Shown here: positions 1 through 64,000 of the stretch, piece by piece
Position numbering within the stretch: position 1 is the first letter of the stretch
Layout: each line of letters starts with the position of its first letter
From: Pyrinomonadaceae bacterium
GTDB taxonomy: Bacteria > Acidobacteriota > Blastocatellia > Pyrinomonadales > Pyrinomonadaceae
NCBI GenBank assembly: GCA_046262835.1
Contig: JBHELZ010000004.1
Location: forward strand, 110,336-174,335
Direction: 5' to 3'
Length of the DNA: 64,000 nt
The notes under the pieces: model-generated
What the model was told of the DNA's origin: nothing
What the model saw: the letters and a program-made list of their open reading frames with translations, nothing else
Database searches by the model: none
Position numbers and translations under genes: made by a program

Positions 1-33
1 CGTCAAAGTGCCGACGCAGAAACGATAAATGAA

Positions 34-1158
34 ATGCTGAATTTTGCTGACACCGGTGGTTTGTTCGATCATTTCGAGGTAAATCGTGAGCCTGTCGGGC
101 GGCGTCTGCTCTGGCTGGTCGCCGGTTCGGGCGTCTGGCATCTGGTAATTCTCGTTTTGATCGTAATGATTCCCCCGGTGCGCGATGCGTTCAGCATCAC
201 CGCGATGTTCAGAGACGCGGGGTTCGTGGATCGTCCTTATTCGCATACGGACATTGGCGACGATGTCGATATGCTGGACTACAGCACAGAGAAATTTCAT
301 TATCCGGAAGGCTACTTTGCTATGGACCAGCAAGGCATGCCGCCGCTGCCCCAGTTTCCGGTAACGCCGCCATTCACGCCGGCGTCCGTATCACCGGCAA
401 CGTTTGCCTCGCCAACTCCAACTGTGACGCCGACTCCGCCGGTTCTTGTCGCCGGTAATAAAGGTGACGGTAAAACGGCGCCGGGCACAACCATTGTGCC
501 CAAACCGTCACCCAGCGTGAGCCCCGCGGATAAATCGGTCGAATTGGCCCAAAAGGAATTAGAGGCGGCGTCGAAGAAAACCGGCATCGATCTCCCGGAG
601 GAGGGCGAAATTAACAAAGCCCCTTTCAAAAATTTGGCAGTGTATGCGACGACTTTGAAAGATGCCGGCAAGTTGGATTTGAATAAATCGTTCGAATTAT
701 CAATTGATACGGCGTTGAACAAAGACGGAAAGCTGGTAAAAGCCAACGTTAGCCGGAAAGCCGGCGACGATATTTTGGTTGATCTGGGGAGACGTCTCGT
801 AGAAGCAATGAACGATAGCGGCGTACTGTTTTATTTGAAAAAGATTAACGAGGACAAGCCGGGGACCAAAGTAATTTTCACTATCAAGCAAGACGGAAAC
901 GACGTGGTCGCGACCGTTGAGTCGGAAGCCAGTTCGGCGGAAAGCGCCAACAAATTATCGCGCGGATTCGGCCTCTTGTTGCTGGCCGGCGCCGCCTCGC
1001 GTAAAGGACATGACGAAGAGATTCTTTTGAAAAGCACGCGCGTTTCTGCGGACAACGACAGAGTGGTTTTCAAATTGACGATGGCCCATAAAGACGTTGT
1101 CGAGATTGTCAGAAGGGGCATGACAATTTCCGCACCCACTCCTACGCCGTCCAACTAA
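34..1158 (+). CDS. hypothetical membrane-anchored protein with Pro/Thr-rich linker
   Basis: 374-aa ORF. N-terminal hydrophobic helix LLWLVAGSGVWHLVILVLIVMIPP, then linker PPLPQFPVTPPFTPASVSPATFASPTPTVTPTPP and a globular C-terminal part. No family recognised. Confidence 0.5.
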   Translation: MLNFADTGGLFDHFEVNREPVGRRLLWLVAGSGVWHLVILVLIVMIPPVRDAFSITAMFRDAGFVDRPYSHTDIGDDVDMLDYSTEKFHYPEGYFAMDQQGMPPLPQFPVTPPFTPASVSPATFASPTPTVTPTPPVLVAGNKGDGKTAPGTTIVPKPSPSVSPADKSVELAQKELEAASKKTGIDLPEEGEINKAPFKNLAVYATTLKDAGKLDLNKSFELSIDTALNKDGKLVKANVSRKAGDDILVDLGRRLVEAMNDSGVLFYLKKINEDKPGTKVIFTIKQDGNDVVATVESEASSAESANKLSRGFGLLLLAGAASRKGHDEEILLKSTRVSADNDRVVFKLTMAHKDVVEIVRRGMTISAPTPTPSN

Positions 1159-1181
1159 GTTTTCCATGAGGCCGAGCCATC

Positions 1182-1760
1182 GTGAACATTAAGCTTCGCT
1201 TAATCATTCCGCTGATGTTGTTGGTTCTCACCGGTTGTGAGTCCCGCTCGAAAACGTCGCTCGACAATTCGGCCGCGAATTCAACACCCTCACCGATTGC
1301 TGGATCAATCAAGCTTGTCAGCGCGGGTTTTACTGACGGCCAGCCCCTTCCGCGCCAGTACACGTGCAGTGGTGTGAATGTGTCGCCACCGCTGGAATGG
1401 ACCGGCGTCCCGAAATCCGCAAAGACCGTAGCGATCATAGCTGATGATCCTGACGCGCCCTCGGGCACGTGGGGGCATTGGGTCGTTTACAATTTGCCGG
1501 CGGAAACTATCGGAATGGTCGAAAACCTGCCGGCTACTGACGATCTTAAGGGGGGAGGATTCCAGGGCCGGAATGATTTCGGCAACGTCGGTTATGGTGG
1601 GCCCTGTCCACCTTCGGGAACTCACCGTTATTTCTTCAAGATTTACGCTCTCGATAACGAACTAACATTGAAACCCGGAGCGACAAAAGCTGAGTTGGAA
1701 AAAGCGATGGAGAGTCACGTGGTAGGACAGGGACAATTGATGGGAACTTACAGAAAGTAG
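1182..1760 (+). CDS. YbhB/YbcL (PEBP) family lipoprotein
   Basis: 192-aa ORF with GTG start. Lipobox-like LVLTGC. PEBP signatures DDPDAPSGTWGHWVVYNLP and GTHRYFFKIYALD. Confidence 0.85.
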   Translation: MNIKLRLIIPLMLLVLTGCESRSKTSLDNSAANSTPSPIAGSIKLVSAGFTDGQPLPRQYTCSGVNVSPPLEWTGVPKSAKTVAIIADDPDAPSGTWGHWVVYNLPAETIGMVENLPATDDLKGGGFQGRNDFGNVGYGGPCPPSGTHRYFFKIYALDNELTLKPGATKAELEKAMESHVVGQGQLMGTYRK

Positions 1761-1891
1761 GAGCGCACGGATTCTGCCTGTGGTCCAACGACATCCTGGT
1801 GCTGCTTGTTTTCAATTTCGGCGAGCAAGGGATGCTCGCGCCCGGTGGCGTATCTGATGCAGTCGGGCACCAAATGGCGGACCTTCTGCTT

Positions 1892-2596
1892 CTAAGGCAG
1901 CACCCCGGCCGGCGCTCTCCACGGATGCAATTCAATTCTCAGTCGGTCACTCTTAATCATTGGATCGGTTGCCGTAAGATCTTTTGCTTCCTGCAAAGAG
2001 CCCACCCGAAACACAAAGATGCCACGCAAATCGCCATCGTCCCCGAATGGCCCGGCCGCGACCAGCTTTTTCATTTCAGCGAGACGCTTAATGTTCGCGA
2101 TATGAGCTTTTTGTAGCTCCTGGACCTGGGGATTTTTATCGTCGCCTTCTTTGCGATTCGGTCCCTTTTTCAAAAAGCCGAAATATAGAGCGTCCAACTG
2201 TAGCGGCATACTCGCCTTCCTGAAAATATCTTCTGACCACCAGGGATGAATTTCTGCGGCGAGCAGTCCCCCGACTACCGCCGGGTCGGCGTCCATCCAC
2301 GCCTTCGCTTCCGCTGACGTAGTTGCGCGCAGGACGAAAATCCCGGCGACCTCAGTATGGTCGTTAAAGGGCCCGGCAATTACGGCCTTACCGGACTCGA
2401 GCAGAAAGACTACGTTCTCGCGGTGTTTAAGGAGAATCTGATTTCGTTGTTCAGCTCTAGTCGACTCCCACTGCGGGCCCTTCTTCATAATGGCCATCTG
2501 GAACTGCACCAGCTTGTGCACGTCGTTCTGATGGGCAGATGCGAGCGAAAACAACATTAGCGCGCACATCGCTGCGATAGGAATTTTAGCCTTCAT
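1892..2596 (-). CDS. secreted protein with two tandem YciI-like domains
   Basis: 234 aa with signal peptide MKAKIPIAAMCALMLFSLASA. Two ~100-aa halves share the pattern (AGPF...GIFV.R...EA......DP......L..E.HPW) typical of YciI-like proteins. Family call is from memory. Confidence 0.6.
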   Translation of the reverse strand: MKAKIPIAAMCALMLFSLASAHQNDVHKLVQFQMAIMKKGPQWESTRAEQRNQILLKHRENVVFLLESGKAVIAGPFNDHTEVAGIFVLRATTSAEAKAWMDADPAVVGGLLAAEIHPWWSEDIFRKASMPLQLDALYFGFLKKGPNRKEGDDKNPQVQELQKAHIANIKRLAEMKKLVAAGPFGDDGDLRGIFVFRVGSLQEAKDLTATDPMIKSDRLRIELHPWRAPAGVLP

Positions 2597-2730
2597 CGAG
2601 TTCCCCTATTCGTGTCAAAAGCCGGAGTGTCGGAAGGCAAGCTGCCATCGCCGGCGGTTAATGGCGATTCTGATAGCGAGATGCTCACGCGGGCACGAGC
2701 GAGGCCTGACCCCGCAGGCTTCTCAGACAC

Positions 2731-3855
2731 TTAAACGACGGTCGCGGTCTTTACACAAGTGATTGGCGGCAGGCCTTCGCGGATCGTCAGCCAGGAGTCG
2801 CCACCGTTTGTCGAGCCGAACAACTTGCCGCTACGCGTGCCAAAGAAAAGTCCGGTCGGATTATTGGCGTCGGCTTTCATGTTGTCGCGCAGGATCGTTT
2901 CAAAGGCATCCTGTTGCGGCAAGCCATCCGTTAACGGCTCCCATGAATTACCGCCGTCGCGCGTGCGATAAACGCGCAGCCTGGCTTCGGGCGTACAGCG
3001 AAACTCATCCGATTCGATTGGGATTACAAAAACGGTATCGGCATTATTAGGATCGACCTCCATCGCGAAACCAAAGTCGGACGGTAAACCTTTGCCGATG
3101 TCCTGCCAGGAATCTCCGGCATCGTCGCTCCGATAAACGCCCCAGTGATGTTGCAGGAACATTCGATCCGGATTCGACGGATGGCTGACAACCTTGTGCA
3201 CGCACTGGCCCCATTCGGGATATTGCTGATCTGGCGGCAGAAATCGCGCGCATATGCCTTTGTTGCGGGGTTCCCAGCTTTTGCGGCCGTCTTCGGTCCG
3301 GTACACACCGCCGGTTGAGATGGCGATCCACATGCGGTCGCGATCGGAAGGATCGGGCAGGATCGTGTGCAGGCACAGTCCGCCACCACCCGGCATCCAC
3401 TGCGTGCGGTGAGGATGATCGAACAGGCCGCGCTCCAGCGACCACGTCTGGCCGGCGTCTGGCGATCTGAAAAGTGCAGCGGGCTCAACGCCGCAATAAA
3501 GCGCGTCCGCGTCGTGCGGATCATTTGCGATTTGCCAAATTTGTTTAAGCGAAACGTCTGAGCCTTCGGGAAACTTGATGTTATAACTTTCGGGATCGCT
3601 CCACGTCTTGCCAAAGTCATCAGACGAGCTGAGGAATGATCCCCAGAACGGACTGTTGACCGCGGCCCACAATCGCTGGCGGCCGTTGCGGCCGTCATAG
3701 GCAAAAGCGTAAACGCTGCGCCCGGGAAAATATGGCCCAGCCTCTTCCCACTTTGCACGATCCCGATCAGCACGAAACAGGAATGCGCCTTTCATGGTGC
3801 CGACGAGCAAAAGGTTATCGTCTGTATTTACTTCGACGTGGTTCGGTGCGGGCAT
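2731..3855 (-). CDS. BNR/Asp-box repeat beta-propeller protein (sialidase-like fold)
   Basis: 374 aa with six Asp-box motifs S/T-x-D-x-G-x-x-W: SSDDFGKTW, SPDAGQTW, TEDGRKSW, SDDAGDSW, TRDGGNSW, STNGGDSW. Confidence 0.75.
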   Translation of the reverse strand: MPAPNHVEVNTDDNLLLVGTMKGAFLFRADRDRAKWEEAGPYFPGRSVYAFAYDGRNGRQRLWAAVNSPFWGSFLSSSDDFGKTWSDPESYNIKFPEGSDVSLKQIWQIANDPHDADALYCGVEPAALFRSPDAGQTWSLERGLFDHPHRTQWMPGGGGLCLHTILPDPSDRDRMWIAISTGGVYRTEDGRKSWEPRNKGICARFLPPDQQYPEWGQCVHKVVSHPSNPDRMFLQHHWGVYRSDDAGDSWQDIGKGLPSDFGFAMEVDPNNADTVFVIPIESDEFRCTPEARLRVYRTRDGGNSWEPLTDGLPQQDAFETILRDNMKADANNPTGLFFGTRSGKLFGSTNGGDSWLTIREGLPPITCVKTATVV

Positions 3856-3954
3856 CGAACAGCCTCCGATCGCAATCTTGAAAGTTGAGGCGAGATTATA
3901 TCGGAAGGCAGAGTGGCGCCAAAACGGCGCCTTAATTATTGGGCTGGTGGAGTT

Positions 3955-4563
3955 CTAGTGAATCACGGTGACCAGGCGTGCTTTTGGCTTTCCTTTGGAC
4001 TGGTCGGTAACTTCAACCGGATTCGTCGCCCGGACCATCTTGCGATTCGCGCGGTAGCTCCGCTCCTTAGGCGAATTTTTGTCCGGCTCTTTGTCCGGAT
4101 CTTTGTCCGACTTTATGAGCGAATCTTTCAGCGAATCTTTGTGCAAATCCTGACCGAAAAATCTGGTCTGCGGTTTCTCGACGGAAACGGCGGCGGGTTC
4201 AGGTGTCCCAGATTCGACGGAAGTGTTTTGCGTGGCGACCGATGTTTCCGTTACCGGGGAACCCGAACGAAGATGGATAAACGAAGCGGCAAAGGCCCCG
4301 GCAATCAATACGACTACTGCTGCCACGGCCAACCACCCCACTGGGCCACCAAACATGCGTGGCGCTCTGCTGCGGTTCAGCTCGCGGGCCGAAAGAAGAG
4401 GCTCCACCGGTTTCGCGGCTTCGATCCGGGCCATATCGAAATGAGCCTCCGGCGGCAGCGGCGGTCGACTGTCCGTCTCGACGTTAGTATCGAAATTAGT
4501 GTTGTCTTTTAGTTCTCTGTGCATAATTATGTTCGCGTTCGAAACAGGTTTGCAGTCCCGCAA
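3955..4563 (-). CDS. hypothetical single-pass membrane protein with KD-rich tail
   Basis: 202-aa ORF with central TM helix VGWLAVAAVVVLIAGAFAASFI and low-complexity KDSLKDSLIKSDKDPDKEPDK. The true start may be the internal MHRELKD. No family recognised. Confidence 0.4.
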   Translation of the reverse strand: MRDCKPVSNANIIMHRELKDNTNFDTNVETDSRPPLPPEAHFDMARIEAAKPVEPLLSARELNRSRAPRMFGGPVGWLAVAAVVVLIAGAFAASFIHLRSGSPVTETSVATQNTSVESGTPEPAAVSVEKPQTRFFGQDLHKDSLKDSLIKSDKDPDKEPDKNSPKERSYRANRKMVRATNPVEVTDQSKGKPKARLVTVIH

Positions 4564-5045
4564 CGACTCAAACCAATCTATGCAAAGCGGCTGCCGTGGA
4601 GCTTTGACTGTTTAAGACAATCAAATCGCCACGCTGCGGCAATGCTAGGATAGCGGCACATCTCGTTACGGCGCTGAAACACAGATACGGAAGAAAGATC
4701 TATGCCCACACCGATGCGGAGCGTCTTTCTAAGGAGCGTCGCAGTGACTTGGACACTGACGGTTAAACTCTGCCCCACCATTTGCGCCTCTTTTTCAGTT
4801 ACGTCCGCGACTCATTTATTTCTTGCAAGCGCGCGCAGCTGGCCGAGGCGAATCAACCGAGTGGACCGTAACCGCTCCCGTTGTAACAACGCGTCTCATT
4901 AAAGACGACACACTCGCTTTCTAAGAGAGATTCACGCGCGCGCCCGGATACTACGTTGTCCTGGCGCTGCTCCTCTTTGCTCTGTACCTTCGCTTCATGC
5001 TAAAAGAGCCCCGCACGCCCATCCATTTTTCTGGAGGACAATCCC

Positions 5046-8000
5046 ATGTCGCATCGAACGCCAGCGAAAGCGTCCGTTCGCCGCTCGTCGTTTCTGTTAA
5101 TCGCACTATTTGTAGTGGCAGTTCTCAGCGTCAAGTCCATAAATCACACCGCGCACGCCCAAACAACGGGCGGCACACGACTGTTGCGAACGCCCACGGT
5201 CAGCGCGACGCAGATTGCTTTCGCTTACGCCCAAAATATTTGGACAGTTCCGCGCGTAGGTGGAATGGCCCGGCGCATCACCACCTTTCAGGGACAAACT
5301 TCAAACCCTCATTTTTCTCCGGATGGAAAATGGATTGCATTCAGCGGCGAGTATGCCGGCAACCTCGACGTCTATGTCGTAGCTGCTGATGGCGGAGAGC
5401 CGAAGCGGCTCACGTGGCATCCAGGCGGTGACGCGGTCCAGGGATGGACGCCTGACGGGCGGTCGATCATGTTTTCGTCAACCCGCGCGACCTGGTCCCC
5501 GAGCGGCGCGCCGCGTTTCTGGACGGTGCCCGCAGAAGGCGGCGTCGAAGAACCCATGCCCTTGCCGCGCGGCTTTCAGGGAAAGATTTCCGCTGACGGA
5601 TCGCACATCGCGTATCGCATGAACAGTTCATGGGATGACGAGCGACGGAACTATCGCGGCGGACAAAACCGGCCGATCTGGATTGTCGATCTAAAGAGCT
5701 ATGATCTCGTTTCGCCGCCGTGGACCGACTCAAAGGACATCGATCCCGTGTGGTCAAGCGACGCAGTTTTCTTCATTTCCGATCGTGACGGAGTAGAGAA
5801 CATTTGGAGCTATGACACGAGAACCAAAAAGCTCGCCCAGGTCACCAAGTTCACTGACTATGATGTAAAGACGATTGATTCCGGCGCCGGTGTCATCGTC
5901 TTTGAACAAGCTGGTTATATTCACGAATTAGATCCGAAGACCGGTCGTGAACATGTCGTCAACATTATCGCGACCGGGGACTTTCCCTGGATGATGCCGC
6001 GTTGGGAAGACGTTTCGAATCGCCTGACCAACATCGAACTATCACCGACAGGTAAGCGCATCGTCGTCGAGGCACGCGGAGAAATCTTTACAATCCCGGC
6101 GGAAAAGGGAGACGTGCGCAACCTCACGAACTCAAGTGCCTCAGCCGAACGCGATCCGGCATGGTCGCCGGACGGAAAATGGATTTCGTACTTCAGCGAT
6201 CGCTCCGGAGAATATCGCCTTTACATTGAAGCGCAAGATGGACTGACTCCACCACGAGAAATTGCGCTCGATCATCCGACCCATTACTACACGCCTTCCT
6301 GGTCGCCTGATTCGAAGAAGCTTCTTTTCACCGACACCGGCCTCCACGTGTGGGTGCTGGATGTGGCCAGCGGTAAAGCAAAAATTGTCGGCAACGATCC
6401 GTGGATGGTGCCGGCGCGCACCCTGAACCCCGTTTGGAGTCCTGATTCCAAATGGGTCGCTTATTCAAGCCGTCTGCGATCTTTGTATCACGCTATTTTT
6501 GTCAGCAACGCTGAGACCGGCGAAACCACCCAGGTTACAGACGGGCTGGCTGATGCCGTGTGGCCGGCATTCGACGCCAGCGGCAAATATCTGTGGTTCC
6601 TGGCTTCAACTGATTTTGGTTTGCGATCGCAGTGGCTCGACATGACTTCCTACGATCATGACGAGAACTTCGGTTTGTACCTCGCCGTCTTAAAGAAAGC
6701 CGACTCAAGTCCGTTGCTTCCTGAAAGCGATGAAGACCGTGGCGTGGGCACCGGCCGCCGGACTATACCCGGTCAATGCGTCGGGGACACAGCGCCGGGG
6801 GCGGGCCCGGGCGGCACTGATGCGGCCGCAGGCGATCAGCCCCAGGCGCCGCGTGGTCCCAGACAGCCAGTCAGCGTACAGATCGATTTCGATGGTTTGC
6901 GACAGCGAATTATTTCGGTACCGGGCATTGCTGAACGCCAGTATTCGTCATTGCGATCCGGCGCGGACGGAATCGTCTATTACCTGGAAGCAACGCGCGC
7001 GCAGGGCGCGGGTAGTGGCGGTGGCTTCCCGGGCGCGGCCAGCAATGAATTGATTCGTTACCGGCTTTGCGATCGGCGGGCTGCGAATTTCGTCAGCGGC
7101 GTGTCTGCTTTCGAAGTCAGCGCCGACGGACGCAAACTGGTCTACCGGGCCGCGGGTGGTGGCGGCGGTGGTGGTGGGGCAGGCTTTGGTGGACGCGCCC
7201 CGAATCCTTCGCTCTTTATTGTTGATGCCGATCGGACTCCGCCACAGCCGGGGAGTGGACGCATCAACTTCACTTTGCGCATGTATCTCGATCCCAAGGA
7301 AGAATTCAAACAAATCTTCAATGAAGGTTGGCGCAATCAACGGGACTATCTCTATGTTCCGAACCTGCAGGGCACAGACTGGAACAAAGACAAGGAAATG
7401 TACGGTGCAATGCTGCCGTACGTTATGCATCGTGCGGATCTGAATTATCTGATCGACATGATGGGCGCCGAGATCTCAATCGGCCATTCCTATGTTCGCG
7501 GGGGCGACATGCCCGACGTGCCGAATTCTCCGGGTGGTTTATTGGGTGCGGATTTCGCGATTGAAAACGGCCGCTACAAAGTCACGCGCATCTATGACAA
7601 CGAGAATTGGAACCCGGATCTGCGCTCACCGCTCGCCGTTCCGGGCGCGACCGTGAACATCGGCGATTACATTTTGGCTATCAACGGCGTAGAACTGAAG
7701 GCGCCGGATAACATCTATCGTTTGCTGGACGGCACCGCAAACCGGCAGACATCCCTCACGATCAACGACAAACCGACGATGGACGGCGCGCGCCACGTGG
7801 TTGTGGTTCCGGTGGCGACTGAACAAGCTCTGCGCACTCGCGCCTGGGTTGAATCGAATCGTCGCCTGGTTGAAAAACTTTCCGACGGCCAGCTTGCTTA
7901 CGTATATCTGCCGAATACGGGCCAACCGGGTTACACCAGCTTCAATCGTTATTACTTTTCGCAGCAGGACAAAAAAGGCGCCATCATCGACGAGCGTTAC

Positions 8001-8516
8001 AATGGCGGTGGCTCGGCTGCGGATTACATCATTGACGTTTTGCAAAGGGACTTCGACGGCTATTTCAATAATGTCGCCGGGAGTCGTTATCCCTTCACCA
8101 GTCCCTCGGCCGGTATTTGGGGACCCAAAGTAATGATCATCAACGAGATGGCCGGTTCGGGCGGCGATCTGATGCCTTACATGTTTCATTATCGAAAGAT
8201 CGGCTTGCTCGTCGGCAAGCGCACCTGGGGCGGGTTGGTCCATACGGCCGACACTCCGCCTTTTGTTGACGGCGGCTCAGCAATCGCCCCGCGAGGTGGT
8301 TTCTTTGCACGCGACAATCGATGGGCCGTCGAGAATGAAGGTGTCGCGCCGGACGTGGACGTCGAGAATTGGCCCAAAGATGTGATTACCGGTCACGATC
8401 CGCAACTCGAACGTGCAGTGCAGGAAGCCATGCGGATGTTGAAAGAGCATCCAGTCGATCGAGCTACAAAGGAACCGGCACCGCCCACCTGGGGTGTCCG
8501 GCGGAAGGGTAATTGA
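5046..8516 (+). CDS. tricorn protease homolog (TolB-like beta-propellers + PDZ + S41 peptidase)
   Basis: 1156 aa with signal/TM at the N-terminus. N-terminal pattern LLRTPTVSATQIAFAYAQNIWTV...GGMARRITTFQG..SNPHFSPDGKWIAFSGEY and repeated SPDGK/SPDSK propeller blades. C-terminal S41-like region ERYNGGGSAADYII...GSGGD. Confidence 0.85.
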   Translation: MSHRTPAKASVRRSSFLLIALFVVAVLSVKSINHTAHAQTTGGTRLLRTPTVSATQIAFAYAQNIWTVPRVGGMARRITTFQGQTSNPHFSPDGKWIAFSGEYAGNLDVYVVAADGGEPKRLTWHPGGDAVQGWTPDGRSIMFSSTRATWSPSGAPRFWTVPAEGGVEEPMPLPRGFQGKISADGSHIAYRMNSSWDDERRNYRGGQNRPIWIVDLKSYDLVSPPWTDSKDIDPVWSSDAVFFISDRDGVENIWSYDTRTKKLAQVTKFTDYDVKTIDSGAGVIVFEQAGYIHELDPKTGREHVVNIIATGDFPWMMPRWEDVSNRLTNIELSPTGKRIVVEARGEIFTIPAEKGDVRNLTNSSASAERDPAWSPDGKWISYFSDRSGEYRLYIEAQDGLTPPREIALDHPTHYYTPSWSPDSKKLLFTDTGLHVWVLDVASGKAKIVGNDPWMVPARTLNPVWSPDSKWVAYSSRLRSLYHAIFVSNAETGETTQVTDGLADAVWPAFDASGKYLWFLASTDFGLRSQWLDMTSYDHDENFGLYLAVLKKADSSPLLPESDEDRGVGTGRRTIPGQCVGDTAPGAGPGGTDAAAGDQPQAPRGPRQPVSVQIDFDGLRQRIISVPGIAERQYSSLRSGADGIVYYLEATRAQGAGSGGGFPGAASNELIRYRLCDRRAANFVSGVSAFEVSADGRKLVYRAAGGGGGGGGAGFGGRAPNPSLFIVDADRTPPQPGSGRINFTLRMYLDPKEEFKQIFNEGWRNQRDYLYVPNLQGTDWNKDKEMYGAMLPYVMHRADLNYLIDMMGAEISIGHSYVRGGDMPDVPNSPGGLLGADFAIENGRYKVTRIYDNENWNPDLRSPLAVPGATVNIGDYILAINGVELKAPDNIYRLLDGTANRQTSLTINDKPTMDGARHVVVVPVATEQALRTRAWVESNRRLVEKLSDGQLAYVYLPNTGQPGYTSFNRYYFSQQDKKGAIIDERYNGGGSAADYIIDVLQRDFDGYFNNVAGSRYPFTSPSAGIWGPKVMIINEMAGSGGDLMPYMFHYRKIGLLVGKRTWGGLVHTADTPPFVDGGSAIAPRGGFFARDNRWAVENEGVAPDVDVENWPKDVITGHDPQLERAVQEAMRMLKEHPVDRATKEPAPPTWGVRRKGN

Positions 8517-8618
8517 GAGTTAATATTTCTGATTTGATGTGGCGCGCGCGTCTTGCGGCTGGGCCCACGCGAAACGCGAGCGCCACCTGGATCGCCCCGC
8601 AACCCAAAAGGAAATGCC

Positions 8619-9068
8619 ATGAAAAGAAGGTCGCGACTCAACCATTTTCTTTACCTCCCATCACTAATTACGCTCGTCCTTGCCTGCGTGACCGTGGGCT
8701 CTGCGCCTGCGGTCCCTAATCCCTTCCTCTATCTGACAAAAATCAGGACCATGGCAGACAAAGGAGTTGTGCGTTACGAATTTGATGTTTCCAATAAAGA
8801 TGCTTTTCCGGCCGAGATGTTCGCTCCCGCGCCGGATCTTCCGCCCTGCGGCAAGAATACAAAGTCATCGCGCACCTGGCTCGACTTTTATACCGAGAAG
8901 GGTAAACGACTTTATGGCTTTTGCGCGCTCACGAAGCCGGCTGACCTCGGAAGCATTTGGTTTGAACTCCCCAACGACACGGTGCCGCCAAGTTGGGTAT
9001 ACATCGAACTTAACGATCGAAAAACAGATACAAAGTACAAATCTAACCCGGCAGAGACGTCGCAATAA
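8619..9068 (+). CDS. hypothetical secreted protein
   Basis: ATG at 8619 is preceded by aaaaggaaa. Signal-like MKRRSRLNHFLYLPSLITLVLACVTVGSAPA. The longer ORF-track start at 8553 lacks an RBS. No family recognised. Confidence 0.45.
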   Translation: MKRRSRLNHFLYLPSLITLVLACVTVGSAPAVPNPFLYLTKIRTMADKGVVRYEFDVSNKDAFPAEMFAPAPDLPPCGKNTKSSRTWLDFYTEKGKRLYGFCALTKPADLGSIWFELPNDTVPPSWVYIELNDRKTDTKYKSNPAETSQ

Positions 9069-9386
9069 CTCCGCACGAGGTGATCAGTTGCCGGCGCTCA
9101 ACGTTTTTGTTAAGCGCGAAGGCGGGATGACCATTTCTACAACACCGAACTGTTGTATGCCCCGGCTGAGCCGGGACAAGACCGCCGCCACGTGGATCAG
9201 ATTTGGCCGCTTTTGGAATCTGTTTGACCGGGCCCCGACGGACGTCGAGAAAAGTCGTACCCGCGTCTGACGTATTAACGTTGAGATGATTGAAAACGCT
9301 TGTGCGAGCGGCGGCTGGACTCCTGCAACCCGTACGGCGGTATCGCACATCAGAGAAACCTGGAGGGTCTGAGCGGGACAATCGGT

Positions 9387-11528
9387 ATGAGATCTAAATC
9401 ATTAATTGTGGTTTTTGTGATTCTGACTATGAGCCTTCTCTTTTTCAGGTACCCGGAAAAATCGGGTTATGCTTCAGCGGCCGACGCCCCTAACCCATTT
9501 TTAACCGAAAGTACGCTGCCTTTTCACGCGCCCCCCTTCGACAAGATAAAGGAAGCCGATTATGCGCCGGCGATTGAAGAGGGGATGAAAAATCAGCTCG
9601 CGGAAATTGAGGCCATCGCCAACAATCCGGCGTCCCCGACATTCGCGAACACGCTCGAAGCGATGGAGCGTTCCGGCGCCCTCTTAACGCGCGTCACCAA
9701 GGTTTTCTTCAATCTGACAAGCGCTAATACCAGTGACACGCTGCAAAAGATTAAGGCTGATGAAGCACCGAAACTGGCTGCTCATTCCGATGCAATTTTT
9801 CTAAATGCGAAGTTGTTTGCCAGAGTGAAAGGACTTTATGACAGCCGCGCCAGGCTGAAGCTCGATCCGGAATCAAACTATCTGGTTGAGCGTTATTTCA
9901 AAGCGTTCGTGCGCGCGGGCGCGCTGCTCTCTGAAGCTGACAAAGAAATCTTGCGCGGGCTAAACCAGGAAGAAGCGAAGCTGACGACGAAGTTTCAGGA
10001 CGATGTGCTCGCTGAAACGAACAACGGTGCGATCATCGTCGACAATAAATCGGACCTTGATGGCTTGAGTGAGAACGATATCGCCGCGGCAGCCGACCGG
10101 GCGAAAGAGCGCGGCCTGGCAGGCAAATGGGTGATAGCTCTGCAGAATACGACGCAACAGCCGGCGATGACGTTTCTGAAAAATCGAGCGGTACGGCAGC
10201 GTCTTTTCCAGGCTTCCGTCAGTCGCGGCAACCATGGCGGCGAGAACGACACTAAAGCGATCGTGGCGCGACTCGCGCAGTTGCGCGCGCAAAAGGCGAA
10301 GCTGCTGGGTTATCCCGATTACGCAACTTTCACTCTTGACGATCAAATGGCCAAGACGCCGCAGTCGGCTGAGAAGTTGTTGACCGGCATTGTTCCCGCG
10401 GCCACTGCAAAAGCTCGGGACGAAGTCGCGCGTATGCAGAAGCTGATCGACGCCGAGAAGGGCGGGTTTGCGCTTGGCCCGGCCGACTGGGATTACTATG
10501 CCGAGAAGGTGCGCAAGGCCCAGTACGACCTGGATGATTCCCAAATAAAACCGTATTTCGAGCTCGAGCATGTGCTCCGCGATGGCGTCTTTTTTGCCGC
10601 TAACAAACTTTATGGGATCACGGTCAAAGAGCGAAAGGACCTCCCGGTTTATCAGCCGGACGTACGCGTGTTTGAAGTTTTTGATGCCAACGGCAAATCT
10701 TTGGCGCTCTTTTACGCCGATTATTTCCAGCGTTCGAATAAAGATGGAGGCGCGTGGCAGGACAGCTTTGTCGATCAAAGCAGCTTGCTGGGAACGCAAC
10801 CCGTTGTCATCAACGTCGCGAACTTTACCAAGCCGCCTGCCGGGCAGCCTACGCTGCTGAGTTTCGATGATGTGACCACCATGTTCCACGAGTTCGGTCA
10901 CGCCTTGCACGCAATGTTTGCAAATATCCGCTACCCGATGTTGGGCGGAGTGTCACGCGACTTCGTCGAATTTCCTTCACAATTCAACGAGCATTGGGCT
11001 CTTGATCCAACGGTATTCGCGAACTATGCGAAGCACTATCAAACCGGTAAACCGATGCCCCAGGCGCTGGTCGAAAAGATCAAACGTTCGCGCACTTTCA
11101 ATCAGGGTTATGGGGTCACTGAGTACGTGTCGGCAGCGCTGCTCGACATGGCCTGGCACTCACTGCCGCCGGATGCGCCGGCCCAGGACGTAAATGCATT
11201 CGAGGCTGGGGCGCTCAAGCGCTTTCAGGTCGATCTGCCCCAGGTGCCGCCCCGGTATCACACGACCTACTTCTCGCACATTTGGGATGGCGGTTATGCC
11301 GCCGGCTACTACGCTTATCTTTGGAGTGAAGTGCTGGACGACGATGCGTTCTACTGGTTCAAGGAGCACGGCGGGCTCACGCGAGCAAACGGTCAACGTT
11401 TTCGCGAGCTGGTTTTGTCGCGTGGCGGGACACAAGATGTGTCCACGACGTTTCGCAACTTCCGCGGCCGCGATCCAATTGTCGAGCCGCTGCTCGAAGA
11501 ACGCGGGTTGAAAGGTGGGAAGCCTTGA
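9387..11528 (+). CDS. dcp: M3 family peptidyl-dipeptidase Dcp
   Basis: HEFGHALH zinc motif with M3-typical length and layout. ATG at 9387 begins a signal peptide (MRSKSLIVVFVILTMSLLFF), so the ORF-track start at 9300 is probably too early. Confidence 0.85.
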   Translation: MRSKSLIVVFVILTMSLLFFRYPEKSGYASAADAPNPFLTESTLPFHAPPFDKIKEADYAPAIEEGMKNQLAEIEAIANNPASPTFANTLEAMERSGALLTRVTKVFFNLTSANTSDTLQKIKADEAPKLAAHSDAIFLNAKLFARVKGLYDSRARLKLDPESNYLVERYFKAFVRAGALLSEADKEILRGLNQEEAKLTTKFQDDVLAETNNGAIIVDNKSDLDGLSENDIAAAADRAKERGLAGKWVIALQNTTQQPAMTFLKNRAVRQRLFQASVSRGNHGGENDTKAIVARLAQLRAQKAKLLGYPDYATFTLDDQMAKTPQSAEKLLTGIVPAATAKARDEVARMQKLIDAEKGGFALGPADWDYYAEKVRKAQYDLDDSQIKPYFELEHVLRDGVFFAANKLYGITVKERKDLPVYQPDVRVFEVFDANGKSLALFYADYFQRSNKDGGAWQDSFVDQSSLLGTQPVVINVANFTKPPAGQPTLLSFDDVTTMFHEFGHALHAMFANIRYPMLGGVSRDFVEFPSQFNEHWALDPTVFANYAKHYQTGKPMPQALVEKIKRSRTFNQGYGVTEYVSAALLDMAWHSLPPDAPAQDVNAFEAGALKRFQVDLPQVPPRYHTTYFSHIWDGGYAAGYYAYLWSEVLDDDAFYWFKEHGGLTRANGQRFRELVLSRGGTQDVSTTFRNFRGRDPIVEPLLEERGLKGGKP

Positions 11529-11744
11529 ATCTGCTTCAGGCTTCGCTACAGCAAGGCGACTGAAAGCGGACTATCACTCACAGTCTTTCACGTGTTCAAA
11601 AGCGAAACCGCTGAAACGATTTCAGGCGATGCCGTAAGGGTTCACATCTCCGCAGCCACGCCTGGATCAGACATACTACCTCTTGTTCGTTACATCTTGT
11701 TGTTGATTTTGTAGATCATCACATGTTAATGCTCACACTCGCCG

Positions 11745-12305
11745 ATGGCTAAAACCATTAGATATGTCGCCTTCCTTCGCGGCATCAATGTCGGCGGAAA
11801 CAAGCTCATTAAAATGGAAGCGTTAGCGGCGGCTTTCACCTCGGCTGGATTCCGGAACGTCAAGACATACATTGCGAGTGGAAACGTAATCTTTGATAGC
11901 GGCGCAAAACCGGACAGCCTCGCAAAGAAGATCGAACAGACACTTTTGAAGACGTTCGGCCATCAAATCGCTGTGGTCGTCTTTTCGCTTGCCGACTTAA
12001 AAGCACTTGTAAAAAGCAATCCGTTTAAGGGCGTCAAGCGCGGGTCCGACGTAATGTTGTTCGTTACCTTTCTGCGCGCGGAAGTGGCTCGGCCGGAGTC
12101 GCCGCTCGAATCCAAGGCTGAGAAGTTCAAGGGTATTGAGATCCAGGAGCGCGCGGCGTTCATGGTCGCGCGGCGTAAGAAGACCGGGTGGTTTGGCTTT
12201 CCCAATAACTTTATTGAGAAGGAACTCGGCGTCGCGGCCACAACCAGGAACTGGAGTACCGTCGAAAAAGTCCTGATGGTGGCGAGTGACGAGAAGAATC
12301 GTTAG
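11745..12305 (+). CDS. DUF1697 family protein
   Basis: 186 aa. N-terminus YVAFLRGINVGGNKLIKMEAL is the characteristic DUF1697 opening. Confidence 0.7.
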   Translation: MAKTIRYVAFLRGINVGGNKLIKMEALAAAFTSAGFRNVKTYIASGNVIFDSGAKPDSLAKKIEQTLLKTFGHQIAVVVFSLADLKALVKSNPFKGVKRGSDVMLFVTFLRAEVARPESPLESKAEKFKGIEIQERAAFMVARRKKTGWFGFPNNFIEKELGVAATTRNWSTVEKVLMVASDEKNR

Positions 12306-12323
12306 TGACAATGATGCTCGAAA

Positions 12324-12381
12324 GTTCAAAGTTCAGCCTTTGGCTGCTGATCATGAAAAAGCCAAAGCTTGAACCCTGAAC
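12324..12381. terminator. long imperfect hairpin between convergent genes (possible bidirectional terminator / REP-like element)
   Basis: gttcaaagttcagcctttggct (N14) agccaaagcttgaaccctgaac. 18 of 22 arm positions are complementary by hand alignment. It lies between the stop of the DUF1697 gene (12305) and the stop of the permease (12390). Confidence 0.4.
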
Positions 12382-12389
12382 TCGGGTTG

Positions 12390-13577
12390 CTATGCGTGAT
12401 GGTGGTGATGTTCGTGGTGATGATGATGCTCGGATCCATCCATCATGCGCAGCATCTCCGGCCCGCCAGTCTTAAAGAACCGCACCAGCAACAATCCGGC
12501 AATTGCCAGAAAAACAATATTGAGAACGGTCGTGTAATTAAGAGTGATCGATGCTTCCACTACCCGCGCCGCGCGATCGGTTGGGATCAGCCCCAGCCAG
12601 TCGAAAAGAAATTCAACGATAAGCGCCGCTGCCACCATCGCGGCATAGAAAGTAGCGAACAGGAAAATACTGACCTTCGCTCCATAGTACTTGCGATAGA
12701 TGTTTAGAATCGGCAGGACGATGAGATCGGCGAAGATAAAAGCGATCACTCCCCCGAAACTTATGCCGCCATTCCACAGCACCGCGGCCAGCGGAACGTT
12801 CCCTATTGAACACACGAACGAAAGAATTGCGACCAGCGGGCCAACCAGCGGCCCCCAGAACTTTGCGAAGACCGGGTGCGAAGTGAAAAAGAAGCTCTGC
12901 CAGAACGCATGTGGCACCGTTGCACCCAGGAGGCCCGCCAGTAACAATCCGATCGCGATGTCTTTCCATACCGCATGCCAGTCCATCACGAAATAATGAC
13001 TAATGGCGGTGCGGCCTTTACCTGAGGAAATTCTTTTTAATAGCGGGCCCCCGGTGACGGCCATATCCATCTCAGCGTGACCTTCCATTATTCCCTTCAC
13101 GCCCTTGTCAGCTTGCTCGCGAGCGGCTGCCACCAGTCGCGGCGTGAGAAAAATCTTAAAGAGCAGGGCCAGGATTATGATCATGAGCGGGCCGCCGATA
13201 AATTCAGCGAGCGCGAATTGCCAACCCATCAGCACAATCATGATGACGCCAAGTTCGATAACCAGATTTGTCGACGCGAATTGAAAGGCGATGGCCGCGG
13301 TGAAATTTGCGCCTTTGCGAAAAATCGACCGCGCGAGTGCGACGGCAGCATAAGAACAAGACGAGGATGCCGCCCCCAAAGCGCCGGCAATTGCGATCGA
13401 CTTCGGAGAATCGTCAGGAAGAAGCTTCGTCATCTCCCGTTTAGTCACGACTGCCTGCACGACTGCTGAGAGCCCGAAACCAAGAATCAAGGCCCATAGG
13501 ATCTCCCAGAACATGGCAAACGCCATCGACAGAGATTCCCAAATGGGATGTCCAATAGTCATCAAATTAGCCTGCAT
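12390..13577 (-). CDS. polytopic permease (ArsP/DUF318-like) with poly-His C-terminal tail
   Basis: 395 aa with multiple TM helices. The conserved-looking SSSCSYAAV segment recalls the predicted-permease PF03773 family (from memory). C-terminus GSEHHHHHEHHHHHA. RBS aggaag lies upstream of the ATG at 13577. Confidence 0.7.
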   Translation of the reverse strand: MQANLMTIGHPIWESLSMAFAMFWEILWALILGFGLSAVVQAVVTKREMTKLLPDDSPKSIAIAGALGAASSSCSYAAVALARSIFRKGANFTAAIAFQFASTNLVIELGVIMIVLMGWQFALAEFIGGPLMIIILALLFKIFLTPRLVAAAREQADKGVKGIMEGHAEMDMAVTGGPLLKRISSGKGRTAISHYFVMDWHAVWKDIAIGLLLAGLLGATVPHAFWQSFFFTSHPVFAKFWGPLVGPLVAILSFVCSIGNVPLAAVLWNGGISFGGVIAFIFADLIVLPILNIYRKYYGAKVSIFLFATFYAAMVAAALIVEFLFDWLGLIPTDRAARVVEASITLNYTTVLNIVFLAIAGLLLVRFFKTGGPEMLRMMDGSEHHHHHEHHHHHA

Positions 13578-13601
13578 TCAGCTCTTCCTCTTGTTTGAAT
13601 C

Positions 13602-14393
13602 TCATTGCACTACGATCGCGCCACGAAACATGTTCATCCCACAAGTGAACTTGAAGCGACCGGGTCTTTTGGGAGTAATTTCAACCAGGACCGGGGTGTT
13701 AAGAGGCAATGCACGAATTATCTTGTAAGCCGGAATAAGAATTTCAGTGCCACAGCTATCGGCGGTATTGCGGATAAAGGTGAGCCGCGCGGGCACCCCT
13801 TTTCGTAATTTGATCGCTGCGGGTCGATAACCTTCGGAATTCACCAGAATTGTTCGTTTCTGCATTTCAGGTGTTTTGACTGGTCGATCGCGGACTTGAG
13901 CTCCTGGCGCCGCATGTGAAAGCAGCGGTAGAACCTTTTCATCAAATTCATCTTTGTACATGACGCCTTCAATCACATCGCGCACCTTGCCTTGCCCGTC
14001 GATGATCACCGTTATGGGCAATGTTTCAGTTGAAGAAAACAGCAGCTTCGTCTCTTTAGTTCCCAGCGCAATTGGATAACTGATTCTCGCCCGCCGCGCG
14101 AACTGACGAACTCGAGAAAGTTTTTCCGGAGGATATGTGATGCCAACGAATTGTAATCCCCGACGACTATAGTCACGCTGCAACTTGATCAGTTCCGGCA
14201 GCTCCTGGCGACACGGCGGGCACCACGTCGCCCAGAAATTCAATAGCACGACTTTGCCCTTGAAATCGTTAAGATCAAAGATGCGACCATTAAGGGTCTT
14301 GAGGCGCAAGGCGGGTGCGGAACGCGAAGTCTGCGCTGAACCGGCGACCGAAGATAAAAAGACAATAGCGCTGATTGCGATTGTTCGAATCAT
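13602..14393 (-). CDS. periplasmic TlpA-like thiol:disulfide oxidoreductase fused to a cupredoxin-like domain
   Basis: Signal peptide MIRTIAISAIVFLSSVAGSAQ. Thioredoxin motif FWATWCPPCRQE. C-terminal ~90 aa ...ADSCGTEILIPAY...PGRFKFTCGMNMFRGAIVV match the cupredoxin_1 pattern (pG.y.f.Cgm..M.G.i.V). Confidence 0.75.
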   Translation of the reverse strand: MIRTIAISAIVFLSSVAGSAQTSRSAPALRLKTLNGRIFDLNDFKGKVVLLNFWATWCPPCRQELPELIKLQRDYSRRGLQFVGITYPPEKLSRVRQFARRARISYPIALGTKETKLLFSSTETLPITVIIDGQGKVRDVIEGVMYKDEFDEKVLPLLSHAAPGAQVRDRPVKTPEMQKRTILVNSEGYRPAAIKLRKGVPARLTFIRNTADSCGTEILIPAYKIIRALPLNTPVLVEITPKRPGRFKFTCGMNMFRGAIVVQ

Positions 14394-14395
14394 TC

Positions 14396-15853
14396 TTAGA
14401 ATAAGTACCTCGCCCCGAGGAGAAGGTTGCCATCCGTGCGCAAGATGAGCGGCCCCGTATTCCGCATTAATGGAAACTGATAGCTACCTTCGATCACGAA
14501 TCGGGGTCCGGCCGCATATTGCAGTCCCGGGGCCAAATAGTATTCGGTGGCCCGGCTTCCAGCGACTGGAAGCCCATTCAAGCGGCCCATACCTCGATGA
14601 ACGAACATCGTTTCAAGAATCAAAAACAGTTCGCCTCCAGGCTTGAGCCGGTCCTTTGGCAGCACATATTCCAAATCGGTGCTCAGCCGTTGTTCATGCC
14701 CGATCCGAAAGCCGTCTCGTTCGGTCCGAAAGATTACTTCGGCGTTTCCGCCAAAAATGACTCGGCCTCCGGCCTGGGAAAACGCGAGATCAAAATGGGG
14801 AGTCAAGCCCCCGTTTATCGGTGTCAGCTGTTGCCTTACGAAGGCAGGCGCATTGATTTGTGTTTGCGCGGGCGCCGTCTTTTTGCCGGTTGGCAGTTCC
14901 ATGCCTACTCGGAAGGCCGCCTGTCTGTCTCCGTAGGTCTTCACCTTTCTAAAGAATCGATACTTGGCCCAGCCGGTCAGATTTCCGATACCAGAGCCTG
15001 AACCCGAGCTGATCTTGTTGTCGTAAGCCGTGCGAGAGAACGGCAGTTCAACTTCCACCTGAAGACGTGGAGATGGAGTGTACGAAACGCTCAAATCGAA
15101 AGCCTGGCGATCGACTTCCAGAGATCCGAGATGCTGCTTGATAAGGTAGAGACGCGGAGTGACCGCCCCTCCCTTGTAAACGGTCAGTCCCGGAGAGGTC
15201 ACCCGGATTGGCGCCAGCGGTTTGCCTGGATCAGGATTGATTACGTCATCGGCAGGTGATGCAAGCGAAGAACGGGCAAAACTTACGTTGACGAAGTTCG
15301 GGAATGAGAGCCGGCGATAGCTTTCAGCACTTGATGCACTTGCCTTGCGCGCCGGCGAAATGGTTTCATGCGCGGCTGGTCCGGAGCCGATAGTCTTCCA
15401 ATCCCCGCTGATCTCGACGCTCACGCGTGGATTGGCTCCAGCCATAGCCTGGTCCATGTTAGCTCCTCCCAGCGCAAAGCGCTGTCCTGACGACTCGTTA
15501 ACCAGGATCCAGCCCGTGTCATCTTTCACAACAGTGCCGGAAACGGTGATGTCCGCCGCGTCGAGCGCATAACCCGCCTTCTTCAGCGTTTCTTTCAACG
15601 CCGCGAAGGATACGGGCTTATCAGGCTTGGGCGTGAAGATACCTAGCCCTTTTTGAATATCCGTTACCTGAATCTCTTTGAGTTTCGGTGCGTAGTCTAG
15701 ACGGCTCACGGCCTTCTGAATGTTGTACACTCAATTGCCGCACAAGTAGCCGGCGATATGCATCTGCACGCGCTTTACCTGCGCCTTTGAACTCGAAAGC
15801 ATTCCGAACAAGAGCACCAGCCCAAAGCCGATCCGAAAAAGTTTGCCTTGCAT
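14396..15853 (-). CDS. outer-membrane beta-barrel protein with N-terminal HMA domain carrying a C-x-x-U motif (candidate selenoprotein, UGA at 15731-15733)
   Basis: The ORF track starts at 15730, just after a TGA. Reading through the TGA in frame gives ATG 15853 and MQGKLFRIGFGLVLLFGMLSSSKAQ (signal) VKRVQMHIAGYLCGN-U-VYNIQKAVSRL..., which is the GMxCxxC HMA motif with UGA at the second Cys. 1458 nt is a multiple of 3. RBS gaaaggacag lies upstream. The C-terminus ends ...GARYLF, typical of OM barrels. Confidence 0.6.
15699..15717 (-). promoter_or_regulatory. candidate bacterial SECIS-like hairpin downstream of UGA 15731-15733
   Basis: mRNA AGAAGGC-CGUGA-GCCGUCU, hand-folded as 6 bp plus one A.G mismatch. 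The apical loop contains GU. It starts 13 nt after the UGA. Confidence 0.3.
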
Positions 15854-16085
15854 ATCGTTCTGTCCTTTCTAAATTGACGCGTCGAGAAAATCTTAATCCC
15901 TCGGTCTCGCGTTCATGTTCATTTGCCGTAGGCATGAAACCATATTCGTCGCGCCCATCGCGCCCATATCTATTCCGGGCATTTGCGCCATCGGAGTTGC
16001 AGGCCCTGCCGACGGCATCAGCAGAATTTTCTATAAATCTGCGCATGACTTCCCCTTGTTTGAATACCTCCAGGGGTGAGAGGTT

Positions 16086-16117
16086 GGGCGCGGCCTGGAG
16101 CAGCGCCGCGCCCTTTT
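16086..16117. terminator. GC-rich hairpin with T-run
   Basis: gggcgcggc-ctggagcagc-gccgcgccc gives a perfect 9-bp stem, followed by tttt on the plus strand. It lies 20 nt beyond the stop of the minus-strand Cys-rich gene, where it has an A-run before it and no U-run after it. Confidence 0.45.
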
Positions 16118-16137
16118 GCAGACGAAACACCAACTCG

Positions 16138-16407
16138 CTACTGCTTGTTCTTACCGTCTTTCTTTTCATGCTTCATCTGACATGAATCTCCGCAACAACA
16201 CGATCCGTCTTTGGAACATGAACCGTCTTTGCAGCAGTCCTTGTCTTTGCAGCAAGCCATGTCTTTGTCCTTGCAACAGTCCTTTGTCGCGCAGTATGAA
16301 TCCTTCTTGTCTTTGTCAGCTTGCGGATTCTGGGCCATTGCCGAGGCGGACGCGGCGAGCGCCATTCCGCAAATAAGGGTAATTACAAACGACTTAACTT
16401 CTTTCAT
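16138..16407 (-). CDS. secreted Cys-rich (metallothionein-like) small protein
   Basis: 89 aa. Signal peptide MKEVKSFVITLICGMALAASASAMA, then a 64-aa mature part with 12 Cys in CC/CCC clusters separated by KD repeats (CCKDKDMACCKDKDCCKDGSCSKDGSCCCGDSC). RBS aggaga lies 7 nt upstream. Confidence 0.6.
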   Translation of the reverse strand: MKEVKSFVITLICGMALAASASAMAQNPQADKDKKDSYCATKDCCKDKDMACCKDKDCCKDGSCSKDGSCCCGDSCQMKHEKKDGKNKQ

Positions 16408-16427
16408 TCTTATGTCTCCTAATCAAA

Positions 16428-16446
16428 GAATTGCTTAAAGCAATTC
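16428..16446. promoter_or_regulatory. 19-bp perfect palindrome just upstream of the Cys-rich gene
   Basis: GAATTGCTT-A-AAGCAATTC, 9-bp arms, lying 21-39 nt upstream of the ATG at 16407. It could be an operator or a weak terminator for the upstream gene. Confidence 0.35.
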
Positions 16447-16515
16447 GAGATGCGTGACTCAGCGACAGAAAACCATACTGCCGCCAACGTGCCGAACCGT
16501 TGAAGAGACACACTT

Positions 16516-17016
16516 CTAGATCAGAAAGACACAAACGCGGAGGTAGGTTCGATTTTGATTGGGCAAGCGTAGCGGATAAGCGGTTGAAACCGCCTCTGCC
16601 TGCGAGAGACTGGGTACTAACGAATCTGTTAGAGAGCAGGCGAAATTATCTTCGTCGTTGGATTGCGAGCGTGACGCGACGAGGTATGAGCCACCTGTCA
16701 GCGGGCAACAATTGCTCGCGCCCGAAGGCGCGGGCCCTTCCGGCAAAGCAACCTGCTCAAAATCTGGTCGCGATTCCGAATTCGATTGACTGAGCTTTGC
16801 TGAAGAATGATGCGCTTTGCAGCACGCATGACTTCCCATGGGGGCGGCTGCGCTGCTGAAACTGCTAATGAGGGCTTGCGGGCTTGCGAGGTCGGCATGA
16901 TTCATTGCACCGTGCGCATAGCTGACAATCATGCAGCCCGTGCCTGCGCACCAGAGCATCAGAGTGAACGCCAGCAACCTGCGAACTCTCTGGATAAATT
17001 GAACGCCGACTTTCAT
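16516..17016 (-). CDS. hypothetical membrane-anchored protein with CC/His motifs
   Basis: 166 aa. N-terminal TM LLAFTLMLWCAGTGCMIVSY. Motifs HACCKAHH and NCCPLTGG. No family recognised. Confidence 0.45.
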   Translation of the reverse strand: MKVGVQFIQRVRRLLAFTLMLWCAGTGCMIVSYAHGAMNHADLASPQALISSFSSAAAPMGSHACCKAHHSSAKLSQSNSESRPDFEQVALPEGPAPSGASNCCPLTGGSYLVASRSQSNDEDNFACSLTDSLVPSLSQAEAVSTAYPLRLPNQNRTYLRVCVFLI

Positions 17017-17183
17017 TGGTACGAATTTTAGGCCGGAGATAGCTTAATTGTCGAGTAGGTCAGGAAAACGAAGTGTCTTACTTTGCGGTTTTCTTAGCTT
17101 TCGGTCTTGCGCGCACCGTTGTAAATCAAGAGGGAAGGCACCCCGAAGCTGCGCAAAGACAAATAAGACAGTTGAAAAACGTT

Positions 17184-17924
17184 CTATGGGCTCGGCTTCT
17201 TCACGTGCGGGGGCTCGTACTGTTCGCCATATTCCGGGTACTCGATGGTCACAAATTCTCCCGGCCGAGTGTTCTGACTTAATAACCCGAGCGCATCCAG
17301 TAAAACTTTTTCTTGCAGGCCCCGCATGCCCGGACGCCCCAAACTGTTTCCAATTTTGAATCCCTTCGGATAAAGCGCGCGTGGCGGCCGCATCTGGGCG
17401 GAAACTTCGGGACTGACGGTGACCAGGACGGTCGGGATGCCTTTCATTTCGATTTCACGTTGAACCGCGACGACCGTGCGGTGGCAAACGTTGGGTCAAC
17501 CACCGGTGAGCACAACAGCATCTGCGCGCGAACCCCGATCGATCTCATTCGCGATCTCGCGCGCCGTGCCTTCATACATCGCCTTGAGTTGCATGGTGTA
17601 ACCCATGTAGCCGATATGCTTTTTAGCGATGCCGCCGATTATGCCGTCACTTTCCAGGGCCCGGAGAACATCGATCGGAAACACGACATTAATGTCTTCG
17701 TCCGCGTCCGCGTGATCGTAGTGATGATGCGTCACCATCAATTGAGCGGAATCAACGTCAGACGGGATTTCGCGATAAGTCAGATCGCCAAGCTCGTCGG
17801 CAATATTAAAGGGATCCTGATCTTTCAAGTGCACCCCACCCGCTGTGACAATCGCAATGGTGCTTTTAGAAAGCTCACGATCGAATGGAGTGAAAGGAAC
17901 ACATTTGCGTGAAAGTGTGGTCAT
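17184..17924 (-). CDS. glycine/sarcosine/betaine/D-proline reductase family selenoprotein B-like protein (PrdB-sized), UGA at 17496-17498
   Basis: ORFs 17496..17924 and 17184..17447 are in the same frame (741 nt = 247 codons) and are joined by one TGA: ...RADAVVLTGG-U-PNVCHRTVVAVQREIEMKGIPTVLVT.... This continuity across the stop is typical of the GrdB/PrdB selenoprotein family. Confidence 0.6.
17464..17482 (-). promoter_or_regulatory. candidate SECIS-like hairpin downstream of UGA 17496-17498
   Basis: mRNA ACCGC-ACGGUCGUC-GCGGU gives a 5-bp stem and a 9-nt loop containing GGUC. It starts 13 nt after the UGA. Hand-folded. Confidence 0.3.
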
Positions 17925-18487
17925 GAACTAACCGCCGTTTCATTCGGACAACATCCTTGATTCGTTGTTCCAGAACAGTAAGCTCTCGAGGGTAAGATGA
18001 ACCGTCGCGTCGCGCCGACCGTGTGAACGATTCTTTTTGATTTGCCGTTGAACCTGAACGAGGTCACCATGCCTACTTTGCTGCAATTGGGTCCCCGCCA
18101 CAGAATACCCACTTTCTTCGGTCTAATTACCGTTCATCGAGAGACAATCTATTAGCGCAATTGAAGAACGAGTTCGTTGAACTATTCAACGGCTAATCCT
18201 TTCCCTCACCCGCAAGATATCAAATTCAAAGCCAGTCTCATTTGAATCGCGACTCTGGCTTCAGCAGTGATTGTTATCAACAAACCAGACTCTTCTAATG
18301 CTATCCGGGTGTCCGAAGGTAATAACCCAGCATGAAATCGTTGAGGCCTATGAGCATTTGCTGCACCAACGCAATGGCCGGCACGAACCAGAGAATTAGT
18401 ATTCGAGCAGTCATATTGGTCGCGGGGCTGAACTGAGCCTTTAGCTCAGATTCCAGCCGCCCGATCAAACAACACACTCGATCAAGT

Positions 18488-18952
18488 TCACAGTTTCCTT
18501 AAGACTTCGAAAAGATCTTCATTGTCCGGCTGATCGGAAATGTTGTGGATGTCTTTGTAAGCGATTTTGCCGTCTTTACCGACAATGAAGATCGCCCGCT
18601 CAGAGATCCCATCGTTAGCTCGATAAGCTCCATAGGCTTTGGCTACTTCACCTTTGGGATGGAAGTCGCTGAGAAGATCGTAGGAAAGTCCACCGAGGCT
18701 TTTGGCCCAGGCGGTGTTACAGGGAACGCTGTCAACTGAAATGCCCAGAACCTGAGCATGATAGCCCGAGAAGCGGTCGATGTCGGCCTCGTACGCGGGC
18801 ATCTGCGCCGTTCAGACCGGTGTCCAGGCGAGGGGATAAAACGCGATGACCACATTCTTTTGACCGCGGAAATCCGAGAGCCGCACCTTCTTATCTTTCT
18901 CCAGGTGACTCTTCAACTCGAAATCCGGCGCCATATCTCCAACTTCAGGCAT
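18488..18952 (-). CDS. peroxiredoxin (AhpE/BCP-like) with selenocysteine at the peroxidatic position, UGA at 18812-18814
   Basis: The ORF track shows only the C-terminal 104 aa. Extending in frame through the TGA gives [61 protein letters not shown].... The UGA sits exactly where Prx proteins have the catalytic Cys (compare FYPLDFTFVCPTE in the neighbouring 2-Cys Prx). 465 nt is a multiple of 3. RBS ggagga lies upstream of the ATG at 18952. Confidence 0.75.
18779..18803 (-). promoter_or_regulatory. candidate SECIS-like hairpin downstream of UGA 18812-18814
   Basis: mRNA GAUGCC-CGCGUACGA-GGC(CGA)CAUC gives 7 bp with a 3-nt bulge and a loop containing GU. It starts 8 nt after the UGA. Hand-folded and weak. 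Confidence 0.25.
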
Positions 18953-19185
18953 GGTGAGTTCCTCCTATTAATGACAAATGAATTGTTTGGCTTTCCGCAC
19001 CAGATTAACGCGTTTGCAAAGGTCAATCAAGCGCTTCCCGGGCTTCATTACCAGACTGCGCGGTCGTAGTGCCCTTGTGATGTGGTAGGCGCATGTTGCC
19101 GGGGGTCTTTCCAGCCGGGACGCGGTGCGACTCTCAAGTTGCAGTTGCCGCGGCCCTTCGGGCTTGACACTCAATTTAGAATTAT

Positions 19186-19195
19186 TGTAATTACA
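19186..19195. promoter_or_regulatory. AT-rich palindrome, possible Fur/PerR-family operator
   Basis: TGTAATTACA is a perfect 10-bp palindrome within ttagaattattgtaattacattc, ending 3 nt before the PerR-like ATG and lying in the divergent region shared with the Sec-peroxiredoxin. Confidence 0.3.
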
Positions 19196-19198
19196 TTC

Positions 19199-19621
19199 AT
19201 GGCCCGGAACGTCAGAGAGCCGCCAGAGATCCCGTTGACGCGTCAACGCAGGGTTGTGCTTGAGGTGATAAACGCGGAGAAGGATCATCCTACCGCGGCC
19301 GAGGTGTTCGATTCCGCGCGCCGGAAGATGCCCGGAATCAGCTTTGCCACCGTTTATAACTCGCTCAGGTATCTGAAAGACTCAGGCCTGGTGCGCGAGA
19401 TTGCGTTCGGCAGCGGCGCCAGCCGCTACGACCGCGAAACCGACCGGCACGATCATGCGCTATGTTCCGAATGCGGAAAGCTGGTTGATTTCGATCTACC
19501 CGGCACGGTTGCCCTGACTCGTTCGGCCGCGCGGGCGTCTAAATTCAAAGCACAGTCGGTCCACTTAACGCTGGTGGGTCTTTGCCCGAAATGCCGCCAC
19601 AGTAAGCCGGGTTCGTCTTAA
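19199..19621 (+). CDS. Fur family transcriptional regulator (PerR-like)
   Basis: Start taken at the internal ATG 19199 (MARNVREPPEIPLTRQRRVVLEVI...). Winged-helix segment ATVYNSLRYLKDSGLV, HDHALCSECGKLVDF and CPKC (two CxxC pairs). Sits between two peroxiredoxin genes. Confidence 0.8.
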   Translation: MARNVREPPEIPLTRQRRVVLEVINAEKDHPTAAEVFDSARRKMPGISFATVYNSLRYLKDSGLVREIAFGSGASRYDRETDRHDHALCSECGKLVDFDLPGTVALTRSAARASKFKAQSVHLTLVGLCPKCRHSKPGSS

Positions 19622-19682
19622 TTTTTCGAAACGTCGTGATGCACAATGCGTCGCCGCAAACATAACACTTAGAGGAGGAAGA

Positions 19683-20252
19683 ATGTCAGCAGCAGTAGCA
19701 ACAGCTTATGAATCAGCCCAGGTCGGACAGCCCGCACCTGATTTTGAAGTTCCATCAACCAAGAATATTGAAAAACTGAATGAACCGGTAAAGCTTTCGG
19801 ATTATCGAGGCAGGTGGGTGGTTCTGCTTTTTTACCCATTGGACTTTACCTTCGTTTGTCCCACTGAACTTACCACCTTCAGCGATCGCTATGCCGATTT
19901 CGAAGGTGTCGGGGCCGAAGTCATTGGAGTCTCGACTGACTCAGCGTTTTCGCATCGCGCGTGGTTGCAAACGCCACGTGACAAAGGCGGCGTCGAAGGG
20001 CTGCGTTTTCCACTCGGCGCGGACATTACGAAAAAAATGTCGAAGGATTATGGTGTGCTGATCGAGGATCGCGGAATCGCACTGCGCGGCCTGTTCATTA
20101 TTGATCCGGAAGGCGTGCTGCGCTACAAAGTCATCCACGATCTGAACATTGGCCGGTCGGCGGAAGAAACGTTGCGCGTGATTCAGGCGTTACAGACCGG
20201 TGGTCTTTGCCAGGCTGAATGGCGGCCGGGCCAGGAAACCATCAAGGCGTAA
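19683..20252 (+). CDS. typical 2-Cys peroxiredoxin (AhpC/Prx1 subfamily)
   Basis: 189 aa with FYPLDFTFVCPTEL and a C-terminal resolving Cys (GGLCQAEW). Strong RBS aggagga. Confidence 0.9.
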   Translation: MSAAVATAYESAQVGQPAPDFEVPSTKNIEKLNEPVKLSDYRGRWVVLLFYPLDFTFVCPTELTTFSDRYADFEGVGAEVIGVSTDSAFSHRAWLQTPRDKGGVEGLRFPLGADITKKMSKDYGVLIEDRGIALRGLFIIDPEGVLRYKVIHDLNIGRSAEETLRVIQALQTGGLCQAEWRPGQETIKA

Positions 20253-20267
20253 ACGAACAGCTCAGAA

Positions 20268-20290
20268 GCCCGCGCGTAAGCGGGCCTTTT
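20268..20290 (+). terminator. rho-independent terminator candidate after the 2-Cys Prx gene
   Basis: gcccgc-gcgtaa-gcgggc followed by ctttt, 16 nt after the stop codon. Confidence 0.5.
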
Positions 20291-20308
20291 CGCAAGTTGG
20301 CCCTCCGT

Positions 20309-20323
20309 CGGGCTTCTGACACT
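20309..20323 (+). repeat. 15-mer CGGGCTTCTGACACT, copy 1
   Basis: Identical 15-mer also at 24470-24484. Its inverted partner tcagaagcccg lies at 20262-20272. It ends 18 nt upstream of the ATG at 20341. Confidence 0.6.
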
Positions 20324-20340
20324 TCCCGGGAGACCTAATT

Positions 20341-20817
20341 ATGCCGATGAGAATTGGGACCCTCATGCCTCCGCTGACAGGCGCAACTGAATGGCTCGCC
20401 GGCTCGGCGGAAGAGGCTTTGAAAGAAGCGGCCGGCCGGCCCCTGTTGATCCATTTCTGGTCTATCAGCTGCGGAATGTGCAAAGACAACTTGCCGCGCG
20501 TCGCTGAATGGCGAGAAAAATATCGGGACACAGGGTTCCGGGTAATCGCGATTCATATGCCGCGCTATCCCGGAGACGCGAACATCGACGCGGTGCGCGA
20601 AGCTGCCGCGAAATACGGAATCATTGAGCCGCTGGCAATCGACAACGAGCACAAGCTGCGCGACGCTTTTCAAAACGAGCACGGCTATGTCCCTGCTTAC
20701 TATTTATTCGACGAGCAGCACAAATTGAAAAGCTTTGCCGCCGGGGAATACGGGGTGAAGGTGATGGAGCCGGCGATTCAGCGCTTAATAAGCGGCGCGA
20801 GTGTGGCGCAAGTTTGA
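20341..20817 (+). CDS. thioredoxin-like (TlpA/redoxin family) protein
   Basis: 158 aa with LIHFWSISCGMCKDNLP (CxxC active site in a thioredoxin-fold context). Confidence 0.7.
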   Translation: MPMRIGTLMPPLTGATEWLAGSAEEALKEAAGRPLLIHFWSISCGMCKDNLPRVAEWREKYRDTGFRVIAIHMPRYPGDANIDAVREAAAKYGIIEPLAIDNEHKLRDAFQNEHGYVPAYYLFDEQHKLKSFAAGEYGVKVMEPAIQRLISGASVAQV

Positions 20818-21044
20818 CGTGAATTCGGATCAGCCGTCCTGACCAAGGGTCCTCTGCCCGCGTCGTTGGGAGCCAGAGCTCTATCAGACTCGACAATTGG
20901 AATGGATCATTGACCTGCCGCTCGCAAAAGAGCTTCGGTAAAGCCAACTTCGGCAGTCTCCATTAATATCTCGTCCCTTCAAAACCGCGTCCCACGCGTT
21001 CTTGCAATCGCGCCTTATCGGTAAGGAACGAATAGCTCCGATTG

Positions 21045-22886
21045 TTACAACCTGCAAATCAACAATTCGCGCTCGTAGATCATTTCCGGCGGCAGTCGAT
21101 CGTGCAGATCGAGGAACAGTTCTTCCTGGCCCAGAACTTCCTGACGCCACCCAGCGCGATCAAATGCTTGTAGCTCGTCAAACTTGTCCTTCGTGAAATC
21201 CATGCCGCGCCACTCGATGTCCGCATAATGCGGCGTCCAGCCGATGGGCGTCTCTTTGCCAAGCGAGCGACCATGCGCGCGATCGACAACCCACTTCAGC
21301 ACGCGCATGTTTTCACTAAAGCCCGGCCACATAAAGTTCCCGTCCTTATCTTTGCGGAACCAATTGACGTGAAAGATCTTTGGCGTTTCATCCAGCGAGC
21401 GCTGCATTTTGATCCAGTGCCGGAAATAATCGCCCATGTGATACCCGCAGAAAGGGAGCATGGCCATCGGATCGCGGCGGACTTTTCCGATGATTCCGGC
21501 CGCCGCGGCAGTCATCTCTGATCCCATAGTCGCTCCGATGTAAACGCCCGACGTCCAGTTGAATGATTGATAGACCAGCGGCATCGTCGTCGCGCGCCTT
21601 CCACCGAAGATAATTGCACTGATCGGAACGCCGTTCGGGTTCTCCCAATCAGGATCGATCGTCGGACATTGCGAAGCCGGCGCCGTAAACCGAGCATTTG
21701 GATGGGCGGCTTTGGCGCCAGTCTCTTTGCCGATTTCCGGCGTCCATTTGTTCCCTTTCCAGTCTGTGCATTCGGCCGGCGGCTCTTCAGTCATGCCTTC
21801 CCACCACACGCCGCCGTCGCGAGTCAGCGCGACATTTGTAAAAATAGAGTTAGTCGCCAATGTCGCCATGGCATTCGGATTTGTTTTCACTGAAGTGCCG
21901 GGCGCGACGCCAAAGAATCCGGCCTCAGGATTGATTGCATGCAAGCGTCCGTTCGCATCGGGTTTGATCCAGGCAATGTCATCACCCACGGTGTAAACCT
22001 TCCAGCCTTCGAACCCCGCGGGCGGAATCAGCATCGCGAAATTTGTCTTGCCGCACGCGCTCGGGAACGCCGCCGTGACGTAGGTCTTTTCACCTTGCGG
22101 ATTCTCGACGCCGACGATCAGCATGTGTTCGGCCAACCAACCTTCGTCACGCGCGACGTTTGAAGCGATGCGCAGCGCAAAACACTTTTTACCCAGCAAG
22201 GCATTGCCGCCATAGCCGGATCCGAAGGACCAGATCTCGCGCGTCTCGGGAAAGTGCACAATGTACTTTTCTTTATTGCACGGCCATGGGACGTCTTTCT
22301 CTCCGTTTGCGAGCGGCGCCCCGATTGAGTGCATGCAGGGCACCACGCGTTTGTAGTCCTTATCGATCTCGGCATACACCGGCATGCCAATTCGGGCCAT
22401 GATGCGCATGTTTACGACCACGTAGGGCGAATCGGTAAGCTGCACGCCAATCTGTGACATCGGCGATCCCACCGGGCCCATGCTGAACGGCAGGACGTAC
22501 ATAGTGCGACCACGCATCGAGCCATCGAAGAGTTCCTTCAAGCGGCGCCGCATGGCAAACGGCTCTTCCCAATTGTTGGTCGGGCCCGCCGCATCTTTGG
22601 AAAGCGAACAGATGAAGGTGCGATCTTCGACCCGGGCGACGTCGCTTGCGTCCGAACGCGCGTAATAACATCCGGGCCACAGCTTTTCGTTTAGTTTAAT
22701 AAACGTCCCGCTCTCAACCATCTGGGCTTTCAGGGCCTCATCCTCTTCGACTGAGCCATCGACCCAATGAATCGCGGTGGGCTTGGTCAAATTCGCCATC
22801 TTCTCGACCCAATTGAGCAGATGCACATTGGTGCTCAAAGGGGCCGACGGATCGCGTTCGATGGTCTTTTGTACAGGAGAACTCAT
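21045..22886 (-). CDS. pckG: phosphoenolpyruvate carboxykinase (GTP)
   Basis: GTP-PEPCK motifs FPSACGKTN and [14 protein letters not shown]. Start taken at MSSPVQKT (ATG 22886) rather than the ORF-track 22964. Confidence 0.9.
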
Positions 22887-23146
22887 TGGCTGCTCCAATC
22901 TTTGGAATATGAATGCAAATTGTTTGATTAAACCAAGTGTTACATCAGAGGGATACAGAATCAAGTGGCTGTGAAGTTCGTTGACCGGCGTCCCCCGGTA
23001 GGCCCTAAGCGCCGCTTCGGCTTAGCCATGGCCGTCAAGTCCGTGGCCACACTCGTCAATCAAATCATTGGGAGTGCATCAAAACGCCCCCGGCTTGAGA
23101 CACTCTCAGCCTGACAAATCAGCCGGCTTCTGCTATTGCTTTTCAG

Positions 23147-23794
23147 ATGATCGGCCCGCCCCCTCGTGCAGCTTTTACTCCAAAGGAATTTCGGCTAGTC
23201 GAACGTCTTAACACTCCGGCTAAAGTGCAGGCGTGGCTGACCGCGATGCCCTATAACTGGGAGCGGGCCGGCGGCACGATGCGCTCGTTCCGCGAGGTTG
23301 TGACAAGAAATGAAGCGCATTGCCTGGAAGCATCGGTGGCGGCGGCAGTCATCCTGGAGCAACACGGCTTTCCGCCGCTGCTGCTTGATCTGGAATCGAT
23401 TGATTTATTGGACCACGTCATCTTCGTATTTCAACAAAGGGGGGCATGGGGATCCATTGCACGCTCGCGCGATATCGGCTTGCACGGCCGCAAGCCCGTC
23501 TTTCGAAATCTGCGCGAACTAGTCTGGAGCTACTTCGAGCCTTACATCGATTTGACCGGACGCATCAAAGGGTACGGGCTGACAAGTTTATACGAACTAG
23601 GGGATTATGACTGGCGGTTCAACCGACGGAACATGCATAAGATCGAAGATCACCTGCGGTCCATTCCGCACCAGACGCTTCAATCATCAGACCGGCGTTA
23701 CGACTATTGGCATGAGCGCTATAAGAAATATAAGACGCGGTTTCCCAAACGCTCTCCGTCTTATTATCCAAACCGCCATCAGTGGATGCTCTGA
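23147..23794 (+). CDS. hypothetical protein
   Basis: 215-aa ORF. A possible Cys/His/Asp arrangement (AHCLEAS ... LDHVIFVF) hints at a transglutaminase-like fold, but this is weak. Confidence 0.45.
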   Translation: MIGPPPRAAFTPKEFRLVERLNTPAKVQAWLTAMPYNWERAGGTMRSFREVVTRNEAHCLEASVAAAVILEQHGFPPLLLDLESIDLLDHVIFVFQQRGAWGSIARSRDIGLHGRKPVFRNLRELVWSYFEPYIDLTGRIKGYGLTSLYELGDYDWRFNRRNMHKIEDHLRSIPHQTLQSSDRRYDYWHERYKKYKTRFPKRSPSYYPNRHQWML

Positions 23795-23831
23795 TCGAGT
23801 GATATAATCCGCCCGCCACGCAGGATCATTT

Positions 23832-24425
23832 ATGAACGCTCAATCAATCGGCGAACATTACCTGGAGGATGCGCTGCGAACGTTTCGCGATTACAAGAAA
23901 CTGGCAGAGCGGGCATTTAATCAACCGGACGACGAAGACTTGTTTCGCACGATCGATGACGAATCGAACAGCATTGCCGTCAACATGAAACACATGGCCG
24001 GCAACATGGTTTCGCGTTGGACAGATTTTCTCCTCACAGACGGAGAGAAACCCGAGCGCGATCGTGACATGGAATTCGTCATGTTGCCGGAAACAACCAA
24101 AGTCGCGATGGTCGCGTATTGGAACAAAGGTTGGCAGTGCACGTTTGATGCACTCGAGCCGCTCACGGCAGAGGATCTATTGCGCACAGTCGCGATCCGC
24201 GGTCAGCATCATACGGTAATCCAGGCGATTAACCGGCAACTTGCTCATTACGCTTATCACGTAGGGCAAATCGTCTATCTCGCAAAGCATTTCAAAGCAG
24301 GCGACTGGCAAAGCCTTAGCGTGCCGAAGAATAAATCTGCAGAGTTCAATAAATACCTCGAAGAGAAGATGGGCAGTCCCGACAGTGTCAGAGGTCCGAC
24401 CGTTAGGGAGGGCAAGCAAACATAG
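23832..24425 (+). CDS. DinB-superfamily (DUF1572-like) protein
   Basis: 197 aa with His-containing helices (NMKHMAGN, LAHYAYHVGQIVYL) in the four-helix DinB pattern. Recognised from memory. Confidence 0.6.
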   Translation: MNAQSIGEHYLEDALRTFRDYKKLAERAFNQPDDEDLFRTIDDESNSIAVNMKHMAGNMVSRWTDFLLTDGEKPERDRDMEFVMLPETTKVAMVAYWNKGWQCTFDALEPLTAEDLLRTVAIRGQHHTVIQAINRQLAHYAYHVGQIVYLAKHFKAGDWQSLSVPKNKSAEFNKYLEEKMGSPDSVRGPTVREGKQT

Positions 24426-24469
24426 TGATGCGTCCACGATAAAGATCATTTATGTTGCTCGCTTACGCT

Positions 24470-24484
24470 CGGGCTTCTGACACT
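24470..24484 (+). repeat. 15-mer CGGGCTTCTGACACT, copy 2
   Basis: Exact copy of 20309-20323. The extended 20-mer at 24461-24480 is the reverse complement of 20262-20281 with one mismatch. It ends 11 nt upstream of the ATG at 24495. Confidence 0.6.
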
Positions 24485-24494
24485 ACCAAAAGAG

Positions 24495-24857
24495 ATGGTC
24501 ACTGCGCTTCATCACGTTAACGTCACCGTTTCCAGCGAACAGGAAGCCGCAACGAAGAAATTTTACGGCAGTTTGCTGGGTTTAGAGCAGGTTGCGAAGC
24601 CGGCCGGCTCTCATCAGAGCGGCGCCTGGTATCAGATCGGCGCCAACCAAATTCATCTTTCCCTTGAAGATGGGGCACACGCATCATCGAGTTCGCGGCA
24701 CATATGCTTTTCCGTTTCTGATTTAGCTGAGGCGGAAATTAGATTTCGCGACGCAGGCGTGGAAATTATCCCCGACCCGCGCCCGGTTTCCGGCACGCGA
24801 AGATTTTACGTGCGCGATCCTGGTGGCAACCAACTCGAGATCGTGCAGCAGGCATGA
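24495..24857 (+). CDS. VOC/glyoxalase family protein
   Basis: 120 aa. LHHVNVTV... and ...HICFSV...FYVRDPGGNQLEI fit the glyoxalase/bleomycin-resistance fold pattern. Confidence 0.7.
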   Translation: MVTALHHVNVTVSSEQEAATKKFYGSLLGLEQVAKPAGSHQSGAWYQIGANQIHLSLEDGAHASSSSRHICFSVSDLAEAEIRFRDAGVEIIPDPRPVSGTRRFYVRDPGGNQLEIVQQA

Positions 24858-25252
24858 CCCTTACTTTCATCAATCCTGAATCGCTCGGCGCGCCCAGCGG
24901 CTATGCAAACGGCGTCCTGGCCGATCCTGGCGCCCGCTTGCTTTTCATTGCGGGCCAGATTGGCTGGGACCAGCAACAGCAAATCGTCAGTGACGATTTG
25001 GTCGCGCAATTCGATCGCGCACTCGCGAATGTCATGACGGTTGTGATCGAAGCGGGCGGCCACGTCGAGCAGATCGCGCGGCTAATCATTTATGTTGTGG
25101 ACAAAAATGAATATCGTGGGCGCATGAAAGAAATCGGGGAACGTTATCGCGCGCGCATGGGCAAACATTTTCCGGCAATGGTGCTGGTTCAGGTCGCGGG
25201 TTTATTAGAGGACCGCGCCAAAATTGAGATCGAAGGAATAGCGGCGCTCTGA
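24854..25252 (+). CDS. RidA/YjgF family protein
   Basis: 132 aa with GYANGVLA...LLFIAGQIG and a C-terminal KIEIEGIA. ATGA overlap with the preceding gene. Confidence 0.8.
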   Translation: MTLTFINPESLGAPSGYANGVLADPGARLLFIAGQIGWDQQQQIVSDDLVAQFDRALANVMTVVIEAGGHVEQIARLIIYVVDKNEYRGRMKEIGERYRARMGKHFPAMVLVQVAGLLEDRAKIEIEGIAAL

Positions 25253-25320
25253 ACGCTTGGAGTTCAACCTTTGTAGGGTGCCGGCGCACAGCGAGACACG
25301 CTGAAGCTTGAACTCTGAGC

Positions 25321-26112
25321 ATGCAATCACCGAAATCATTTCTCTACGAGCAACGGGACGGGATCGGTACGATTACGCTCAACCGGCCGGAGCGACTGAA
25401 CGCGATCACGTTCGAGGTCTATCACGAACTGACGGCGTTCCTGGCCGCACTGCGAGATGAAAAAGATGTGCGGGTTGTGATCATTACCGGCGCGGGCCGT
25501 GCGTTTTGTTCGGGCGGCGACGTGCGCGACATCATCGGTGAGCTTCAAGGCCGCGACTCGGAAGGACTCCTTGAGTTCACGCGCCTCACGTGCGACTTGG
25601 TTCGAAACATGCGCGCGCTGCCAAAGCCAATCATCGCCAGCCTTAACGGGACCACAGCCGGTGCGGGAGCCTGCATCGCACTGGCTTCAGACATTCGCAT
25701 CGCGGCTGACGATGCAAAGATCGCATTTATCTTCGTAAAGGTTGGACTGGCGGGAACGGACATGGGCGCAACGTATCTGCTGCCGCGTGTCGTAGGACTG
25801 GCCAAAGCAACTGAATTATTAATGACCGGCGACTTTGTTGAAGCCGGCGAAGCCGAGCGGATCGGACTGTACAATCGAGTAGTGCCGGGCGACGAACTTC
25901 AGCGTGTGACGCGAGAGTTCGCAGAGAAGTTAGCAAGCGGTCCCGCGCTGGGAATCGCGAAAACCAAAGAGATGCTTAATCGTGAATTGCACATGAGTTT
26001 CGAATCCGCCCTTGAGGCCGAAGCTGTAGCCCAGGCGTTGTGCATGCAGACGCCCGACTTCAAAGAAGCGCACGCCGCTTTTATTGAGAAGCGATCCGCG
26101 AAGTTCAAGTAA
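25321..26112 (+). CDS. enoyl-CoA hydratase/isomerase family protein
   Basis: 263 aa with ITLNRPERLNA, ITGAGRAFCSGGD, NGTTAGAGACIALASD. Confidence 0.85.
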   Translation: MQSPKSFLYEQRDGIGTITLNRPERLNAITFEVYHELTAFLAALRDEKDVRVVIITGAGRAFCSGGDVRDIIGELQGRDSEGLLEFTRLTCDLVRNMRALPKPIIASLNGTTAGAGACIALASDIRIAADDAKIAFIFVKVGLAGTDMGATYLLPRVVGLAKATELLMTGDFVEAGEAERIGLYNRVVPGDELQRVTREFAEKLASGPALGIAKTKEMLNRELHMSFESALEAEAVAQALCMQTPDFKEAHAAFIEKRSAKFK

Positions 26113-26116
26113 TTTT

Positions 26117-26170
26117 GGAGTGCGCTGACTAGTCAGCACTTTCGAAAGCGGCGACTAGTCGCCGCACTCC
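26117..26170. repeat. compound palindromic intergenic element
   Basis: ggagtgc [gctgactagtcagc] a [ctttcgaaag] c [ggcgactagtcgcc] gcactcc. There are three adjacent perfect palindromes, two sharing the core GACTAGTC, enclosed by a 7-bp outer inverted repeat. Confidence 0.55.
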
Positions 26171-26177
26171 ATAAAAG

Positions 26178-27332
26178 ATGGATTCCTTTATCACCACAAC
26201 TCCATTCTTTTCTTCCCAGCATCGTGCACTCGCGGATCGCCTGGCCCAGTTCGTCGAACGCGAGATCGAAGTGCGCGCGGCTGATGACGAAGGCGATACG
26301 GACGAAGCCCTGCGCGGTTATGTCTTGCTACTGGCCGAAAATGATCTGCTGCGGTATGCAGTCGCAACGCCGGGTCAGGGGTTTGACCTGACCGCGTTTT
26401 GCATCATTCGCGAGTCGCTTTCATATTCATCATTACTCGCGGACCTCGCGTTTGTCATGCAAGGACTGGGGACTTACGCGATTGGTTTGGCAGCGACCGA
26501 GCATGTGCGCGATTTCTGGCTCGCTCGGGCGCGCACTGGAAGAGCAATCGCGGCTTTTGCTTTGACTGAACCGGACGCGGGTTCGGACGTTGCCGCGTTA
26601 AAGACCACCGCTCAGATCGATGACGACAGTTACATAATCAACGGCCATAAACGATTCATTTCCAACGCCGGGGTCGCTGATTTCTACACCGTCTTTGCCC
26701 GCACGGGCACGAACCCCGACGGTCGCGCGGAAATCTCGGCCTTCATCGTTTCCGCGCGCATGCCTGGCTTCAGTGTCGCGCAACGAACAGAGATGATCGC
26801 GCCGCATCCGATTGGCGAACTCGAATTCCGAAACTGTAAAGTTCCGGCGGAAGACATGGTTGGTAATCAGGGAGACGGGTTGCGGCTCAGCTTGCAAACG
26901 CTGGATATGTTTCGCCCAAGCGTCGGCGCGGCAGCCTGCGGCCTGGCGCGGCGGGCATTCGATGAGAGTCTGTTGCATGCAAAAGGACGGCAACAATTTG
27001 GTAAACCGCTGGCCGGGCATCAGCTGGTGCAGGAGAAACTTGCCGACATGGCGACTGAGCTCGACGCGGCCCGCCTGCTGGTCTATCGCGCCGCTTATTT
27101 GAAAGACGCGGGAGTCGCCGCATCTACGCGCGAAGCAAGTCAAGCAAAGCTGTTTGCGACGGAAGCGGCCGGCCGCATCACCGATCAGGCTGTCCAGATT
27201 CACGGCGGCTCCGGCCTGTTGCGCGGCGGCGTCGTCGAAAGGCTGTATCGCGATGCGCGCGCGTTGCGGATCTACGAAGGCACTTCCGAAATTCAAAAGC
27301 TAATCATCGCCAATCAACTCTTGAAAGAGTGA
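26178..27332 (+). CDS. acyl-CoA dehydrogenase family protein
   Basis: 384 aa with FALTEPDAGSD, ...QIHGGSG..., YEGTSEIQ. Confidence 0.85.
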   Translation: MDSFITTTPFFSSQHRALADRLAQFVEREIEVRAADDEGDTDEALRGYVLLLAENDLLRYAVATPGQGFDLTAFCIIRESLSYSSLLADLAFVMQGLGTYAIGLAATEHVRDFWLARARTGRAIAAFALTEPDAGSDVAALKTTAQIDDDSYIINGHKRFISNAGVADFYTVFARTGTNPDGRAEISAFIVSARMPGFSVAQRTEMIAPHPIGELEFRNCKVPAEDMVGNQGDGLRLSLQTLDMFRPSVGAAACGLARRAFDESLLHAKGRQQFGKPLAGHQLVQEKLADMATELDAARLLVYRAAYLKDAGVAASTREASQAKLFATEAAGRITDQAVQIHGGSGLLRGGVVERLYRDARALRIYEGTSEIQKLIIANQLLKE

Positions 27333-27455
27333 TACATTCTGATGTGGTTTTGTCTAGACTCCCGGCGTTTTTCTTTGCGGCTCGGTCCGGGAGCACCGGA
27401 CCAAGAGGCACTTTCACTCAATGACGCCAGGACGAAAGAAAGCCGCTAAGTTTCC

Positions 27456-28838
27456 ATGAAGCAAGCTGATTCGGATCTCGCGCGACGTCTCGGGCTGTTC
27501 GACGCCACGATGATCGTGATGGGCGGGATCATCGGCGCCGGCATCTTCACCAATCCTTATGTCGTCGCGCAGCAGGTGCACACGCCACTCTTGATTTTGG
27601 GCGCGTGGGGTGTGGGCGGATTGATCGCGCTGGCGGGCGCCTTCATCTACGCCGAGCTGTCTTCGCAAGTTACGGCCTCAGGCGGTCAATACGTCTATCT
27701 GCGCGACGCGATGCATCCGTTGGTAGCTTTTCTTTACGGATGGAGTTTGCTGTTCGTGATTCAAACCGGCGGCATGGCGGCCGTCGCCCTTATCTTCGCC
27801 AACCATTTTTTCGAGTTAATTGGCGTTCAATCCAACGAGTTCACCGCTGCGTTGCTCGGTTCGGCCGTGCTCGTCTTGCTTACCGGAATCAATTGCATCG
27901 GCGTGCGCGCGGGCAGCATGACCCAAAACATTTTTATGGTTCTCAAGCTGCTCGCGATCGCGGTGCTGGTAATTCTTGGATTGTTGATCGCGAGCCCTGC
28001 GCACAATTCAAGCTCCACGGCGATTAATCCGACCCCGACCACATGGCAATCACTAATAGCGTTCGGCGCGGCGCTAATCCCCACGCAGTTTGCTTATGGT
28101 GGATGGCAAACGGCGTGTTTTGTGGCGGGCGAGGTGCGTGAGCCCCGCAAGAACCTGCCGCGCGGGCTGTTGCTTGGCGTGGTTGGCGTGATTGTTGTTT
28201 ACCTGTCTGTAAACTATGTCTGCGTGCATGTCTTGGGTGCCGATGGTCTGGCCCAAACGAAAACGCCGGCCACGGCGCTGATGCGGCTGGCGCTGGGCAG
28301 CCGCGGCGCGCGATTTATCGCCGCCGGAATTGCAATTTCGACGATTGGATTTTTGAGCCAGAGCATGCTCACTGCGCCCCGAGTGTATTTTGCAATGGCT
28401 GAGGATGGATTATTTTTCAAGCAACTCGCATGGGTCAATCGCGCCCGCGTGCCCGCCTTTGCAATTGCTCTGCAGGGCGGACTGGCAATCATGATCGCGC
28501 TGGTCGCAAGCCGCTATGAACAGATCCTGAATTATGTGGTTTCAGTTGATGTGATCTTCTTTGCGTTAACCGCAGTGTGCGTGTTTGTGTTTAGGAGAAG
28601 AGGCAGCACGACGACCGATGTTCGCGAATCAGAAGGCACCCCCGCTAACGCTCGGGTTTCCGCCAGGCCGTTTCGAGTTCCCGGTCACCCTGTCACTACG
28701 CTGTTCTTTATCGCAGCCTGTTGTGTAATAACATTCAGTCTGCTTTACAAGTTTCCGCTTAACGGCGGAATTAGTTTCGCCATAATGCTTTTGGGAGTGC
28801 CCGCCTACTTTATCCGGGCCCGGCGGTACAGGCTTTAG
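27456..28838 (+). CDS. APC-family amino acid permease
   Basis: 460 aa, about 12 TM segments, N-terminal GLFDATMIVMGGIIGAGIF typical of APC transporters. Confidence 0.8.
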   Translation: MKQADSDLARRLGLFDATMIVMGGIIGAGIFTNPYVVAQQVHTPLLILGAWGVGGLIALAGAFIYAELSSQVTASGGQYVYLRDAMHPLVAFLYGWSLLFVIQTGGMAAVALIFANHFFELIGVQSNEFTAALLGSAVLVLLTGINCIGVRAGSMTQNIFMVLKLLAIAVLVILGLLIASPAHNSSSTAINPTPTTWQSLIAFGAALIPTQFAYGGWQTACFVAGEVREPRKNLPRGLLLGVVGVIVVYLSVNYVCVHVLGADGLAQTKTPATALMRLALGSRGARFIAAGIAISTIGFLSQSMLTAPRVYFAMAEDGLFFKQLAWVNRARVPAFAIALQGGLAIMIALVASRYEQILNYVVSVDVIFFALTAVCVFVFRRRGSTTTDVRESEGTPANARVSARPFRVPGHPVTTLFFIAACCVITFSLLYKFPLNGGISFAIMLLGVPAYFIRARRYRL

Positions 28839-28917
28839 AGTACTGCTTTAGTCGAGCAGGTTTTGCTGGGAAAGAAATAGCCGACTAAAGTCGGAACTCA
28901 GACACCTGCCTAGACTT

Positions 28918-29997
28918 ATGAACACTCAATCCACATACATGCGCTGGGCCAAGACCCGCGCCACGGTCAAATACGATCTCGCGTTGAGCGGCATTCTCAA
29001 TCTGCCGTTCGCCGAGCTTGATGCAAAAATTGAAGATATCGATCTCAACGGCGACAACTCGTATGGCTATGGCCCACTGGTTGATGCGCTGGCGAGACAT
29101 GCGCACGTGCCGCGTGAATCGGTGGTGGCAATATCCGGCGGCACTTCAATGGCGAACCATCTGGCGATGGCCGCAGCCATTGAGCACGGTGATGAAGTGG
29201 TCATTGAGCAACCCACATACGAACCTCTGCTCGCGCTGGCACAATACTTTGGCGCGAACATAAAACGGTTCGCCCGACTGGCCGAAAACAATTATCGCGT
29301 TGATCTGGAGGACCTGGAATCACAGGTCACCTCACGCACGCGACTAATTGTGCTCACCAATCTGCACAATCCGAGCAGCGCCCTGACAGATGAAGTGACG
29401 TTGCATCGGATTGGCGAAATTGCGCAAAGCGTGGGCGCCCGGGTGTTGGTTGATGAAGTCTATCTCGAAGCCATGTTCGAAGCCGCGCCGCGTCCGTCGG
29501 TTCATCTCGGCCCCCAATTCATTGCTACCAGCAGTCTGACAAAAGGCTATGGACTGAGCGGCCTGCGCTGCGGCTGGATTTTGGCGAACCCGGAACTGGC
29601 CCAGCGGATGAGGCTTCTGCACGACATCTTTGGCGCGCTGGCGGCGCATCCGGCTGAACTATTGAGCGTGTTGGCGCTGAAACGCCTTCCGAAATTCATC
29701 GTGCGCGCAAGAAGTATCCTGGAAACAAATCGCGCCCTGCTGAATGACTTTTACGACTCGCGCGAAGACCTCCACGTTCCGCCGTCGCAAACCGGCACAA
29801 CCTCATTTCCGCGACTGCTAAAAGGAACGGTCGACAATCTGTACACACTGCTCACCGAAAAGTACGACACCGCCGTGGTTCCCGGCAATTTCTTCGAATC
29901 GCCTCAACATTTCCGCGTCGGCATGTGCGCGGACCCGGCGGCATTTCAAGCGGGCGTGGAAAGATTGGGTTGCGCGCTCGACGAACTACCCCGATGA
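28918..29997 (+). CDS. class I/II PLP-dependent aminotransferase
   Basis: 359 aa. NLHNPS, VDEVY and SSLTKGYGLSGLRCGW (PLP-Lys context). Confidence 0.75.
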   Translation: MNTQSTYMRWAKTRATVKYDLALSGILNLPFAELDAKIEDIDLNGDNSYGYGPLVDALARHAHVPRESVVAISGGTSMANHLAMAAAIEHGDEVVIEQPTYEPLLALAQYFGANIKRFARLAENNYRVDLEDLESQVTSRTRLIVLTNLHNPSSALTDEVTLHRIGEIAQSVGARVLVDEVYLEAMFEAAPRPSVHLGPQFIATSSLTKGYGLSGLRCGWILANPELAQRMRLLHDIFGALAAHPAELLSVLALKRLPKFIVRARSILETNRALLNDFYDSREDLHVPPSQTGTTSFPRLLKGTVDNLYTLLTEKYDTAVVPGNFFESPQHFRVGMCADPAAFQAGVERLGCALDELPR

Positions 29998-31115
29998 AAA
30001 TTAGCATCATCGGCGGCGGTCCAGCGGGAATGTATTTCGCCATTCTCATGAAGAAGGCGAATGTGGCCCACGACATTACGATCTGCGAACGAAATGGGCC
30101 AGACGATACGTTCGGCTGGGGCGTTGTGTTTTCCGGAAAGACCCTGGCAAACCTGCGGGCGGCGGATGAGATTTCGCATGCGGCAATTACCCGGGACTTT
30201 CAAGCCTGGGACAATGTTGATGTGGTTCATCGTGACGAAATTATTTCGATTCACGGAAACAGCTTCTCAGGGATAGCGCGCATTCGTTTGCTCCACCTCC
30301 TGCACGCACGGTGTGAACAGCTCGGCATCGCGATCAAATTTCACCGCGAGATTTCTGAGCTTACTGCAGTAAGGCGTGACTGTGATCTACTGGTGGGCGC
30401 GGACGGAGTTAACAGTATCGTGCGGCAGACGTTCTCCGAAAACTTTAAACCGGACCTCAGCGTTCGCCCTAACAAGTACATCTGGTATGGCACGCACCAC
30501 CTGTTTCACGGCCTGACTCTTACATTTCGGGAAGCCGCGGCAGGCGTTTTTGCCGCGCACTCGTACAAATTCGACGAAGAGACCAGCACTTTCATTATCG
30601 AGTGCGATCCGCAAACATGGGCCGGTGCCGGTTTTAAAACGATGGGCGACAATGATACGCGCGCTTATCTGGAAAATGTCTTTGCCGGCGATCTGAATGG
30701 GCATAGTTTGCTTTCGAACAACTCCAAATGGATCAACTTTGTGCTCGTTAAGAATGCGAATTGGACGTTTGAGAATGTCGCGCTGCTCGGCGACGCGCTC
30801 CACACAGCCCACTTTTCAATCGGATCAGGAACGAAGTTGGCAATGGAAGACGCCATTGCTCTGGCTGAGTCTTTCACAACCACAACCACGATAGAACAGG
30901 CTTTAAAAATTTTTGAAAGGAAACGAAAACCGGTGATTGAGGACTATCAAACCGCTGCCCGCGAGAGCATGTTGTGGTTTGAAAACGCCAAAGGCTATAT
31001 GCGCCTGTCACCGATCGAGTTGGCTTACAGCTTAATGACGCGCAGCGGCAGAGTCGATCGCGAAATGCTGAAGCGGCGCGACCCTGCCTTTATCGCAGCT
31101 TACGAGCACGCATGA
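29994..31115 (+). CDS. FAD-dependent monooxygenase (resembles the N-terminal hydroxylase half of salicylyl/anthraniloyl-CoA monooxygenases)
   Basis: Start MKISIIGGGPAGMYFA (ATGA overlap with the previous stop). DTFGWGVVFS and GDALHTAHFSIGSGTKLAMEDA. Confidence 0.7.
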   Translation: MKISIIGGGPAGMYFAILMKKANVAHDITICERNGPDDTFGWGVVFSGKTLANLRAADEISHAAITRDFQAWDNVDVVHRDEIISIHGNSFSGIARIRLLHLLHARCEQLGIAIKFHREISELTAVRRDCDLLVGADGVNSIVRQTFSENFKPDLSVRPNKYIWYGTHHLFHGLTLTFREAAAGVFAAHSYKFDEETSTFIIECDPQTWAGAGFKTMGDNDTRAYLENVFAGDLNGHSLLSNNSKWINFVLVKNANWTFENVALLGDALHTAHFSIGSGTKLAMEDAIALAESFTTTTTIEQALKIFERKRKPVIEDYQTAARESMLWFENAKGYMRLSPIELAYSLMTRSGRVDREMLKRRDPAFIAAYEHA

Positions 31116-31741
31116 CCACGAAAATGCAACCTTCCTTAAATCTTCAGGAGTGGTTTGGCGGCATCGACATTTACCTGTTCGATCAGCTTTTGAAGGGGCG
31201 GATCGTTCCGGCGATGCGAGTGCTGGATGCCGGTTGCGGTTCCGGCCGTAATCTCGTCTATCTGATCAAAAGCGGCTTTCAGGTTTTTGGAGTCGACGAA
31301 TCACGTGAGGCGATTGCGCAAATCTTACGGTTGGCCGCGACGCTGGCGCCGCATCTGTCCCAGGATAACTTTCGAGTAGGACCGGTTGAGCAAATGTCGT
31401 TTCCCGACGCTGAATTTGATGTAGTGTTGAGTAGCGCGGTGCTCCATTTTGCCAAAGATAAAGCACAGTGGATGTCGATGGTAAAAGAGATGTGGCGAGT
31501 GCTGAAGCCCGGCGGAATTTTCTTTGCGCGCCTGGCCTCGACGATCGGAATCGAGCATCAGGTGAGGCAGATTGCTGATAGACGTTACGACTTGCCCGAC
31601 GGCAGCCAGCGATTTCTAGTAGACGAGGCCATGTTGCTCAGAGTATCCGCGGCACTGGGTGGAGAATTTATTGAGCCGATCAAAACCACGATAGTGCAAA
31701 ATATGCGGGCCATGACGACCTGGTGCCTGATGAAGGAGTAG
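31112..31741 (+). CDS. class I SAM-dependent methyltransferase
   Basis: 209 aa. Motif I VLDAGCGSGRN. ATGA overlap with the preceding gene. Confidence 0.75.
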   Translation: MTTKMQPSLNLQEWFGGIDIYLFDQLLKGRIVPAMRVLDAGCGSGRNLVYLIKSGFQVFGVDESREAIAQILRLAATLAPHLSQDNFRVGPVEQMSFPDAEFDVVLSSAVLHFAKDKAQWMSMVKEMWRVLKPGGIFFARLASTIGIEHQVRQIADRRYDLPDGSQRFLVDEAMLLRVSAALGGEFIEPIKTTIVQNMRAMTTWCLMKE

Positions 31742-31768
31742 GTTCACAGACTGGCGAGGCCGCATGAG

Positions 31769-33058
31769 TCATGCCGCGTTTATCTGCTCCATTCCATTCA
31801 TGTAGGGGCGGAGGACCTCAGGCACGATGATCGAGCCGTCTGCCTGCTGAAAATTCTCAAGCACGGTGACCCAGGTGCGCCCGATGGCCAGGCCCGATCC
31901 GTTCAGCGTGTGAACGAATTCAGGTTTCCCGCCGCCCGCGCGGCGAAAACGAATGTTCGCCCGTCTTGCCTGGAACGTCTCGTAATTCGAACAGGACGAG
32001 ATTTCACGAAAAGCGTTCTGCGAAGGCAGCCACACCTCGAGGTCGTAAGTCTTTGCGTTGCTGAAACCCAGGTCGCCGGTTGCGAGGGTCACGACGCGAT
32101 AATGAATTCCCAGCAACTGCAAAACTCTTTCGGCGTCACGCGTCAGCGACTCCAGTTCGTCGTAAGAATTCTCTGGCAGCGAGTACTTTACCAGTTCAAC
32201 TTTCTCAAATTGATGCTGGCGAATTACGCCGCGCGTGTCTTTGCCGTAACTCCCGGCTTCAGAACGAAAACAGGGTGTGTAAGCAGCCCATTTCATAGGC
32301 AACTTCGAGGCATCCAGAATCTCTTCGCGATAATAATTGGTCACCGGAACTTCGGCCGTCGGCACGAGATAGAGGCCGCGCTCGTCTTCCAGCTTGAAAA
32401 GATCTTCTTCGAATTTCGGCAACTGCCCCGTCCCGAACAGCGAATCGCGATTCACAATGAACGGCGGTAGAGTTTCCTGGTAGCCATGTTCGCGCGTGTG
32501 CAGTTCCAACATGAAATTGATCAGGGCCCGCTCAAGCCGCGCCCCCGCGCCGTTGAGAATCGCGAAGCGAGCGCCAGTGATCTTTGTAGCGCGCTCGAGA
32601 TCCAGGATTCCAAGCGCAGTTCCAAGATCGACATGATCCTTCGGTTCGAAATTGAACTCCGGTTTTGCACCCCAGCGACGAACCTCAACGTTAGCTGATT
32701 CGTCTGCTCCCACAGGAACGCTCTCATGAGGGATATTCGGCAGCGTCGAAAGCAAACCGCGCATGCGCGCTTCCGCCCCCTCGCGCTTTTGGTCCAGTTC
32801 GGCAATTTGATCTTTTAAGTTTCCGACAGCCTTGCGCCTGGCCTCTGCTTCCTGGTTTTTTCCTTCTTTCATCAGTGCGCCGATTTCGCGGCTCGCACTG
32901 TTGCGCTCACCGTTGAGTTGGTCGGATTCAGCGATTACGCGCCGCCGCTCGTCGTCCGCGCGCGCAAAATCATCGAGCACGCCGGCCGGCATGTAGCGCT
33001 TTTTCAAAGCAGCGCGCACGGTGTCAACATTTTCGCGGACGTAATTTAGATCAAGCAT
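31769..33058 (-). CDS. serS: serine--tRNA ligase
   Basis: 429 aa. N-terminal coiled coil [12 protein letters not shown]..., class II motifs FRSEAGS.GKDTRG..R.HQFEKVE and GSGLAIGRT. Confidence 0.92.
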
Positions 33059-33148
33059 CTACCTGCCTGCGCCTCGTCATTTTGGGCTGCGATAACGATT
33101 GGCGATTGTACCTGAGTCGGAAAAGTAGTGCCCAACAGCGCGGTGATC

Positions 33149-34129
33149 TTAACGCGCCAGTTCACTCTCGGCGGCTGACTTCCAACGCGCCAGAAGCGCT
33201 GAGAAATAACGAACCGGAATCCCGGCGGCGCAAAACAACAACATCGACAGAGCGTACTTACCTGGGGCGAGCCAAAACAGTTTTAGCAGGTAAAGTCTTT
33301 GGCTGCGGCAATTCCGTGCGTAGATTTCGAAGCCCAGGCCCTTAAGGCGGCTCCTGATAATTTCCCGCTCATCGGCGCTCAGGGATTTTGCTTTAAGACA
33401 CTTTTCGAAAATACGAAAATCCGATCGCAATTTTGCCGAGCCCGCATGCGCTAAAACCCGCACTAATGAATTTGGCACCACCCGGTACTTAGCGGAGATC
33501 AACGGCGAAAATGCAAACTCGTATTCGCGCGAAATTCGCAACCACATGTCATAGTCTTCATAGGCGAGTACTTCGTCATACATTCCAACGCTCTGATAGC
33601 AAGCGCGCCGGACCAGAGTGGTCATTGACGGAATGAAGTTGCCGGCCAACAGTGACCGAAACATGCGGCCCTGAGGCGTTGACTGAGATGGCCGGTGCGC
33701 CTCGATGAATCTGTCAGCCAGCAGTTTGCCGTCTTTGTCGATCTGCCAGGCATCGCTGTAAACCACACCAACGGCCTCGGGAAGGTTTTCGAAAAGCTCG
33801 ACCTGAGTTTCGAGTTTCTGCGGCAGGTAAACATCGTCTCCCGCGATAATCGAAATGTATTTACCATTCGCTCGCGCGATGCTGTCATTAAATGTTCGGC
33901 ACACGCCCAGGTTTCCGCTGTGCACAATCAACGTTGCTTCGACCGCGCTCGAATCAAGCCAGCGCCGGATAACTGCGACCGAGTTGTCGTCTGAGCCGTC
34001 ATCAACAATGACGATTTCGAAGTTACGATAGGTTTGTTGGCGGACGCTTTCAAGGCATTCTTCGACGTATTCAGCCTGGTTATAGCAGGCCACGATGACG
34101 GTAACGAGGGGTGGTTCTGATTGGGCCAC
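33149..34129 (-). CDS. family 2 glycosyltransferase
   Basis: VTVIVACYNQAEYVEECLESVRQQTYRNFEIVIVDDGSDDNS plus a DD.Y motif. Confidence 0.8.
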   Translation of the reverse strand: MAQSEPPLVTVIVACYNQAEYVEECLESVRQQTYRNFEIVIVDDGSDDNSVAVIRRWLDSSAVEATLIVHSGNLGVCRTFNDSIARANGKYISIIAGDDVYLPQKLETQVELFENLPEAVGVVYSDAWQIDKDGKLLADRFIEAHRPSQSTPQGRMFRSLLAGNFIPSMTTLVRRACYQSVGMYDEVLAYEDYDMWLRISREYEFAFSPLISAKYRVVPNSLVRVLAHAGSAKLRSDFRIFEKCLKAKSLSADEREIIRSRLKGLGFEIYARNCRSQRLYLLKLFWLAPGKYALSMLLFCAAGIPVRYFSALLARWKSAAESELAR

Positions 34130-34186
34130 GACTCAATTAGTAACCAAGGAACTCGGGTGTTGACACCTTAGTCCCAATCTCATACC

Positions 34187-35239
34187 TTGGCGGCGTCACT
34201 CGGCAATCGGATCAGCCTCATGAAACGCAGGCTCAAACCTCTCATCGCATGGTCGGCCGCGCTGATTGGCGTTGGGCTGCTCAGCCTGCGGCTGTTGACG
34301 CCGCAAAAGATCTCCGGCGTTATGTCAGCGAAAGCTCAGGCAACCTTCATTATTTCGTTGCTTGATCTTTTTCAAAAGACCGTTCTGACGCTGCCCTTCT
34401 GGTCGGCCCTATTACTGACACTGGGCCTGCAAAAGCTTGCGCCCGCCAAACCACAGCAGAAGATTTTTGGCAACGGTTTCACGCATGACATCGTATGGTT
34501 CTTCTACGAGACGGTGCTGCAAACGCTGGTCATCGTGACTTACGTCGAGCTGCTTGCGCGGCTCTATGGAAAATATTTTTCGTCTCTCACCATCAGCGGC
34601 ATCGGCCGTTGGCCCGACTGGCTGAGGTTCGTGCTCGCGATTTTGGTGGTGGACTTTCTTTATTGGTGCCAGCACGTCTGCCATCACAAGGTCAGTTTTT
34701 TGTGGCGCCTGCACGCCGTGCATCATTCGCAATCAGAACTAAACTTTTTTACGGACTTTCGTTACCACATTCTGGAATATCTGGTGCGTCATACATTCCT
34801 CGTGGTCCCCTTGCTGATTGTGCAAATCAATCCGCCGGTCATTGCGTTAGGAGTAATCTTTCTCAAATGGTATACGCGTTTCTATCACGGCAATATCAAA
34901 ACGGACCTGGGACCTTTACGATACTTGCTAGTCACTCCTCAATCTCACCGCGTTCATCACTCGATCGAGACGCGTCATGGAGACCGCAATTTTGGAGCAA
35001 TCCTGAGTATCTGGGATTTTGCTTTTGGTACGCAGTGGCGCGAGTACTCAATCTACCCCGAAACCGGCATCGCTGATCGCAATTTCCCTCACCAAAGCTC
35101 TGGCAGTTTCGGAGCTCTACTGCTCTCGCCGATCAGGCAAATGATCTATCCCTTTCGCGGCACCGCACGCACGACCACTCTCTCGCCGCCAGTCATCGCG
35201 ACCCGCGAACAACCCAAATTAAACGCCACCAACAGCTAA
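34187..35239 (+). CDS. sterol desaturase/fatty-acid hydroxylase family membrane protein
   Basis: His boxes HVCHHKVSFLWRLHAVHH and HRVHH, with several TM helices. The exact start is uncertain. Confidence 0.7.
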   Translation: MAASLGNRISLMKRRLKPLIAWSAALIGVGLLSLRLLTPQKISGVMSAKAQATFIISLLDLFQKTVLTLPFWSALLLTLGLQKLAPAKPQQKIFGNGFTHDIVWFFYETVLQTLVIVTYVELLARLYGKYFSSLTISGIGRWPDWLRFVLAILVVDFLYWCQHVCHHKVSFLWRLHAVHHSQSELNFFTDFRYHILEYLVRHTFLVVPLLIVQINPPVIALGVIFLKWYTRFYHGNIKTDLGPLRYLLVTPQSHRVHHSIETRHGDRNFGAILSIWDFAFGTQWREYSIYPETGIADRNFPHQSSGSFGALLLSPIRQMIYPFRGTARTTTLSPPVIATREQPKLNATNS

Positions 35240-35253
35240 CGGACGGACTGCTG

Positions 35254-35997
35254 CTATTGAGAGAAGATCCGGTTTGCTTCTTCCAAAGTTTCCTTCGAGC
35301 CGACGTCGTACCAAATGCCCGGCACGCGCCAGATGTAAACCGGGATCCGCGGATAAAGCCATTGCACGAGCCGGCCGGGCTGATCGGGATTATTTCCTTC
35401 AGCAACGTACTGCTTAATTAGCGGCAAAACCGGCGTCGGATAATAGTACAAAGCGATGCCCGTCAGCGTGCTTTTCGGGTTCTTTGGCTTCTCTTCAAAA
35501 AAAGTGATGCGATCCTTTTCGTCGATCTCGATCGAGTTGTACTTCTTTATCTGGTCCAGATCGCCGACGTCATACACACCCAGGACCGGCGCATTTCTGC
35601 TTCGACAAAATTCGCCGAACGCTTCCAGACTGTGACTAAACAGGTTGTCTCCGGCAACAACCATGGTGTCATCATTGATCCGCTCCTCGCGAAGCACGAG
35701 ATTCAGATCGCCAATCGCGCCGAGCTTGTTCGAATCGTCCGTCGAGTGATCGTTGATGATGGTGATGCTGGCATGAGGGTGTGTCGATCCATACGCATCC
35801 GCCCACCGCTGAAAATGATCGATGAATTTCGCATTTGTGACCACGTAGATCTGATCAATTTCCTTAATCGGCTTCAGATTATCCAGCACATGCTCCAACA
35901 TCGGTTTGCCCGCAACTGCGAGTAGTGGCTTGGGCTGGTTGAGCGTCAACGGATAAAGCCGGGTGGCATAACCGGCACCCAGAACAATTAACTTCAC
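35254..35997 (-). CDS. sugar-phosphate nucleotidyltransferase
   Basis: MKLIVLGAGYATRLYPLTLNQPKPLLAVAGKPMLEHV is the canonical NTP-transferase N-terminus. Confidence 0.8.
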   Translation of the reverse strand: MKLIVLGAGYATRLYPLTLNQPKPLLAVAGKPMLEHVLDNLKPIKEIDQIYVVTNAKFIDHFQRWADAYGSTHPHASITIINDHSTDDSNKLGAIGDLNLVLREERINDDTMVVAGDNLFSHSLEAFGEFCRSRNAPVLGVYDVGDLDQIKKYNSIEIDEKDRITFFEEKPKNPKSTLTGIALYYYPTPVLPLIKQYVAEGNNPDQPGRLVQWLYPRIPVYIWRVPGIWYDVGSKETLEEANRIFSQ

Positions 35998-36182
35998 ATG
36001 CCCTCCCTCTTCACTTACACGCCCCCGCGGGGGGTTGTTAACATCGAACTGTCAGTGAGCCTTTACAATAAAAGAACCGCGCAGGGAAAGCGAGTCGCCT
36101 CGGACTTCCGCGCCGGATCGAAGCTTTGATATAGTGCGACAAACTCGACCGTGAATGAAATGAATGAAGAGGTGAACACCTG

Positions 36183-36941
36183 TTGACCGAAGAAAACAAT
36201 TTTTCAGGACGGGCTGCGATCGTGACCGGGGCCACCAGAGGTATCGGACGGGCAATCTCGCTGGAACTCGCGCGACGGGGCGCCCACGTGGCGTTCAATT
36301 ACGCCAAAAGCGCCGAAGCTGCCGACAGTTTGAAAAATGAAATTGAGAAGTCGGGCGTGCGCTGTTTGGCGTCGCAAGGCGACGTCGCTAATACTGAGGC
36401 GGCGGCCGAAATGGTAAGGCTCACTAAAGATGCCTTTGGACGAATCGATTTCCTCATCAATAACGCTGGCATCGTGCGCGACACTTTAATTCTGCGGATG
36501 AAAGAAGCTGACTGGGATGCAGTGATAGATACAAATCTGAAAGGCGCCTGGAATTTTTCAAAGGCAGCACTGCGGGTAATGCTGCGCCAGGATGGTGGCG
36601 GCTCGATTCTAAATATCACTTCGATCAGCGGAGTGGTCGGGATGGCCGGTCAATCAAATTATTCAGCCTCGAAAGCCGGTATGATCGGTTTGACCAAAGC
36701 GCTGGCGCGCGAAGTCGCCAGCCGCAAAGTTACGGTGAATGCGCTCGCGCTGGGAATGGTGGCAACCGATATGGCCGCTTCACTCGATGAGGGTTACCAG
36801 GCAAAACTTCTTGAACAGATTCCGCTGGGCCGATTTGCCCAGGCGGATGAGGTCGCGCGCATCGCGTGCTTCCTTTTATCAAATGATGCTCGCTATATCA
36901 CCGGGCAGGTGATCCAGGTTGATGGCGGCCTGGCGATGTGA
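36183..36941 (+). CDS. fabG: 3-oxoacyl-ACP reductase (SDR)
   Basis: 252 aa with TTG start. TGATRGIGRAI, NNAGI, YSASKAG. Confidence 0.8.
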   Translation: MTEENNFSGRAAIVTGATRGIGRAISLELARRGAHVAFNYAKSAEAADSLKNEIEKSGVRCLASQGDVANTEAAAEMVRLTKDAFGRIDFLINNAGIVRDTLILRMKEADWDAVIDTNLKGAWNFSKAALRVMLRQDGGGSILNITSISGVVGMAGQSNYSASKAGMIGLTKALAREVASRKVTVNALALGMVATDMAASLDEGYQAKLLEQIPLGRFAQADEVARIACFLLSNDARYITGQVIQVDGGLAM

Positions 36942-37073
36942 ACCAAGACATCAGGGTTAGTTTTAGAGCTTAGGAGAATCAGGATTGAGAGCAAATCTGG
37001 ATAGCTACGCCCGGACCTCGAATGAGTAAGCTCTAACACAATCAGATTTCAAGATCAGATTCAGACAGAAAAT

Positions 37074-37103
37074 CGCCCCGCCAATCATGCAACTGGCGGG
37101 GCG
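37074..37103. terminator. bidirectional rho-independent terminator candidate
   Basis: cgccccgcca-atcatgcaac-tggcggggcg gives a perfect 10-bp stem, flanked by aaaat upstream and aaaattt downstream. It lies between convergent fabG and the HEAT-like gene. Confidence 0.6.
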
Positions 37104-37396
37104 AAAATTTAAGGGTAGGTTCGGGTAGCTAAGGGTGGCTAGGCCAGACTTGAGAATCGTCGCTTACGTGCGATCCCGTACTTCATGGGTGGTGCTTGAC
37201 GGCGGTAAAAAGTCTGCGGCGGATAAAAAGAAGCTGCCGCTTCGCTTCGTAAACCCTGGCCCAGTGAAAACAGTTCTTAGCTAAAATTCTTTCAAAGAGC
37301 GTCGATAGCTGAAAGTACACCCGCTCCGGGTGCGAGGTCAAGCAAAAAATACACAAATGTGACAGCGCCGTGACAGTCGTTGAGTCTGTATGCGCT

Positions 37397-38596
37397 TTAT
37401 GACGCAGGTCCACGCATCTGTGACAATCGGTAAGCCTGCCGGCGGACACCTTCGGAGACGTTCCGATTTTGCGAAATCGAATTGAGATCTTTAGTGCGAA
37501 TGCGGGGAAGAATGTGGACGGCGGTAGCCATTGGCGTGCGAGGATTACGAGCGAGGTTATGAATGATCGGGTACGATCGCGCCCAGGCCCGATTCATTCC
37601 GATCAGCCGGAGCACTTCATCGGCTACGGTCCGCATGGCGGCGATGTTCTCAATCTCCTGATCGGAAATTCGGGGATTGTGAATCACACCCGTGGCTACA
37701 ATCTTGTTCGGGTCCCGAATCAGAATGCTGCGCGCCTCGCGGTCTCCCTTCAATGCCAACTTCATCCGGTCTTTCACTGTCATAAACATAATCCGGCGAA
37801 TCAGCGAGACTCGTTCGGGTGAGATGTCACCTTCGAGTCTTTCCGCGTTGAGCACGGCTTGAGCATTGGCGGCTGTCTGCTCGGGAGACTCGACCAGCAT
37901 CTCCTCGATGAATTCGCGCGCCAGCCACGAATCATCAATATCAACGTCCGATACTTCGATATGCTGGGCGATGACCCACGCATCGTCGATCGACAATTCG
38001 CCACCCGGCGTAGTCAGTTCGGCATTCTCAAAAAACTCGGCGGCCGCGCCGTTCCCTCGCGCGCGCAACTCCTGGGCGATCTGCCGCGCTCCCCGCTCCT
38101 TTTCAAAAAATTCGCGGCGCGTTTCTTTTGCTCGTCGTTCAGCCTCGGGGCTGCGTGCAGGGTTGAGCAGAATCGCGTCGATGATTTCCGGCGCCCGAAT
38201 CAGCCGTTGCTGATTAAGCGTGATTAATTCAATTAGCGAGGTGTCGGGCGTTGCGCCGGCCAACAGGGCAATCGCTTCGTCGGGACTGTTCGGATTGGCG
38301 GCAATTGCTTCATGTATTTCATTGCCCGCTGAGCCGAGCGCGGCCAAATAGCCAAGCACGGCCGCCGCGGTTGTTTCCGTCGCTGCGACTTGCAGCAGAT
38401 CGCCTGGCTGTTGCGTAGCCAGTGTTTCCTGCGCAGCCCGCGCCACCACGGGATCATTGTCCGCGGTCAGATGGACCAGTACCTCGAGCAGATCCGCCTG
38501 CGGAAGCGGTAACAATCCACGCGCTGCGGCGGAACGCGCAGCCGGAGGAGCGTTGCCTGAAATAATCGTTTGAACTACGGGATTACTGGATGTCAC
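37397..38596 (-). CDS. hypothetical HEAT/ARM-like repeat protein
   Basis: 399 aa, Ala/Leu-rich helical repeats with recurring NP..P motifs (ANPNSPDEA, LNPARSPEA, HNPRISDQE, RNPRTPMAT). Downstream of secA on the same strand. Confidence 0.5.
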   Translation of the reverse strand: MTSSNPVVQTIISGNAPPAARSAAARGLLPLPQADLLEVLVHLTADNDPVVARAAQETLATQQPGDLLQVAATETTAAAVLGYLAALGSAGNEIHEAIAANPNSPDEAIALLAGATPDTSLIELITLNQQRLIRAPEIIDAILLNPARSPEAERRAKETRREFFEKERGARQIAQELRARGNGAAAEFFENAELTTPGGELSIDDAWVIAQHIEVSDVDIDDSWLAREFIEEMLVESPEQTAANAQAVLNAERLEGDISPERVSLIRRIMFMTVKDRMKLALKGDREARSILIRDPNKIVATGVIHNPRISDQEIENIAAMRTVADEVLRLIGMNRAWARSYPIIHNLARNPRTPMATAVHILPRIRTKDLNSISQNRNVSEGVRRQAYRLSQMRGPAS

Positions 38597-38713
38597 TGGC
38601 GCCCTTTAGAAATTGAACGCATCGAAAAGTTCGATAATATAAGAGCGAGGGTGAGAGCGTTACCGCCACTCACCGCCTCCCGGCGGCGGATGGCACGGCT
38701 CATTGAGTCGAGT

Positions 38714-41479
38714 TCACATTGCCCCGTGACACTTCTTATATTTCTTTCCCGACCCGCACGGACATGGATCATTTCGGCCGACTTTTGGTTGGTCACGCAC
38801 AATGGTTTTCACTTTACCGGCTTCTTCTCCGGCAGGAGCCGCGCCCTGGTTTGGACCCGTAAAAGTCAACGGCCGCCGCGGGCCCCGTCTTTGGCGCAGG
38901 GTCTCCGGCGGCTGCTCTTCGACAATTTGTAGATTGAAGAGCGATCGGATCGTCGTAGTGTCGATGCGATCCAGCATCGCCTGAAACAAATCGAAACTCT
39001 CTTTTTTGTATTCGACCAGGGGATCTTTCTGTCCGTAGCCTACCAGTCCAATTCCCTGCTTCAAATGGTCAAGCGCCAGCAGATGGTCCTTCCACTGCGC
39101 GTCGATGATGTTGAGCATGATGATGCGTTCGTAGGTACGCATCGCTTCTTCGCCGATCTGTTTCTCTTTCTCGGCATATTTCGTTTTCAGTTTCTCCCAG
39201 ATGAACTCGTCGATCTCCTCCGAGGATGAATTCTGAAAATCGATGCCTTCAACTTCTGTATCGAGCGCGTAAATCGTCTGAATCTGAACCTTGTAATTCT
39301 CGGAGTCCCAGCTCTCGGGCGAGGCATTCGGATCAAGATATTGTTTGGTAAGATCGGCGAGCAGATCGCGCGCCACGCCGGTTTCGCCGAGCAGGTATTC
39401 GCGCTGGTCCGGTTCCTCCATTAACTGGCGGCGCAGACCGTAAATCGTCTCGCGCTGCTTGTTCATCACATCGTCGTATTCCAGGAGGTGCTTGCGCGTT
39501 TCAAAGTTGCGGCCTTCGACCGATTTTTGGGCGGCGGCGATCCGTTTCGAAACCATCTTTGATTCGATCGACACGCCCTCTTCCATGCCGAGCCGGCCCA
39601 TCAGGGCTTTGACCTTGTCGCCGGCAAAAATGCGCATCAGATCGTCTTCAAGTGAAAGGAAGAAGCGGGACGATCCGGGATCCCCCTGCCGTCCGGAGCG
39701 GCCGCGCAGCTGATTATCGATGCGGCGGGACTCATGGCGTTCAGTGCCGAGGATATGCAGGCCGCCCAGCGAAACCACTTCTTTGTGTTCCGATTCAACG
39801 ATGCCCCTGGCCTTCAGGTATTCCTGTTGCCATTGCGATTCGGTCGCCTCGTCCGGATCAACTTCCTGCTCTTTCAGGAACTCGCGCGCCATGAAATCCG
39901 GATTCCCGCCGAGAAGGATGTCCGTGCCGCGGCCGGCCATGTTGGTTGCGATCGTGATGGCCCCCTTGCGCCCTGCTTGCGCAACGATCTCAGCTTCGCG
40001 CTCGTGGTACTTGGCGTTGAGCACGTTGTGCGGAACACCCACGCGCTGCAAGCGGCGGGAAATCAATTCCGAATTCTCTACCGACACCGTGCCCACGAGG
40101 ACTGGCTGTCCGTGCTCGTATCTGTCCTTAATCTCTTCGACGACCGCGTCCCACTTTTCCGGAAGCGTCCGGTAAATCACGTCGGGATTGTCCTTGCGGA
40201 TCATCGGCATATGCGTCGGGATCACGATCACATCAAGCTTGTAGGTTGAGTGAAACTCGCCCGCTTCCGTCTCGGCAGTACCGGTCATGCCGGAGAGCTT
40301 TTCGTAAAGGCGGAAATAATTCTGCAGCGTGATCGTGGCAAGCGTCTGGTTCTCGCGCTCGATCTTGACATTTTCTTTGGCTTCGACCGCCTGGTGCAGG
40401 CCATCGGACCAACGGCGGCCTTTCATCAAACGGCCGGTGAAATCGTCGACAATAATCACTTCGCCATCCTGGACGACGTACTGATGGTCCAGCCGGTAAA
40501 GCGTGTGGGCCTTCAGGGCCTGCTCGACGCAGTGCAGCAATTCCATATTCCCGGGATCGTAGAGATTGCCGACGCCCAGCAGCCGCTCAGCTTTGTCAAC
40601 GCCTTCTTCGGTCAGCACCGCCGAGTGATTCTTTTCGTCGACAACATAGTCACCAGTCTTTTTGTTCTCTTCCAGCTCTTCACCGCGAATAAGCTGGGGG
40701 ATGATCGCGTTAGCCTGATAGTATTTGTCTGTCGATTCTTCCGAAGGCCCGGAGATGATCAAAGGGGTGCGCGCTTCATCGATCAGGATCGAATCGACTT
40801 CGTCGACAATGGCGTGATAGTGCCCACGCTGGACGCAAGTCGCGAGATCAAATTTCATGTTGTCGCGCAGATAATCGAAGCCAAACTCGTTGTTCGTTCC
40901 ATAGGTGATGTCGGCCGCGTACGCGGTCTGCCGCTCAAAATCATCCATGTCGTTCTGAATGACGCCGACTCCCAAACCGAGGAAGCGATAGATTTGGCCC
41001 ATCCACTCGGCGTCGCGCGCCGCAAGGTAATCGTTGACCGTAATCACGTGCACGCCGCGGCCCGTCAAAGCGTTAAGGTAAGCAGGCAGCGTAGCTACCA
41101 GCGTCTTACCTTCGCCGGTGCGCATCTCGCCAATTTTGCCCTGATGCAGCACCAGCCCGCCGATCATCTGCACATCGAAGTGGCGCATTCCGGTGGTGCG
41201 CTTACTGGCTTCGCGGACGACCGCGAAGGCTTCAGGCAGCATTTCGTGCAGCGCTTGTTGTTCGCGATACTTGCGATCGTCTTTGTCACGCGCGTCCTTG
41301 AGGGCCGCAGCTACTCTTTCCTTAAACTCGATCGTCTTCCCACGCAGTTCGTCATCCGACAGCTTCTGGACCGCAGGCTCGAAGTCGCTTATCTGCAGGA
41401 TCATCGGTCGAATGCTCTTTAAGAAGCGCTCGTTACTACTGCCAAAAACCTTGGTTAGTACTTTATCGAAACTACTCAT
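38714..41479 (-). CDS. secA: preprotein translocase ATPase SecA
   Basis: 921 aa. [20 protein letters not shown] (Walker A), [20 protein letters not shown]-terminal zinc finger [14 protein letters not shown]. Confidence 0.95.
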
Positions 41480-41637
41480 CTGTTTTATTCAATTCTAATC
41501 TCTTGGATTCTTTTATCCTCTACGAACGCAGTTTGTGATTGTACGAGAGCGCAGAGTTGCCAATCAAGCGCGCTTGATCGCTCCCGTTCTCTGTGGTTGA
41601 CTAGACCGCCGCAATTGCTTCAAAACATACCGTATCC

Positions 41638-43065
41638 ATGACAAAGCGCCCAACGATCATGAAATTCGGCGGCACGTCAGTTGAGGACGCTATCGCCATC
41701 CGGAACGTGGCGGCAATCGTGAAACTGGCAGTCAGCTCGCGCCCGGTCATTATCGTGTCGGCGATCCGCGGATTCACTAATTCATTGCTGGCCAGCGTAG
41801 GAAAAGCAATCGACGGCGATGCCCGGGCCGCCACGAAATCGCTTGACCCTGATTTTGATCGCCACTTGACGATTGCCAGACAACTGCTCGACAAGGATTC
41901 GTGCGCGGCATTCGTGGCGACAATTGGCGATGCGCGGAGCAAGATACGGCAATTGCACAAGATCATCGCCGCGCATCCGGTCACCAGTCCGCCGCTGCAG
42001 GATGAGATCGCGGCCTACGGCGAACAGCTATCTTCTCAATTGTTGACGGCGGCGCTGTTAGAACATGATGTGGCCGCGCGTCACGTCGATGCTCGTTGCT
42101 GTATCAAGACGGACGAAACGTATGGCGCAGCCACGCCGCAAGCAGTAACCGCGAACGCGATCACGGCTGAACTGGAACCTTTGCTTAACGTCGCAAAAAT
42201 TCCGGTGCTCGGAGGTTTTATTGGCAGCACCGCGCGAGGTGTCACCACCACACTTGGCCGTGGCGGATCTGATTACTCGGCCGCGATTATCGGGGCGGCC
42301 CTGAACGCGCGCGAGATTCAAATCTGGACGGACGTGAGCGGTGTGCTGACGGCTGATCCGCGAATCATTACTAATGCCCGGACAATCCCGGTTCTCTCTT
42401 ACGAGGAAGCGGCTGAGCTCGCTTACTTTGGCGCCAAAGTGCTGCATCCGAAGACAATTCAGCCGGCGATCGACAAGCGCATTTCCGTCCGTGTGTGTAA
42501 CTCGCGCGCGCCGCGCGAAGCTGGCACGCTGATAGTTTCAGAGTCAGCGGCCGCGCCGCAGACAATCAAAGCGATCGCGCACAAGACCGGAATCACGACG
42601 GTCCAGGTCACGTCGGCACGAATGCTCGGCGCCTATGGTTTCTTACGCGCCTTGTTCGAAGTATTTGATCGACACCGGACCGCCGTTGATGTGGTGACGA
42701 CTTCGGAAGTCAGTGTCTCGCTTTCGATCGATGACGCGACTGCCTTGCCCGAGCTGATTCCTGATCTCGAAGAGTTGGGAACAGTTGAAGTAGAAGAGGA
42801 TCGCACAATAATTTCGGTGGTCGGCGAGGGCTTGCGAAACACGCCCGGGATTGCGGCCCGAGTTTTCTCAGTGCTTAGCGAGATTAACGTTTCAATGATT
42901 TCAGTTGGCGCCTCCAGCGTAAATCTGACTTTTATGGTGGACGAAGCTCACGCCGAGGAAGCGATTCTGCGGCTGCATCGCGTGTGTTTTGAAGATGAAG
43001 CCGGCGGAAAAGGCTCCGGCTCCGGCGCTATCCCTTATAGTCGGGTTTCTGCGGTGCGGAGGTGA
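41638..43065 (+). CDS. lysC: aspartate kinase
   Basis: 475 aa. IMKFGGTSV, GRGGSDYSAA, WTDVSGVLTADPR and C-terminal ACT-like repeats. Confidence 0.9.
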   Translation: MTKRPTIMKFGGTSVEDAIAIRNVAAIVKLAVSSRPVIIVSAIRGFTNSLLASVGKAIDGDARAATKSLDPDFDRHLTIARQLLDKDSCAAFVATIGDARSKIRQLHKIIAAHPVTSPPLQDEIAAYGEQLSSQLLTAALLEHDVAARHVDARCCIKTDETYGAATPQAVTANAITAELEPLLNVAKIPVLGGFIGSTARGVTTTLGRGGSDYSAAIIGAALNAREIQIWTDVSGVLTADPRIITNARTIPVLSYEEAAELAYFGAKVLHPKTIQPAIDKRISVRVCNSRAPREAGTLIVSESAAAPQTIKAIAHKTGITTVQVTSARMLGAYGFLRALFEVFDRHRTAVDVVTTSEVSVSLSIDDATALPELIPDLEELGTVEVEEDRTIISVVGEGLRNTPGIAARVFSVLSEINVSMISVGASSVNLTFMVDEAHAEEAILRLHRVCFEDEAGGKGSGSGAIPYSRVSAVRR

Positions 43066-43066
43066 T

Positions 43067-44095
43067 GTGTTGGCGAGTCCGGTGGATGTCATTCGCCTCA
43101 CGCGCGAGCTGATCGATATTCCTTCCGTTACCGGCGAGGAGTTTCAGATTGGCACGTCGCTTGGCGAATTGCTGGTGCGACTCGGATACCACGTTGAGTT
43201 ACAGGACGTGGAAGACGAGAGAGCGAACATCATCGCCACGACGGAAGCCCGGCCACGGATTATGCTTTCGACGCACATGGACACCGTGCCCCCGTTCATC
43301 GCCTCAAGCGAAGACGACGACTCGATCTATGGACGAGGAGCTTGTGATGCGAAAGGAATAATCGCGACCCAAATTGCCGCCGCCGAACGGCTTCGCTCTG
43401 AAGGTATCAACGAAGTCGGGCTCCTCTTCACCGTTGATGAAGAAGTCACGAGTGGCGGCGCCAAATTAGCGAACGAACATCCGCTGGCAGAATCGTGCGA
43501 GTACCTGATCAATGGCGAGCCTACGGACAATCAACTGGCGATCGGGACCAGGGGATCACTGCAAGCAGTCGTGGCCACGAAAGGCCGCGCCGCGCATTCG
43601 GCTTACCCGGAAGCGGGCGAGTCGGCAATCGAGAAGCTGCTGGATGTGCTCGATGATATTCGCCACCTCAACTGGCCGGGGGACGAAGTCTTTGGCGAGA
43701 CCACCTGCAATATAGGAATCATCGCGGGAGGCACGCGGGCAAACGTGGTTCCTGATGCCGCAGAGGCGACGCTACAGCTTCGTCTTGCGGTCGAGTCGGC
43801 TGCGGTCAAACCTTTAATCGAGCAGACGATCGCGGGCCGCGCGCATATTGACTACCGTTCAGTTCATGATCCGGTGCGCCTGCTAACACTCGACGGCTTG
43901 GATCGCATGCTGGCGCGTTTTACGACTGATATTCCTTATCTGTCAAATTGGGGACAGCCGCTGCTGATTGGACCGGGATCGATTTTAGTCGCGCATACCG
44001 ATCATGAAAGAGTGGAGAAGAGTGAGCTGTTGAGTGCAGTGGATATCTATGTCGACCTTGTACGCAGACTGAGCTTACAGAACCGGCAACCATGA
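43067..44095 (+). CDS. M20 family metallopeptidase, probably succinyl-diaminopimelate desuccinylase (DapE/ArgE type)
   Basis: GTG at 43067 follows ggagg and the lysC stop. LIDIPSVTGEE, HMDTVPP, GRGACDAKG, NGEPT. Lies within the DAP cluster. Confidence 0.7.
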   Translation: MLASPVDVIRLTRELIDIPSVTGEEFQIGTSLGELLVRLGYHVELQDVEDERANIIATTEARPRIMLSTHMDTVPPFIASSEDDDSIYGRGACDAKGIIATQIAAAERLRSEGINEVGLLFTVDEEVTSGGAKLANEHPLAESCEYLINGEPTDNQLAIGTRGSLQAVVATKGRAAHSAYPEAGESAIEKLLDVLDDIRHLNWPGDEVFGETTCNIGIIAGGTRANVVPDAAEATLQLRLAVESAAVKPLIEQTIAGRAHIDYRSVHDPVRLLTLDGLDRMLARFTTDIPYLSNWGQPLLIGPGSILVAHTDHERVEKSELLSAVDIYVDLVRRLSLQNRQP

Positions 44096-44814
44096 AGATC
44101 GCGCTAATCGGCTATGGAGCGATGGGTCAACTAGTCGGCAGACTGGCGGCTGAGCAGGGCCATCAAATCACTTTGACGTTGGATGTTGAAGCTGCCGAGC
44201 GCAGCATCGACGACCTTGTCCAGGTTCTGCGCGCATGTGAGGTGGCAATCGATTTTTCCATCGCCGACGCGGTCCCGAAAGATGTGGCATCGTGTGCACG
44301 GGCCGGTGTGCCGCTGGTTGTCGGGACGACGGGGTGGCAAACGCGGCTCGAAGAAGTACGGCGGGTGGTCGAGCAGTACGATGGCGCTCTGATTTATGGC
44401 GCAAATTTCTCGATCGGCGTACAGCTCTTTTATCGGATCGCTGCGCACGCCGCCGAACTGTTTGGCAATGTCGACTCCTACGATCCATTTATCGAGGAAG
44501 CTCATCACAAACGGAAGCGCGATGCACCTTCAGGTACAGCGATGCAACTTCGCGGAATCGTTGGCGGAAAGCTTGAACGCGAGGTGCCCGTTTCTTCAAC
44601 ACGCGCCGGTTACATTCCCGGTACGCATCGACTTGGCTTTGACTCCGTCGCCGATGAGATCACAATCACCCATGAAGCTCGATCGCGCGAAGGCTTTGCG
44701 GCCGGCGCGCTGCTCGCCGCGGAGTGGATTGTGCGACGCAAGGGTGTCTACGAGTTTTCAGAAGTGTTCGATGAGATAATTAGGCACAGAGACGCAGAGA
44801 GACAGACAAAATGA
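44092..44814 (+). CDS. dapB: 4-hydroxy-tetrahydrodipicolinate reductase
   Basis: 240 aa. MKIALIGYGAMG, EAHHKRKRDAPSGTA. ATGA overlap with the preceding gene. Confidence 0.85.
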   Translation: MKIALIGYGAMGQLVGRLAAEQGHQITLTLDVEAAERSIDDLVQVLRACEVAIDFSIADAVPKDVASCARAGVPLVVGTTGWQTRLEEVRRVVEQYDGALIYGANFSIGVQLFYRIAAHAAELFGNVDSYDPFIEEAHHKRKRDAPSGTAMQLRGIVGGKLEREVPVSSTRAGYIPGTHRLGFDSVADEITITHEARSREGFAAGALLAAEWIVRRKGVYEFSEVFDEIIRHRDAERQTK

Positions 44815-44869
44815 AAGAGAGTTCAAGCGAAGCTTTTCGTCCCTGTGTCTCTCTGTCGCGCTTAGTGAG

Positions 44870-45799
44870 GTGGGACTTATGACGATGAAACTTGACTGGA
44901 TGCGCGGATGCGCGACGGCTTTGGTAACGCCATTCAAAGCCGATGGCGAGGTTGATGAGCAGGGCATGCGGCTGCTCGTCGATCGACAAATTAAGGGGGG
45001 CGTTCGTTTGCTCGTCCCCTGCGGCACGACCGGCGAAAGCGCAACGATGACTGAGGAAGAAGATGCGCGCGTGATTGGGTTGACGATAGAAGTCGCGCGC
45101 GAACGTGCCAAAGTTATAGCAGGCGCGGGCAGCAACGCGACTGCATCGGCGATTGAGTACTCAAAACGGGCCCGCGACCTGGGCGCCGATGCGGTGCTGC
45201 AAGTCGCGCCCTGGTACAACAAGCCCACCCAGGAAGGCTTGTACGCTCACTTTCGCGCCATCGCGGACGCTGTCCCGGAAATGCCAATCATGCTTTACAA
45301 CGTGCCGGGCCGCACTTCGTCGAACATCGCTGCCCAGACGACGCTGCGGCTCGCGCGCGATTGTGAAAATATCGTTGCTATCAAGGAAGCGTCAGGCAGT
45401 TTAACGCAGATCATGGAAATATTGCGCGAGCGGCCGGCGGGTTTTTCTGTCTTGTCGGGCGACGATGCGGTGACGTTGCCGCTAATTGCGCTGGGCGCAG
45501 AAGGATTAGTTAGCGTCGCGTCAAATGAAGTTCCGGATCATATGTCACGCATGACGAACCTCGCCCTGGAGGGAAACTGGGACGAGGCGCGCGCCTTGCA
45601 CTACCGTTTGTTGCCTTTGATGGAAGTGAACTTTATTGAGTCAAGTCCCGGGCCCGTCAAAGCGGCCATGGCTCTGATGGGATTGCTCGAAGAGAATTTT
45701 CGATTGCCGTTGGTGCCGGTTCAAAAAACCAGCCGCACGCGAATTCGCGCAGTGCTCGCCGAACTCGGCGTGCTGGAGACTGCACAAGCAGCTGCTTAA
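44870..45799 (+). CDS. dapA: 4-hydroxy-tetrahydrodipicolinate synthase
   Basis: ALVTPF, GTTGESATMT, YNVPGRT, AIKEASG. The start may be a few codons downstream (MKLDWM). Confidence 0.9.
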   Translation: MGLMTMKLDWMRGCATALVTPFKADGEVDEQGMRLLVDRQIKGGVRLLVPCGTTGESATMTEEEDARVIGLTIEVARERAKVIAGAGSNATASAIEYSKRARDLGADAVLQVAPWYNKPTQEGLYAHFRAIADAVPEMPIMLYNVPGRTSSNIAAQTTLRLARDCENIVAIKEASGSLTQIMEILRERPAGFSVLSGDDAVTLPLIALGAEGLVSVASNEVPDHMSRMTNLALEGNWDEARALHYRLLPLMEVNFIESSPGPVKAAMALMGLLEENFRLPLVPVQKTSRTRIRAVLAELGVLETAQAAA

Positions 45800-45927
45800 G
45801 AAGTCAGAACCGCCTGCGGGTAGCGGGTGGGCCTTATTTCTGTCTGATGGAACGATTGCAGTGTCGCTCAAGCGATGAGTATGTTCTGAACGGGCAGGGA
45901 GACGACCTGCCATACTTTGATTAAGAT

Positions 45928-46791
45928 ATGGCCCGCGCCCCCTCAGGCGGTTCTAACTTCATGCAAACGCAGATCGAAGAACTTGCATCACGCGATCCAC
46001 AGAATTACTCGGATCAGGACTTCGCAATCTTCAATGACTTCAAGGCTGCTCTGAACCGCGGTCAGATTCGCGCGGCCGAACGCGACGCTGGGGGAACGTG
46101 GCGCACGAACGCGTGGGTAAAGCGCGGCATTCTGCTCGGCTTCCGCATGGGATCAATTGTTGAAATGACGCCGCCGGGAGCGCCGTTGCAGTTTCTGGAC
46201 AAAGACACTTATCCAATTCATTCATTTGCGCCTGCAGATCGCGTGCGCATCGTCCCGGGAGGGTCGAGCATTCGCGACGGCGCTTACGTTGCGCCGGGTG
46301 TGGTCTGCATGCCACCCATGTTCGTCAATGCCGGCGCCTATGTAGACGAGGGAACGATGATAGACAGCCACGCGTTGGTCGGATCATGCGCTCAAATCGG
46401 AAAGCGCGTGCATCTCTCGGCGGCGGCGCAAATCGGCGGTGTCCTGGAGCCCGCGGGAGCAATCCCGGTGATTATCGAAGACGACGTGATTGTTGGCGGT
46501 AATTGCGGCGTTTATGAAGGCGCGATTGTGCGCGAACGCGCGGTGCTCGCCTCGGGGACGATTATTACGGGTTCGACTCCTGTTTTTGATCTTGTTCGCG
46601 AGACGATTTACCGACGCTCTGCGGATTCGCCCCTGGAAATCCCGGCCGGCGCTGTGGTCGTGCCGGGCGCGCGACGAATTCAAACCGAAAAGGGCCGTGA
46701 ATGGGGCCTATCGCTTTACGCTCCAGTGATCGTCAAGTACCGCGATGAAAAGACAGATGCGGCGACGCAATTGGAGGAGGCGCTGCGTTGA
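45928..46791 (+). CDS. dapD: 2,3,4,5-tetrahydropyridine-2,6-dicarboxylate N-succinyltransferase
   Basis: [43 protein letters not shown] closely parallels E. coli DapD (recalled sequence). The start may be ATG 45961. Confidence 0.85.
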
Positions 46792-46840
46792 ACTTTCGAA
46801 TACTTGACCGGAGTTTCTAATACCGCCTACTCTTTCAGAC

Positions 46841-47734
46841 TTGAAGAATATGGTTGCACCTTCGCTCCAACCAGCTCTGCCGTCTCCGCTTTCCACTTTT
46901 GATCGTCGGACTGCGCGACCGTTTCTGAAATGGGTGGGTGGCAAGCAACAACTCCTTACCCAGTTCGAGCCACTGTTTCCTGCCAAGTTTCGAAGATATT
47001 TTGAACCGTTCGCCGGTGGAGCGGCGGTTTTCTTTCACCTTTGGAATACGCGCCGGCTGCCCTCTGAAGCTTTTATATTTGACAATAATTCGGAACTCAT
47101 AAATGCGTACCTTGTAATAAGAGACAAAGTTGATGCACTTATTCTCGAGTTGTCGGTCCATCAAAAGCTTCATTCGAAGTCCTATTACTACAAGATTCGA
47201 GGGCTCGATCGAGATAAGACTCAACTTAGCGATGTACAAAGGGCGGCGCGTTCCGTTTATCTGAACCGGACTTGTTACAACGGATTATTTCGCGTGAATA
47301 GCAAGGGGCAATTTAATGTCCCGATGGGCAGCTACCTCAGCCCTCAAGTCTTGCTTGAGCCCGTTATAAGGGCGGCAAGCGGCGCACTGCAGGGCGTCAC
47401 GATTCAGCTAAGAGACTTTCATAGCATCCTTAGCCTTAGCCAGCCGGGCGATTTTTTTTATTTCGATCCTCCATATGATCCGCTAACGAAAACAGCAAGC
47501 TTTACCAGTTACACAGCTGAGAGTTTTAGCGAAGACGATCAACGGGAGCTTGCGAAGGTCGTAACTGCATTATCCGAACAAGGTGCCTACATCATGCTGA
47601 GCAACTCGAAGACTCCGCTTATTCTAGAATTGTATGAAAGGTTCCGCATCAATACTGTCCAAGCACGGCGTGCGGTGAATTCAGACGCAAATGGGAGGGG
47701 TCGCATTGAGGAGGTAGTGGTTTTGAATTACTAA
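46841..47734 (+). CDS. Dam-family (D12 class) N6-adenine DNA methyltransferase
   Basis: PFLKWVGGKQQLL, EPFAGGAAVFF (SAM motif), YLNRTCYNGLFRVNSKGQFNVP, FYFDPPY (DPPY catalytic motif). TTG at 46841 or ATG at 46850. Visibly AT-richer than its flanks. Confidence 0.85.
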   Translation: MKNMVAPSLQPALPSPLSTFDRRTARPFLKWVGGKQQLLTQFEPLFPAKFRRYFEPFAGGAAVFFHLWNTRRLPSEAFIFDNNSELINAYLVIRDKVDALILELSVHQKLHSKSYYYKIRGLDRDKTQLSDVQRAARSVYLNRTCYNGLFRVNSKGQFNVPMGSYLSPQVLLEPVIRAASGALQGVTIQLRDFHSILSLSQPGDFFYFDPPYDPLTKTASFTSYTAESFSEDDQRELAKVVTALSEQGAYIMLSNSKTPLILELYERFRINTVQARRAVNSDANGRGRIEEVVVLNY

Positions 47735-47743
47735 GGCGCGCAT

Positions 47744-48892
47744 ATGCCTGGATATATTTTCGGTCTGAATAGCCTTGACTCACTGCTCTTGTATACGCGG
47801 AATGGCGTTTATGCCACGAGGCTCTCCGAACCGAATGGCTCATGGAGGGGTCACCACGAAGGCACGTTCGCAGATTACGCCACCATGAAGGCCGGGGACA
47901 ATATTTATTTCTTTATTCAACGAAAAATCTACGGCCTTGGAAAGCTAATTAACGTCGGACCGGACTGTAAATACTTCAACTTTCCCGGCGCTAGCCTTCC
48001 TCATTCGTTCGCATACCAGTCGGTTAGACAAAACATTCTTTGGGATGAAGGCGCGATTAGTGTCAATCAACGCTGCGTCTGTTTTTTCGAGCCTGATCCC
48101 CATTTCTTCGCCTCCGGCGTTGATATGGATGACGTTTTGTCCTCGAACCCAGAGGCATTCAAGATGCTGCGAGTTTTTTGGAAGCTTTCCTTCATAAAAT
48201 TTGATGACCATGAGAATCAAGCCTTCCGCGACGTCCTTCTGAAACGAAACCAACGGGTGTTGGTATCAGTGGGACCCGAGGACGCTTTTGATTTCCGACC
48301 ATCTCGTAAAGGAATTCTCCAGCGGCTGACAACTCAACACTTATTTGTCGAGGGCATGACGAATGTTTTGTCGGCGTGTGCGGATGGCGACCAACTGAAG
48401 CACGAGATGGCAATCGAAACCGGTATTATTCATCAGCTTTCCGTTCGCGATGATCACACTTGTGATATTTTCGGCGACTGGGATTACATTTCACATCAAG
48501 TAGTCGCGTCACCCTTCAAGCCCGTCGATTACATGGACAAGATGGACTTGTTTGGCTATGCGTACGTTTCAGGTTTCAAGCCAACTAAAGGCCGCTTCCT
48601 TGTTTGCGAGATCAAGCGAGGCGTTGCGAGGCCCGAAGACATCAATCAATTGATGAAATATGTTGACTGGGTGAAGGATGAATACTGCCACGGAGACTAT
48701 TCAATGATTAGAGCATTCTTTGTTGCCCATGACTTCGAAGAAGGTACATTCGATCATAAGTTGGCAGTTGGGTTGCGGAAGTACACGGTTGGTGTGAGGC
48801 CGGCAAGGTCGCTCGAATGGGACGCCGTGAAACTCTTGAGATATACCTTTAATGGCTCTTCAAGTCGGATTGAATTCACTGTGCTAGCTTGA
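47744..48892 (+). CDS. putative nuclease: PUA/EVE-like N-terminal domain + NucS/DUF91-like PD-(D/E)XK C-terminal domain
   Basis: 382 aa, 9 nt after the methylase stop. C-terminus DKMDLFGYAY...GRFLVCEIKRGVARPEDINQLMKYVDWV fits D...E-x-K plus the Q..kY helix of NucS-like nucleases. N-terminus GYIFGLN...MKAGDNIYFFIQRKIYGLGKL resembles PUA-like (EVE/ASCH) folds, but that is the weaker call. Confidence 0.55.
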   Translation: MPGYIFGLNSLDSLLLYTRNGVYATRLSEPNGSWRGHHEGTFADYATMKAGDNIYFFIQRKIYGLGKLINVGPDCKYFNFPGASLPHSFAYQSVRQNILWDEGAISVNQRCVCFFEPDPHFFASGVDMDDVLSSNPEAFKMLRVFWKLSFIKFDDHENQAFRDVLLKRNQRVLVSVGPEDAFDFRPSRKGILQRLTTQHLFVEGMTNVLSACADGDQLKHEMAIETGIIHQLSVRDDHTCDIFGDWDYISHQVVASPFKPVDYMDKMDLFGYAYVSGFKPTKGRFLVCEIKRGVARPEDINQLMKYVDWVKDEYCHGDYSMIRAFFVAHDFEEGTFDHKLAVGLRKYTVGVRPARSLEWDAVKLLRYTFNGSSSRIEFTVLA

Positions 48893-48901
48893 ACCTTTGC
48901 G

Positions 48902-50050
48902 TTGAATAAATTCCAACCACCACCATTCCTGCGCGGCATTGAAAAGAGCATGATTCGAAAGATTTCGGATCGCGCGAAGCCCGGCAGCATCAGTCTTGGA
49001 CTCGGCGAACCTGATCTGCCGACGCCGGAAGTGATTATTCGTGAAGCCGTGCGGGTCATCCAGGAAGAGAAAAGCGGCTACACCCTGCAGGCCGGCATTC
49101 CGGCTTTGCGCGAACGAATTGCGGGCGATTACCCGCACATGAACCTGAATCTCGATGAAGTGATCGTCACTGCCGGATCGCAGGAGTCGCTTTACTTGAT
49201 TTTACGCACGTTAGTCGAGGCAGGCGACGAAGTGCTGATACCGGATCCAGGCTTTATTGCCTATCCGATGATCCTGAAAATGATCGGCGCGAAAATGGTC
49301 ACTTACCGGCTGCCCGCCAGGGATAATTTTAGTTTTGATCTCGAGGACTTCAGGAAACAGATTACTTCAAAGACTAAAGTCGTTATCTGTATCAGTCCTT
49401 CGAATCCCACCGGACGCGCGCTGTCAAACGACGAGTTGCAGGCGATGGCCGATGCCGTTACGGGCAGCGGCTCAAACGCTTTTATCGTCAGCGACGAGAT
49501 TTATCGCGAACTTTATTACACGCCGAAACGTCCGGCTTCGATCTCGGAATTCTATCCGCGCACAATCATTGTGAGCGGACTGTCCAAATCAATGCGCATG
49601 ACCGGTTGGCGAATTGGTTGGCTCGCCGGTGACCAGGCGGTAATGCGGGCGGCCCTGGTGCTGCATGGATATGTGGTCACATGTGCTTCCGGCATTTCCC
49701 AAAAAGCAGCCCTCGCCGCATGGACTGACGAAGCGGCGGCAGCACGCGTAGACTACCGCGCCATCTTTCACCGGCGGCGCGATCACCTGCTCAACTTATT
49801 GCGCGACGAATTAGGGTTAAGGTGCGTCGCGCCGGACGGCGCGTTCTACACCATGGTTGATGTAAGCCGCTATGGCGATGATTTAAAAGTTGCCGAAGCC
49901 GGCCTCGAGCAAGGCGTGGTTACCATACCTGCCTCGGCCTTTGGCGATCAGGGCAAAGGATTCGTGCGGATATCGTTTTGTGCTGATGAAGAGAAATTGA
50001 GCGAAGGCGTACGTCGATTGGGGCAGGCGCTCGAGTCGTTAAAGGCCTGA
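48902..50050 (+). CDS. class I PLP aminotransferase (aspartate/DapC-like)
   Basis: TTG start. ISLGLGEPDLPTP, PSNPTG, SGLSKSMRMTGWRIGW. Lies between the DAP genes and asd. Confidence 0.8.
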   Translation: MNKFQPPPFLRGIEKSMIRKISDRAKPGSISLGLGEPDLPTPEVIIREAVRVIQEEKSGYTLQAGIPALRERIAGDYPHMNLNLDEVIVTAGSQESLYLILRTLVEAGDEVLIPDPGFIAYPMILKMIGAKMVTYRLPARDNFSFDLEDFRKQITSKTKVVICISPSNPTGRALSNDELQAMADAVTGSGSNAFIVSDEIYRELYYTPKRPASISEFYPRTIIVSGLSKSMRMTGWRIGWLAGDQAVMRAALVLHGYVVTCASGISQKAALAAWTDEAAAARVDYRAIFHRRRDHLLNLLRDELGLRCVAPDGAFYTMVDVSRYGDDLKVAEAGLEQGVVTIPASAFGDQGKGFVRISFCADEEKLSEGVRRLGQALESLKA

Positions 50051-50121
50051 TTTTGTTTAGCGGCGAATGAGCCCGCCGAAATACGATGAAGAAAGGCGGG
50101 CGGTAGGCTGCCTCCAAGCAG

Positions 50122-51183
50122 ATGGTAAACAAGAGATTTCGTGTTGGCATTCTCGGAGCCACCGGCGTGGTGGGCCAGCGATTCATTCAACTGCTCGAAG
50201 ATCATCCCGAATTCGAAATAACCGCCCTCGCCGCATCCGATCGCTCGCAAGGAAAGCCCTTCGCGCACGCTTGTACCTGGCGTTTGCCTGGCGACATGCC
50301 TGAACGTGTCAAACAGATCGCCGTGCAAAGGCCGGAGCCCCCGCTGGATTGCGATCTTGTTTTTTCGAGTTTGCCGGGCGAGATAGCAAAAGGAGCGGAA
50401 GAAGAATTCGCGGCCGCCGGTTATCCCGTGATCAGCAATTCTTCTTCGCATCGAATGAGCGCGGACGTGCCTTTACTGATTCCCGAAGTAAACGCAGACC
50501 ACATAGCGCTAATCGACGTCCAGCGAAAGAACCGCGGCTTTGAACGCGGATTCATTGTCACCAATCCAAACTGTTCGGCAATCGTGATCGTCATGGCCCT
50601 GGCTCCGCTGCACGTGAAATTCGGCGTTACGTCCTGCGTAATCACCACGATGCAAGCTCTCTCCGGGGCCGGATATCCCGGAGTTGCCTCGCTGGACGCC
50701 ACCGACAATGTGATTCCATTTATCGAAGGCGAGGAAGAGAAGATTGAAGCGGAGACGTTGAAGCTGCTCGGCAGCTTTCAAAACGGCAGTATTGAAGAAC
50801 CAGACATGGCGGTCAGCGCACAATGTAATCGCGTGAATGTGAGCGACGGTCACATGGCATCAATCCGGGTGAAGCTCGCGCGAACGGCTTCCGCGACGGA
50901 AATTCGCGAAGTGCTGGCTTCATTCACCTCCGCGCCGCAGCAACTAAAACTTCACTCAGCGCCTGAAAGGCCAATCATAGTTAGAAGCGAAAATGACCGT
51001 CCTCAACCGCGGCTCGATCGCGACTCGGGAAATGGCATGAGTGTAACGGTCGGGCGCATTAACACGGACCCGGTGTTTGATTATCGATTCGTCGCCCTGG
51101 GCCACAACACCATTCGCGGTGCGGCAGGAGCGGCAATCCTTAATTCGGAATTGTTAGCGGCGAGGGGATACCTGGTGCAGTAA
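50122..51183 (+). CDS. asd: aspartate-semialdehyde dehydrogenase
   Basis: 353 aa. VGILGATGVVGQ, active-site NPNCSAI, SGAGY. Confidence 0.9.
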   Translation: MVNKRFRVGILGATGVVGQRFIQLLEDHPEFEITALAASDRSQGKPFAHACTWRLPGDMPERVKQIAVQRPEPPLDCDLVFSSLPGEIAKGAEEEFAAAGYPVISNSSSHRMSADVPLLIPEVNADHIALIDVQRKNRGFERGFIVTNPNCSAIVIVMALAPLHVKFGVTSCVITTMQALSGAGYPGVASLDATDNVIPFIEGEEEKIEAETLKLLGSFQNGSIEEPDMAVSAQCNRVNVSDGHMASIRVKLARTASATEIREVLASFTSAPQQLKLHSAPERPIIVRSENDRPQPRLDRDSGNGMSVTVGRINTDPVFDYRFVALGHNTIRGAAGAAILNSELLAARGYLVQ

Positions 51184-51253
51184 CGCGGTCCAGTTGTTAC
51201 TGGTCCGCTTCCCATTCTACTTCCCCACCTTCTGAAACAAGGCGCTTTCGCTA

Positions 51254-51706
51254 ATGACTTCAATCGCCCTCATATGTACCGCGAATCGCTGCCGGAGCGT
51301 GATGGCCCACGCGATCCTCGTTGACGAAACGCAGAAACGAAACTTGCCGATTGAGGTCTATTCGGCCGGAGTTCTCGATTTCTCAGACCAGCCGCAGCTG
51401 AAAGATACTCTGATGACGTGTCTGAGGAACAACACCTTAGCTCCGCCGGAATCACCAACCTGGGTTGGCGAACTGCCGCTTGATGAAATCGATCGGTTTC
51501 TGGTGATGGAGCAATTTCACGCCGATGCGCTGACAAGAGATTTCGGTATCTCACCCGATCGCATCAGTTTCCTGGGATCCTTTGATCCGCAATGCCGCGG
51601 CGCTGAGATTGCCGATCCTTTCGGCCTCGGTGAGGCCGTCTATGAGCGCCAGTATCAGTTGATTCGCGACTGCATCGTTGGTTATCTGGAGCAGTCAAGG
51701 AATTGA
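51254..51706 (+). CDS. low-molecular-weight protein-tyrosine phosphatase family protein
   Basis: 150 aa. CTANRCRS (C-x5-R-S P-loop) at the N-terminus. Confidence 0.8.
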   Translation: MTSIALICTANRCRSVMAHAILVDETQKRNLPIEVYSAGVLDFSDQPQLKDTLMTCLRNNTLAPPESPTWVGELPLDEIDRFLVMEQFHADALTRDFGISPDRISFLGSFDPQCRGAEIADPFGLGEAVYERQYQLIRDCIVGYLEQSRN

Positions 51707-51785
51707 AGTAACCATGCGTCGTGATCTCCTATCAGAAGCGCAACCGTGAGGGAGGGCGACCCTGTTTAGATGTCTTCGCTAACGG

Positions 51786-52475
51786 TCAGGCTTTCGACAT
51801 TACCCAATCAGTGATCACGGCCTTCAATTCACCCAAATGATCTTCGAAAAAATGACCCGCGCCTTTAATGATCTTGAGTTGCGCCGGGGGTTTGATCTTC
51901 GCGACCAGCTCGCGCAACCGATCGACATTGCCATATTCATCATGCTCGCCCTGCACGAACAGAAGAGGCTTGCAAACGTTCTCGATAAAGGTGAAATCAT
52001 ATTTATCAATCGGCGTGCCGATGCTGATCAGTCGCGTAACGCGATCGTCTTTCATCCCGACTTCCAAACCCACGCGAGCTCCAAATGAAAATCCGCAGAG
52101 GGTAATTTTCTCGGCCGGATAATTCTCTGATAGGTAATTCAATCCGGCGCGCGCGTCTTCTTGCTCACCTCGTCCTTCGTCATGCTCACCCGTACTTTGC
52201 CCGACCCCACGAAAATTAATTCGGAGGACGATCAATCCCGCATCATTTAACGCCGCCGCCGCGCGAAACACGACTTTGTTATGCATTGTTCCGCCGCCCA
52301 ATGGGTGTGGATGCAAAACCAGCGCGACGCCCCGAATGGGAATGCGCGGCTCCTTCAGGATGGCTTCGAGGCGGCCATGCTGAATCGGAATGAAAAGATT
52401 GCCTGCAGGATACATCAATCCAGGATTGTCGAGCTTGAATTTGCCCATTGTCAAAGAGCTGCTCGCCGCTATCAT
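51786..52475 (-). CDS. alpha/beta hydrolase
   Basis: VALVLHPHPLGGGTMHNKVV and nucleophile elbow GFSFGA. About 220 aa. Confidence 0.7.
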   Translation of the reverse strand: MIAASSSLTMGKFKLDNPGLMYPAGNLFIPIQHGRLEAILKEPRIPIRGVALVLHPHPLGGGTMHNKVVFRAAAALNDAGLIVLRINFRGVGQSTGEHDEGRGEQEDARAGLNYLSENYPAEKITLCGFSFGARVGLEVGMKDDRVTRLISIGTPIDKYDFTFIENVCKPLLFVQGEHDEYGNVDRLRELVAKIKPPAQLKIIKGAGHFFEDHLGELKAVITDWVMSKA

Positions 52476-52596
52476 TCAGAGAGGGATCCTGTTGAGTATC
52501 TGCGGGTGGACGTTCTATTGTCGATATCCGCGAGTTCAAAAACTGGCCCGTGAATTGACTCACGATTGAGAAAAGGATTAGCTTTTCCACTACCGC

Positions 52597-55587
52597 ATGG
52601 ACACCTCCAATTCGAACAAAGCAGAAGTCCCGACGACAGAGTCGAGCAAGATTTCCCGCGTCATCGCCGAAACCGCCTCGGACGCGATTATCACCATCGA
52701 CGAACACAGCACCATGTTATTCGCGAATGCTGCCACCGAAAGGATTTTCGGCTACGCACAAGCTGAACTGATCGGACAATCGCTGACAATGCTGATGCCC
52801 GAACATCTCAGGCAGCTTCATCGCTTTGGTCTTGCGCGATATCTCGCCACCGGACACCGCCACATAGATTGGCAGGCAGTTCCATTGACCGGGATCCGCA
52901 AGGACGGTTCCGAAGTACCGCTCGAGGTTTCATTTGGCGAATTCACTGAAGACGGCCGGCGTTTCTTTGCCGGTATCGCGCGCGACGTCACAGAGGGAAA
53001 GCAGGCCCAGGAATCCCTGAAACGCAACGAAGAGCGTTTTCGATCGCTGATAGAAAATGCCACAGATATTATTACCGTGCTCAATCGGGACGGGACCAGG
53101 CGTTACGTCAGTCCGTCGGTTCAGCGCTCGCTCGGTTACGAGCCTCAGGAGTTGATTGGAAAGAATCCATTTGACTTGGTGCACCCTGACGACGCGCCAG
53201 AGCTGCAGAAGTTGTTTGCCGCCGGACTGACCCATCCCGGCTATATAGTCAGCAAAGAGTTTCGCATTAAACATAAGGATGGATCATGGAAAACCCACGA
53301 AGCTACCGCGCACAACTTGCTGGATGATCCGGCCCTGGGGGGGATAGTCATAAATTCGCGTGACATTACTGCGCGCAACCGAATGGAACGCCGGTTGACG
53401 GTACAGTACGAAGCGGCACGCATTCTGGCGGCAGCCGAATCGCTCTGCAACGCGGCTCCCGAGCTCATGCAGGCAATGTGCGAGAGTCTGGGATGGGATC
53501 TGGGACAACTGTGGATCGCCGACCGCGAAACGAACAAATTGCGCTGGCTCGCAAGCTGGCAAGTAGATTCGCCGGGCGCAAACGATTTGGCTGCCGCTAG
53601 TCGCGGGCTCGTTTTCAGTCGCGGGATTGGGTTACCGGGGAGGATTTGGGCCCACGGGATGTCGCAGTGGATCCACGATATTGCTGAAGATTTCAATTTC
53701 CCGCGCCGTGAGACGGCTTTGCAGGCGGACCTGCATTCAGCGTTCGGATTTCCGATTAATTTGGGAGACGAGGTTTCCGGCGTGATGGAATTCTTCTCCC
53801 ACGAACTTCAATCGTCGGACCAGTCACTCCTTGATGTCATGACCGGCATTGGGAACCAGATCGGCCAATTCCTCGAGCGCGAGCGCGTCGAAGCAGAACG
53901 ATCGAAATTATATGAACGCGAACAGCGCGCGCGCCTCGAGCTTGAAGCAACAATGGAACGGATGCGCCAGGTGCAGAAAGTTACCGAGGTCGCCCTGGCC
54001 CATCTTTCACTTGACAAGTTGCTGGCCGAGCTTCTCGATCGAGTGCGCGATGCCGTGGACGTAGATACCGTGGTGATTATGCTGCTCGAAGAGAGCAACG
54101 AACTTGTCGCGTGGGCCACGAAGGGTCTGGAACTTGATGTCACGATCCACGTGCCGGTCGGCGCCGGTTTTGCCGGCCGGGTGGCGGAACGAAAAGCACC
54201 GATAGCAATCGACAACATTGAAGAGGCAGATCTGCACACGCCCTTCTTGCGCGAGCATGGCGTCAAGTCATTGCTCGGCGTCCCGCTCCTGCTTGAAGGG
54301 CGCGTGCTCGGTATCATTCACGTGGGCCGGCTGGCTCTTCGCCCATTTACTGATGCCGACACCCGACTCTTAGAGCTGGTCGCCTTCCGCGTCGCCCTGG
54401 CAATTGATAACGCGCGCCTGTTTGAAGAAGAGCGCGCTGCGCGACGTGATGCTGAAGCGGCAAGTCGCGCGAAGGACGAATTCTTAACCACTATTTCTCA
54501 TGAGCTGCGCACGCCGCTGACGCCGATCATTGGCTGGATTCATATGATCCGGAACGACCTCCTGCCACCGGAGGAAGCGGCGCACGGGCTGCAAATAATT
54601 GATAAGAATTCGCATGCGCTGAAGCGTTTGATAAACGATCTGCTCGATATGTCAGCGATTCTCAGCGGCAAGATGCGCATGGAGCAAAAACCGCTCCTGC
54701 TTGAGGAAGTGGTTCGTGAAGCCGTCGAAGTGGTTCGCACTGAATCGGCTACGAGGGAGGTCCGTCTTGAAATCACCGCGAGCAATTCCCATGACCCGGT
54801 CGTCACGGGTGACCGGTCGCGTCTGGTCCAGGCGTTTTCAAACGTGCTCGACAATGCGATTAAGTTTTCGCGGCCTGGCGGCCGGGTAAAGATTATTTGC
54901 CAAGATCAGGAAGATAAGGCCATTGTTCGCGTCGAAGATGAGGGCGAGGGCATCAGTTCCGAATTTTTGCCGTTCGTCTTTGAACGATTTCGACAAGAGG
55001 ATGGATCGAAGACCCGCGCCCATGGAGGTCTGGGGTTGGGTTTGGCGCTGGTTAAGAGTTTCGTTGAGGCGCATGACGGCGCTGTTGAGGCAGCTAGTGC
55101 CGGGCAAGGCCGCGGCAGCAGGTTCACGATCACACTGCCTCGCAGCGAAAGCGCCGCTGCGGTCTCATCGCAAACAGCTACTGACACCGGCGCGCGGGCG
55201 CTGCCGGCTCACCTGATGATTGTCGAAGACGATGCTGACACTTTAGAAATGCTGCGTACGACGTTAGAGGCAAAGGGGTTTAAAGTAACGACGTGCGAAT
55301 CGGGGGCCGAGGCGCTGAGTATCGCGCCGCACAAGTCGGTGGATCTGATTGTGTCGGACATCGGCATGCCTGAGATGGATGGCTTGGAAATGATCAGAAA
55401 ATTGCGGGAAATCGATGAGTACAAAGCGATCCCCGCAATTGCGCTCACCGGTTATGCTTCCAATCAGGACGCGAAGTCGGCCGTGGCCGCAGGCTTTAGT
55501 ACTCATATCTCGAAGCCCGTAGATCCGGCCGAGCTTTTGAAGATGATAAATCAATTAATTCAAAAAGGGTTGAGCAACCGCGAATGA
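52597..55587 (+). CDS. hybrid sensor histidine kinase (PAS-PAS-GAF-GAF-HisKA-HATPase-REC)
   Basis: 996 aa. H-box SHELRTPLTPI, N/G boxes DNAIKFS and GGLGLGLALV, C-terminal receiver MIVEDDADT...VSDIGMPEMDG...K. The PAS/GAF assignment comes from sequence patterns such as ITARNRMERRL linkers. Confidence 0.85.
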   Translation: MDTSNSNKAEVPTTESSKISRVIAETASDAIITIDEHSTMLFANAATERIFGYAQAELIGQSLTMLMPEHLRQLHRFGLARYLATGHRHIDWQAVPLTGIRKDGSEVPLEVSFGEFTEDGRRFFAGIARDVTEGKQAQESLKRNEERFRSLIENATDIITVLNRDGTRRYVSPSVQRSLGYEPQELIGKNPFDLVHPDDAPELQKLFAAGLTHPGYIVSKEFRIKHKDGSWKTHEATAHNLLDDPALGGIVINSRDITARNRMERRLTVQYEAARILAAAESLCNAAPELMQAMCESLGWDLGQLWIADRETNKLRWLASWQVDSPGANDLAAASRGLVFSRGIGLPGRIWAHGMSQWIHDIAEDFNFPRRETALQADLHSAFGFPINLGDEVSGVMEFFSHELQSSDQSLLDVMTGIGNQIGQFLERERVEAERSKLYEREQRARLELEATMERMRQVQKVTEVALAHLSLDKLLAELLDRVRDAVDVDTVVIMLLEESNELVAWATKGLELDVTIHVPVGAGFAGRVAERKAPIAIDNIEEADLHTPFLREHGVKSLLGVPLLLEGRVLGIIHVGRLALRPFTDADTRLLELVAFRVALAIDNARLFEEERAARRDAEAASRAKDEFLTTISHELRTPLTPIIGWIHMIRNDLLPPEEAAHGLQIIDKNSHALKRLINDLLDMSAILSGKMRMEQKPLLLEEVVREAVEVVRTESATREVRLEITASNSHDPVVTGDRSRLVQAFSNVLDNAIKFSRPGGRVKIICQDQEDKAIVRVEDEGEGISSEFLPFVFERFRQEDGSKTRAHGGLGLGLALVKSFVEAHDGAVEAASAGQGRGSRFTITLPRSESAAAVSSQTATDTGARALPAHLMIVEDDADTLEMLRTTLEAKGFKVTTCESGAEALSIAPHKSVDLIVSDIGMPEMDGLEMIRKLREIDEYKAIPAIALTGYASNQDAKSAVAAGFSTHISKPVDPAELLKMINQLIQKGLSNRE

Positions 55588-55590
55588 GTC

Positions 55591-57495
55591 TTACTTTACA
55601 ATCACCGGCAGGCGAACCGTAGGCGAGCCGCACAATCCAAACCACGAAACCCCTTCCTGCACCATATCTACCTCAAGTTGATAGTTGCCGCTACGCGTCG
55701 GCGCGTTAATCGTCAGCGAAACTGCGATCGTTTCACCGGGATGAACATCTGTCGTCAAGGGGGCGGTACCATCATCATTGACGACAGGCTTTCCCGCGTC
55801 ATCGAGCCAATGATTGCCGGCGGCAATCTGGAAAGGATCGGCGCTCCAATCACGACCGCGCCAGCTCACCTCGCTCGTATTCTTGATTGATACTTGTACC
55901 GTTGCCTGTTCGCCGGCGGACAACTGAAGCGGGGGATTTGCGACGCTGATCTCTGCGCGAAAGGCCGTTTCCGGAAGCGGGCCGCGCGCCCGTTCGGATC
56001 GCGCTGCGACATAAAGGCTGTAAGGCGGGGTCTCGGCCAGAATATTACAGTTTGAGCAAATGTCTTTGGTTGTGATCACCAGTGCATCGGTTGGTGGCTG
56101 CTCCTCAACCGTCAGATGAACGAAGTTGGATCGCGGAACGCTTTGAAGTGTCGCTTGCCAATAAGCCTGAATATAACCAGGGATGCCGTATGCGTCTGAA
56201 AGATAAATCGGGCGGCGTGCGTCGGCGAGCGCGGCCCTGAAGATTAAGTTTTGATATTCCGCGTCGAATACATGCAAGCGTCGACTTGAATCAGCGCTGG
56301 CCGCATACCGCTGCTGAAACGCTGCGCCCTGAACCAGCGTGGTCACGGCCAAAACGATTAGCAGCACACCTCGTTTCAGATGGCCGGCCAAAAACCAGGC
56401 AGCAGCCTGAGCGGACAGCACCAGCAGGAAAACCGGCACCGGCGAAAGATGGAGCATGTGAAAAGTCTCTTGAGTCAGCGACGCGGGAATGATTGATACT
56501 ACCAGCCCATAACAGATGAACAGCCACCATGGATCGCGATCTTTTCGCAGTACGAGGCACAGGCCGATAACTGCGGACAGTACCGTCGCCAGCAACATCA
56601 ACTCAGTGCCCTGGACATGTGCCATTTGGAAGTAATTCGGATCGCCCTTGATTAGCAACCGCCAGGGATTAATGTTGGCTGCATAGTGACGCAGAAAATC
56701 CCACGTCGACTGAGCGAGTGAGTTCTCTCGTTTCAAATAAGTAATCAGCGAAAATCGCGCCGTGAGTGCGCCCGGGTTTCTCAGATTGAAAACTGCCAGC
56801 GGCACGAGCGTGACGGCGTACACAGCCCACGCCGAAAGCACGCTCTTCCAGCCCGAGCGTCTCACAAAAAAGAGTAGTCCGAGGGCCAGCAACGGCGCCA
56901 GCAATCTTCCGATCGAATAGGTGTAGGTCAACATGGCGAGCGTTAGCGCGAGAGGCACGATTTCGCGCCAGGACCACTTGGATCGGATCGCCACCCGATG
57001 GGCGCAAAGCAGAAACAGCGAAAGCGCCAGCGGATAGATGCTGACTTCAAGAACGACTCGACTTAGCTCGAACAACCAGGGGGTTAGCAGTGCTGAAGCC
57101 ATTACGAACAAGCCGACGACCTGGCGGCCCGTCATGCGGAACGAAAGCAGGCCCAATACCAGCGCAGTCATCAATCCGCCGGCGACACTCAGCAATCTCG
57201 CGGCCAGGATGCCGGGCCCGGTCAAGCGAAAAATCCCAGCGAGGAGATAGATGTAAGTGGGGTTTTTGTACTCGCCGAACGCCCGGAAATAGAGCGGCCA
57301 TGGCTGATGGTATTCATCACGGCCCGTTTGCGAGATGAGGTAAGCATTGTAGGCAATTGATGATTCGTCAATGAAGAAACCGCGCGGGTTTGTGGTGACG
57401 TGACGCCCGTAAACAAACATGCCGCCAAGAATGACTACCGAAAAGGCGACAATCGCAAGCTTGCGATGAAGAAGACTGCGGCTGCGCGTTAGCAT
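55591..57495 (-). CDS. GT-C fold (family 39/83-like) membrane glycosyltransferase with C-terminal NBR1/Ig-like domain
   Basis: 634 aa. The first extracytoplasmic loop carries FIDESS (the DE motif of PMT/ArnT-like enzymes). About 12 TM helices. C-terminal ~100 aa ...IKNTSEVSW...GNHWLDDAGK...PGETIAVSLTINAPTRSGNYQLEVDMVQEGVSWFG... is shared with three other genes in the cluster. Confidence 0.65.
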   Translation of the reverse strand: MLTRSRSLLHRKLAIVAFSVVILGGMFVYGRHVTTNPRGFFIDESSIAYNAYLISQTGRDEYHQPWPLYFRAFGEYKNPTYIYLLAGIFRLTGPGILAARLLSVAGGLMTALVLGLLSFRMTGRQVVGLFVMASALLTPWLFELSRVVLEVSIYPLALSLFLLCAHRVAIRSKWSWREIVPLALTLAMLTYTYSIGRLLAPLLALGLLFFVRRSGWKSVLSAWAVYAVTLVPLAVFNLRNPGALTARFSLITYLKRENSLAQSTWDFLRHYAANINPWRLLIKGDPNYFQMAHVQGTELMLLATVLSAVIGLCLVLRKDRDPWWLFICYGLVVSIIPASLTQETFHMLHLSPVPVFLLVLSAQAAAWFLAGHLKRGVLLIVLAVTTLVQGAAFQQRYAASADSSRRLHVFDAEYQNLIFRAALADARRPIYLSDAYGIPGYIQAYWQATLQSVPRSNFVHLTVEEQPPTDALVITTKDICSNCNILAETPPYSLYVAARSERARGPLPETAFRAEISVANPPLQLSAGEQATVQVSIKNTSEVSWRGRDWSADPFQIAAGNHWLDDAGKPVVNDDGTAPLTTDVHPGETIAVSLTINAPTRSGNYQLEVDMVQEGVSWFGLCGSPTVRLPVIVK

Positions 57496-57597
57496 CGTGA
57501 ATATAACGTTGAGAGGAGGCCTACCTGCCCCGCTTTTCGCCTTAGCCGATTTCGGCGCGGCGTAGGCCGTCGCTGAACATTCGATAGCAGTCGGAGA

Positions 57598-59397
57598 TTA
57601 GTGATCGTCTTCCCGAAACAGATAAATCGATCCGCCGAACACCGCTTCCGGCGTCCGATAGCGGTATTTAGCAAACCGGTTCACGCGCTCAGACTCAGTG
57701 GCCGGACGTCCTTCACTAGTTGAGAATGGCGGCACAGTCGAGCCATTAAGATAACTCGCGCCGATGGCCACGTAACGCGTCTGCTCGTGTGATTCACCAG
57801 CTTCGATCAGTGGCTGAACGCCGTAATGATGCAGGATAATGAAATCTCCCAGGAAGTGGGCCCGGACTCGCGTCTCACCGCGCGCCCGCAGGTAGGCCGC
57901 GAGCGTTGAAATGTCGTCGCCCCATTCGACATTCGAATCCGACAAGTACCACCAATGCGGGTGGCGCGAAGCCAGTTGATTCATGTAGCTCATGTGATTG
58001 GGAAACGCGCGCACCGCCTCGATTCCGATCCAGGACATCAACGCAATAGCGACGAATAATCCCACCCGGGCAAGTCTCCGCGACTTCAGCAAGTGCGCGA
58101 GCAATGCTCCGCCCATTATGAAAAGGAAGGTATACGCCGGGAGATAGTAACGCACGCCTATGTCGATATGGCTGAACAAAACGAAAACCGTATAGACCCA
58201 AAAGGGCACCAGCATCCAGAGATAGCTTCTGTCGCGGTTCGTCCTCACCCGAAACGTGCCCCACGCCACCGCTACCAGCGACAAGGTTAAAAATGGAATC
58301 GTCGTCTTCAGCGTGAACGCAACTGGAAAGTAATACCACCAGCCGGTCCGGCTATACATGCCGAGGAAACCTGCCGGATGTCCCTGCGCGTTGTGCCAAA
58401 TCTGATGCAGGATGCCGAGAACGAAATCGACAGGGACAACATGCGACAGCAGGCCGGTTAGCAGGGTGAGCGTGCCGCTGCCTTTCGGAAATGTCTCCTG
58501 AATCCATTGCACATCCCCCGACGCAAGGGGTCGATGCTGAAAAAAGTATGCGGCGTTAATTGTGACGAGTGAGACAAAGGCCACGATCGCGAGACGAGCG
58601 GAGCCTCTGGTCCAGCTTTTTCCTTGTTTGACCGCTTGCGAGATCTCAAAAGCGAAGTACATCGCGATGACCGGCCCGACCAGCAACATTGAAAACTTCG
58701 TGAGCACCGCCAGGGCCCCTGCGAATCCCAGCCATGCGGCTCGCTTGACCGATCGCTCGAGCACGTATCGTCGCAGCATGAAGAAGAATAAAAGAAAACC
58801 GAAAGCAGCAGGCATGTCCGTTTGCACCACGCGACCATGCGCGAGCACGGTAGGCTCCAGCGCAAAGAGGGTCACCGCCAGCATGGCCGCAAGCCGACCA
58901 AACAAATCGCGGGCAAATCGAAAGATGAGCAACCCCGATGCTACGGCAAGGCCGATCATGCAGACCCGCGGCCAGAACGACAGCGATAAAAACTTGTCGG
59001 GATTGTTCTCCCAGAACCTCTCTTCGTAAGCCCATTTTTCCTCGCCCGATCCCGGCGCAGCTTTGATTTGTTCCGGCAGAATCTCGGCCGGCTGAAGAAA
59101 CAGGAGAGGAAGCGCGGCGATAATTTTTGAGAAAGGCGGGTGCTCGTGAACGAGTTCCGCGTTCCCAGCGGCCACATGGTAGTACCCGGACGGAATCATC
59201 ACGATCTCGTCGACGGTGATGCTCTTGCGTGAAATTACCACGAGCATCTGGACCGCCATCAGAGTTAACGCCAGACCGCATCCGATCTCAGCCGCATGCG
59301 CAAGAATCCATGCGCGCATTACCGTCCAGGCACGCCGCACATCGAACTGAATGTTGCCCTTATCCGCAGCTGAAATCTGATTCAGTGGTTCGCCCAT
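57598..59397 (-). CDS. GT-C fold (family 39/ArnT-like) membrane glycosyltransferase
   Basis: 599 aa. SITVDEIVMIPSGYY (DE motif) after the first TM, then many TM helices. Lacks the shared C-terminal domain. Confidence 0.7.
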   Translation of the reverse strand: MGEPLNQISAADKGNIQFDVRRAWTVMRAWILAHAAEIGCGLALTLMAVQMLVVISRKSITVDEIVMIPSGYYHVAAGNAELVHEHPPFSKIIAALPLLFLQPAEILPEQIKAAPGSGEEKWAYEERFWENNPDKFLSLSFWPRVCMIGLAVASGLLIFRFARDLFGRLAAMLAVTLFALEPTVLAHGRVVQTDMPAAFGFLLFFFMLRRYVLERSVKRAAWLGFAGALAVLTKFSMLLVGPVIAMYFAFEISQAVKQGKSWTRGSARLAIVAFVSLVTINAAYFFQHRPLASGDVQWIQETFPKGSGTLTLLTGLLSHVVPVDFVLGILHQIWHNAQGHPAGFLGMYSRTGWWYYFPVAFTLKTTIPFLTLSLVAVAWGTFRVRTNRDRSYLWMLVPFWVYTVFVLFSHIDIGVRYYLPAYTFLFIMGGALLAHLLKSRRLARVGLFVAIALMSWIGIEAVRAFPNHMSYMNQLASRHPHWWYLSDSNVEWGDDISTLAAYLRARGETRVRAHFLGDFIILHHYGVQPLIEAGESHEQTRYVAIGASYLNGSTVPPFSTSEGRPATESERVNRFAKYRYRTPEAVFGGSIYLFREDDH

Positions 59398-59542
59398 CTA
59401 ACGGAACTTTCGGAAGTATCTAACCTTCAACTGTTGTGCGAAATCCCCCTTCTCTCCTTCTCACCGTGAATATTCGTCAGTAAGCTTGTCGCGGAAGCAT
59501 CCGAGGAGGCGCACGAAATCTCAAATCAGGTCACTAATGAAT

Positions 59543-60679
59543 TTACTTAACCACGATTTGATGCTTCAAAACCTGGGAACCCAGGTCCTCGAACCAGGCC
59601 AGATGTTCGGAGACCATATCAAACTCGAGCGAATAGTTGCCGGCTGAGTCAGGCGCACGCAGGACGATCTCGACCTCCACTGTTTCATTCGGCCGCACGT
59701 CATGCGGTAGAAAAGCGCCCGCGTGATACCAGGAGACTGGTTGGTCGTTTTGGTCGAGCAGATGCGCCACTAAATGGACGTCGCCCTTCTCGGCAACACC
59801 CTCGCTCCCGCGTAGCCAGCGCGCATAACCACTATTGTGAAGACGCACGCGAAAGCGCAACTCATCGTTTGGGTGACACGAGGATGGCCCACTGACCAGA
59901 GCCAGTTTCGATTCCAGGTAGCTAATCGCGCGACTGTCGGGATACGGCGCGCGCTTGCGACATTGAAAAACTGCGCGATCGCTTTGCACGCTGGGAAATA
60001 CTTTCACGTCGTCGAACCCGACATTCCGGAGCAAGGCTGAAAGCGCGGCTGGTCCCGGCAGAAACCAGTTAAAAACGGCTTCCTTCGCGTCGGGTAGGTT
60101 CTCGATATACGCGAGCGGATGAAGTGTTGACTGCGCGCCGCCTTCGGCATAGACGAAGGATTCGGGGGCTTTCTCTGGCGGGTAGATCGCAGTTTCCAAA
60201 ACCAGTAAGTCGCGCGTCAGCAGAAACAACTTTTCGAGCGCCAGCACCAGATGCTTGCAGTGATAGATCAAACCGAGCGCGAGCGTGACATCGAATTGAC
60301 CAAGCTCAAATGGATCGAGATCGTAAACGGACATGCGCCGGTACTGGATCTCCAGCCCGACCATCTGGCGAACAAACATCGCCTGACGAATTAAGTCGCG
60401 CTGTGAATCGATTCCGACAACGCGCGTGGCGCCGCGTCGTTTCATTTCGATTGAATAGAACCCGGCGTTGCAACCGACGTCCAACACGGATTTGCCGGAA
60501 AGATCATCGGGAAGACAGACTCTGACTTTTTCCCAGGTCGGGCGAGGATGCTCGACCGGCTCGCCAATCGCGCTCTTGCTCTTGGTAACCAGGCCGTCAC
60601 CCAGATCAATGCAATGGAACCACGGATCGAGGCGTCGTACTTCTGCGGCGATGTCCGCACGCGTCATCATTTTTTCCAA
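59543..60679 (-). CDS. SAM-dependent methyltransferase (DUF1698/CmoB-like) fused to NBR1/Ig-like domain
   Basis: 378 aa. WFHCIDLGDGLVT, VLDVGCNAGFYS (motif I). C-terminal ...LHNSGYARW...PNETVEVEIVLRAPDSAGNYSLEFDMVSEHLAWFED.... Confidence 0.7.
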   Translation of the reverse strand: MEKMMTRADIAAEVRRLDPWFHCIDLGDGLVTKSKSAIGEPVEHPRPTWEKVRVCLPDDLSGKSVLDVGCNAGFYSIEMKRRGATRVVGIDSQRDLIRQAMFVRQMVGLEIQYRRMSVYDLDPFELGQFDVTLALGLIYHCKHLVLALEKLFLLTRDLLVLETAIYPPEKAPESFVYAEGGAQSTLHPLAYIENLPDAKEAVFNWFLPGPAALSALLRNVGFDDVKVFPSVQSDRAVFQCRKRAPYPDSRAISYLESKLALVSGPSSCHPNDELRFRVRLHNSGYARWLRGSEGVAEKGDVHLVAHLLDQNDQPVSWYHAGAFLPHDVRPNETVEVEIVLRAPDSAGNYSLEFDMVSEHLAWFEDLGSQVLKHQIVVK

Positions 60680-60812
60680 CTCGGATCAGTATTCGGACCG
60701 ATTACGACCGTGACTGGAGCTCAAGCGTCCTCGCTTGCATCGTAACTCAGAGAGCACCGAGACGGTTGCCCTCCAGTCGTTGCGACCCAATCCGCTCCTG
60801 GTACTAACGCGA

Positions 60813-61349
60813 TCACTTTACTATCGTGATCTTTGTCTTTGCGGTGGGCGAACCCTTGTCGCTGAACCAGGCCACCTGTTCCTGAACCAGATCTACTTCC
60901 AGGGTGTAATCGCCGGGTTCTTTTGGCGCCGTTATCAGAAGCGGGACTTCCGTCTCTTCTCCTGGCGCCAGGTCTTTGGGAATTCCGTAACGACCATCCA
61001 TGTTAGTGAGCAGTGAGCCATCTGGCTTGAGCCAGCGATTGCCCGCGGCAAGGTAGAACTTATTATCTGAGCGCGTGTTTATTTGTGCGCCGCGTGACCA
61101 CCACATTACGTCGCTGCCGTTTCTGATTTTAAGGCGAATGGTTTCTTTTTGGCCCGCGCGCAGCTTTGGCGGCACGTCCAGTAAGGTGATGTCGGCTTTG
61201 AATGCGTTATCAGGTAAGGCTGATGGAACGTCGGCCTGCGGGCGAGTCGCGCTCTGAACTTTCGCGGACGGTGGCGGCGCCGGGCGACATCCCCCCAGGC
61301 ACACCAGAACGAAAGCCGAAAAAATGATCGCAAAAATGGTCGTTCTCAT
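60813..61349 (-). CDS. lipoprotein consisting mainly of one NBR1/Ig-like domain
   Basis: ATG 61349 preceded by gggagg. Signal/lipobox FVLVCLGGC. ...IRNGSDVMW...GNRWLKPDGS...PGEETEVPLLITAPKEPGDYTLEVDLVQEQVAWFSD.... Confidence 0.6.
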   Translation of the reverse strand: MRTTIFAIIFSAFVLVCLGGCRPAPPPSAKVQSATRPQADVPSALPDNAFKADITLLDVPPKLRAGQKETIRLKIRNGSDVMWWSRGAQINTRSDNKFYLAAGNRWLKPDGSLLTNMDGRYGIPKDLAPGEETEVPLLITAPKEPGDYTLEVDLVQEQVAWFSDKGSPTAKTKITIVK

Positions 61350-61388
61350 TGTGACTTCGCCTCCCTGGCAAATAAAAGTGTTCAATAC

Positions 61389-63683
61389 TTACTGTACTCG
61401 AATTTTCAGGTTCAGCACCTCTGAACCCCGGTCGCCAAACCAGGCGACGCCTTCTTGTATCGCATCAACTTGAAGAATGTAAATTCCCGGCTCGTTGGGC
61501 GCCGTTATTTGCAAAGGTAATTCGGCTGTGCCGCCGGGCGGCAGGTCATCGAACAGCACTGCGCGTCCATCAAGGTCGTTTAGCTTTTCGCCATTCTGTT
61601 TCAACCACCGATCGCCTACTGTCATCTGAAACTGCCACGTTGCTTGCCGGCCGGGCCAGGTGACATCACTTTCATTCTTAAGGACGACGCGGATCTCATG
61701 CTCCTGTCCGACGTGCAAGATGGACGGAACGCTGACAACAGAGAGTCTCGCCTTGAACGCGCTATCCGCCAAAGCTGTCCCCTTCTCCACGTCGTGTTTG
61801 GTAGACGTATTTTGCGATCCTTTCGGTGAGACTTCGACAAGCAGCAGGTCAAATGTCGAGGAACCCGAAAAATAATGGACTGTCACCGGATGAGGATTTC
61901 CGGCCGCCAAACCGCGCGCGGCAAGCTCGTTTCGCGCTTGTTCGAAATTTTCGCGATCCGCAAAAGTGAACATTCGCTTGGCCTCGTGCGACCGTAGAAC
62001 GTCGGCCGCCTGTTTCCGAGCCAAACTACCGGCGAAATATTCCGGCATGCGGACTCCGACCGCCGGGAGAGTGGGCTTTAGCAAGGCTTCAATCGCTGAA
62101 GTCTTGTACGTGGTTTCGATCCAAACGTCCACGTCTGCGAAAAGCGCGCGATCTTCAGGCGCGAGGTATGCAGCTAACGACCGATCGCGCAGCAGGTTCC
62201 GAGACTCGTTCAGGACCACGGACCTCCGCTGTGCAAAGATAGTCGGGCGCGCACTCCACTCCCAGCGATAGCCACAACTCAGGGCCACGACGGCATGCAC
62301 GAACAACAGGAACGACAGCGGCGCGCAAGTCAAAAACTTCCCCCACAAGCCGAATGCACGGGACCTTCTCCGCGCATAAACCACGAGCCATACCAGAAGA
62401 ATGCCGCTCGTCAATTCGAGGTACAGCGCATAACGAATATAGCCGCTACTGGCGCTCCAGAGAACACCAGCGGATAACGTTATGAATGCCATTTGCCAAA
62501 TCTGGCGGTCGCGACGAGCAAGAACAATCAAAATCGCAGCCGCAACGAATCCTATTGATAACCGTCCAGAATAGAACCCGTACTCGCTCAGGCGCCACGG
62601 CCGAAACAACATAATCACGGGCCACCCCAGCGTCTCGACGATGCCGTACGGCCCCCAACGCGGATCGAAGAGTATGCCTTGCGGCCAATAAGGCGATTTA
62701 AATAACCCGTTGTAGAGCGGAAAAACCGGATTGCCTGTCAAGCGGTAGATGAAGACCGTGAACGGTAAGAGTGGCAAAGCGGATGCCAGCAGGGCAATGG
62801 GCCCAATTTTTAATAGTCGTCGAATTGAGCTTGTGCGATCGCCGGATAAGCCTCTGGCAATGACGTTGAAGATGTAAACCAAAACTATGGGGACCGCAAA
62901 AAGAAGATTCGCTAATTTAAAAGCAGCTGCGGCGCCCAGCAGCAACGCCAACTGGATCGTGCGCCGGGCTATGGTTTCGCCATCCGTCTTCTTGATGGCG
63001 ACGAACGTCGCCTCAAGCAACAACGGCAGGGCGAGCAGATCGACCATGTAATTGTTGATCTGAAATAAAAGCTGTTCGGTCGTCAGCACAAACAGGATTA
63101 CCGCGCAGCGCAGCCATGGAGACCGCACCCAATCTCGCAGTAAGCGATTGACAATCGTTCCGGTCCAAATTAAAGCCAGGTAATTGACGATCGTTCCCAG
63201 TCTGTATCCCAGGGCGTGCCGGTAAAGACCGGTAAGAATATCGGGGGTTGGATTGAACGGTGCGGGCGTTGGGAAAAAATCTCTCGGCAACAGCAATGGA
63301 CCTCGCAACGCGCGTTCGCCATGAAAGATGTGATAGTTCAGGACATCGAACGAGAGATCGGGAAATGGCAGGCGAATTAGATAAAAGAAGAGCAGTACTC
63401 CGGCCACGACAATCCAGAACTGTCGCGGCACTTTTTGTGATTCGGCTTCGGCTAAAGACAGGTAGAAAAGCCAGGCGACACTCGAGGCAGTCAGAGTGAG
63501 AATCCAGGCTACAGGCCGGCCAGGAAGCGCGCAGAAATACTGCCAGAGGATTGCTACGACATACGGAGCGATCACCACTGAGCCAAAATCTAATCGCTTC
63601 AGAAGAAATCCAGGCTGAAAGATGTGCAAACGATCTCGATGGCTATTCATCGGCGGTGCGTGGGGAATGGGCGCGAAACTCAT
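61389..63683 (-). CDS. large polytopic membrane protein (probable GT-C-like glycosyltransferase) with C-terminal NBR1/Ig-like domain
   Basis: 764 aa, at least 12 TM helices. C-terminal ...LKNESDVTW...GDRWLKQNGE...PGGTAELPLQITAPNEPGIYILQVDAIQEGVAWFGD.... An alternative start at ATG 63650 would overlap the upstream stop by 8 nt. Confidence 0.6.
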   Translation of the reverse strand: MSFAPIPHAPPMNSHRDRLHIFQPGFLLKRLDFGSVVIAPYVVAILWQYFCALPGRPVAWILTLTASSVAWLFYLSLAEAESQKVPRQFWIVVAGVLLFFYLIRLPFPDLSFDVLNYHIFHGERALRGPLLLPRDFFPTPAPFNPTPDILTGLYRHALGYRLGTIVNYLALIWTGTIVNRLLRDWVRSPWLRCAVILFVLTTEQLLFQINNYMVDLLALPLLLEATFVAIKKTDGETIARRTIQLALLLGAAAAFKLANLLFAVPIVLVYIFNVIARGLSGDRTSSIRRLLKIGPIALLASALPLLPFTVFIYRLTGNPVFPLYNGLFKSPYWPQGILFDPRWGPYGIVETLGWPVIMLFRPWRLSEYGFYSGRLSIGFVAAAILIVLARRDRQIWQMAFITLSAGVLWSASSGYIRYALYLELTSGILLVWLVVYARRRSRAFGLWGKFLTCAPLSFLLFVHAVVALSCGYRWEWSARPTIFAQRRSVVLNESRNLLRDRSLAAYLAPEDRALFADVDVWIETTYKTSAIEALLKPTLPAVGVRMPEYFAGSLARKQAADVLRSHEAKRMFTFADRENFEQARNELAARGLAAGNPHPVTVHYFSGSSTFDLLLVEVSPKGSQNTSTKHDVEKGTALADSAFKARLSVVSVPSILHVGQEHEIRVVLKNESDVTWPGRQATWQFQMTVGDRWLKQNGEKLNDLDGRAVLFDDLPPGGTAELPLQITAPNEPGIYILQVDAIQEGVAWFGDRGSEVLNLKIRVQ

Positions 63684-64000
63684 CGCCCAAAAGTTGAATT
63701 TGATATTCGAATTCCTGTGAGCGCCGCGCTATCGAATGAAGCACCAGCCCAACCGCCACTGACAGCAAACCGCACAAGAAAAGTGTGAGCGCAAGCAACC
63801 CCAACATTGGCCGCGCCAGCGCGCCGCGCTTGATAAATTCGAGCAGCACTGTTAACCCTGCCAACAGCGCCATAATCAGCAACACGAGTCCGGTCGAACC
63901 GAAAAATGTTAAGGGCTTGTAATCGCGAAACAACGCCAGAATCGTATTCAGGATCAGCACGCCGTCGCGCCAGAATTTGATCTTCGAACGACTGCCTTCA
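63643..64000 (-). CDS. family 2 glycosyltransferase, polyprenyl-phosphate sugar synthase type (C-terminal part, 5' end outside the window)
   Basis: The frame stays open to the window edge. ...SKIKFWRDGVLILNTILALFRDYKPLTFFG followed by two TM helices is the typical C-terminus of DPM1/ArnC/GtrB-like GT2 enzymes. Confidence 0.6.
   Translation of the reverse strand, partial: EGSRSKIKFWRDGVLILNTILALFRDYKPLTFFGSTGLVLLIMALLAGLTVLLEFIKRGALARPMLGLLALTLFLCGLLSVAVGLVLHSIARRSQEFEYQIQLLGDEFRAHSPRTADE

Follow-up and report, generated by a model that had tools for sequence, protein, structure and literature searches.

The 382-residue, two-domain protein encoded by one ORF of the window (the whole 64,000-nucleotide stretch of DNA analysed here), hereafter X, appears to represent a novel family of restriction endonucleases that would be blocked by methylation and are probably specific for GATC, a reading to which we assign a probability of about 60%. 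The argument for it is mainly comparative. A DNA methylase adjoins the genes of this family almost constantly, which makes a methylation-blocked enzyme most likely, rather than a modification-dependent one. Moreover, the class of this methylase has been swapped (D12, beta-class or C5) with the adjacency kept, which supports the same reading, and no residue of X tracks the chemistry of its partner, which supports an N-terminal domain that does not read the partner's mark. The comparative context thus favours a domain blind to the methyl mark of the partner, in an enzyme that methylation would block. The first-pass annotation of this DNA had called the combination of a PUA/EVE-like reader domain, a NucS-like nuclease and a neighbouring m6A methylase unusual, and unusual it is. 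It had also offered three ways out of the paradox of a modification reader next to a methylase: the domain recognises unmodified or differently modified DNA, the methylase protects against a different activity, or a new logic of self/non-self discrimination is at work. Given the adjacency, the methylase swaps and the lack of a tracking residue, the first of the three is the one that the context favours.

The ORF was found exactly where it had been proposed, together with the peptides quoted for it. It starts with ATG, and a gap of 9 bp separates it from the stop codon of the methylase gene, hereafter M (Table 1). M and X are a low-GC two-gene insert within a lysine-biosynthesis operon; their GC contents of 0.482 and 0.480, compared with 0.57-0.59 in the flanking genes, fit a horizontally acquired module. 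The M-X cassette occupies the same insertion site in three Acidobacteria: orthologs of the dapD-like gene (84-86% identical) flank the same cassette in loci L005 and L074, where orthologs of the aminotransferase gene (80% identical) lie directly 3' of X. X itself is 100% identical to a "hypothetical protein" from a Pyrinomonadaceae MAG. The pairing of X with an m6A methylase, as described in the first pass, holds, since M belongs to the D12/Dam family: it scores 207.5 bits against PF02086 of Pfam, passes the cutoff of TIGR00571 ("dam") with 273.5 against 114.85 bits, and matches DpnM (PDB 2dpm) with 253.6 bits (E-value 1.9e-74) and E. coli Dam with 132 bits. Judged by these similarities, M is probably the cognate methylase of X, acting on GATC and producing m6A. 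The ATG at position 46850 is a possible true start of M.

Table 1. Features of the M-X cassette and its flanks in the window. Both flanking genes were assigned from their translations and the operon context, without a family search.
Feature	Coordinates	Strand	Residues of X	Basis
dapD-like tetrahydrodipicolinate N-succinyltransferase gene (left flank)	45928..46791	+		Translation and operon context
M, Dam-family (D12 class, alpha) N6-adenine DNA methyltransferase, DpnM-like	46841..47734	+		Pfam, NCBIfam and PDB scores
X, two-domain nuclease, 382 aa	47744..48892	+		ORF, AF2 model
Predicted N-terminal EVE/YTH-like PUA-type pseudo-barrel	47744..48283	+	~1-180	Foldseek on AF2 model
Predicted helical linker and first nuclease helices, with the invariant H220-E221...E225 helix	48284..48478	+	~181-245	AF2 secondary structure, conservation
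Predicted NucS/EndoMS-like PD-(D/E)XK nuclease core	48479..48889	+	~246-382	phmmer, Foldseek
Putative catalytic D268	48545-48547	+	268	Conservation, NucS-like fold
Putative catalytic E289	48608-48610	+	289	NucS alignment, conservation
Putative catalytic K291	48614-48616	+	291	NucS alignment, conservation
Aminotransferase gene of the lysine/DAP cluster (right flank)	48902..50050	+		Translation and operon context

The AF2 model of X has a pLDDT of 90.9 and a pTM of 0.90, with the lowest confidence in a variable loop at about residues 170-200. Foldseek comparison of this model with PDB returned the EVE protein 2hd9 (E-value 9.4e-5, TM-score 0.63), the further EVE structures 2p5d, 2gbs, 2ar1 and 1zce, many YTH domains, including that of YTHDF2 (TM-scores 0.5-0.6), and the EVE-HNH enzyme VcaM4I, and the matches in BFVD were EVE/ASCH-like viral proteins. 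According to the model, the N-terminal domain is an EVE/YTH-type pseudo-barrel and the C-terminal one is NucS-like, so that both domains postulated in the first pass are present in the predicted structure. The PUA-like assignment of the N-terminal ~75 amino acids stands with respect to the fold, while its extent has to be revised, as the predicted domain spans about 180 residues. Sequence comparison did not recover this relationship: no Pfam family, with the EVE, YTH and ASCH models included, gave a meaningful match to 26 N-domain sequences at E-values up to 10, and a profile of the N-domain gave no meaningful match in PDB. Matches of the N-domain to retinol-binding protein and CBM39 in sequence searches were discarded as noise. 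The conserved core of the domain consists of Y23, T25, W34, E39, D44, Y45, D52, Y55, F56, F57, R60, Y63, R110, F115, W146, K152 and E157; the invariant aromatic residues Y23, W34, Y45, Y55, F56, F57 and W146 would be compatible with a base pocket, and prove nothing. The view expressed in the first pass, that PUA-like domains are usual in modification-dependent nucleases, agrees with the literature, where sensors of the PUA superfamily appear as building blocks of modification-dependent enzymes (PMC12707154, PMC6765204, PMC7641849).

The NucS-like character of the C-terminal nuclease was likewise recovered by structure comparison, with sequence matches staying below family thresholds. In Foldseek searches the model of X matched the NucS/EndoMS structures 2vld, 5gke and 5gkj with E-values of 3e-4 to 2e-3 (3e-4 to 9e-4 for 2vld and 5gke), and Can2 and Card1 were also among the matches. 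The scores against Pfam NucS_C (PF01939; 14.1 bits, cutoff 24) and NCBIfam NucS (NF003270; 19.6 bits, cutoff 216) are sub-threshold; phmmer matched X to 2vld with an E-value of 0.005, and in this alignment E289, K291, Q302 and Y306 of X correspond to E174, K176, Q187 and Y191 of NucS. PADLOC reported weak PDC-S02 matches at residues 282-318 and did not assign the system. An alignment of 39 sequences shows no change at D268, E289, K291, Q302 or Y306, and in 69 family members these residues are conserved to at least 90%; across the 69 members, D265, H220, E221 and E225 are also invariant or at least 90% conserved. The D265-like, E and K residues whose conservation the first pass had proposed to check are among these positions. 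Judged from these alignments, the conservation of the catalytic-type residues is far beyond chance, and as neither the m6A-linked nor the 5mC-linked clade of the family departs from the motif, X is likely to be an active nuclease wherever it is present.

The X family comprises 1361 clusters at 90% identity, represented by 477 sequences at 50% identity, and is distributed over many phyla of bacteria and archaea; cultured carriers include Tenacibaculum, Flavobacterium, Bacillus-group, Clostridium and Eubacterium strains. All the homologs are annotated as "hypothetical", no model in Pfam or NCBIfam reached its threshold with X, and we found no characterised homolog in the literature on EVE/NucS restriction, Sau3AI-like cassettes, the Listeria 85M/85R cassette and DUF91. 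No homolog was found in the phage genomes searched. Two are present on plasmids, both as a "hypothetical protein" beside Sau3AI/MutH and dcm genes. The two-domain architecture is a stable one: in an exhaustive profile search, the best 150 matches listed are almost all two-domain proteins of the X type, metagenomic fragments aside, and practically none of these 150 fuses the N-domain or the nuclease in an alternative way.

To describe the genomic context of the family, we surveyed the neighbourhoods of X homologs in 80 genome loci and four extra metagenomic loci. A DNA methylase adjoins the homolog in about 74 of the 80 genome loci and in three of the four metagenomic ones. In 22 of the 80, spread over at least 10 phyla, a D12 (Dam-type) methylase gene lies immediately upstream of X on the same strand, as in the window, and three of the four metagenomic loci resemble this arrangement; one Dam-type cassette (L016) also contains a short MutH-like gene. 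Identities of M and X among the D12 loci drop in parallel (76/74, 68/68, 62/63, 46/57 and 37/52%), which indicates co-transfer. A beta-class N6/N4 methylase takes the place next to X in two loci (L012 and L082), the former being nested within the D12-linked clade of X. The largest group, 46 of the 80 loci, combines a C5 methylase, a Sau3AI-family endonuclease and X. The Sau3AI-like partner passes the NCBIfam equivalog restrict_Sau3AI with 549 bits (cutoff 300) and is annotated by PGAP as a Sau3AI family enzyme; in about 40 of 47 loci the two nuclease genes run in the same direction with gaps of less than 100 bp, which suggests co-expression, and both gene orders occur. Cultured hosts with the three genes include Romboutsia lituseburensis DSM 797 and a Tenacibaculum sp. 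This type of association is also found with a haloarchaeal homolog that is only 22% identical to X. Two further loci (L044 and L066) pair a C5 methylase with X in the absence of any other nuclease, and no remnant of a MutH gene was seen in them; Flagellimonas meishanensis NBU2970 is a cultured host of such a C5 + X pair. In a phylogenetic tree of X, the Dam-linked clade is located inside the C5/Sau3AI-linked diversity. Genuine orphan copies are rare: L013 and L052 among the genome loci and L090 among the extra metagenomic ones. One of these methylase-free copies sits among BrxC/BrxD genes.

If the N-terminal domain read the methyl mark of its partner, its specificity should differ between the m6A-linked and 5mC-linked groups. 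However, 90 positions of X are at least 90% conserved in both groups, no clade-specific residue was found at a threshold of 85%, and relaxed thresholds revealed only two conservative ones. The comparison gave no discriminating residue that would mark a switch of reader specificity between m6A and 5mC partners. With the same conserved residues in both groups, positive reading of either mark would be suicidal, that of m6A in one group and that of 5mC in the other. As for the target, every class of methylase found adjacent to X (DpnM-like alpha, beta-class adenine and M.Sau3AI-like C5) is of a kind that serves known GATC systems, so the site of X is most likely GATC. Among 4-bp palindromes, GATC shows the strongest depletion in the C5/Sau3AI-type loci, with an observed/expected ratio (O/E) of 0.54. 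It is only weakly avoided in the Dam-linked loci (O/E 0.87) and not avoided in the window (O/E 1.01), which gives no pointer to the site there; both values count against a methylation-blocked GATC enzyme, as do the three methylase-free copies listed above.

We propose that M and X would form a compact type II restriction-modification (R-M) cassette of foreign origin between the dapD-like and aminotransferase genes. M would mark the GATC sites of the host as Gm6ATC, as its close similarity to DpnM suggests. X, probably a homodimer on its palindromic site, as NucS is, would cleave with its NucS-like domain through D268, E289 and K291, aided by the H220/E221/E225 helix. The role of the EVE/YTH-like domain would be target recognition instead of positive reading of the host methyl mark: in the simplest model, it may probe a base of the unmethylated site, which is possibly flipped into the pocket of conserved aromatic and polar residues. 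Productive binding or cleavage would then be blocked by methylation of the adenine (m6A) or of the cytosine in the neighbouring base pair (5mC). The reasoning from a neighbouring methylase to an unmodified target has been applied in the same way to BfiI and SauUSI, which share the same nuclease and differ in their sensor (PMC12191111). We would put forward, as a tentative and less likely refinement, that the domain acts as a "negative reader" of GATC methylation, flipping out a base of the site and licensing cleavage only if the pocket finds no methyl group, or alternatively that X is a dual-mode enzyme which cuts GATC sites in every state except the one marked by the host. The latter would account for the conservation of X as a second nuclease next to enzymes of the Sau3AI family.

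The most serious competitor of the methylation-blocked reading, though in our judgement a rather unlikely one, is that X is a type IV enzyme whose EVE-like domain reads some modified base other than those of Gm6ATC and GAT5mC, for instance 5hmC, glucosyl-hmC or some other phage hypermodification, and that X travels with the GATC R-M genes as a second line against escaping phages. Its plan of a sensor joined to a nuclease is that of known modification-dependent enzymes, VcaM4I being one of its structural matches (PMC7897488, PMC6765204). In every characterised case that we found, nuclease-fused PUA-superfamily domains (EVE, YTH, SRA and ASCH) are modification sensors (PMC6765204, PMC7897488, PMC12707154), and END-Mag, which joins a NucS-like nuclease to another sensor, has been shown to be modification-dependent (PMC12191111). 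In most loci X is, in addition, the third gene beside a complete Sau3AI-type pair, and a second GATC endonuclease looks redundant where, as in those 46 loci, such a pair is already present. Lutz et al. have found modification-dependent enzymes of another family adjoining GATC-specific C5 methylase/Sau3AI-like genes (PMC6765204), hence the adjacency of X in Sau3AI-type loci need not mean that X is cognate to them. The invariant pocket could serve one common foreign ligand in both clades, and the methylase-free copy among BrxC/BrxD genes also fits this reading. On the other hand, a type IV enzyme normally has no cognate methylase (PMC12191111), and this reading leaves unexplained the stable, co-evolving M-X pairs of the 22 D12 loci, which have no other nuclease, the retention of the cassette at one site in three Acidobacteria, the exchange of a D12 for a beta-class methylase in the same place, the C5 + X pairs, and the classical R-M hallmarks of locus L089, where a controller-like HTH gene, a D12 methylase gene, X and a beta-class methylase gene follow one another.

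It is less probable still that X serves MutH/Sau3AI-type GATC systems as an accessory nuclease and has no sequence-specific restriction activity of its own. In such a role X might extend or process breaks made at GATC, or its substrates might be single-stranded or hemimethylated intermediates, and the Dam + X cassettes would be remnants left after the loss of the primary endonuclease. The close co-directional arrangement with Sau3AI-like genes in both orders, the reach of the association to the haloarchaeal homolog and to the locus with the short MutH-like gene, and the position of the Dam-linked clade in the tree would all suit such a role. However, remnants would be expected to decay, while M and X are intact, dominant, widely transferred and long retained in a whole clade, and the C5 + X pairs carry no trace of a MutH gene. 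Finally, we regard it as very improbable that X is a repair endonuclease and not a defence enzyme, be it a MutH analogue that would read m6A with its YTH-like domain and nick hemimethylated GATC on the strand without the methyl group, or a methylase-linked mismatch nuclease of the NucS/Vsr type. The NucS/EndoMS-like nuclease domain, the resemblance of the N-domain to the m6A-reading YTH fold and the Dam-family partner speak for a repair function; yet X scores far below both NucS thresholds, and the N-terminal domain of NucS has a non-EVE fold, different from that of X. Furthermore, X is patchily distributed over bacteria and archaea in a way that follows the horizontal transfer of low-GC, mobile R-M cassettes, it is linked, with no adaptive change of residues, to 5mC systems where m6A is absent, and no linkage to mutS or mutL occurs in any locus examined. 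The readings of X as a NucS ortholog, a MutH analogue or a Vsr-like enzyme were rejected on these grounds of distribution and context.

Should X indeed be the endonuclease of the cassettes, it would constitute a new and widespread family of restriction enzymes in many phyla, and would contradict the working rule by which a nuclease joined to a PUA-type (EVE/YTH/SRA) domain is taken to be modification-dependent, a rule on which bioinformatic screens for type IV systems rely. Most of the Sau3AI-type GATC systems sampled carry X as a third conserved nuclease gene, of which we found no description in the literature searched; this suggests that the textbook two-gene systems of this type are often three-component ones. 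If the negative-reader or dual-mode version is true, X would be the first case of a restriction system that has both a linked methylase and a PUA-superfamily sensor, and a very common type of R-M system would gain a third component that has gone unrecognised. An enzyme that cuts GATC but differs in fold and methylation sensitivity could also be a useful reagent.

Among known systems, X resembles NucS/EndoMS in the fold of its predicted C-terminal nuclease with the E-x-K...Q...Y motif, and in the overall order of an N-terminal beta-barrel domain followed by a RecB-like nuclease. In the EndoMS-DNA structure the N-terminal domain holds flipped-out bases, which would offer a useful mechanistic analogy for X. 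It differs from NucS/EndoMS in lying far below the family thresholds and in being tied to methylases and mobile cassettes instead of replication and repair genes; to our knowledge, its C-terminus (…RIEFTVLA) contains no obvious clamp-binding motif. Sau3AI-family R-M systems, which consist of a C5 methylase producing GAT5mC and an endonuclease with two MutH domains, house the X homologs in more than half of the genome loci; however, X is a third, unannotated gene in them, unrelated to MutH/Sau3AI, and the cassette of the window has an m6A methylase and no Sau3AI-like gene. DpnII/MboI-type systems (DpnM, DpnA and R.DpnII) share with the cassette the DpnM-like methylase and, as proposed here, the logic by which unmethylated GATC would be cut and m6A would protect. 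The likeness goes furthest in L089, where X stands in the position of the endonuclease beside the HTH gene and the second, beta-class methylase gene, a layout that we take to mirror the DpnII system. Nevertheless, X is not a member of the DpnII/MboI family, since it shows no similarity to a Pfam family at threshold, and the two-domain plan of an EVE-like and a NucS-like domain is not known there. With the PUA-superfamily modification-dependent endonucleases (the EVE-HNH enzyme VcaM4I, the MspJI/SRA family and YTH-McrB), X has in common a predicted N-terminal PUA-type, sensor-like fold combined with a nuclease. It differs from VcaM4I-type enzymes in having a PD-(D/E)XK rather than an HNH nuclease and from the superfamily in general in the lack of sequence matches to the EVE, YTH and ASCH models, and the main difference is its near-obligate adjacency to a methylase of varying class, the opposite of those enzymes, which stand alone or in defence islands.

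The open reading frame of X, a 382-aa protein, was recovered exactly where the first-pass annotation had placed it, with the peptides quoted there present in its translation, and its pairing with a methylase was also borne out. The preceding gene, M, ends 9 bases upstream and encodes a Dam-family methylase of the D12 class (alpha-class, Dam-type) that scores 207.5 bits against PF02086 and 273.5 bits against TIGR00571 'dam' (cutoff 114.85), and also matches PADLOC type II methylase models. Among proteins of solved structure, M is closest to DpnM (253.6 bits, E 1.9e-74), which methylates GATC in the DpnII system; M scores 132 bits against E. coli Dam. The two genes lie in the single-strand order aspartate kinase, dapE-like, dapB, dapA, dapD, M, X, aminotransferase and asd, where we assigned the lysine/diaminopimelate gene names from translations and operon context. 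Translations and gene order indicate that the cassette splits an otherwise contiguous lysine/diaminopimelate biosynthesis cluster. Since the GC content of M and X is 0.48 against 0.55-0.59 in the flanking genes, the pair is a two-gene insert of foreign composition. The dapD/aminotransferase insertion site is common to three Acidobacteria, namely the window and the homologous loci L005 and L074, among which M and X are 68-76% identical and the housekeeping neighbours mostly 74-86%, with the exception of dapB (62% in L005). This shared site, together with these identities, implies that the pair has been retained for long, and unusually long for a restriction-modification (R-M)-like cassette inside an essential operon. 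The aspartate-kinase and dapE-like ORFs overlap by 77 bases, and the true start of the latter is probably further downstream than the called one. No tRNA genes or Rfam families were found at the gathering threshold in the whole 64 kb window.

Coordinates of features in the window and in loci (L numbers) carrying X homologues
Feature	Sequence	Position	Strand	Description
X	window	47744-48892	+	ATG start, 382 aa
M	window	46841-47734	+	D12-class Dam-family N6-adenine methylase, upstream of X; PF02086, TIGR00571, PADLOC models
Putative lysine/diaminopimelate cluster	window	41638-51183		split by M-X
Aspartate-kinase ORF	window	41638-43065
dapE-like ORF	window	42989-44095		mechanically called TTG start
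Controller-containing cassette	L089	2870-5947		67-aa HTH (controller-like), D12 methylase, X homologue, 259-aa N6/N4 beta-class methylase
Hybrid cassette	L016, Mariniphaga sp. MAG	301-4237		D12 methylase, 111-aa ORF, X homologue, 203-aa MutH-like, beta-class methylase
Haloarchaeal locus	L086, Haladaptatus sp. DYSN1 plasmid	1-10903		495-aa, 22%-identical X homologue
Divergent homologue	L090	2339-7496		between DUF4365 gene + unannotated 396-aa ORF and two BrxC/BrxD-family genes
Shortened X match	L080	4162-5112		first 54 residues missing; cassette partners present
Shortened X match	L026	4048-5139		first 15 residues missing; cassette partners present

No Pfam or NCBIfam model matched X at threshold, and the only signals were sub-threshold ones to NucS in residues 251-335 (PF01939, 14.1 bits, threshold 24; NF003270, 19.6 bits, threshold 216), where PDB entry 2vld (NucS) also matched with E 0.005. 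In the alignment with P. abyssi NucS, residues E289, K291, Q302 and Y306 fall on E174, K176, Q187 and Y191. The AlphaFold2 model (39 homologues in the alignment) has a mean pLDDT of 90.9 and a pTM of 0.90. Using Foldseek against the PDB, residues ~1-180 matched the EVE protein 2hd9 (E 9.4e-5, target TM 0.63), other EVE domains (2p5d, 2gbs, 2ar1, 1zce and 2g2x), many YTH m6A-reader domains (TM 0.5-0.6) and the EVE-HNH restriction enzyme VcaM4I, and the C-terminal part matched NucS/EndoMS (2vld, 5gke and 5gkj), then the Can2 and Card1 nuclease domains; a viral structure library returned EVE- and ASCH-like proteins. Structure prediction thus recovered both parts of the architecture proposed in the first-pass annotation: the NucS-like PD-(D/E)XK C-terminus, weak by sequence, is upheld, and the PUA-like N-terminal domain is right as to fold but spans ~180 residues, not ~75. 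A profile of 26 X N-domains found no match in PDB or Pfam up to E 10, and at the sequence level this domain has no detectable relationship to EVE, YTH or ASCH. Residues H220, E221, E225, D265, D268, E289, K291, Q302 and Y306 are conserved in the family (39 close and 69 broad members), as are Y23, T25, W34, E39, D44, Y45, D52, Y55, F56, F57, R60, Y63, R110, F115, W146 and K152 in the N-domain.

A Pyrinomonadaceae (Acidobacteria) MAG encodes a 'hypothetical protein' with 100% identity to X, whose homologues form 1361 clusters at 90% identity, all unnamed; a single UniRef entry of the family bears the label 'DUF91 domain-containing'. An exhaustive profile search gave 477 representatives at 50% identity (E up to 1e-3); among the best 150 of these, metagenomic fragments aside, nearly every one is this two-domain protein of ~370-470 aa. 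We classified the flanks of 80 loci, one genome per species, from many bacterial phyla and archaea, by tblastn seeds within ±4 kb plus Pfam/NCBIfam, a scan blind to more distant methylases and to further methylase classes. A D12 methylase lies directly upstream of X on the same strand, usually with no other nuclease, in 22 of the 80 loci (four of these 22 also have a beta-class N6/N4 methylase match), and two loci (L012 and L082) have a beta-class methylase only. At 46 loci X is accompanied by a C5 (5mC-making) methylase and a ~466-aa two-MutH-domain protein, which passes the NCBIfam equivalog 'Sau3AI family type II restriction endonuclease' (549 bits, cutoff 300) and is given the Sau3AI-family name by PGAP on a Clostridium plasmid. 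Another two loci (L044, Flagellimonas meishanensis, and L066) have a C5 methylase and X with no MutH remnant within 4 kb, two (L013 and L052) have no methylase on an uncut contig, and six are partial, with the contig cut beside X or a single partner gene found (e.g. L019, L029, L053, L056, L057 and L073). X and the Sau3AI-like gene occur in either order, with the methylase position variable, and are co-directional with a gap <100 bp in ~40 of 47 Sau3AI-type loci. Four extra metagenomic loci comprise two with D12 and X, the HTH-D12-X-beta-class cassette L089, and the methylase-less L090. We take the L089 layout to mirror the DpnII cassette, led by the controller-like gene and with X standing where the endonuclease would be. 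The MutH-like protein of the hybrid L016 is short and single-domain, and this locus is a possible intermediate between Sau3AI/MutH-linked and Dam-only cassettes. The haloarchaeal homologue in L086 is flanked on one side by a DEAD-box helicase/DUF1998/phospholipase-D-like trio, which resembles a DISARM system, and on the other by a MutH/Sau3AI-family gene and two C5 methylase (dcm) genes, which suggests that the family occurs in larger defence islands too; L090 is one of the few copies fitting a stand-alone defence-island habit. Decay of the gene or a wrongly called start may account for the shortened matches in L080 and L026.

The linkage between X and a methylase is therefore near-obligate, and M and X co-evolve, their identities to the window's genes declining in step (76/74, 68/68, 62/63, 46/57 and 37/52%). 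In a simple neighbour-joining distance tree, D12-linked X proteins group as a single derived clade that branches from among the C5/Sau3AI-linked ones, and the beta-class-linked X of L012 falls within the D12 clade. The methylase class has thus been exchanged while adjacency to X was kept, giving two-gene modules with alpha-class, beta-class or C5 methylases. The m6A-linked and 5mC-linked groups share ninety X positions with conservation of at least 90% in each, no group-specific residue was found at 85%, and Q109/N and Q170/E alone separate the groups at relaxed thresholds, so that X residues do not adapt to the chemistry of the partner methylase. An X cleaving on Gm6ATC would kill Dam-linked hosts, and one cleaving on GAT5mC would kill C5-linked hosts. 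Given the same unchanged pocket in both groups, X cannot depend on either mark.

The methylase classes beside X point to GATC, and for two of them the link comes from the present results: M is DpnM-like, and the C5 methylases partner Sau3AI-family endonucleases. As its second methylase the DpnII system has DpnA, a beta-class enzyme. GATC is strongly depleted in C5/Sau3AI-type loci (observed/expected ratio 0.54, the lowest of the 4-bp palindromes), is weakly depleted in Dam-linked loci (0.87), and shows no depletion in the window (468 observed, ratio 1.01); depletion therefore does not fix the site of the window enzyme. CTAG is strongly under-represented in the window (24 observed versus 56 expected, ratio 0.43).

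With a probability of about 0.6, we consider that X acts as the restriction endonuclease in these cassettes and that methylation of its recognition sequence, probably GATC, blocks it. In this proposal, where we infer the recognition sequence, the block by methylation and what the EVE-like pocket does, the NucS-like domain would be the catalytic module, and the EVE-like domain would have been recruited for target recognition, perhaps checking that a flipped base is unmethylated. In the EndoMS-DNA structure, the N-terminal barrel of NucS holds flipped bases and the C-terminal nuclease cuts like a restriction enzyme; NucS thereby provides a precedent for the mechanism, even though its N-domain is folded differently from that of X.

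The endonuclease reading does not account for the retention of X, a second nuclease in tight linkage, by most Sau3AI-type cassettes, and a second GATC cutter would be redundant beside a Sau3AI-type enzyme. This redundancy favours the main rival, a considerably less probable one, in which X is of type IV, directed at a third modification, and hitch-hikes in GATC cassettes. The sensor-plus-nuclease architecture and the match to VcaM4I also speak for it, as do the modification dependence of the NucS-like enzyme END-Mag (PMC12191111) and the reported occurrence of modification-dependent enzymes of another family beside GATC C5 methylase/Sau3AI-like genes (PMC6765204). However, cassettes of M and X alone, the exchanges of methylase class and the cassette with a controller-like gene count against a hitch-hiker. 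It is improbable that X is an accessory nuclease dependent on the MutH-type enzyme, and a repair nuclease of the MutH, NucS or Vsr type is less probable still.

Reviews and screens have regarded a PUA-type domain on a nuclease as the sensor of a modification-dependent enzyme (PMC12707154, PMC6765204, PMC7641849), and our search of published papers returned no account of the X family, nor of Sau3AI-type systems with a third gene. By function, the closest systems are the DpnII/MboI-type and Sau3AI-type GATC R-M systems; by structure, the nuclease is nearest to NucS/EndoMS and the N-domain to EVE/YTH proteins. The curated sequence criteria for the NucS and EVE families exclude X. Unlike type IV enzymes, which have no cognate methylase, X has a methylase beside it at nearly all loci. 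If the endonuclease reading, which we favour at the odds stated, is correct, the cassettes would be R-M systems of type II whose endonuclease represents a new family, unexpected in its architecture.

What the first reader, a model, noticed from the sequence alone, without database searches (positions are those of the whole stretch)
55591..63683. The same ~100-aa Ig-like (NBR1-type) domain terminates four functionally different genes in one cluster
The C-termini of a GT-C glycosyltransferase (55591-55900), a SAM methyltransferase (59543-59850), a small lipoprotein (60813-61130) and a second large membrane protein (61389-61700) align by eye. The shared pattern is F(K/R)A.(I/L)S....P..L..G(Q/E)...(I/V).V.(I/L)(K/R)N.S(D/E)V.W ... 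GN(H/R)WL...G ... PGE(T/E)..(V/L).L.I.AP..(P/S)G.Y.L(E/Q)VD(M/L/A)(V/I)QE.VAWF.D.GS. This resembles the NBR1 FW / CARDB-like beta-sandwich. Enzymes of different chemistry sharing one targeting or binding module in one operon suggests a common substrate or scaffold, such as a cell-surface glycan or glycoprotein. Alternatively it may be a module that assembles them into one complex.
Basis: seen in the sequence. Interest (0 to 1): 0.65.

Follow-up and report, generated by a model that had tools for sequence, protein, structure and literature searches.

The report
Shared NBR1-type domain in glycosylation cluster
Four neighbouring genes of a soil acidobacterium (two membrane glycosyltransferases, a methyltransferase and a lipoprotein) all end in the same conserved NBR1-type Ig-like domain, which probably holds these enzymes on a shared cell-envelope sugar polymer, though what it binds has not been tested.

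Summary
Four of five consecutive minus-strand genes (55591-63683) end in a homologous domain of about 125 aa. Pairwise BLASTP gives E 1e-11 to 1e-30 at 30-44% identity. There is no DNA-level similarity and no other copy in the 64 kb window.

The domain is a divergent bacterial member of the FW / N_BRCA1_IG (PF16158) superfamily:
- Pfam hits all four copies.
- The AF2 model (pLDDT 93.5) has human NBR1 FW (4OLE) as its best PDB match.
- A 40-sequence profile hits 4OLE at E 8e-8.
- Only one of the four signature tryptophans is kept, and the eukaryotic di-glycine pocket is not conserved.

The "second large membrane protein" has a GT-C fold (best matches AftA, ArnT, PglB). The hosts are therefore two GT-C enzymes, one SAM methyltransferase and one lipoprotein.

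The cluster, with its FW tails, is conserved in about 50 Pyrinomonadaceae species. Most also have a cytoplasmic GT4-methyltransferase-FW protein. FW therefore sits on both sides of the membrane. In the MP764 orthologues it is as conserved as the catalytic core.

The nearest outside relatives are mostly methyltransferase-FW fusions. More distant ones are fused to amidases, LtaS-like transferases and peptidases.

Best reading, not shown: a non-catalytic ligand-binding module for a shared envelope glycan. It is a new variant of a known domain family, of moderate interest.

The parts
55591..57495 (-). 634-aa GT-C-type (PMT_2-like) membrane glycosyltransferase with a C-terminal FW domain. About 11 TM segments, an acidic IDES motif in the first periplasmic loop, and a 240-aa periplasmic tail.
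   Evidence: Pfam PMT_2 E 1.5e-4 (below the gathering score) and PF16158 E 2.6e-4. TM and Lys/Arg loop table. The orthologue in L001 hits PMT_2 at E 3.3e-5.
55591..55968 (-). FW (NBR1-type) Ig-like domain, copy 1 (residues ~510-634 of the 634-aa protein). Predicted periplasmic.
   Evidence: This copy is present in orthologues in L003, L054 and L010 but absent from L001, L002, L012, L015, L021 and L064.
57598..59397 (-). 599-aa PMT-family GT-C glycosyltransferase WITHOUT the FW domain.
   Evidence: Pfam PMT_2 E 8.4e-10 and PMT E 2.3e-9. No FW hit.
59543..60679 (-). 378-aa class I SAM methyltransferase (TIGR04290/CmoB-like core, residues 10-229) with a C-terminal FW domain. No TM segment or signal peptide, so predicted cytoplasmic.
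   Evidence: Pfam Methyltransf_9 E 3.4e-17 and PF16158 E 1.8e-6 (28.9 bits, cutoff 28). TIGR04290 E 3.9e-47, below its cutoff. No hydrophobic segment.
59543..59920 (-). FW domain, copy 2 (residues ~254-378 of the methyltransferase). The most divergent copy; predicted cytoplasmic.
60813..61385 (-). Small lipoprotein. The likely true start is Met13 at 61349, giving 178 aa. It has a signal peptide, an LGGC lipobox, a Pro/Ser-rich linker and an FW domain.
   Evidence: Sequence. The Cys is nearly invariant in 81 orthologues. The database form is 178 aa. Hydrophobic segment at residues 15-33.
60813..61202 (-). FW domain, copy 3 (residues ~62-190 of the lipoprotein). Periplasmic.
   Evidence: AF2 model with pLDDT 93.5: all-beta (eight strand segments, one short helix). 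Foldseek top hit 4OLE.
61389..63683 (-). 764-aa (annotated 753-aa) membrane protein with a GT-C fold: about 13 TM segments, a conserved acidic first periplasmic loop (invariant D113, E123), a periplasmic alpha/beta domain and a C-terminal FW domain. It has no Pfam or NCBIfam family.
   Evidence: AF2 model with pLDDT 87.5. Foldseek hits AftA 8if8, ArnT 5f15/5ezm, ALG12 and PglB. No Pfam or NCBIfam catalytic hit. Invariant columns.
61389..61766 (-). FW domain, copy 4 (residues ~640-764). Predicted periplasmic.
   Evidence: Mean pairwise identity among 57 orthologues is 52.9%, against 51.5% for the TM core.
63643..64000 (-). 3' end of a GT2 polyprenyl-phosphate glycosyltransferase gene (GtrB/AglJ-like, with two C-terminal TM segments). 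The gene is cut by the window end and is the first gene of the co-directional block.
   Evidence: NCBIfam AglJ C-terminus E 3.4e-5. Two TM segments. Full-length GT2 at the same position in relatives.

Best explanation
The block 55591-64000 is the downstream half of a conserved Pyrinomonadaceae (Acidobacteriota) cell-envelope glycosylation cluster. A GT2 enzyme makes a polyprenyl-phosphate sugar. Several GT-C enzymes then transfer sugars on the periplasmic face, and SAM methyltransferases act on the cytoplasmic face.

Four of the proteins in the window end in an old paralogous FW-type (NBR1-like) beta-sandwich domain. In relatives a GT4-methyltransferase fusion carries a fifth copy.

Shown:
- The copies are homologous, and their fold and superfamily are established.
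- The domain is conserved in about 50 species.
- In the MP764 orthologues it is as conserved as the catalytic core.

Inferred:
- FW sits on both sides of the membrane. This rests on predicted topology.
- FW acts as a non-catalytic ligand-binding module, CBM-like in role. It keeps each enzyme, and the lipoprotein, on the same glycopolymer or lipid-linked glycan.
- The cytoplasmic copies engage the nascent or lipid-linked chain that is being methylated or extended.
- The periplasmic copies engage the chain after flipping, while GT-C enzymes decorate it. The lipoprotein may hold or hand it over.
For: Homology and significance.

FW superfamily and fold.

Pathway context:
- GT2 fragment.
- PMT/PMT_2 GT-C enzymes.
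- GT-C fold of the 764-aa protein.
- YfhO and a further GT-C-like gene upstream in relatives.

Conservation across species:
- The arrangement GT2 - GT-C(FW) - lipoprotein(FW) - [GT4-MT-FW] - MT(FW) occurs in most of the 78 genome loci.
- Each copy forms its own orthologous group, at 72-82% identity to its best match of the same class (53% for the four GT-C 634 copies).
- FW is as conserved as the TM core in the 764-aa family: 52.9% against 51.5%, and 43% for the neighbouring periplasmic domain.

Concentration in the cluster: there are no copies in the other 56 kb of the window. All 229 FW-bearing ORFs in 1.26 Mb of related loci are cluster-type genes.

Family-wide association with envelope and glycan enzymes:
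- Of the 10 outside proteins scanned that carry the FW domains nearest to the window copies, 7 are class I methyltransferase + FW fusions and one is GT4 + FW.
- Others are fused to N-acetylmuramoyl-L-alanine amidase, LtaS/EptA-type sulfatase-fold transferases, M6 peptidase, and F5/8-type-C domains. In such enzymes, non-catalytic repeats usually bind the wall polymer (general knowledge).

Polar residues enriched in the cluster copies: D89 at 95-100% against 48% outside, E87, and G102-S103.
Against: - No binding data exist for any bacterial FW domain in the literature searched.
- The only experimentally defined FW function is protein recognition (PMC9233695).
- The methyltransferase and GT4-MT copies are no closer to the periplasmic copies (32-38%) than to outside FW domains (40-42%). 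Their nearest outside relatives are also a different set. The two compartments may therefore use different ligands.
- Fold matches to known CBMs (8wae, Wzt 8dl0) are weaker than to NBR1 and are generic beta-sandwich similarity.
- The GT-C 634 orthologues often lack the domain, and a few 764-aa orthologues do too. It is therefore dispensable for at least some hosts.
- The topology rests on a hydropathy scan, the positive-inside rule and AF2 helices, not on a dedicated predictor or an experiment.
Confidence: 0.4

Rival explanations
1. FW is a protein-protein docking module, as in eukaryotic NBR1. It recruits partner proteins or their termini and assembles two separate enzyme complexes. One is cytoplasmic (methyltransferase, GT4-MT). 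The other is periplasmic (GT-C enzymes plus the lipoprotein as adaptor).
For: - The only solved FW-ligand complex is protein-protein: CtNbr1 FW binding Ams1, plus MAP1B/TAX1BP1 binding by human NBR1 (PMC9233695, PMC3357945).
- The copies belong to the FW superfamily.
- A lipoprotein consisting only of a linker plus FW looks like an adaptor.
- The periplasmic copies are each other's closest paralogues.
Against: - The eukaryotic N-terminal di-glycine pocket is not conserved. F651, D654 and W672 map to aliphatic residues, the D658-bearing insert is missing, and the last strand, where W763 would be expected, has no Trp in any copy (sequences).
- Some orthologues lose FW from one GT-C while the lipoprotein and the others keep it.
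- Tandem arrays of up to 14 copies on amidases, peptidases and LtaS-like enzymes look more like polymer-binding repeats.
Confidence: 0.25
2. Two unrelated uses of a promiscuous domain. The periplasmic copies (two GT-C enzymes and the lipoprotein) and the cytoplasmic copies (methyltransferase, GT4-MT) were recruited independently and bind different things. Their co-occurrence in one cluster then only reflects the general tendency of this FW subfamily to be fused to envelope-biosynthesis enzymes.
For: - The methyltransferase copy is only about 30% identical to the others.
- Class-specific columns differ: S20, R27-G28, G-N-R-W-L and D54-G-R in periplasmic copies against G20, G34, H94 and E99 in cytoplasmic ones.
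- The nearest outside relatives fall into two different sets.
- The family is large, with 11,098 50%-identity clusters.
Against: - The nearest outside relatives of the periplasmic-type copies are also TM-less methyltransferase-FW fusions (P0202, P0191, P0209). The split therefore does not follow the compartment cleanly.
- All classes share cluster-enriched residues: D89, G102-S103.
- The combination is stably inherited together across about 50 species.
Confidence: 0.2
3. FW is a passive structural or stabilising appendage. It would be an Ig-like cap that aids folding or solubility, like the fn3-like C-terminal domain of GH3 glucosidases, with no specific ligand.
For: - Foldseek also matches the C-terminal beta-sandwich of GH3 enzymes and CARDB.
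- The domain is absent from several GT-C 634 orthologues without loss of the gene.
Against: - In the MP764 orthologues, conservation equals that of the catalytic core and exceeds that of the adjacent periplasmic domain.
- A stand-alone lipoprotein made only of this domain is conserved in all loci.
- Conserved polar surface-type residues are present.
Confidence: 0.1

Closest known systems
FW (four-tryptophan) / N_BRCA1_IG domain, Pfam PF16158, of NBR1 and ILRUN. Structures 4OLE, 6VHI, 7VQO.
   Same: - Same superfamily by profile search (E 8e-8, 6e-5 and 2e-3) and by Pfam.
- Same Ig-like beta-sandwich; NBR1 FW is the best PDB fold match.
- C-terminal placement, as noted for bacterial FW proteins (PMC3357945).
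   Different: - Only one of the four signature Trp residues is kept; other Trp residues lie elsewhere (GN[RH]W, AWF).
- The di-glycine/N-terminal peptide pocket of CtNbr1 is not conserved.
- The hosts are glycosyltransferases, methyltransferases and a lipoprotein, not autophagy receptors or XRE regulators.
- Several copies are periplasmic.
Non-catalytic carbohydrate-binding modules on GT-C enzymes and O-antigen machinery. Examples: the C-terminal CBM of mycobacterial EmbC/AftD, and the Wzt C-terminal CBM working with the WbdD methyltransferase (own knowledge; Wzt seen as 8dl0_C).
   Same: - A beta-sandwich appended to the C-terminus of polysaccharide-assembly proteins.
- A methyltransferase and a glycan-recognition module in one pathway.
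- A periplasmic C-terminal position on GT-C enzymes.
   Different: - No sequence relationship to a CAZy CBM family was shown.
- No ABC transporter lies in the sequence seen.
- Carbohydrate binding is untested.
- Here the same domain is on up to five different proteins and on both sides of the membrane.
Three-component extracytoplasmic glycosylation systems: GtrB/CsbB-type GT2 + flippase + GT-C such as GtrV, YfhO, ArnT or PMT (own knowledge).
   Same: - A GT2 with C-terminal TM helices directly upstream.
- PMT/PMT_2 and ArnT/AftA-like GT-C enzymes.
- YfhO next door in relatives.
   Different: - An unusually large number of GT-C-type genes: three in the window and up to five in relatives.
- Added methyltransferases.
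- No GtrA-type flippase identified in the part seen.
- FW tails are not a feature of the described systems.
CARDB (PF07705) and other bacterial Ig-like accessory domains.
   Same: - Similar fold: 2kl6/3idu, TM about 0.6 normalised to the target.
- Relatives of the window's domain give overlapping weak CARDB hits.
   Different: Pfam and profile searches place the window copies with PF16158, not CARDB.

Membership tests
FW / N_BRCA1_IG (PF16158) superfamily | Significant sequence-profile match to the family | tested here: met
   Pfam hits all four copies (E 1.8e-6 to 1.2e-3). Only the methyltransferase copy passes the gathering score, 28.9 against 28 bits. A profile of 40 relatives that includes the four copies hits human NBR1 FW 4OLE at E 8.2e-8, ILRUN at 6.1e-5 and CtNbr1 at 2.1e-3. 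Close relatives score up to 220 bits on PF16158.
FW / N_BRCA1_IG (PF16158) superfamily | Ig-like beta-sandwich fold like NBR1 or ILRUN FW | tested here: met
   The AF2 model of the lipoprotein domain has pLDDT 93.5 and is all-beta. Foldseek PDB ranks 1-3 are 4OLE chains, at E 8e-6 to 2e-5 and TM 0.47-0.59.
FW / N_BRCA1_IG (PF16158) superfamily | Four signature tryptophans | tested here: not met
   Mapping is through the HMMER alignments to 4OLE and 7VQO. Only the G..W tryptophan (W24 of the domain profile) is kept. The W672 position is L or V in all four copies. The WRL position is V or F. The last strand has no Trp (sequences).
FW / N_BRCA1_IG (PF16158) superfamily | Conserved N-terminal di-glycine/peptide pocket (CtNbr1 F651, D654, D658, W672, W763; PMC9233695) | tested here: not met
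   F651 maps to I or L. D654 maps to L, A or V. The D658-bearing 'DG' insert is absent. W672 maps to L or V. The W763 region lay outside the alignment, but no copy has a Trp in its last strand.
GT-C glycosyltransferases (hosts of copies 1 and 4) | GT-C fold: multi-TM core matching solved GT-C enzymes | tested here: met
   For the 764-aa protein, Foldseek hits AftA 8if8 (E 1.2e-6), ArnT 5f15 (2.8e-6, TMt 0.56), ALG12, PglB and STT3. The 634-aa protein has only a sub-threshold PMT_2 hit and its structure was not predicted.
GT-C glycosyltransferases (hosts of copies 1 and 4) | Conserved acidic residue(s) in the first extracytoplasmic loop | tested here: met
   In the 764-aa family, D113 and E123 are invariant and D109 is nearly invariant in the loop after TM3. 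The 634-aa protein has FFIDESS in loop 31-100. The catalytic role is inferred.
GT-C glycosyltransferases (hosts of copies 1 and 4) | Sequence-level relationship among the cluster's GT-C proteins | tested here: inconclusive
   hhalign of orthologue alignments gives 30% probability for 599 vs 634, 77% for 599 vs the upstream 856-aa protein, and 4% or less for the 764-aa family vs all others.
Carbohydrate-binding module (functional class) | Demonstrated or family-inferred carbohydrate binding | not testable with these tools
   Only generic fold similarity was found: the porphyran-binding CBM 8wae (E 9e-4) and the Wzt CBM 8dl0_C (E 3e-4). No CAZy CBM profile library was available.
Three-component GT2 / flippase / GT-C glycosylation system | Polyprenyl-phosphate GT2 adjacent to GT-C transferase(s) | tested here: met
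   The GT2 C-terminal fragment at 63643-64000 matches the AglJ C-terminus. Relatives have a full-length Glycos_transf_2 at the same position.
Three-component GT2 / flippase / GT-C glycosylation system | GtrA-type or other flippase in the cluster | not tested
   None is evident among the five genes in the window. The upstream part of the cluster lies beyond coordinate 64000 and was not searched for flippases in the related loci.
Bacterial lipoprotein (host of copy 3) | Signal peptide with lipobox Cys | tested here: met
   The sequence reads MRTTIFAIIFSAFVLVCLGG-C. The Cys column is at least 90% conserved in 81 sequences. No dedicated predictor was run.

The most novel reading that the evidence does not exclude
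Bacterial FW domains are an unrecognised family of glycan-binding (or lipid-linked-glycan-binding) modules. In this cluster they mark every enzyme that must stay on one polymer, on both faces of the membrane. Together they would form a domain-coded assembly line in which the same recognition fold follows the substrate from cytoplasmic methylation and GT4 extension to periplasmic GT-C decoration and lipoprotein hand-over. The eukaryotic NBR1 cargo-binding FW domain, which binds a mannosidase in fungi, would then descend from an envelope-glycan reader.
Probability: 0.15. Interest if true: 0.7.

Novelty: new variant of a known kind. Interest (0 to 1): 0.45.

Why it matters
FW is the signature domain of the autophagy receptor NBR1. 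Its bacterial relatives are numerous: about 11,000 clusters at 50% identity match this profile. None has a known function.

This cluster gives a clean, conserved natural experiment. The same domain is fused to enzymes of one envelope-glycosylation pathway, plus a stand-alone lipoprotein version that could be expressed directly for binding and structural studies.

If FW proves to be a glycan reader, three things follow. It adds a new binding-module family. It helps annotate thousands of methyltransferase-, amidase- and LtaS-type fusions. It also points to how Acidobacteria, abundant but poorly studied soil bacteria, build their envelope polymers.

The work also flags a GT-C-fold family that has no Pfam or NCBIfam model.

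Tried and rejected
- **Recent duplication or gene conversion as the source of similarity: rejected.** The four tails share no DNA similarity beyond short patches (best is 71% over 86 nt). Each copy has its own orthologues at 72-82% identity in other species.
- **Sorting or secretion signal such as a T9SS C-terminal domain: rejected.** The domain sits on polytopic membrane proteins and on TM-less SAM enzymes.
- **phmmer of the 764-aa protein against PDB sequences:** no hit. Only the fold search identified it.
- **hhalign among the cluster's GT-C-like families:** mostly insignificant.
- **The four-sequence profile against PDB:** only a marginal ILRUN hit at E 0.26. A broader alignment was needed.
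- **Promoter and terminator scan of 55000-64000:** no excess over shuffles, so uninformative.
- **Exact-sequence look-up of the window's lipoprotein to extend the contig beyond 64000:** not on record.
- **Cluster-member look-up of outside FW proteins:** gave no organism names.
- **Literature searches** for bacterial FW with glycosyltransferases, PF16158 and 'NBR1-Ig-like': nothing on bacterial function.
- **A clean cytoplasmic-type versus periplasmic-type split of FW:** only partly supported. The nearest relatives of the periplasmic copies are also TM-less methyltransferase fusions.

Full report
**1. What is in the sequence**

The region holds five co-directional minus-strand genes. They are preceded by the cut 3' end of a sixth gene at 63643-64000. 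Gaps between genes range from an 8-nt overlap to 145 nt.

From upstream to downstream:
- A GT2 fragment. Its C-terminus resembles the polyprenyl-phosphate glycosyltransferase AglJ and has two TM helices.
- A 764-aa polytopic membrane protein.
- A 190-aa protein. The database form is 178 aa, starting MRTTIF..., with a signal peptide and an LGGC lipobox.
- A 378-aa class I SAM methyltransferase. It hits Methyltransf_9 at E 3e-17 and is TIGR04290-like. It has no hydrophobic segment.
- A 599-aa PMT-family GT-C enzyme (PMT_2 E 8e-10).
- A 634-aa PMT_2-like GT-C enzyme (E 1.5e-4, sub-threshold).

The last gene's stop codon lies 3 nt from the stop of a convergent hybrid histidine kinase.

**2.

The C-terminal ~115-125 residues of the 634-, 378-, 190- and 764-aa proteins align with 17 invariant columns.

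Pairwise BLASTP E-values range from 6e-30 to 1.7e-11 at 30-44% identity. The 599-aa protein has no such tail. An HMM of the four copies finds nothing else in a six-frame translation of the 64-kb window.

The DNA of the tails is not similar, so these are old paralogues and not recent copies.

The methyltransferase copy is the outlier.

**3. What the domain is**

- Pfam PF16158 (N_BRCA1_IG) hits all four copies. One is above the curated threshold.
- An AF2 model of the lipoprotein domain, built from 81 sequences, is confident (pLDDT 93.5). It is an all-beta sandwich (eight strand segments, one short helix).
- Its best PDB matches are the three chains of human NBR1 FW (4OLE, E 8e-6 to 2e-5). Behind them come generic Ig-like, CARDB and fn3-like domains and some CBMs.
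- A four-sequence profile barely touched ILRUN.
- A 40-sequence profile that includes the four copies and outside relatives hits 4OLE at E 8e-8, ILRUN at 6e-5 and the CtNbr1 FW construct at 2e-3.

The copies are nevertheless a divergent bacterial branch. I mapped them through the printed alignments onto the residues described for CtNbr1 (PMC9233695):
- Only one of the four signature tryptophans is kept.
- The di-glycine pocket residues F651, D654 and W672 are aliphatic in all four copies.
- The D658-bearing insert is missing.
- No copy has a Trp in the last strand.

The one experimentally defined FW binding mode therefore cannot simply be transferred.

**4. The second large membrane protein**

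This protein has no Pfam, NCBIfam or PDB-sequence hit.

With 57 orthologues, AF2 gives a confident model (pLDDT 87.5). Its best PDB matches are AftA, ArnT, ALG12, PglB and STT3, so it has a GT-C fold.

AF2 helices combined with the Lys/Arg content of the loops give about 13 TM segments with the N-terminus inside. The conserved acidic loop (invariant D113 and E123) lies outside. The whole C-terminal region, including FW, also lies outside, as in solved GT-C enzymes.

The same positive-inside reasoning puts the tail of the 634-aa enzyme in the periplasm.

The four hosts are therefore two GT-C enzymes, one methyltransferase and one lipoprotein. That makes three classes, not four.

**5.

The methyltransferase has no export signal and needs SAM, so its FW copy is cytoplasmic. 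The lipoprotein copy and the GT-C copies are periplasmic.

One physical complex held together by these domains is therefore excluded. A common ligand must be something present on both faces.

**6. Comparative genomics**

The protein hits come from Pyrinomonadaceae. A scan of species-representative genomes returned 78 loci. Almost all are Pyrinomonadaceae or Blastocatellia, with a few Verrucomicrobiota.

A six-frame HMM map shows a conserved core in about 50 species: GT2 - GT-C(FW) - lipoprotein(FW) - MT(FW).

Most loci also have a ~900-aa gene between the lipoprotein and the methyltransferase. It encodes GT4 (Glycos_transf_1) + class I methyltransferase + FW and has no TM segment. That makes a fifth host, and a cytoplasmic one.

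In the window's own clade (L001-L003, L054):
- This gene is not in that position.
- In L003 its C-terminal part lies about 8 kb upstream, beyond the YfhO and 856-aa genes.
- The source genome therefore probably has a fifth copy just outside the window.

Domain presence varies:
- The 634-aa GT-C carries FW in the window, L003, L054 and L010, but not in L001, L002, L012, L015, L021 or L064.
- A few 764-aa orthologues lack it (L051, L053, L071, L073).

All 229 FW-bearing ORFs in 1.26 Mb of loci belong to these cluster gene classes. This includes three initially unclassified ORFs that proved to be methyltransferase-FW genes or fragments. Together with the empty 56 kb of the window, this argues against the 'ubiquitous domain' refutation. 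No whole genome could be scanned, so the point is not closed.

**7. Evolution of the copies**

Each copy is its own orthologous group: mean identity to the best same-class match is 72-82% (53% for the four GT-C 634 copies). Between classes identity is 32-52%.

The three periplasmic copies are closest to one another (44-52%). The methyltransferase and GT4-MT copies are no closer to them than to outside FW domains.

Column analysis shows:
- Family-wide fold positions: N18, G20, W24, P65-G66, A77-P78, G82, Y84, W97-F98.
- Positions enriched in all cluster classes: D89 at 95-100% against 48% outside, G102-S103, and E87.
- Positions that separate periplasmic from cytoplasmic copies.

In the 764-aa family FW is as conserved as the TM core (52.9% against 51.5%). 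It is more conserved than the adjacent periplasmic domain (43%). This argues against a passive appendage.

**8. The wider family**

The four-copy profile finds 11,098 clusters at 50% identity with E<=1e-3, and 4,012 at E<=1e-10. Many proteins carry 2-14 tandem copies.

Sampled architectures:
- M6 peptidase, N-acetylmuramoyl-L-alanine amidase and PD40 propellers.
- Signal peptide + 4 FW + 5-6 TM + sulfatase-fold, i.e. LtaS/EptA-type transferases.
- Amidase + F5/8-type-C.

Of the 10 outside proteins scanned that carry the FW domains nearest to the window copies, 7 are TM-less class I methyltransferase + 2-3 FW fusions and one is GT4 + FW. Methyltransferase fusions make up only 11 of the 150 top representatives.

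Bacterial FW is therefore an accessory module of cell-envelope enzymes. The subfamily seen here is tied to methyltransferases and glycosyltransferases beyond this cluster.

**9. Literature**

Marchbank et al. [quoted passage not shown]

Zhang et al. 2022 (PMC9233695) defined protein recognition by CtNbr1 FW.

Searches for bacterial FW in glycosylation, PF16158 and 'NBR1-Ig-like' found no functional work on bacterial members.

**10. Mechanism**

Shown:
- Homology of the copies, their fold and their superfamily.
- Conservation across about 50 species.
- The pathway context.

Inferred:
- The placement of FW on both sides of the membrane. This rests on predicted topology.
- The most economical reading is that FW is a non-catalytic binding module. 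It would keep each protein on the pathway's glycopolymer or lipid-linked glycan: cytoplasmic copies before flipping and periplasmic copies after it. The lipoprotein would act as a holder or adaptor.

I give this about 0.4.

Rivals:
- Protein-protein docking in two separate complexes: 0.25.
- Independent recruitment with different ligands: 0.2.
- Passive structural cap: 0.1.

None of these can be separated further without binding experiments.

**11. Verdict**

The functional inference is reasonable. It is unproven and needs the two-compartment amendment.

This is a new variant or context of a known domain family and not a new kind of system, so interest is moderate. It offers a very tractable entry point (a 178-aa lipoprotein) to the unknown function of bacterial FW domains.

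Noticed in passing
window 61389-63683 (-): The 764-aa protein belongs to a GT-C-fold family with no Pfam, NCBIfam or PDB-sequence match. Every named hit in the searches is called 'hypothetical protein' or 'NBR1-Ig-like'. The family seems restricted to Pyrinomonadaceae/Blastocatellia plus a few Verrucomicrobiota (L052, L065, L073). It is a candidate new GT-C family, with invariant D113, E123 and a conserved TGNPVFPLYNG...PRWGP loop.
   Followed up: partly
L010:12906-15551, L015:12919-15600, L022:13510-16278; fragment at L003:2-1489: Most related loci carry a ~900-aa TM-less fusion of GT4 glycosyltransferase + class I SAM methyltransferase + FW between the lipoprotein and the methyltransferase gene. 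In the window's closest relative it lies about 8 kb upstream, so the source genome probably has a fifth FW gene just beyond coordinate 64000.
   Followed up: partly
window 52597-55587 (+): A 996-aa hybrid histidine kinase (PAS/GAF sensor region, HisKA-HATPase, receiver) converges on the cluster, with only 3 nt between the two stop codons. A GAF-HisKA-receiver kinase sits at the same position in L001-L003 and L054. It is a possible regulator of the cluster.
   Followed up: no
L001:695-6298 and the equivalent in most loci (upstream of window coordinate 64000): Divergently transcribed upstream genes are conserved with the cluster. They are a YfhO-family GT-C protein (~990 aa), a ~860-aa protein with no Pfam hit that shows weak profile similarity to the PMT-like 599-aa enzyme (hhalign probability 77%), and a small methyltransferase. 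The full cluster may therefore hold five GT-C-type enzymes.
   Followed up: partly
proteins P0204, P0249 and about 15 similar ones, not in the window: A recurrent architecture elsewhere is signal peptide + four FW domains + 5-6 TM + sulfatase-fold domain (LtaS/EptA-like lipid-headgroup transferases). This is another envelope-polymer enzyme class that uses FW arrays.
   Followed up: partly
window 60813-61385 and 61389-63683: The mechanical ORF starts are probably too long. Database forms start at Met13 (lipoprotein, 178 aa, coordinate 61349) and Met12 (GT-C, 753 aa, coordinate 63650). The latter gives an 8-nt overlap with the GT2 stop, which suggests translational coupling.
   Followed up: partly
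window 46841-47734 (+): A D12-class (Dam-like) N6-adenine DNA methyltransferase gene sits inside a run of lysine/diaminopimelate biosynthesis genes (aspartokinase, M20 peptidase, DapA, DapD-like, aminotransferases, Asd). No restriction partner was noticed.
   Followed up: no
L019:16894-17817 (-): One relative has an extra, different methyltransferase-like protein with a C-terminal FW domain at the edge of the locus. This is a further example of the methyltransferase-FW pairing.
   Followed up: no
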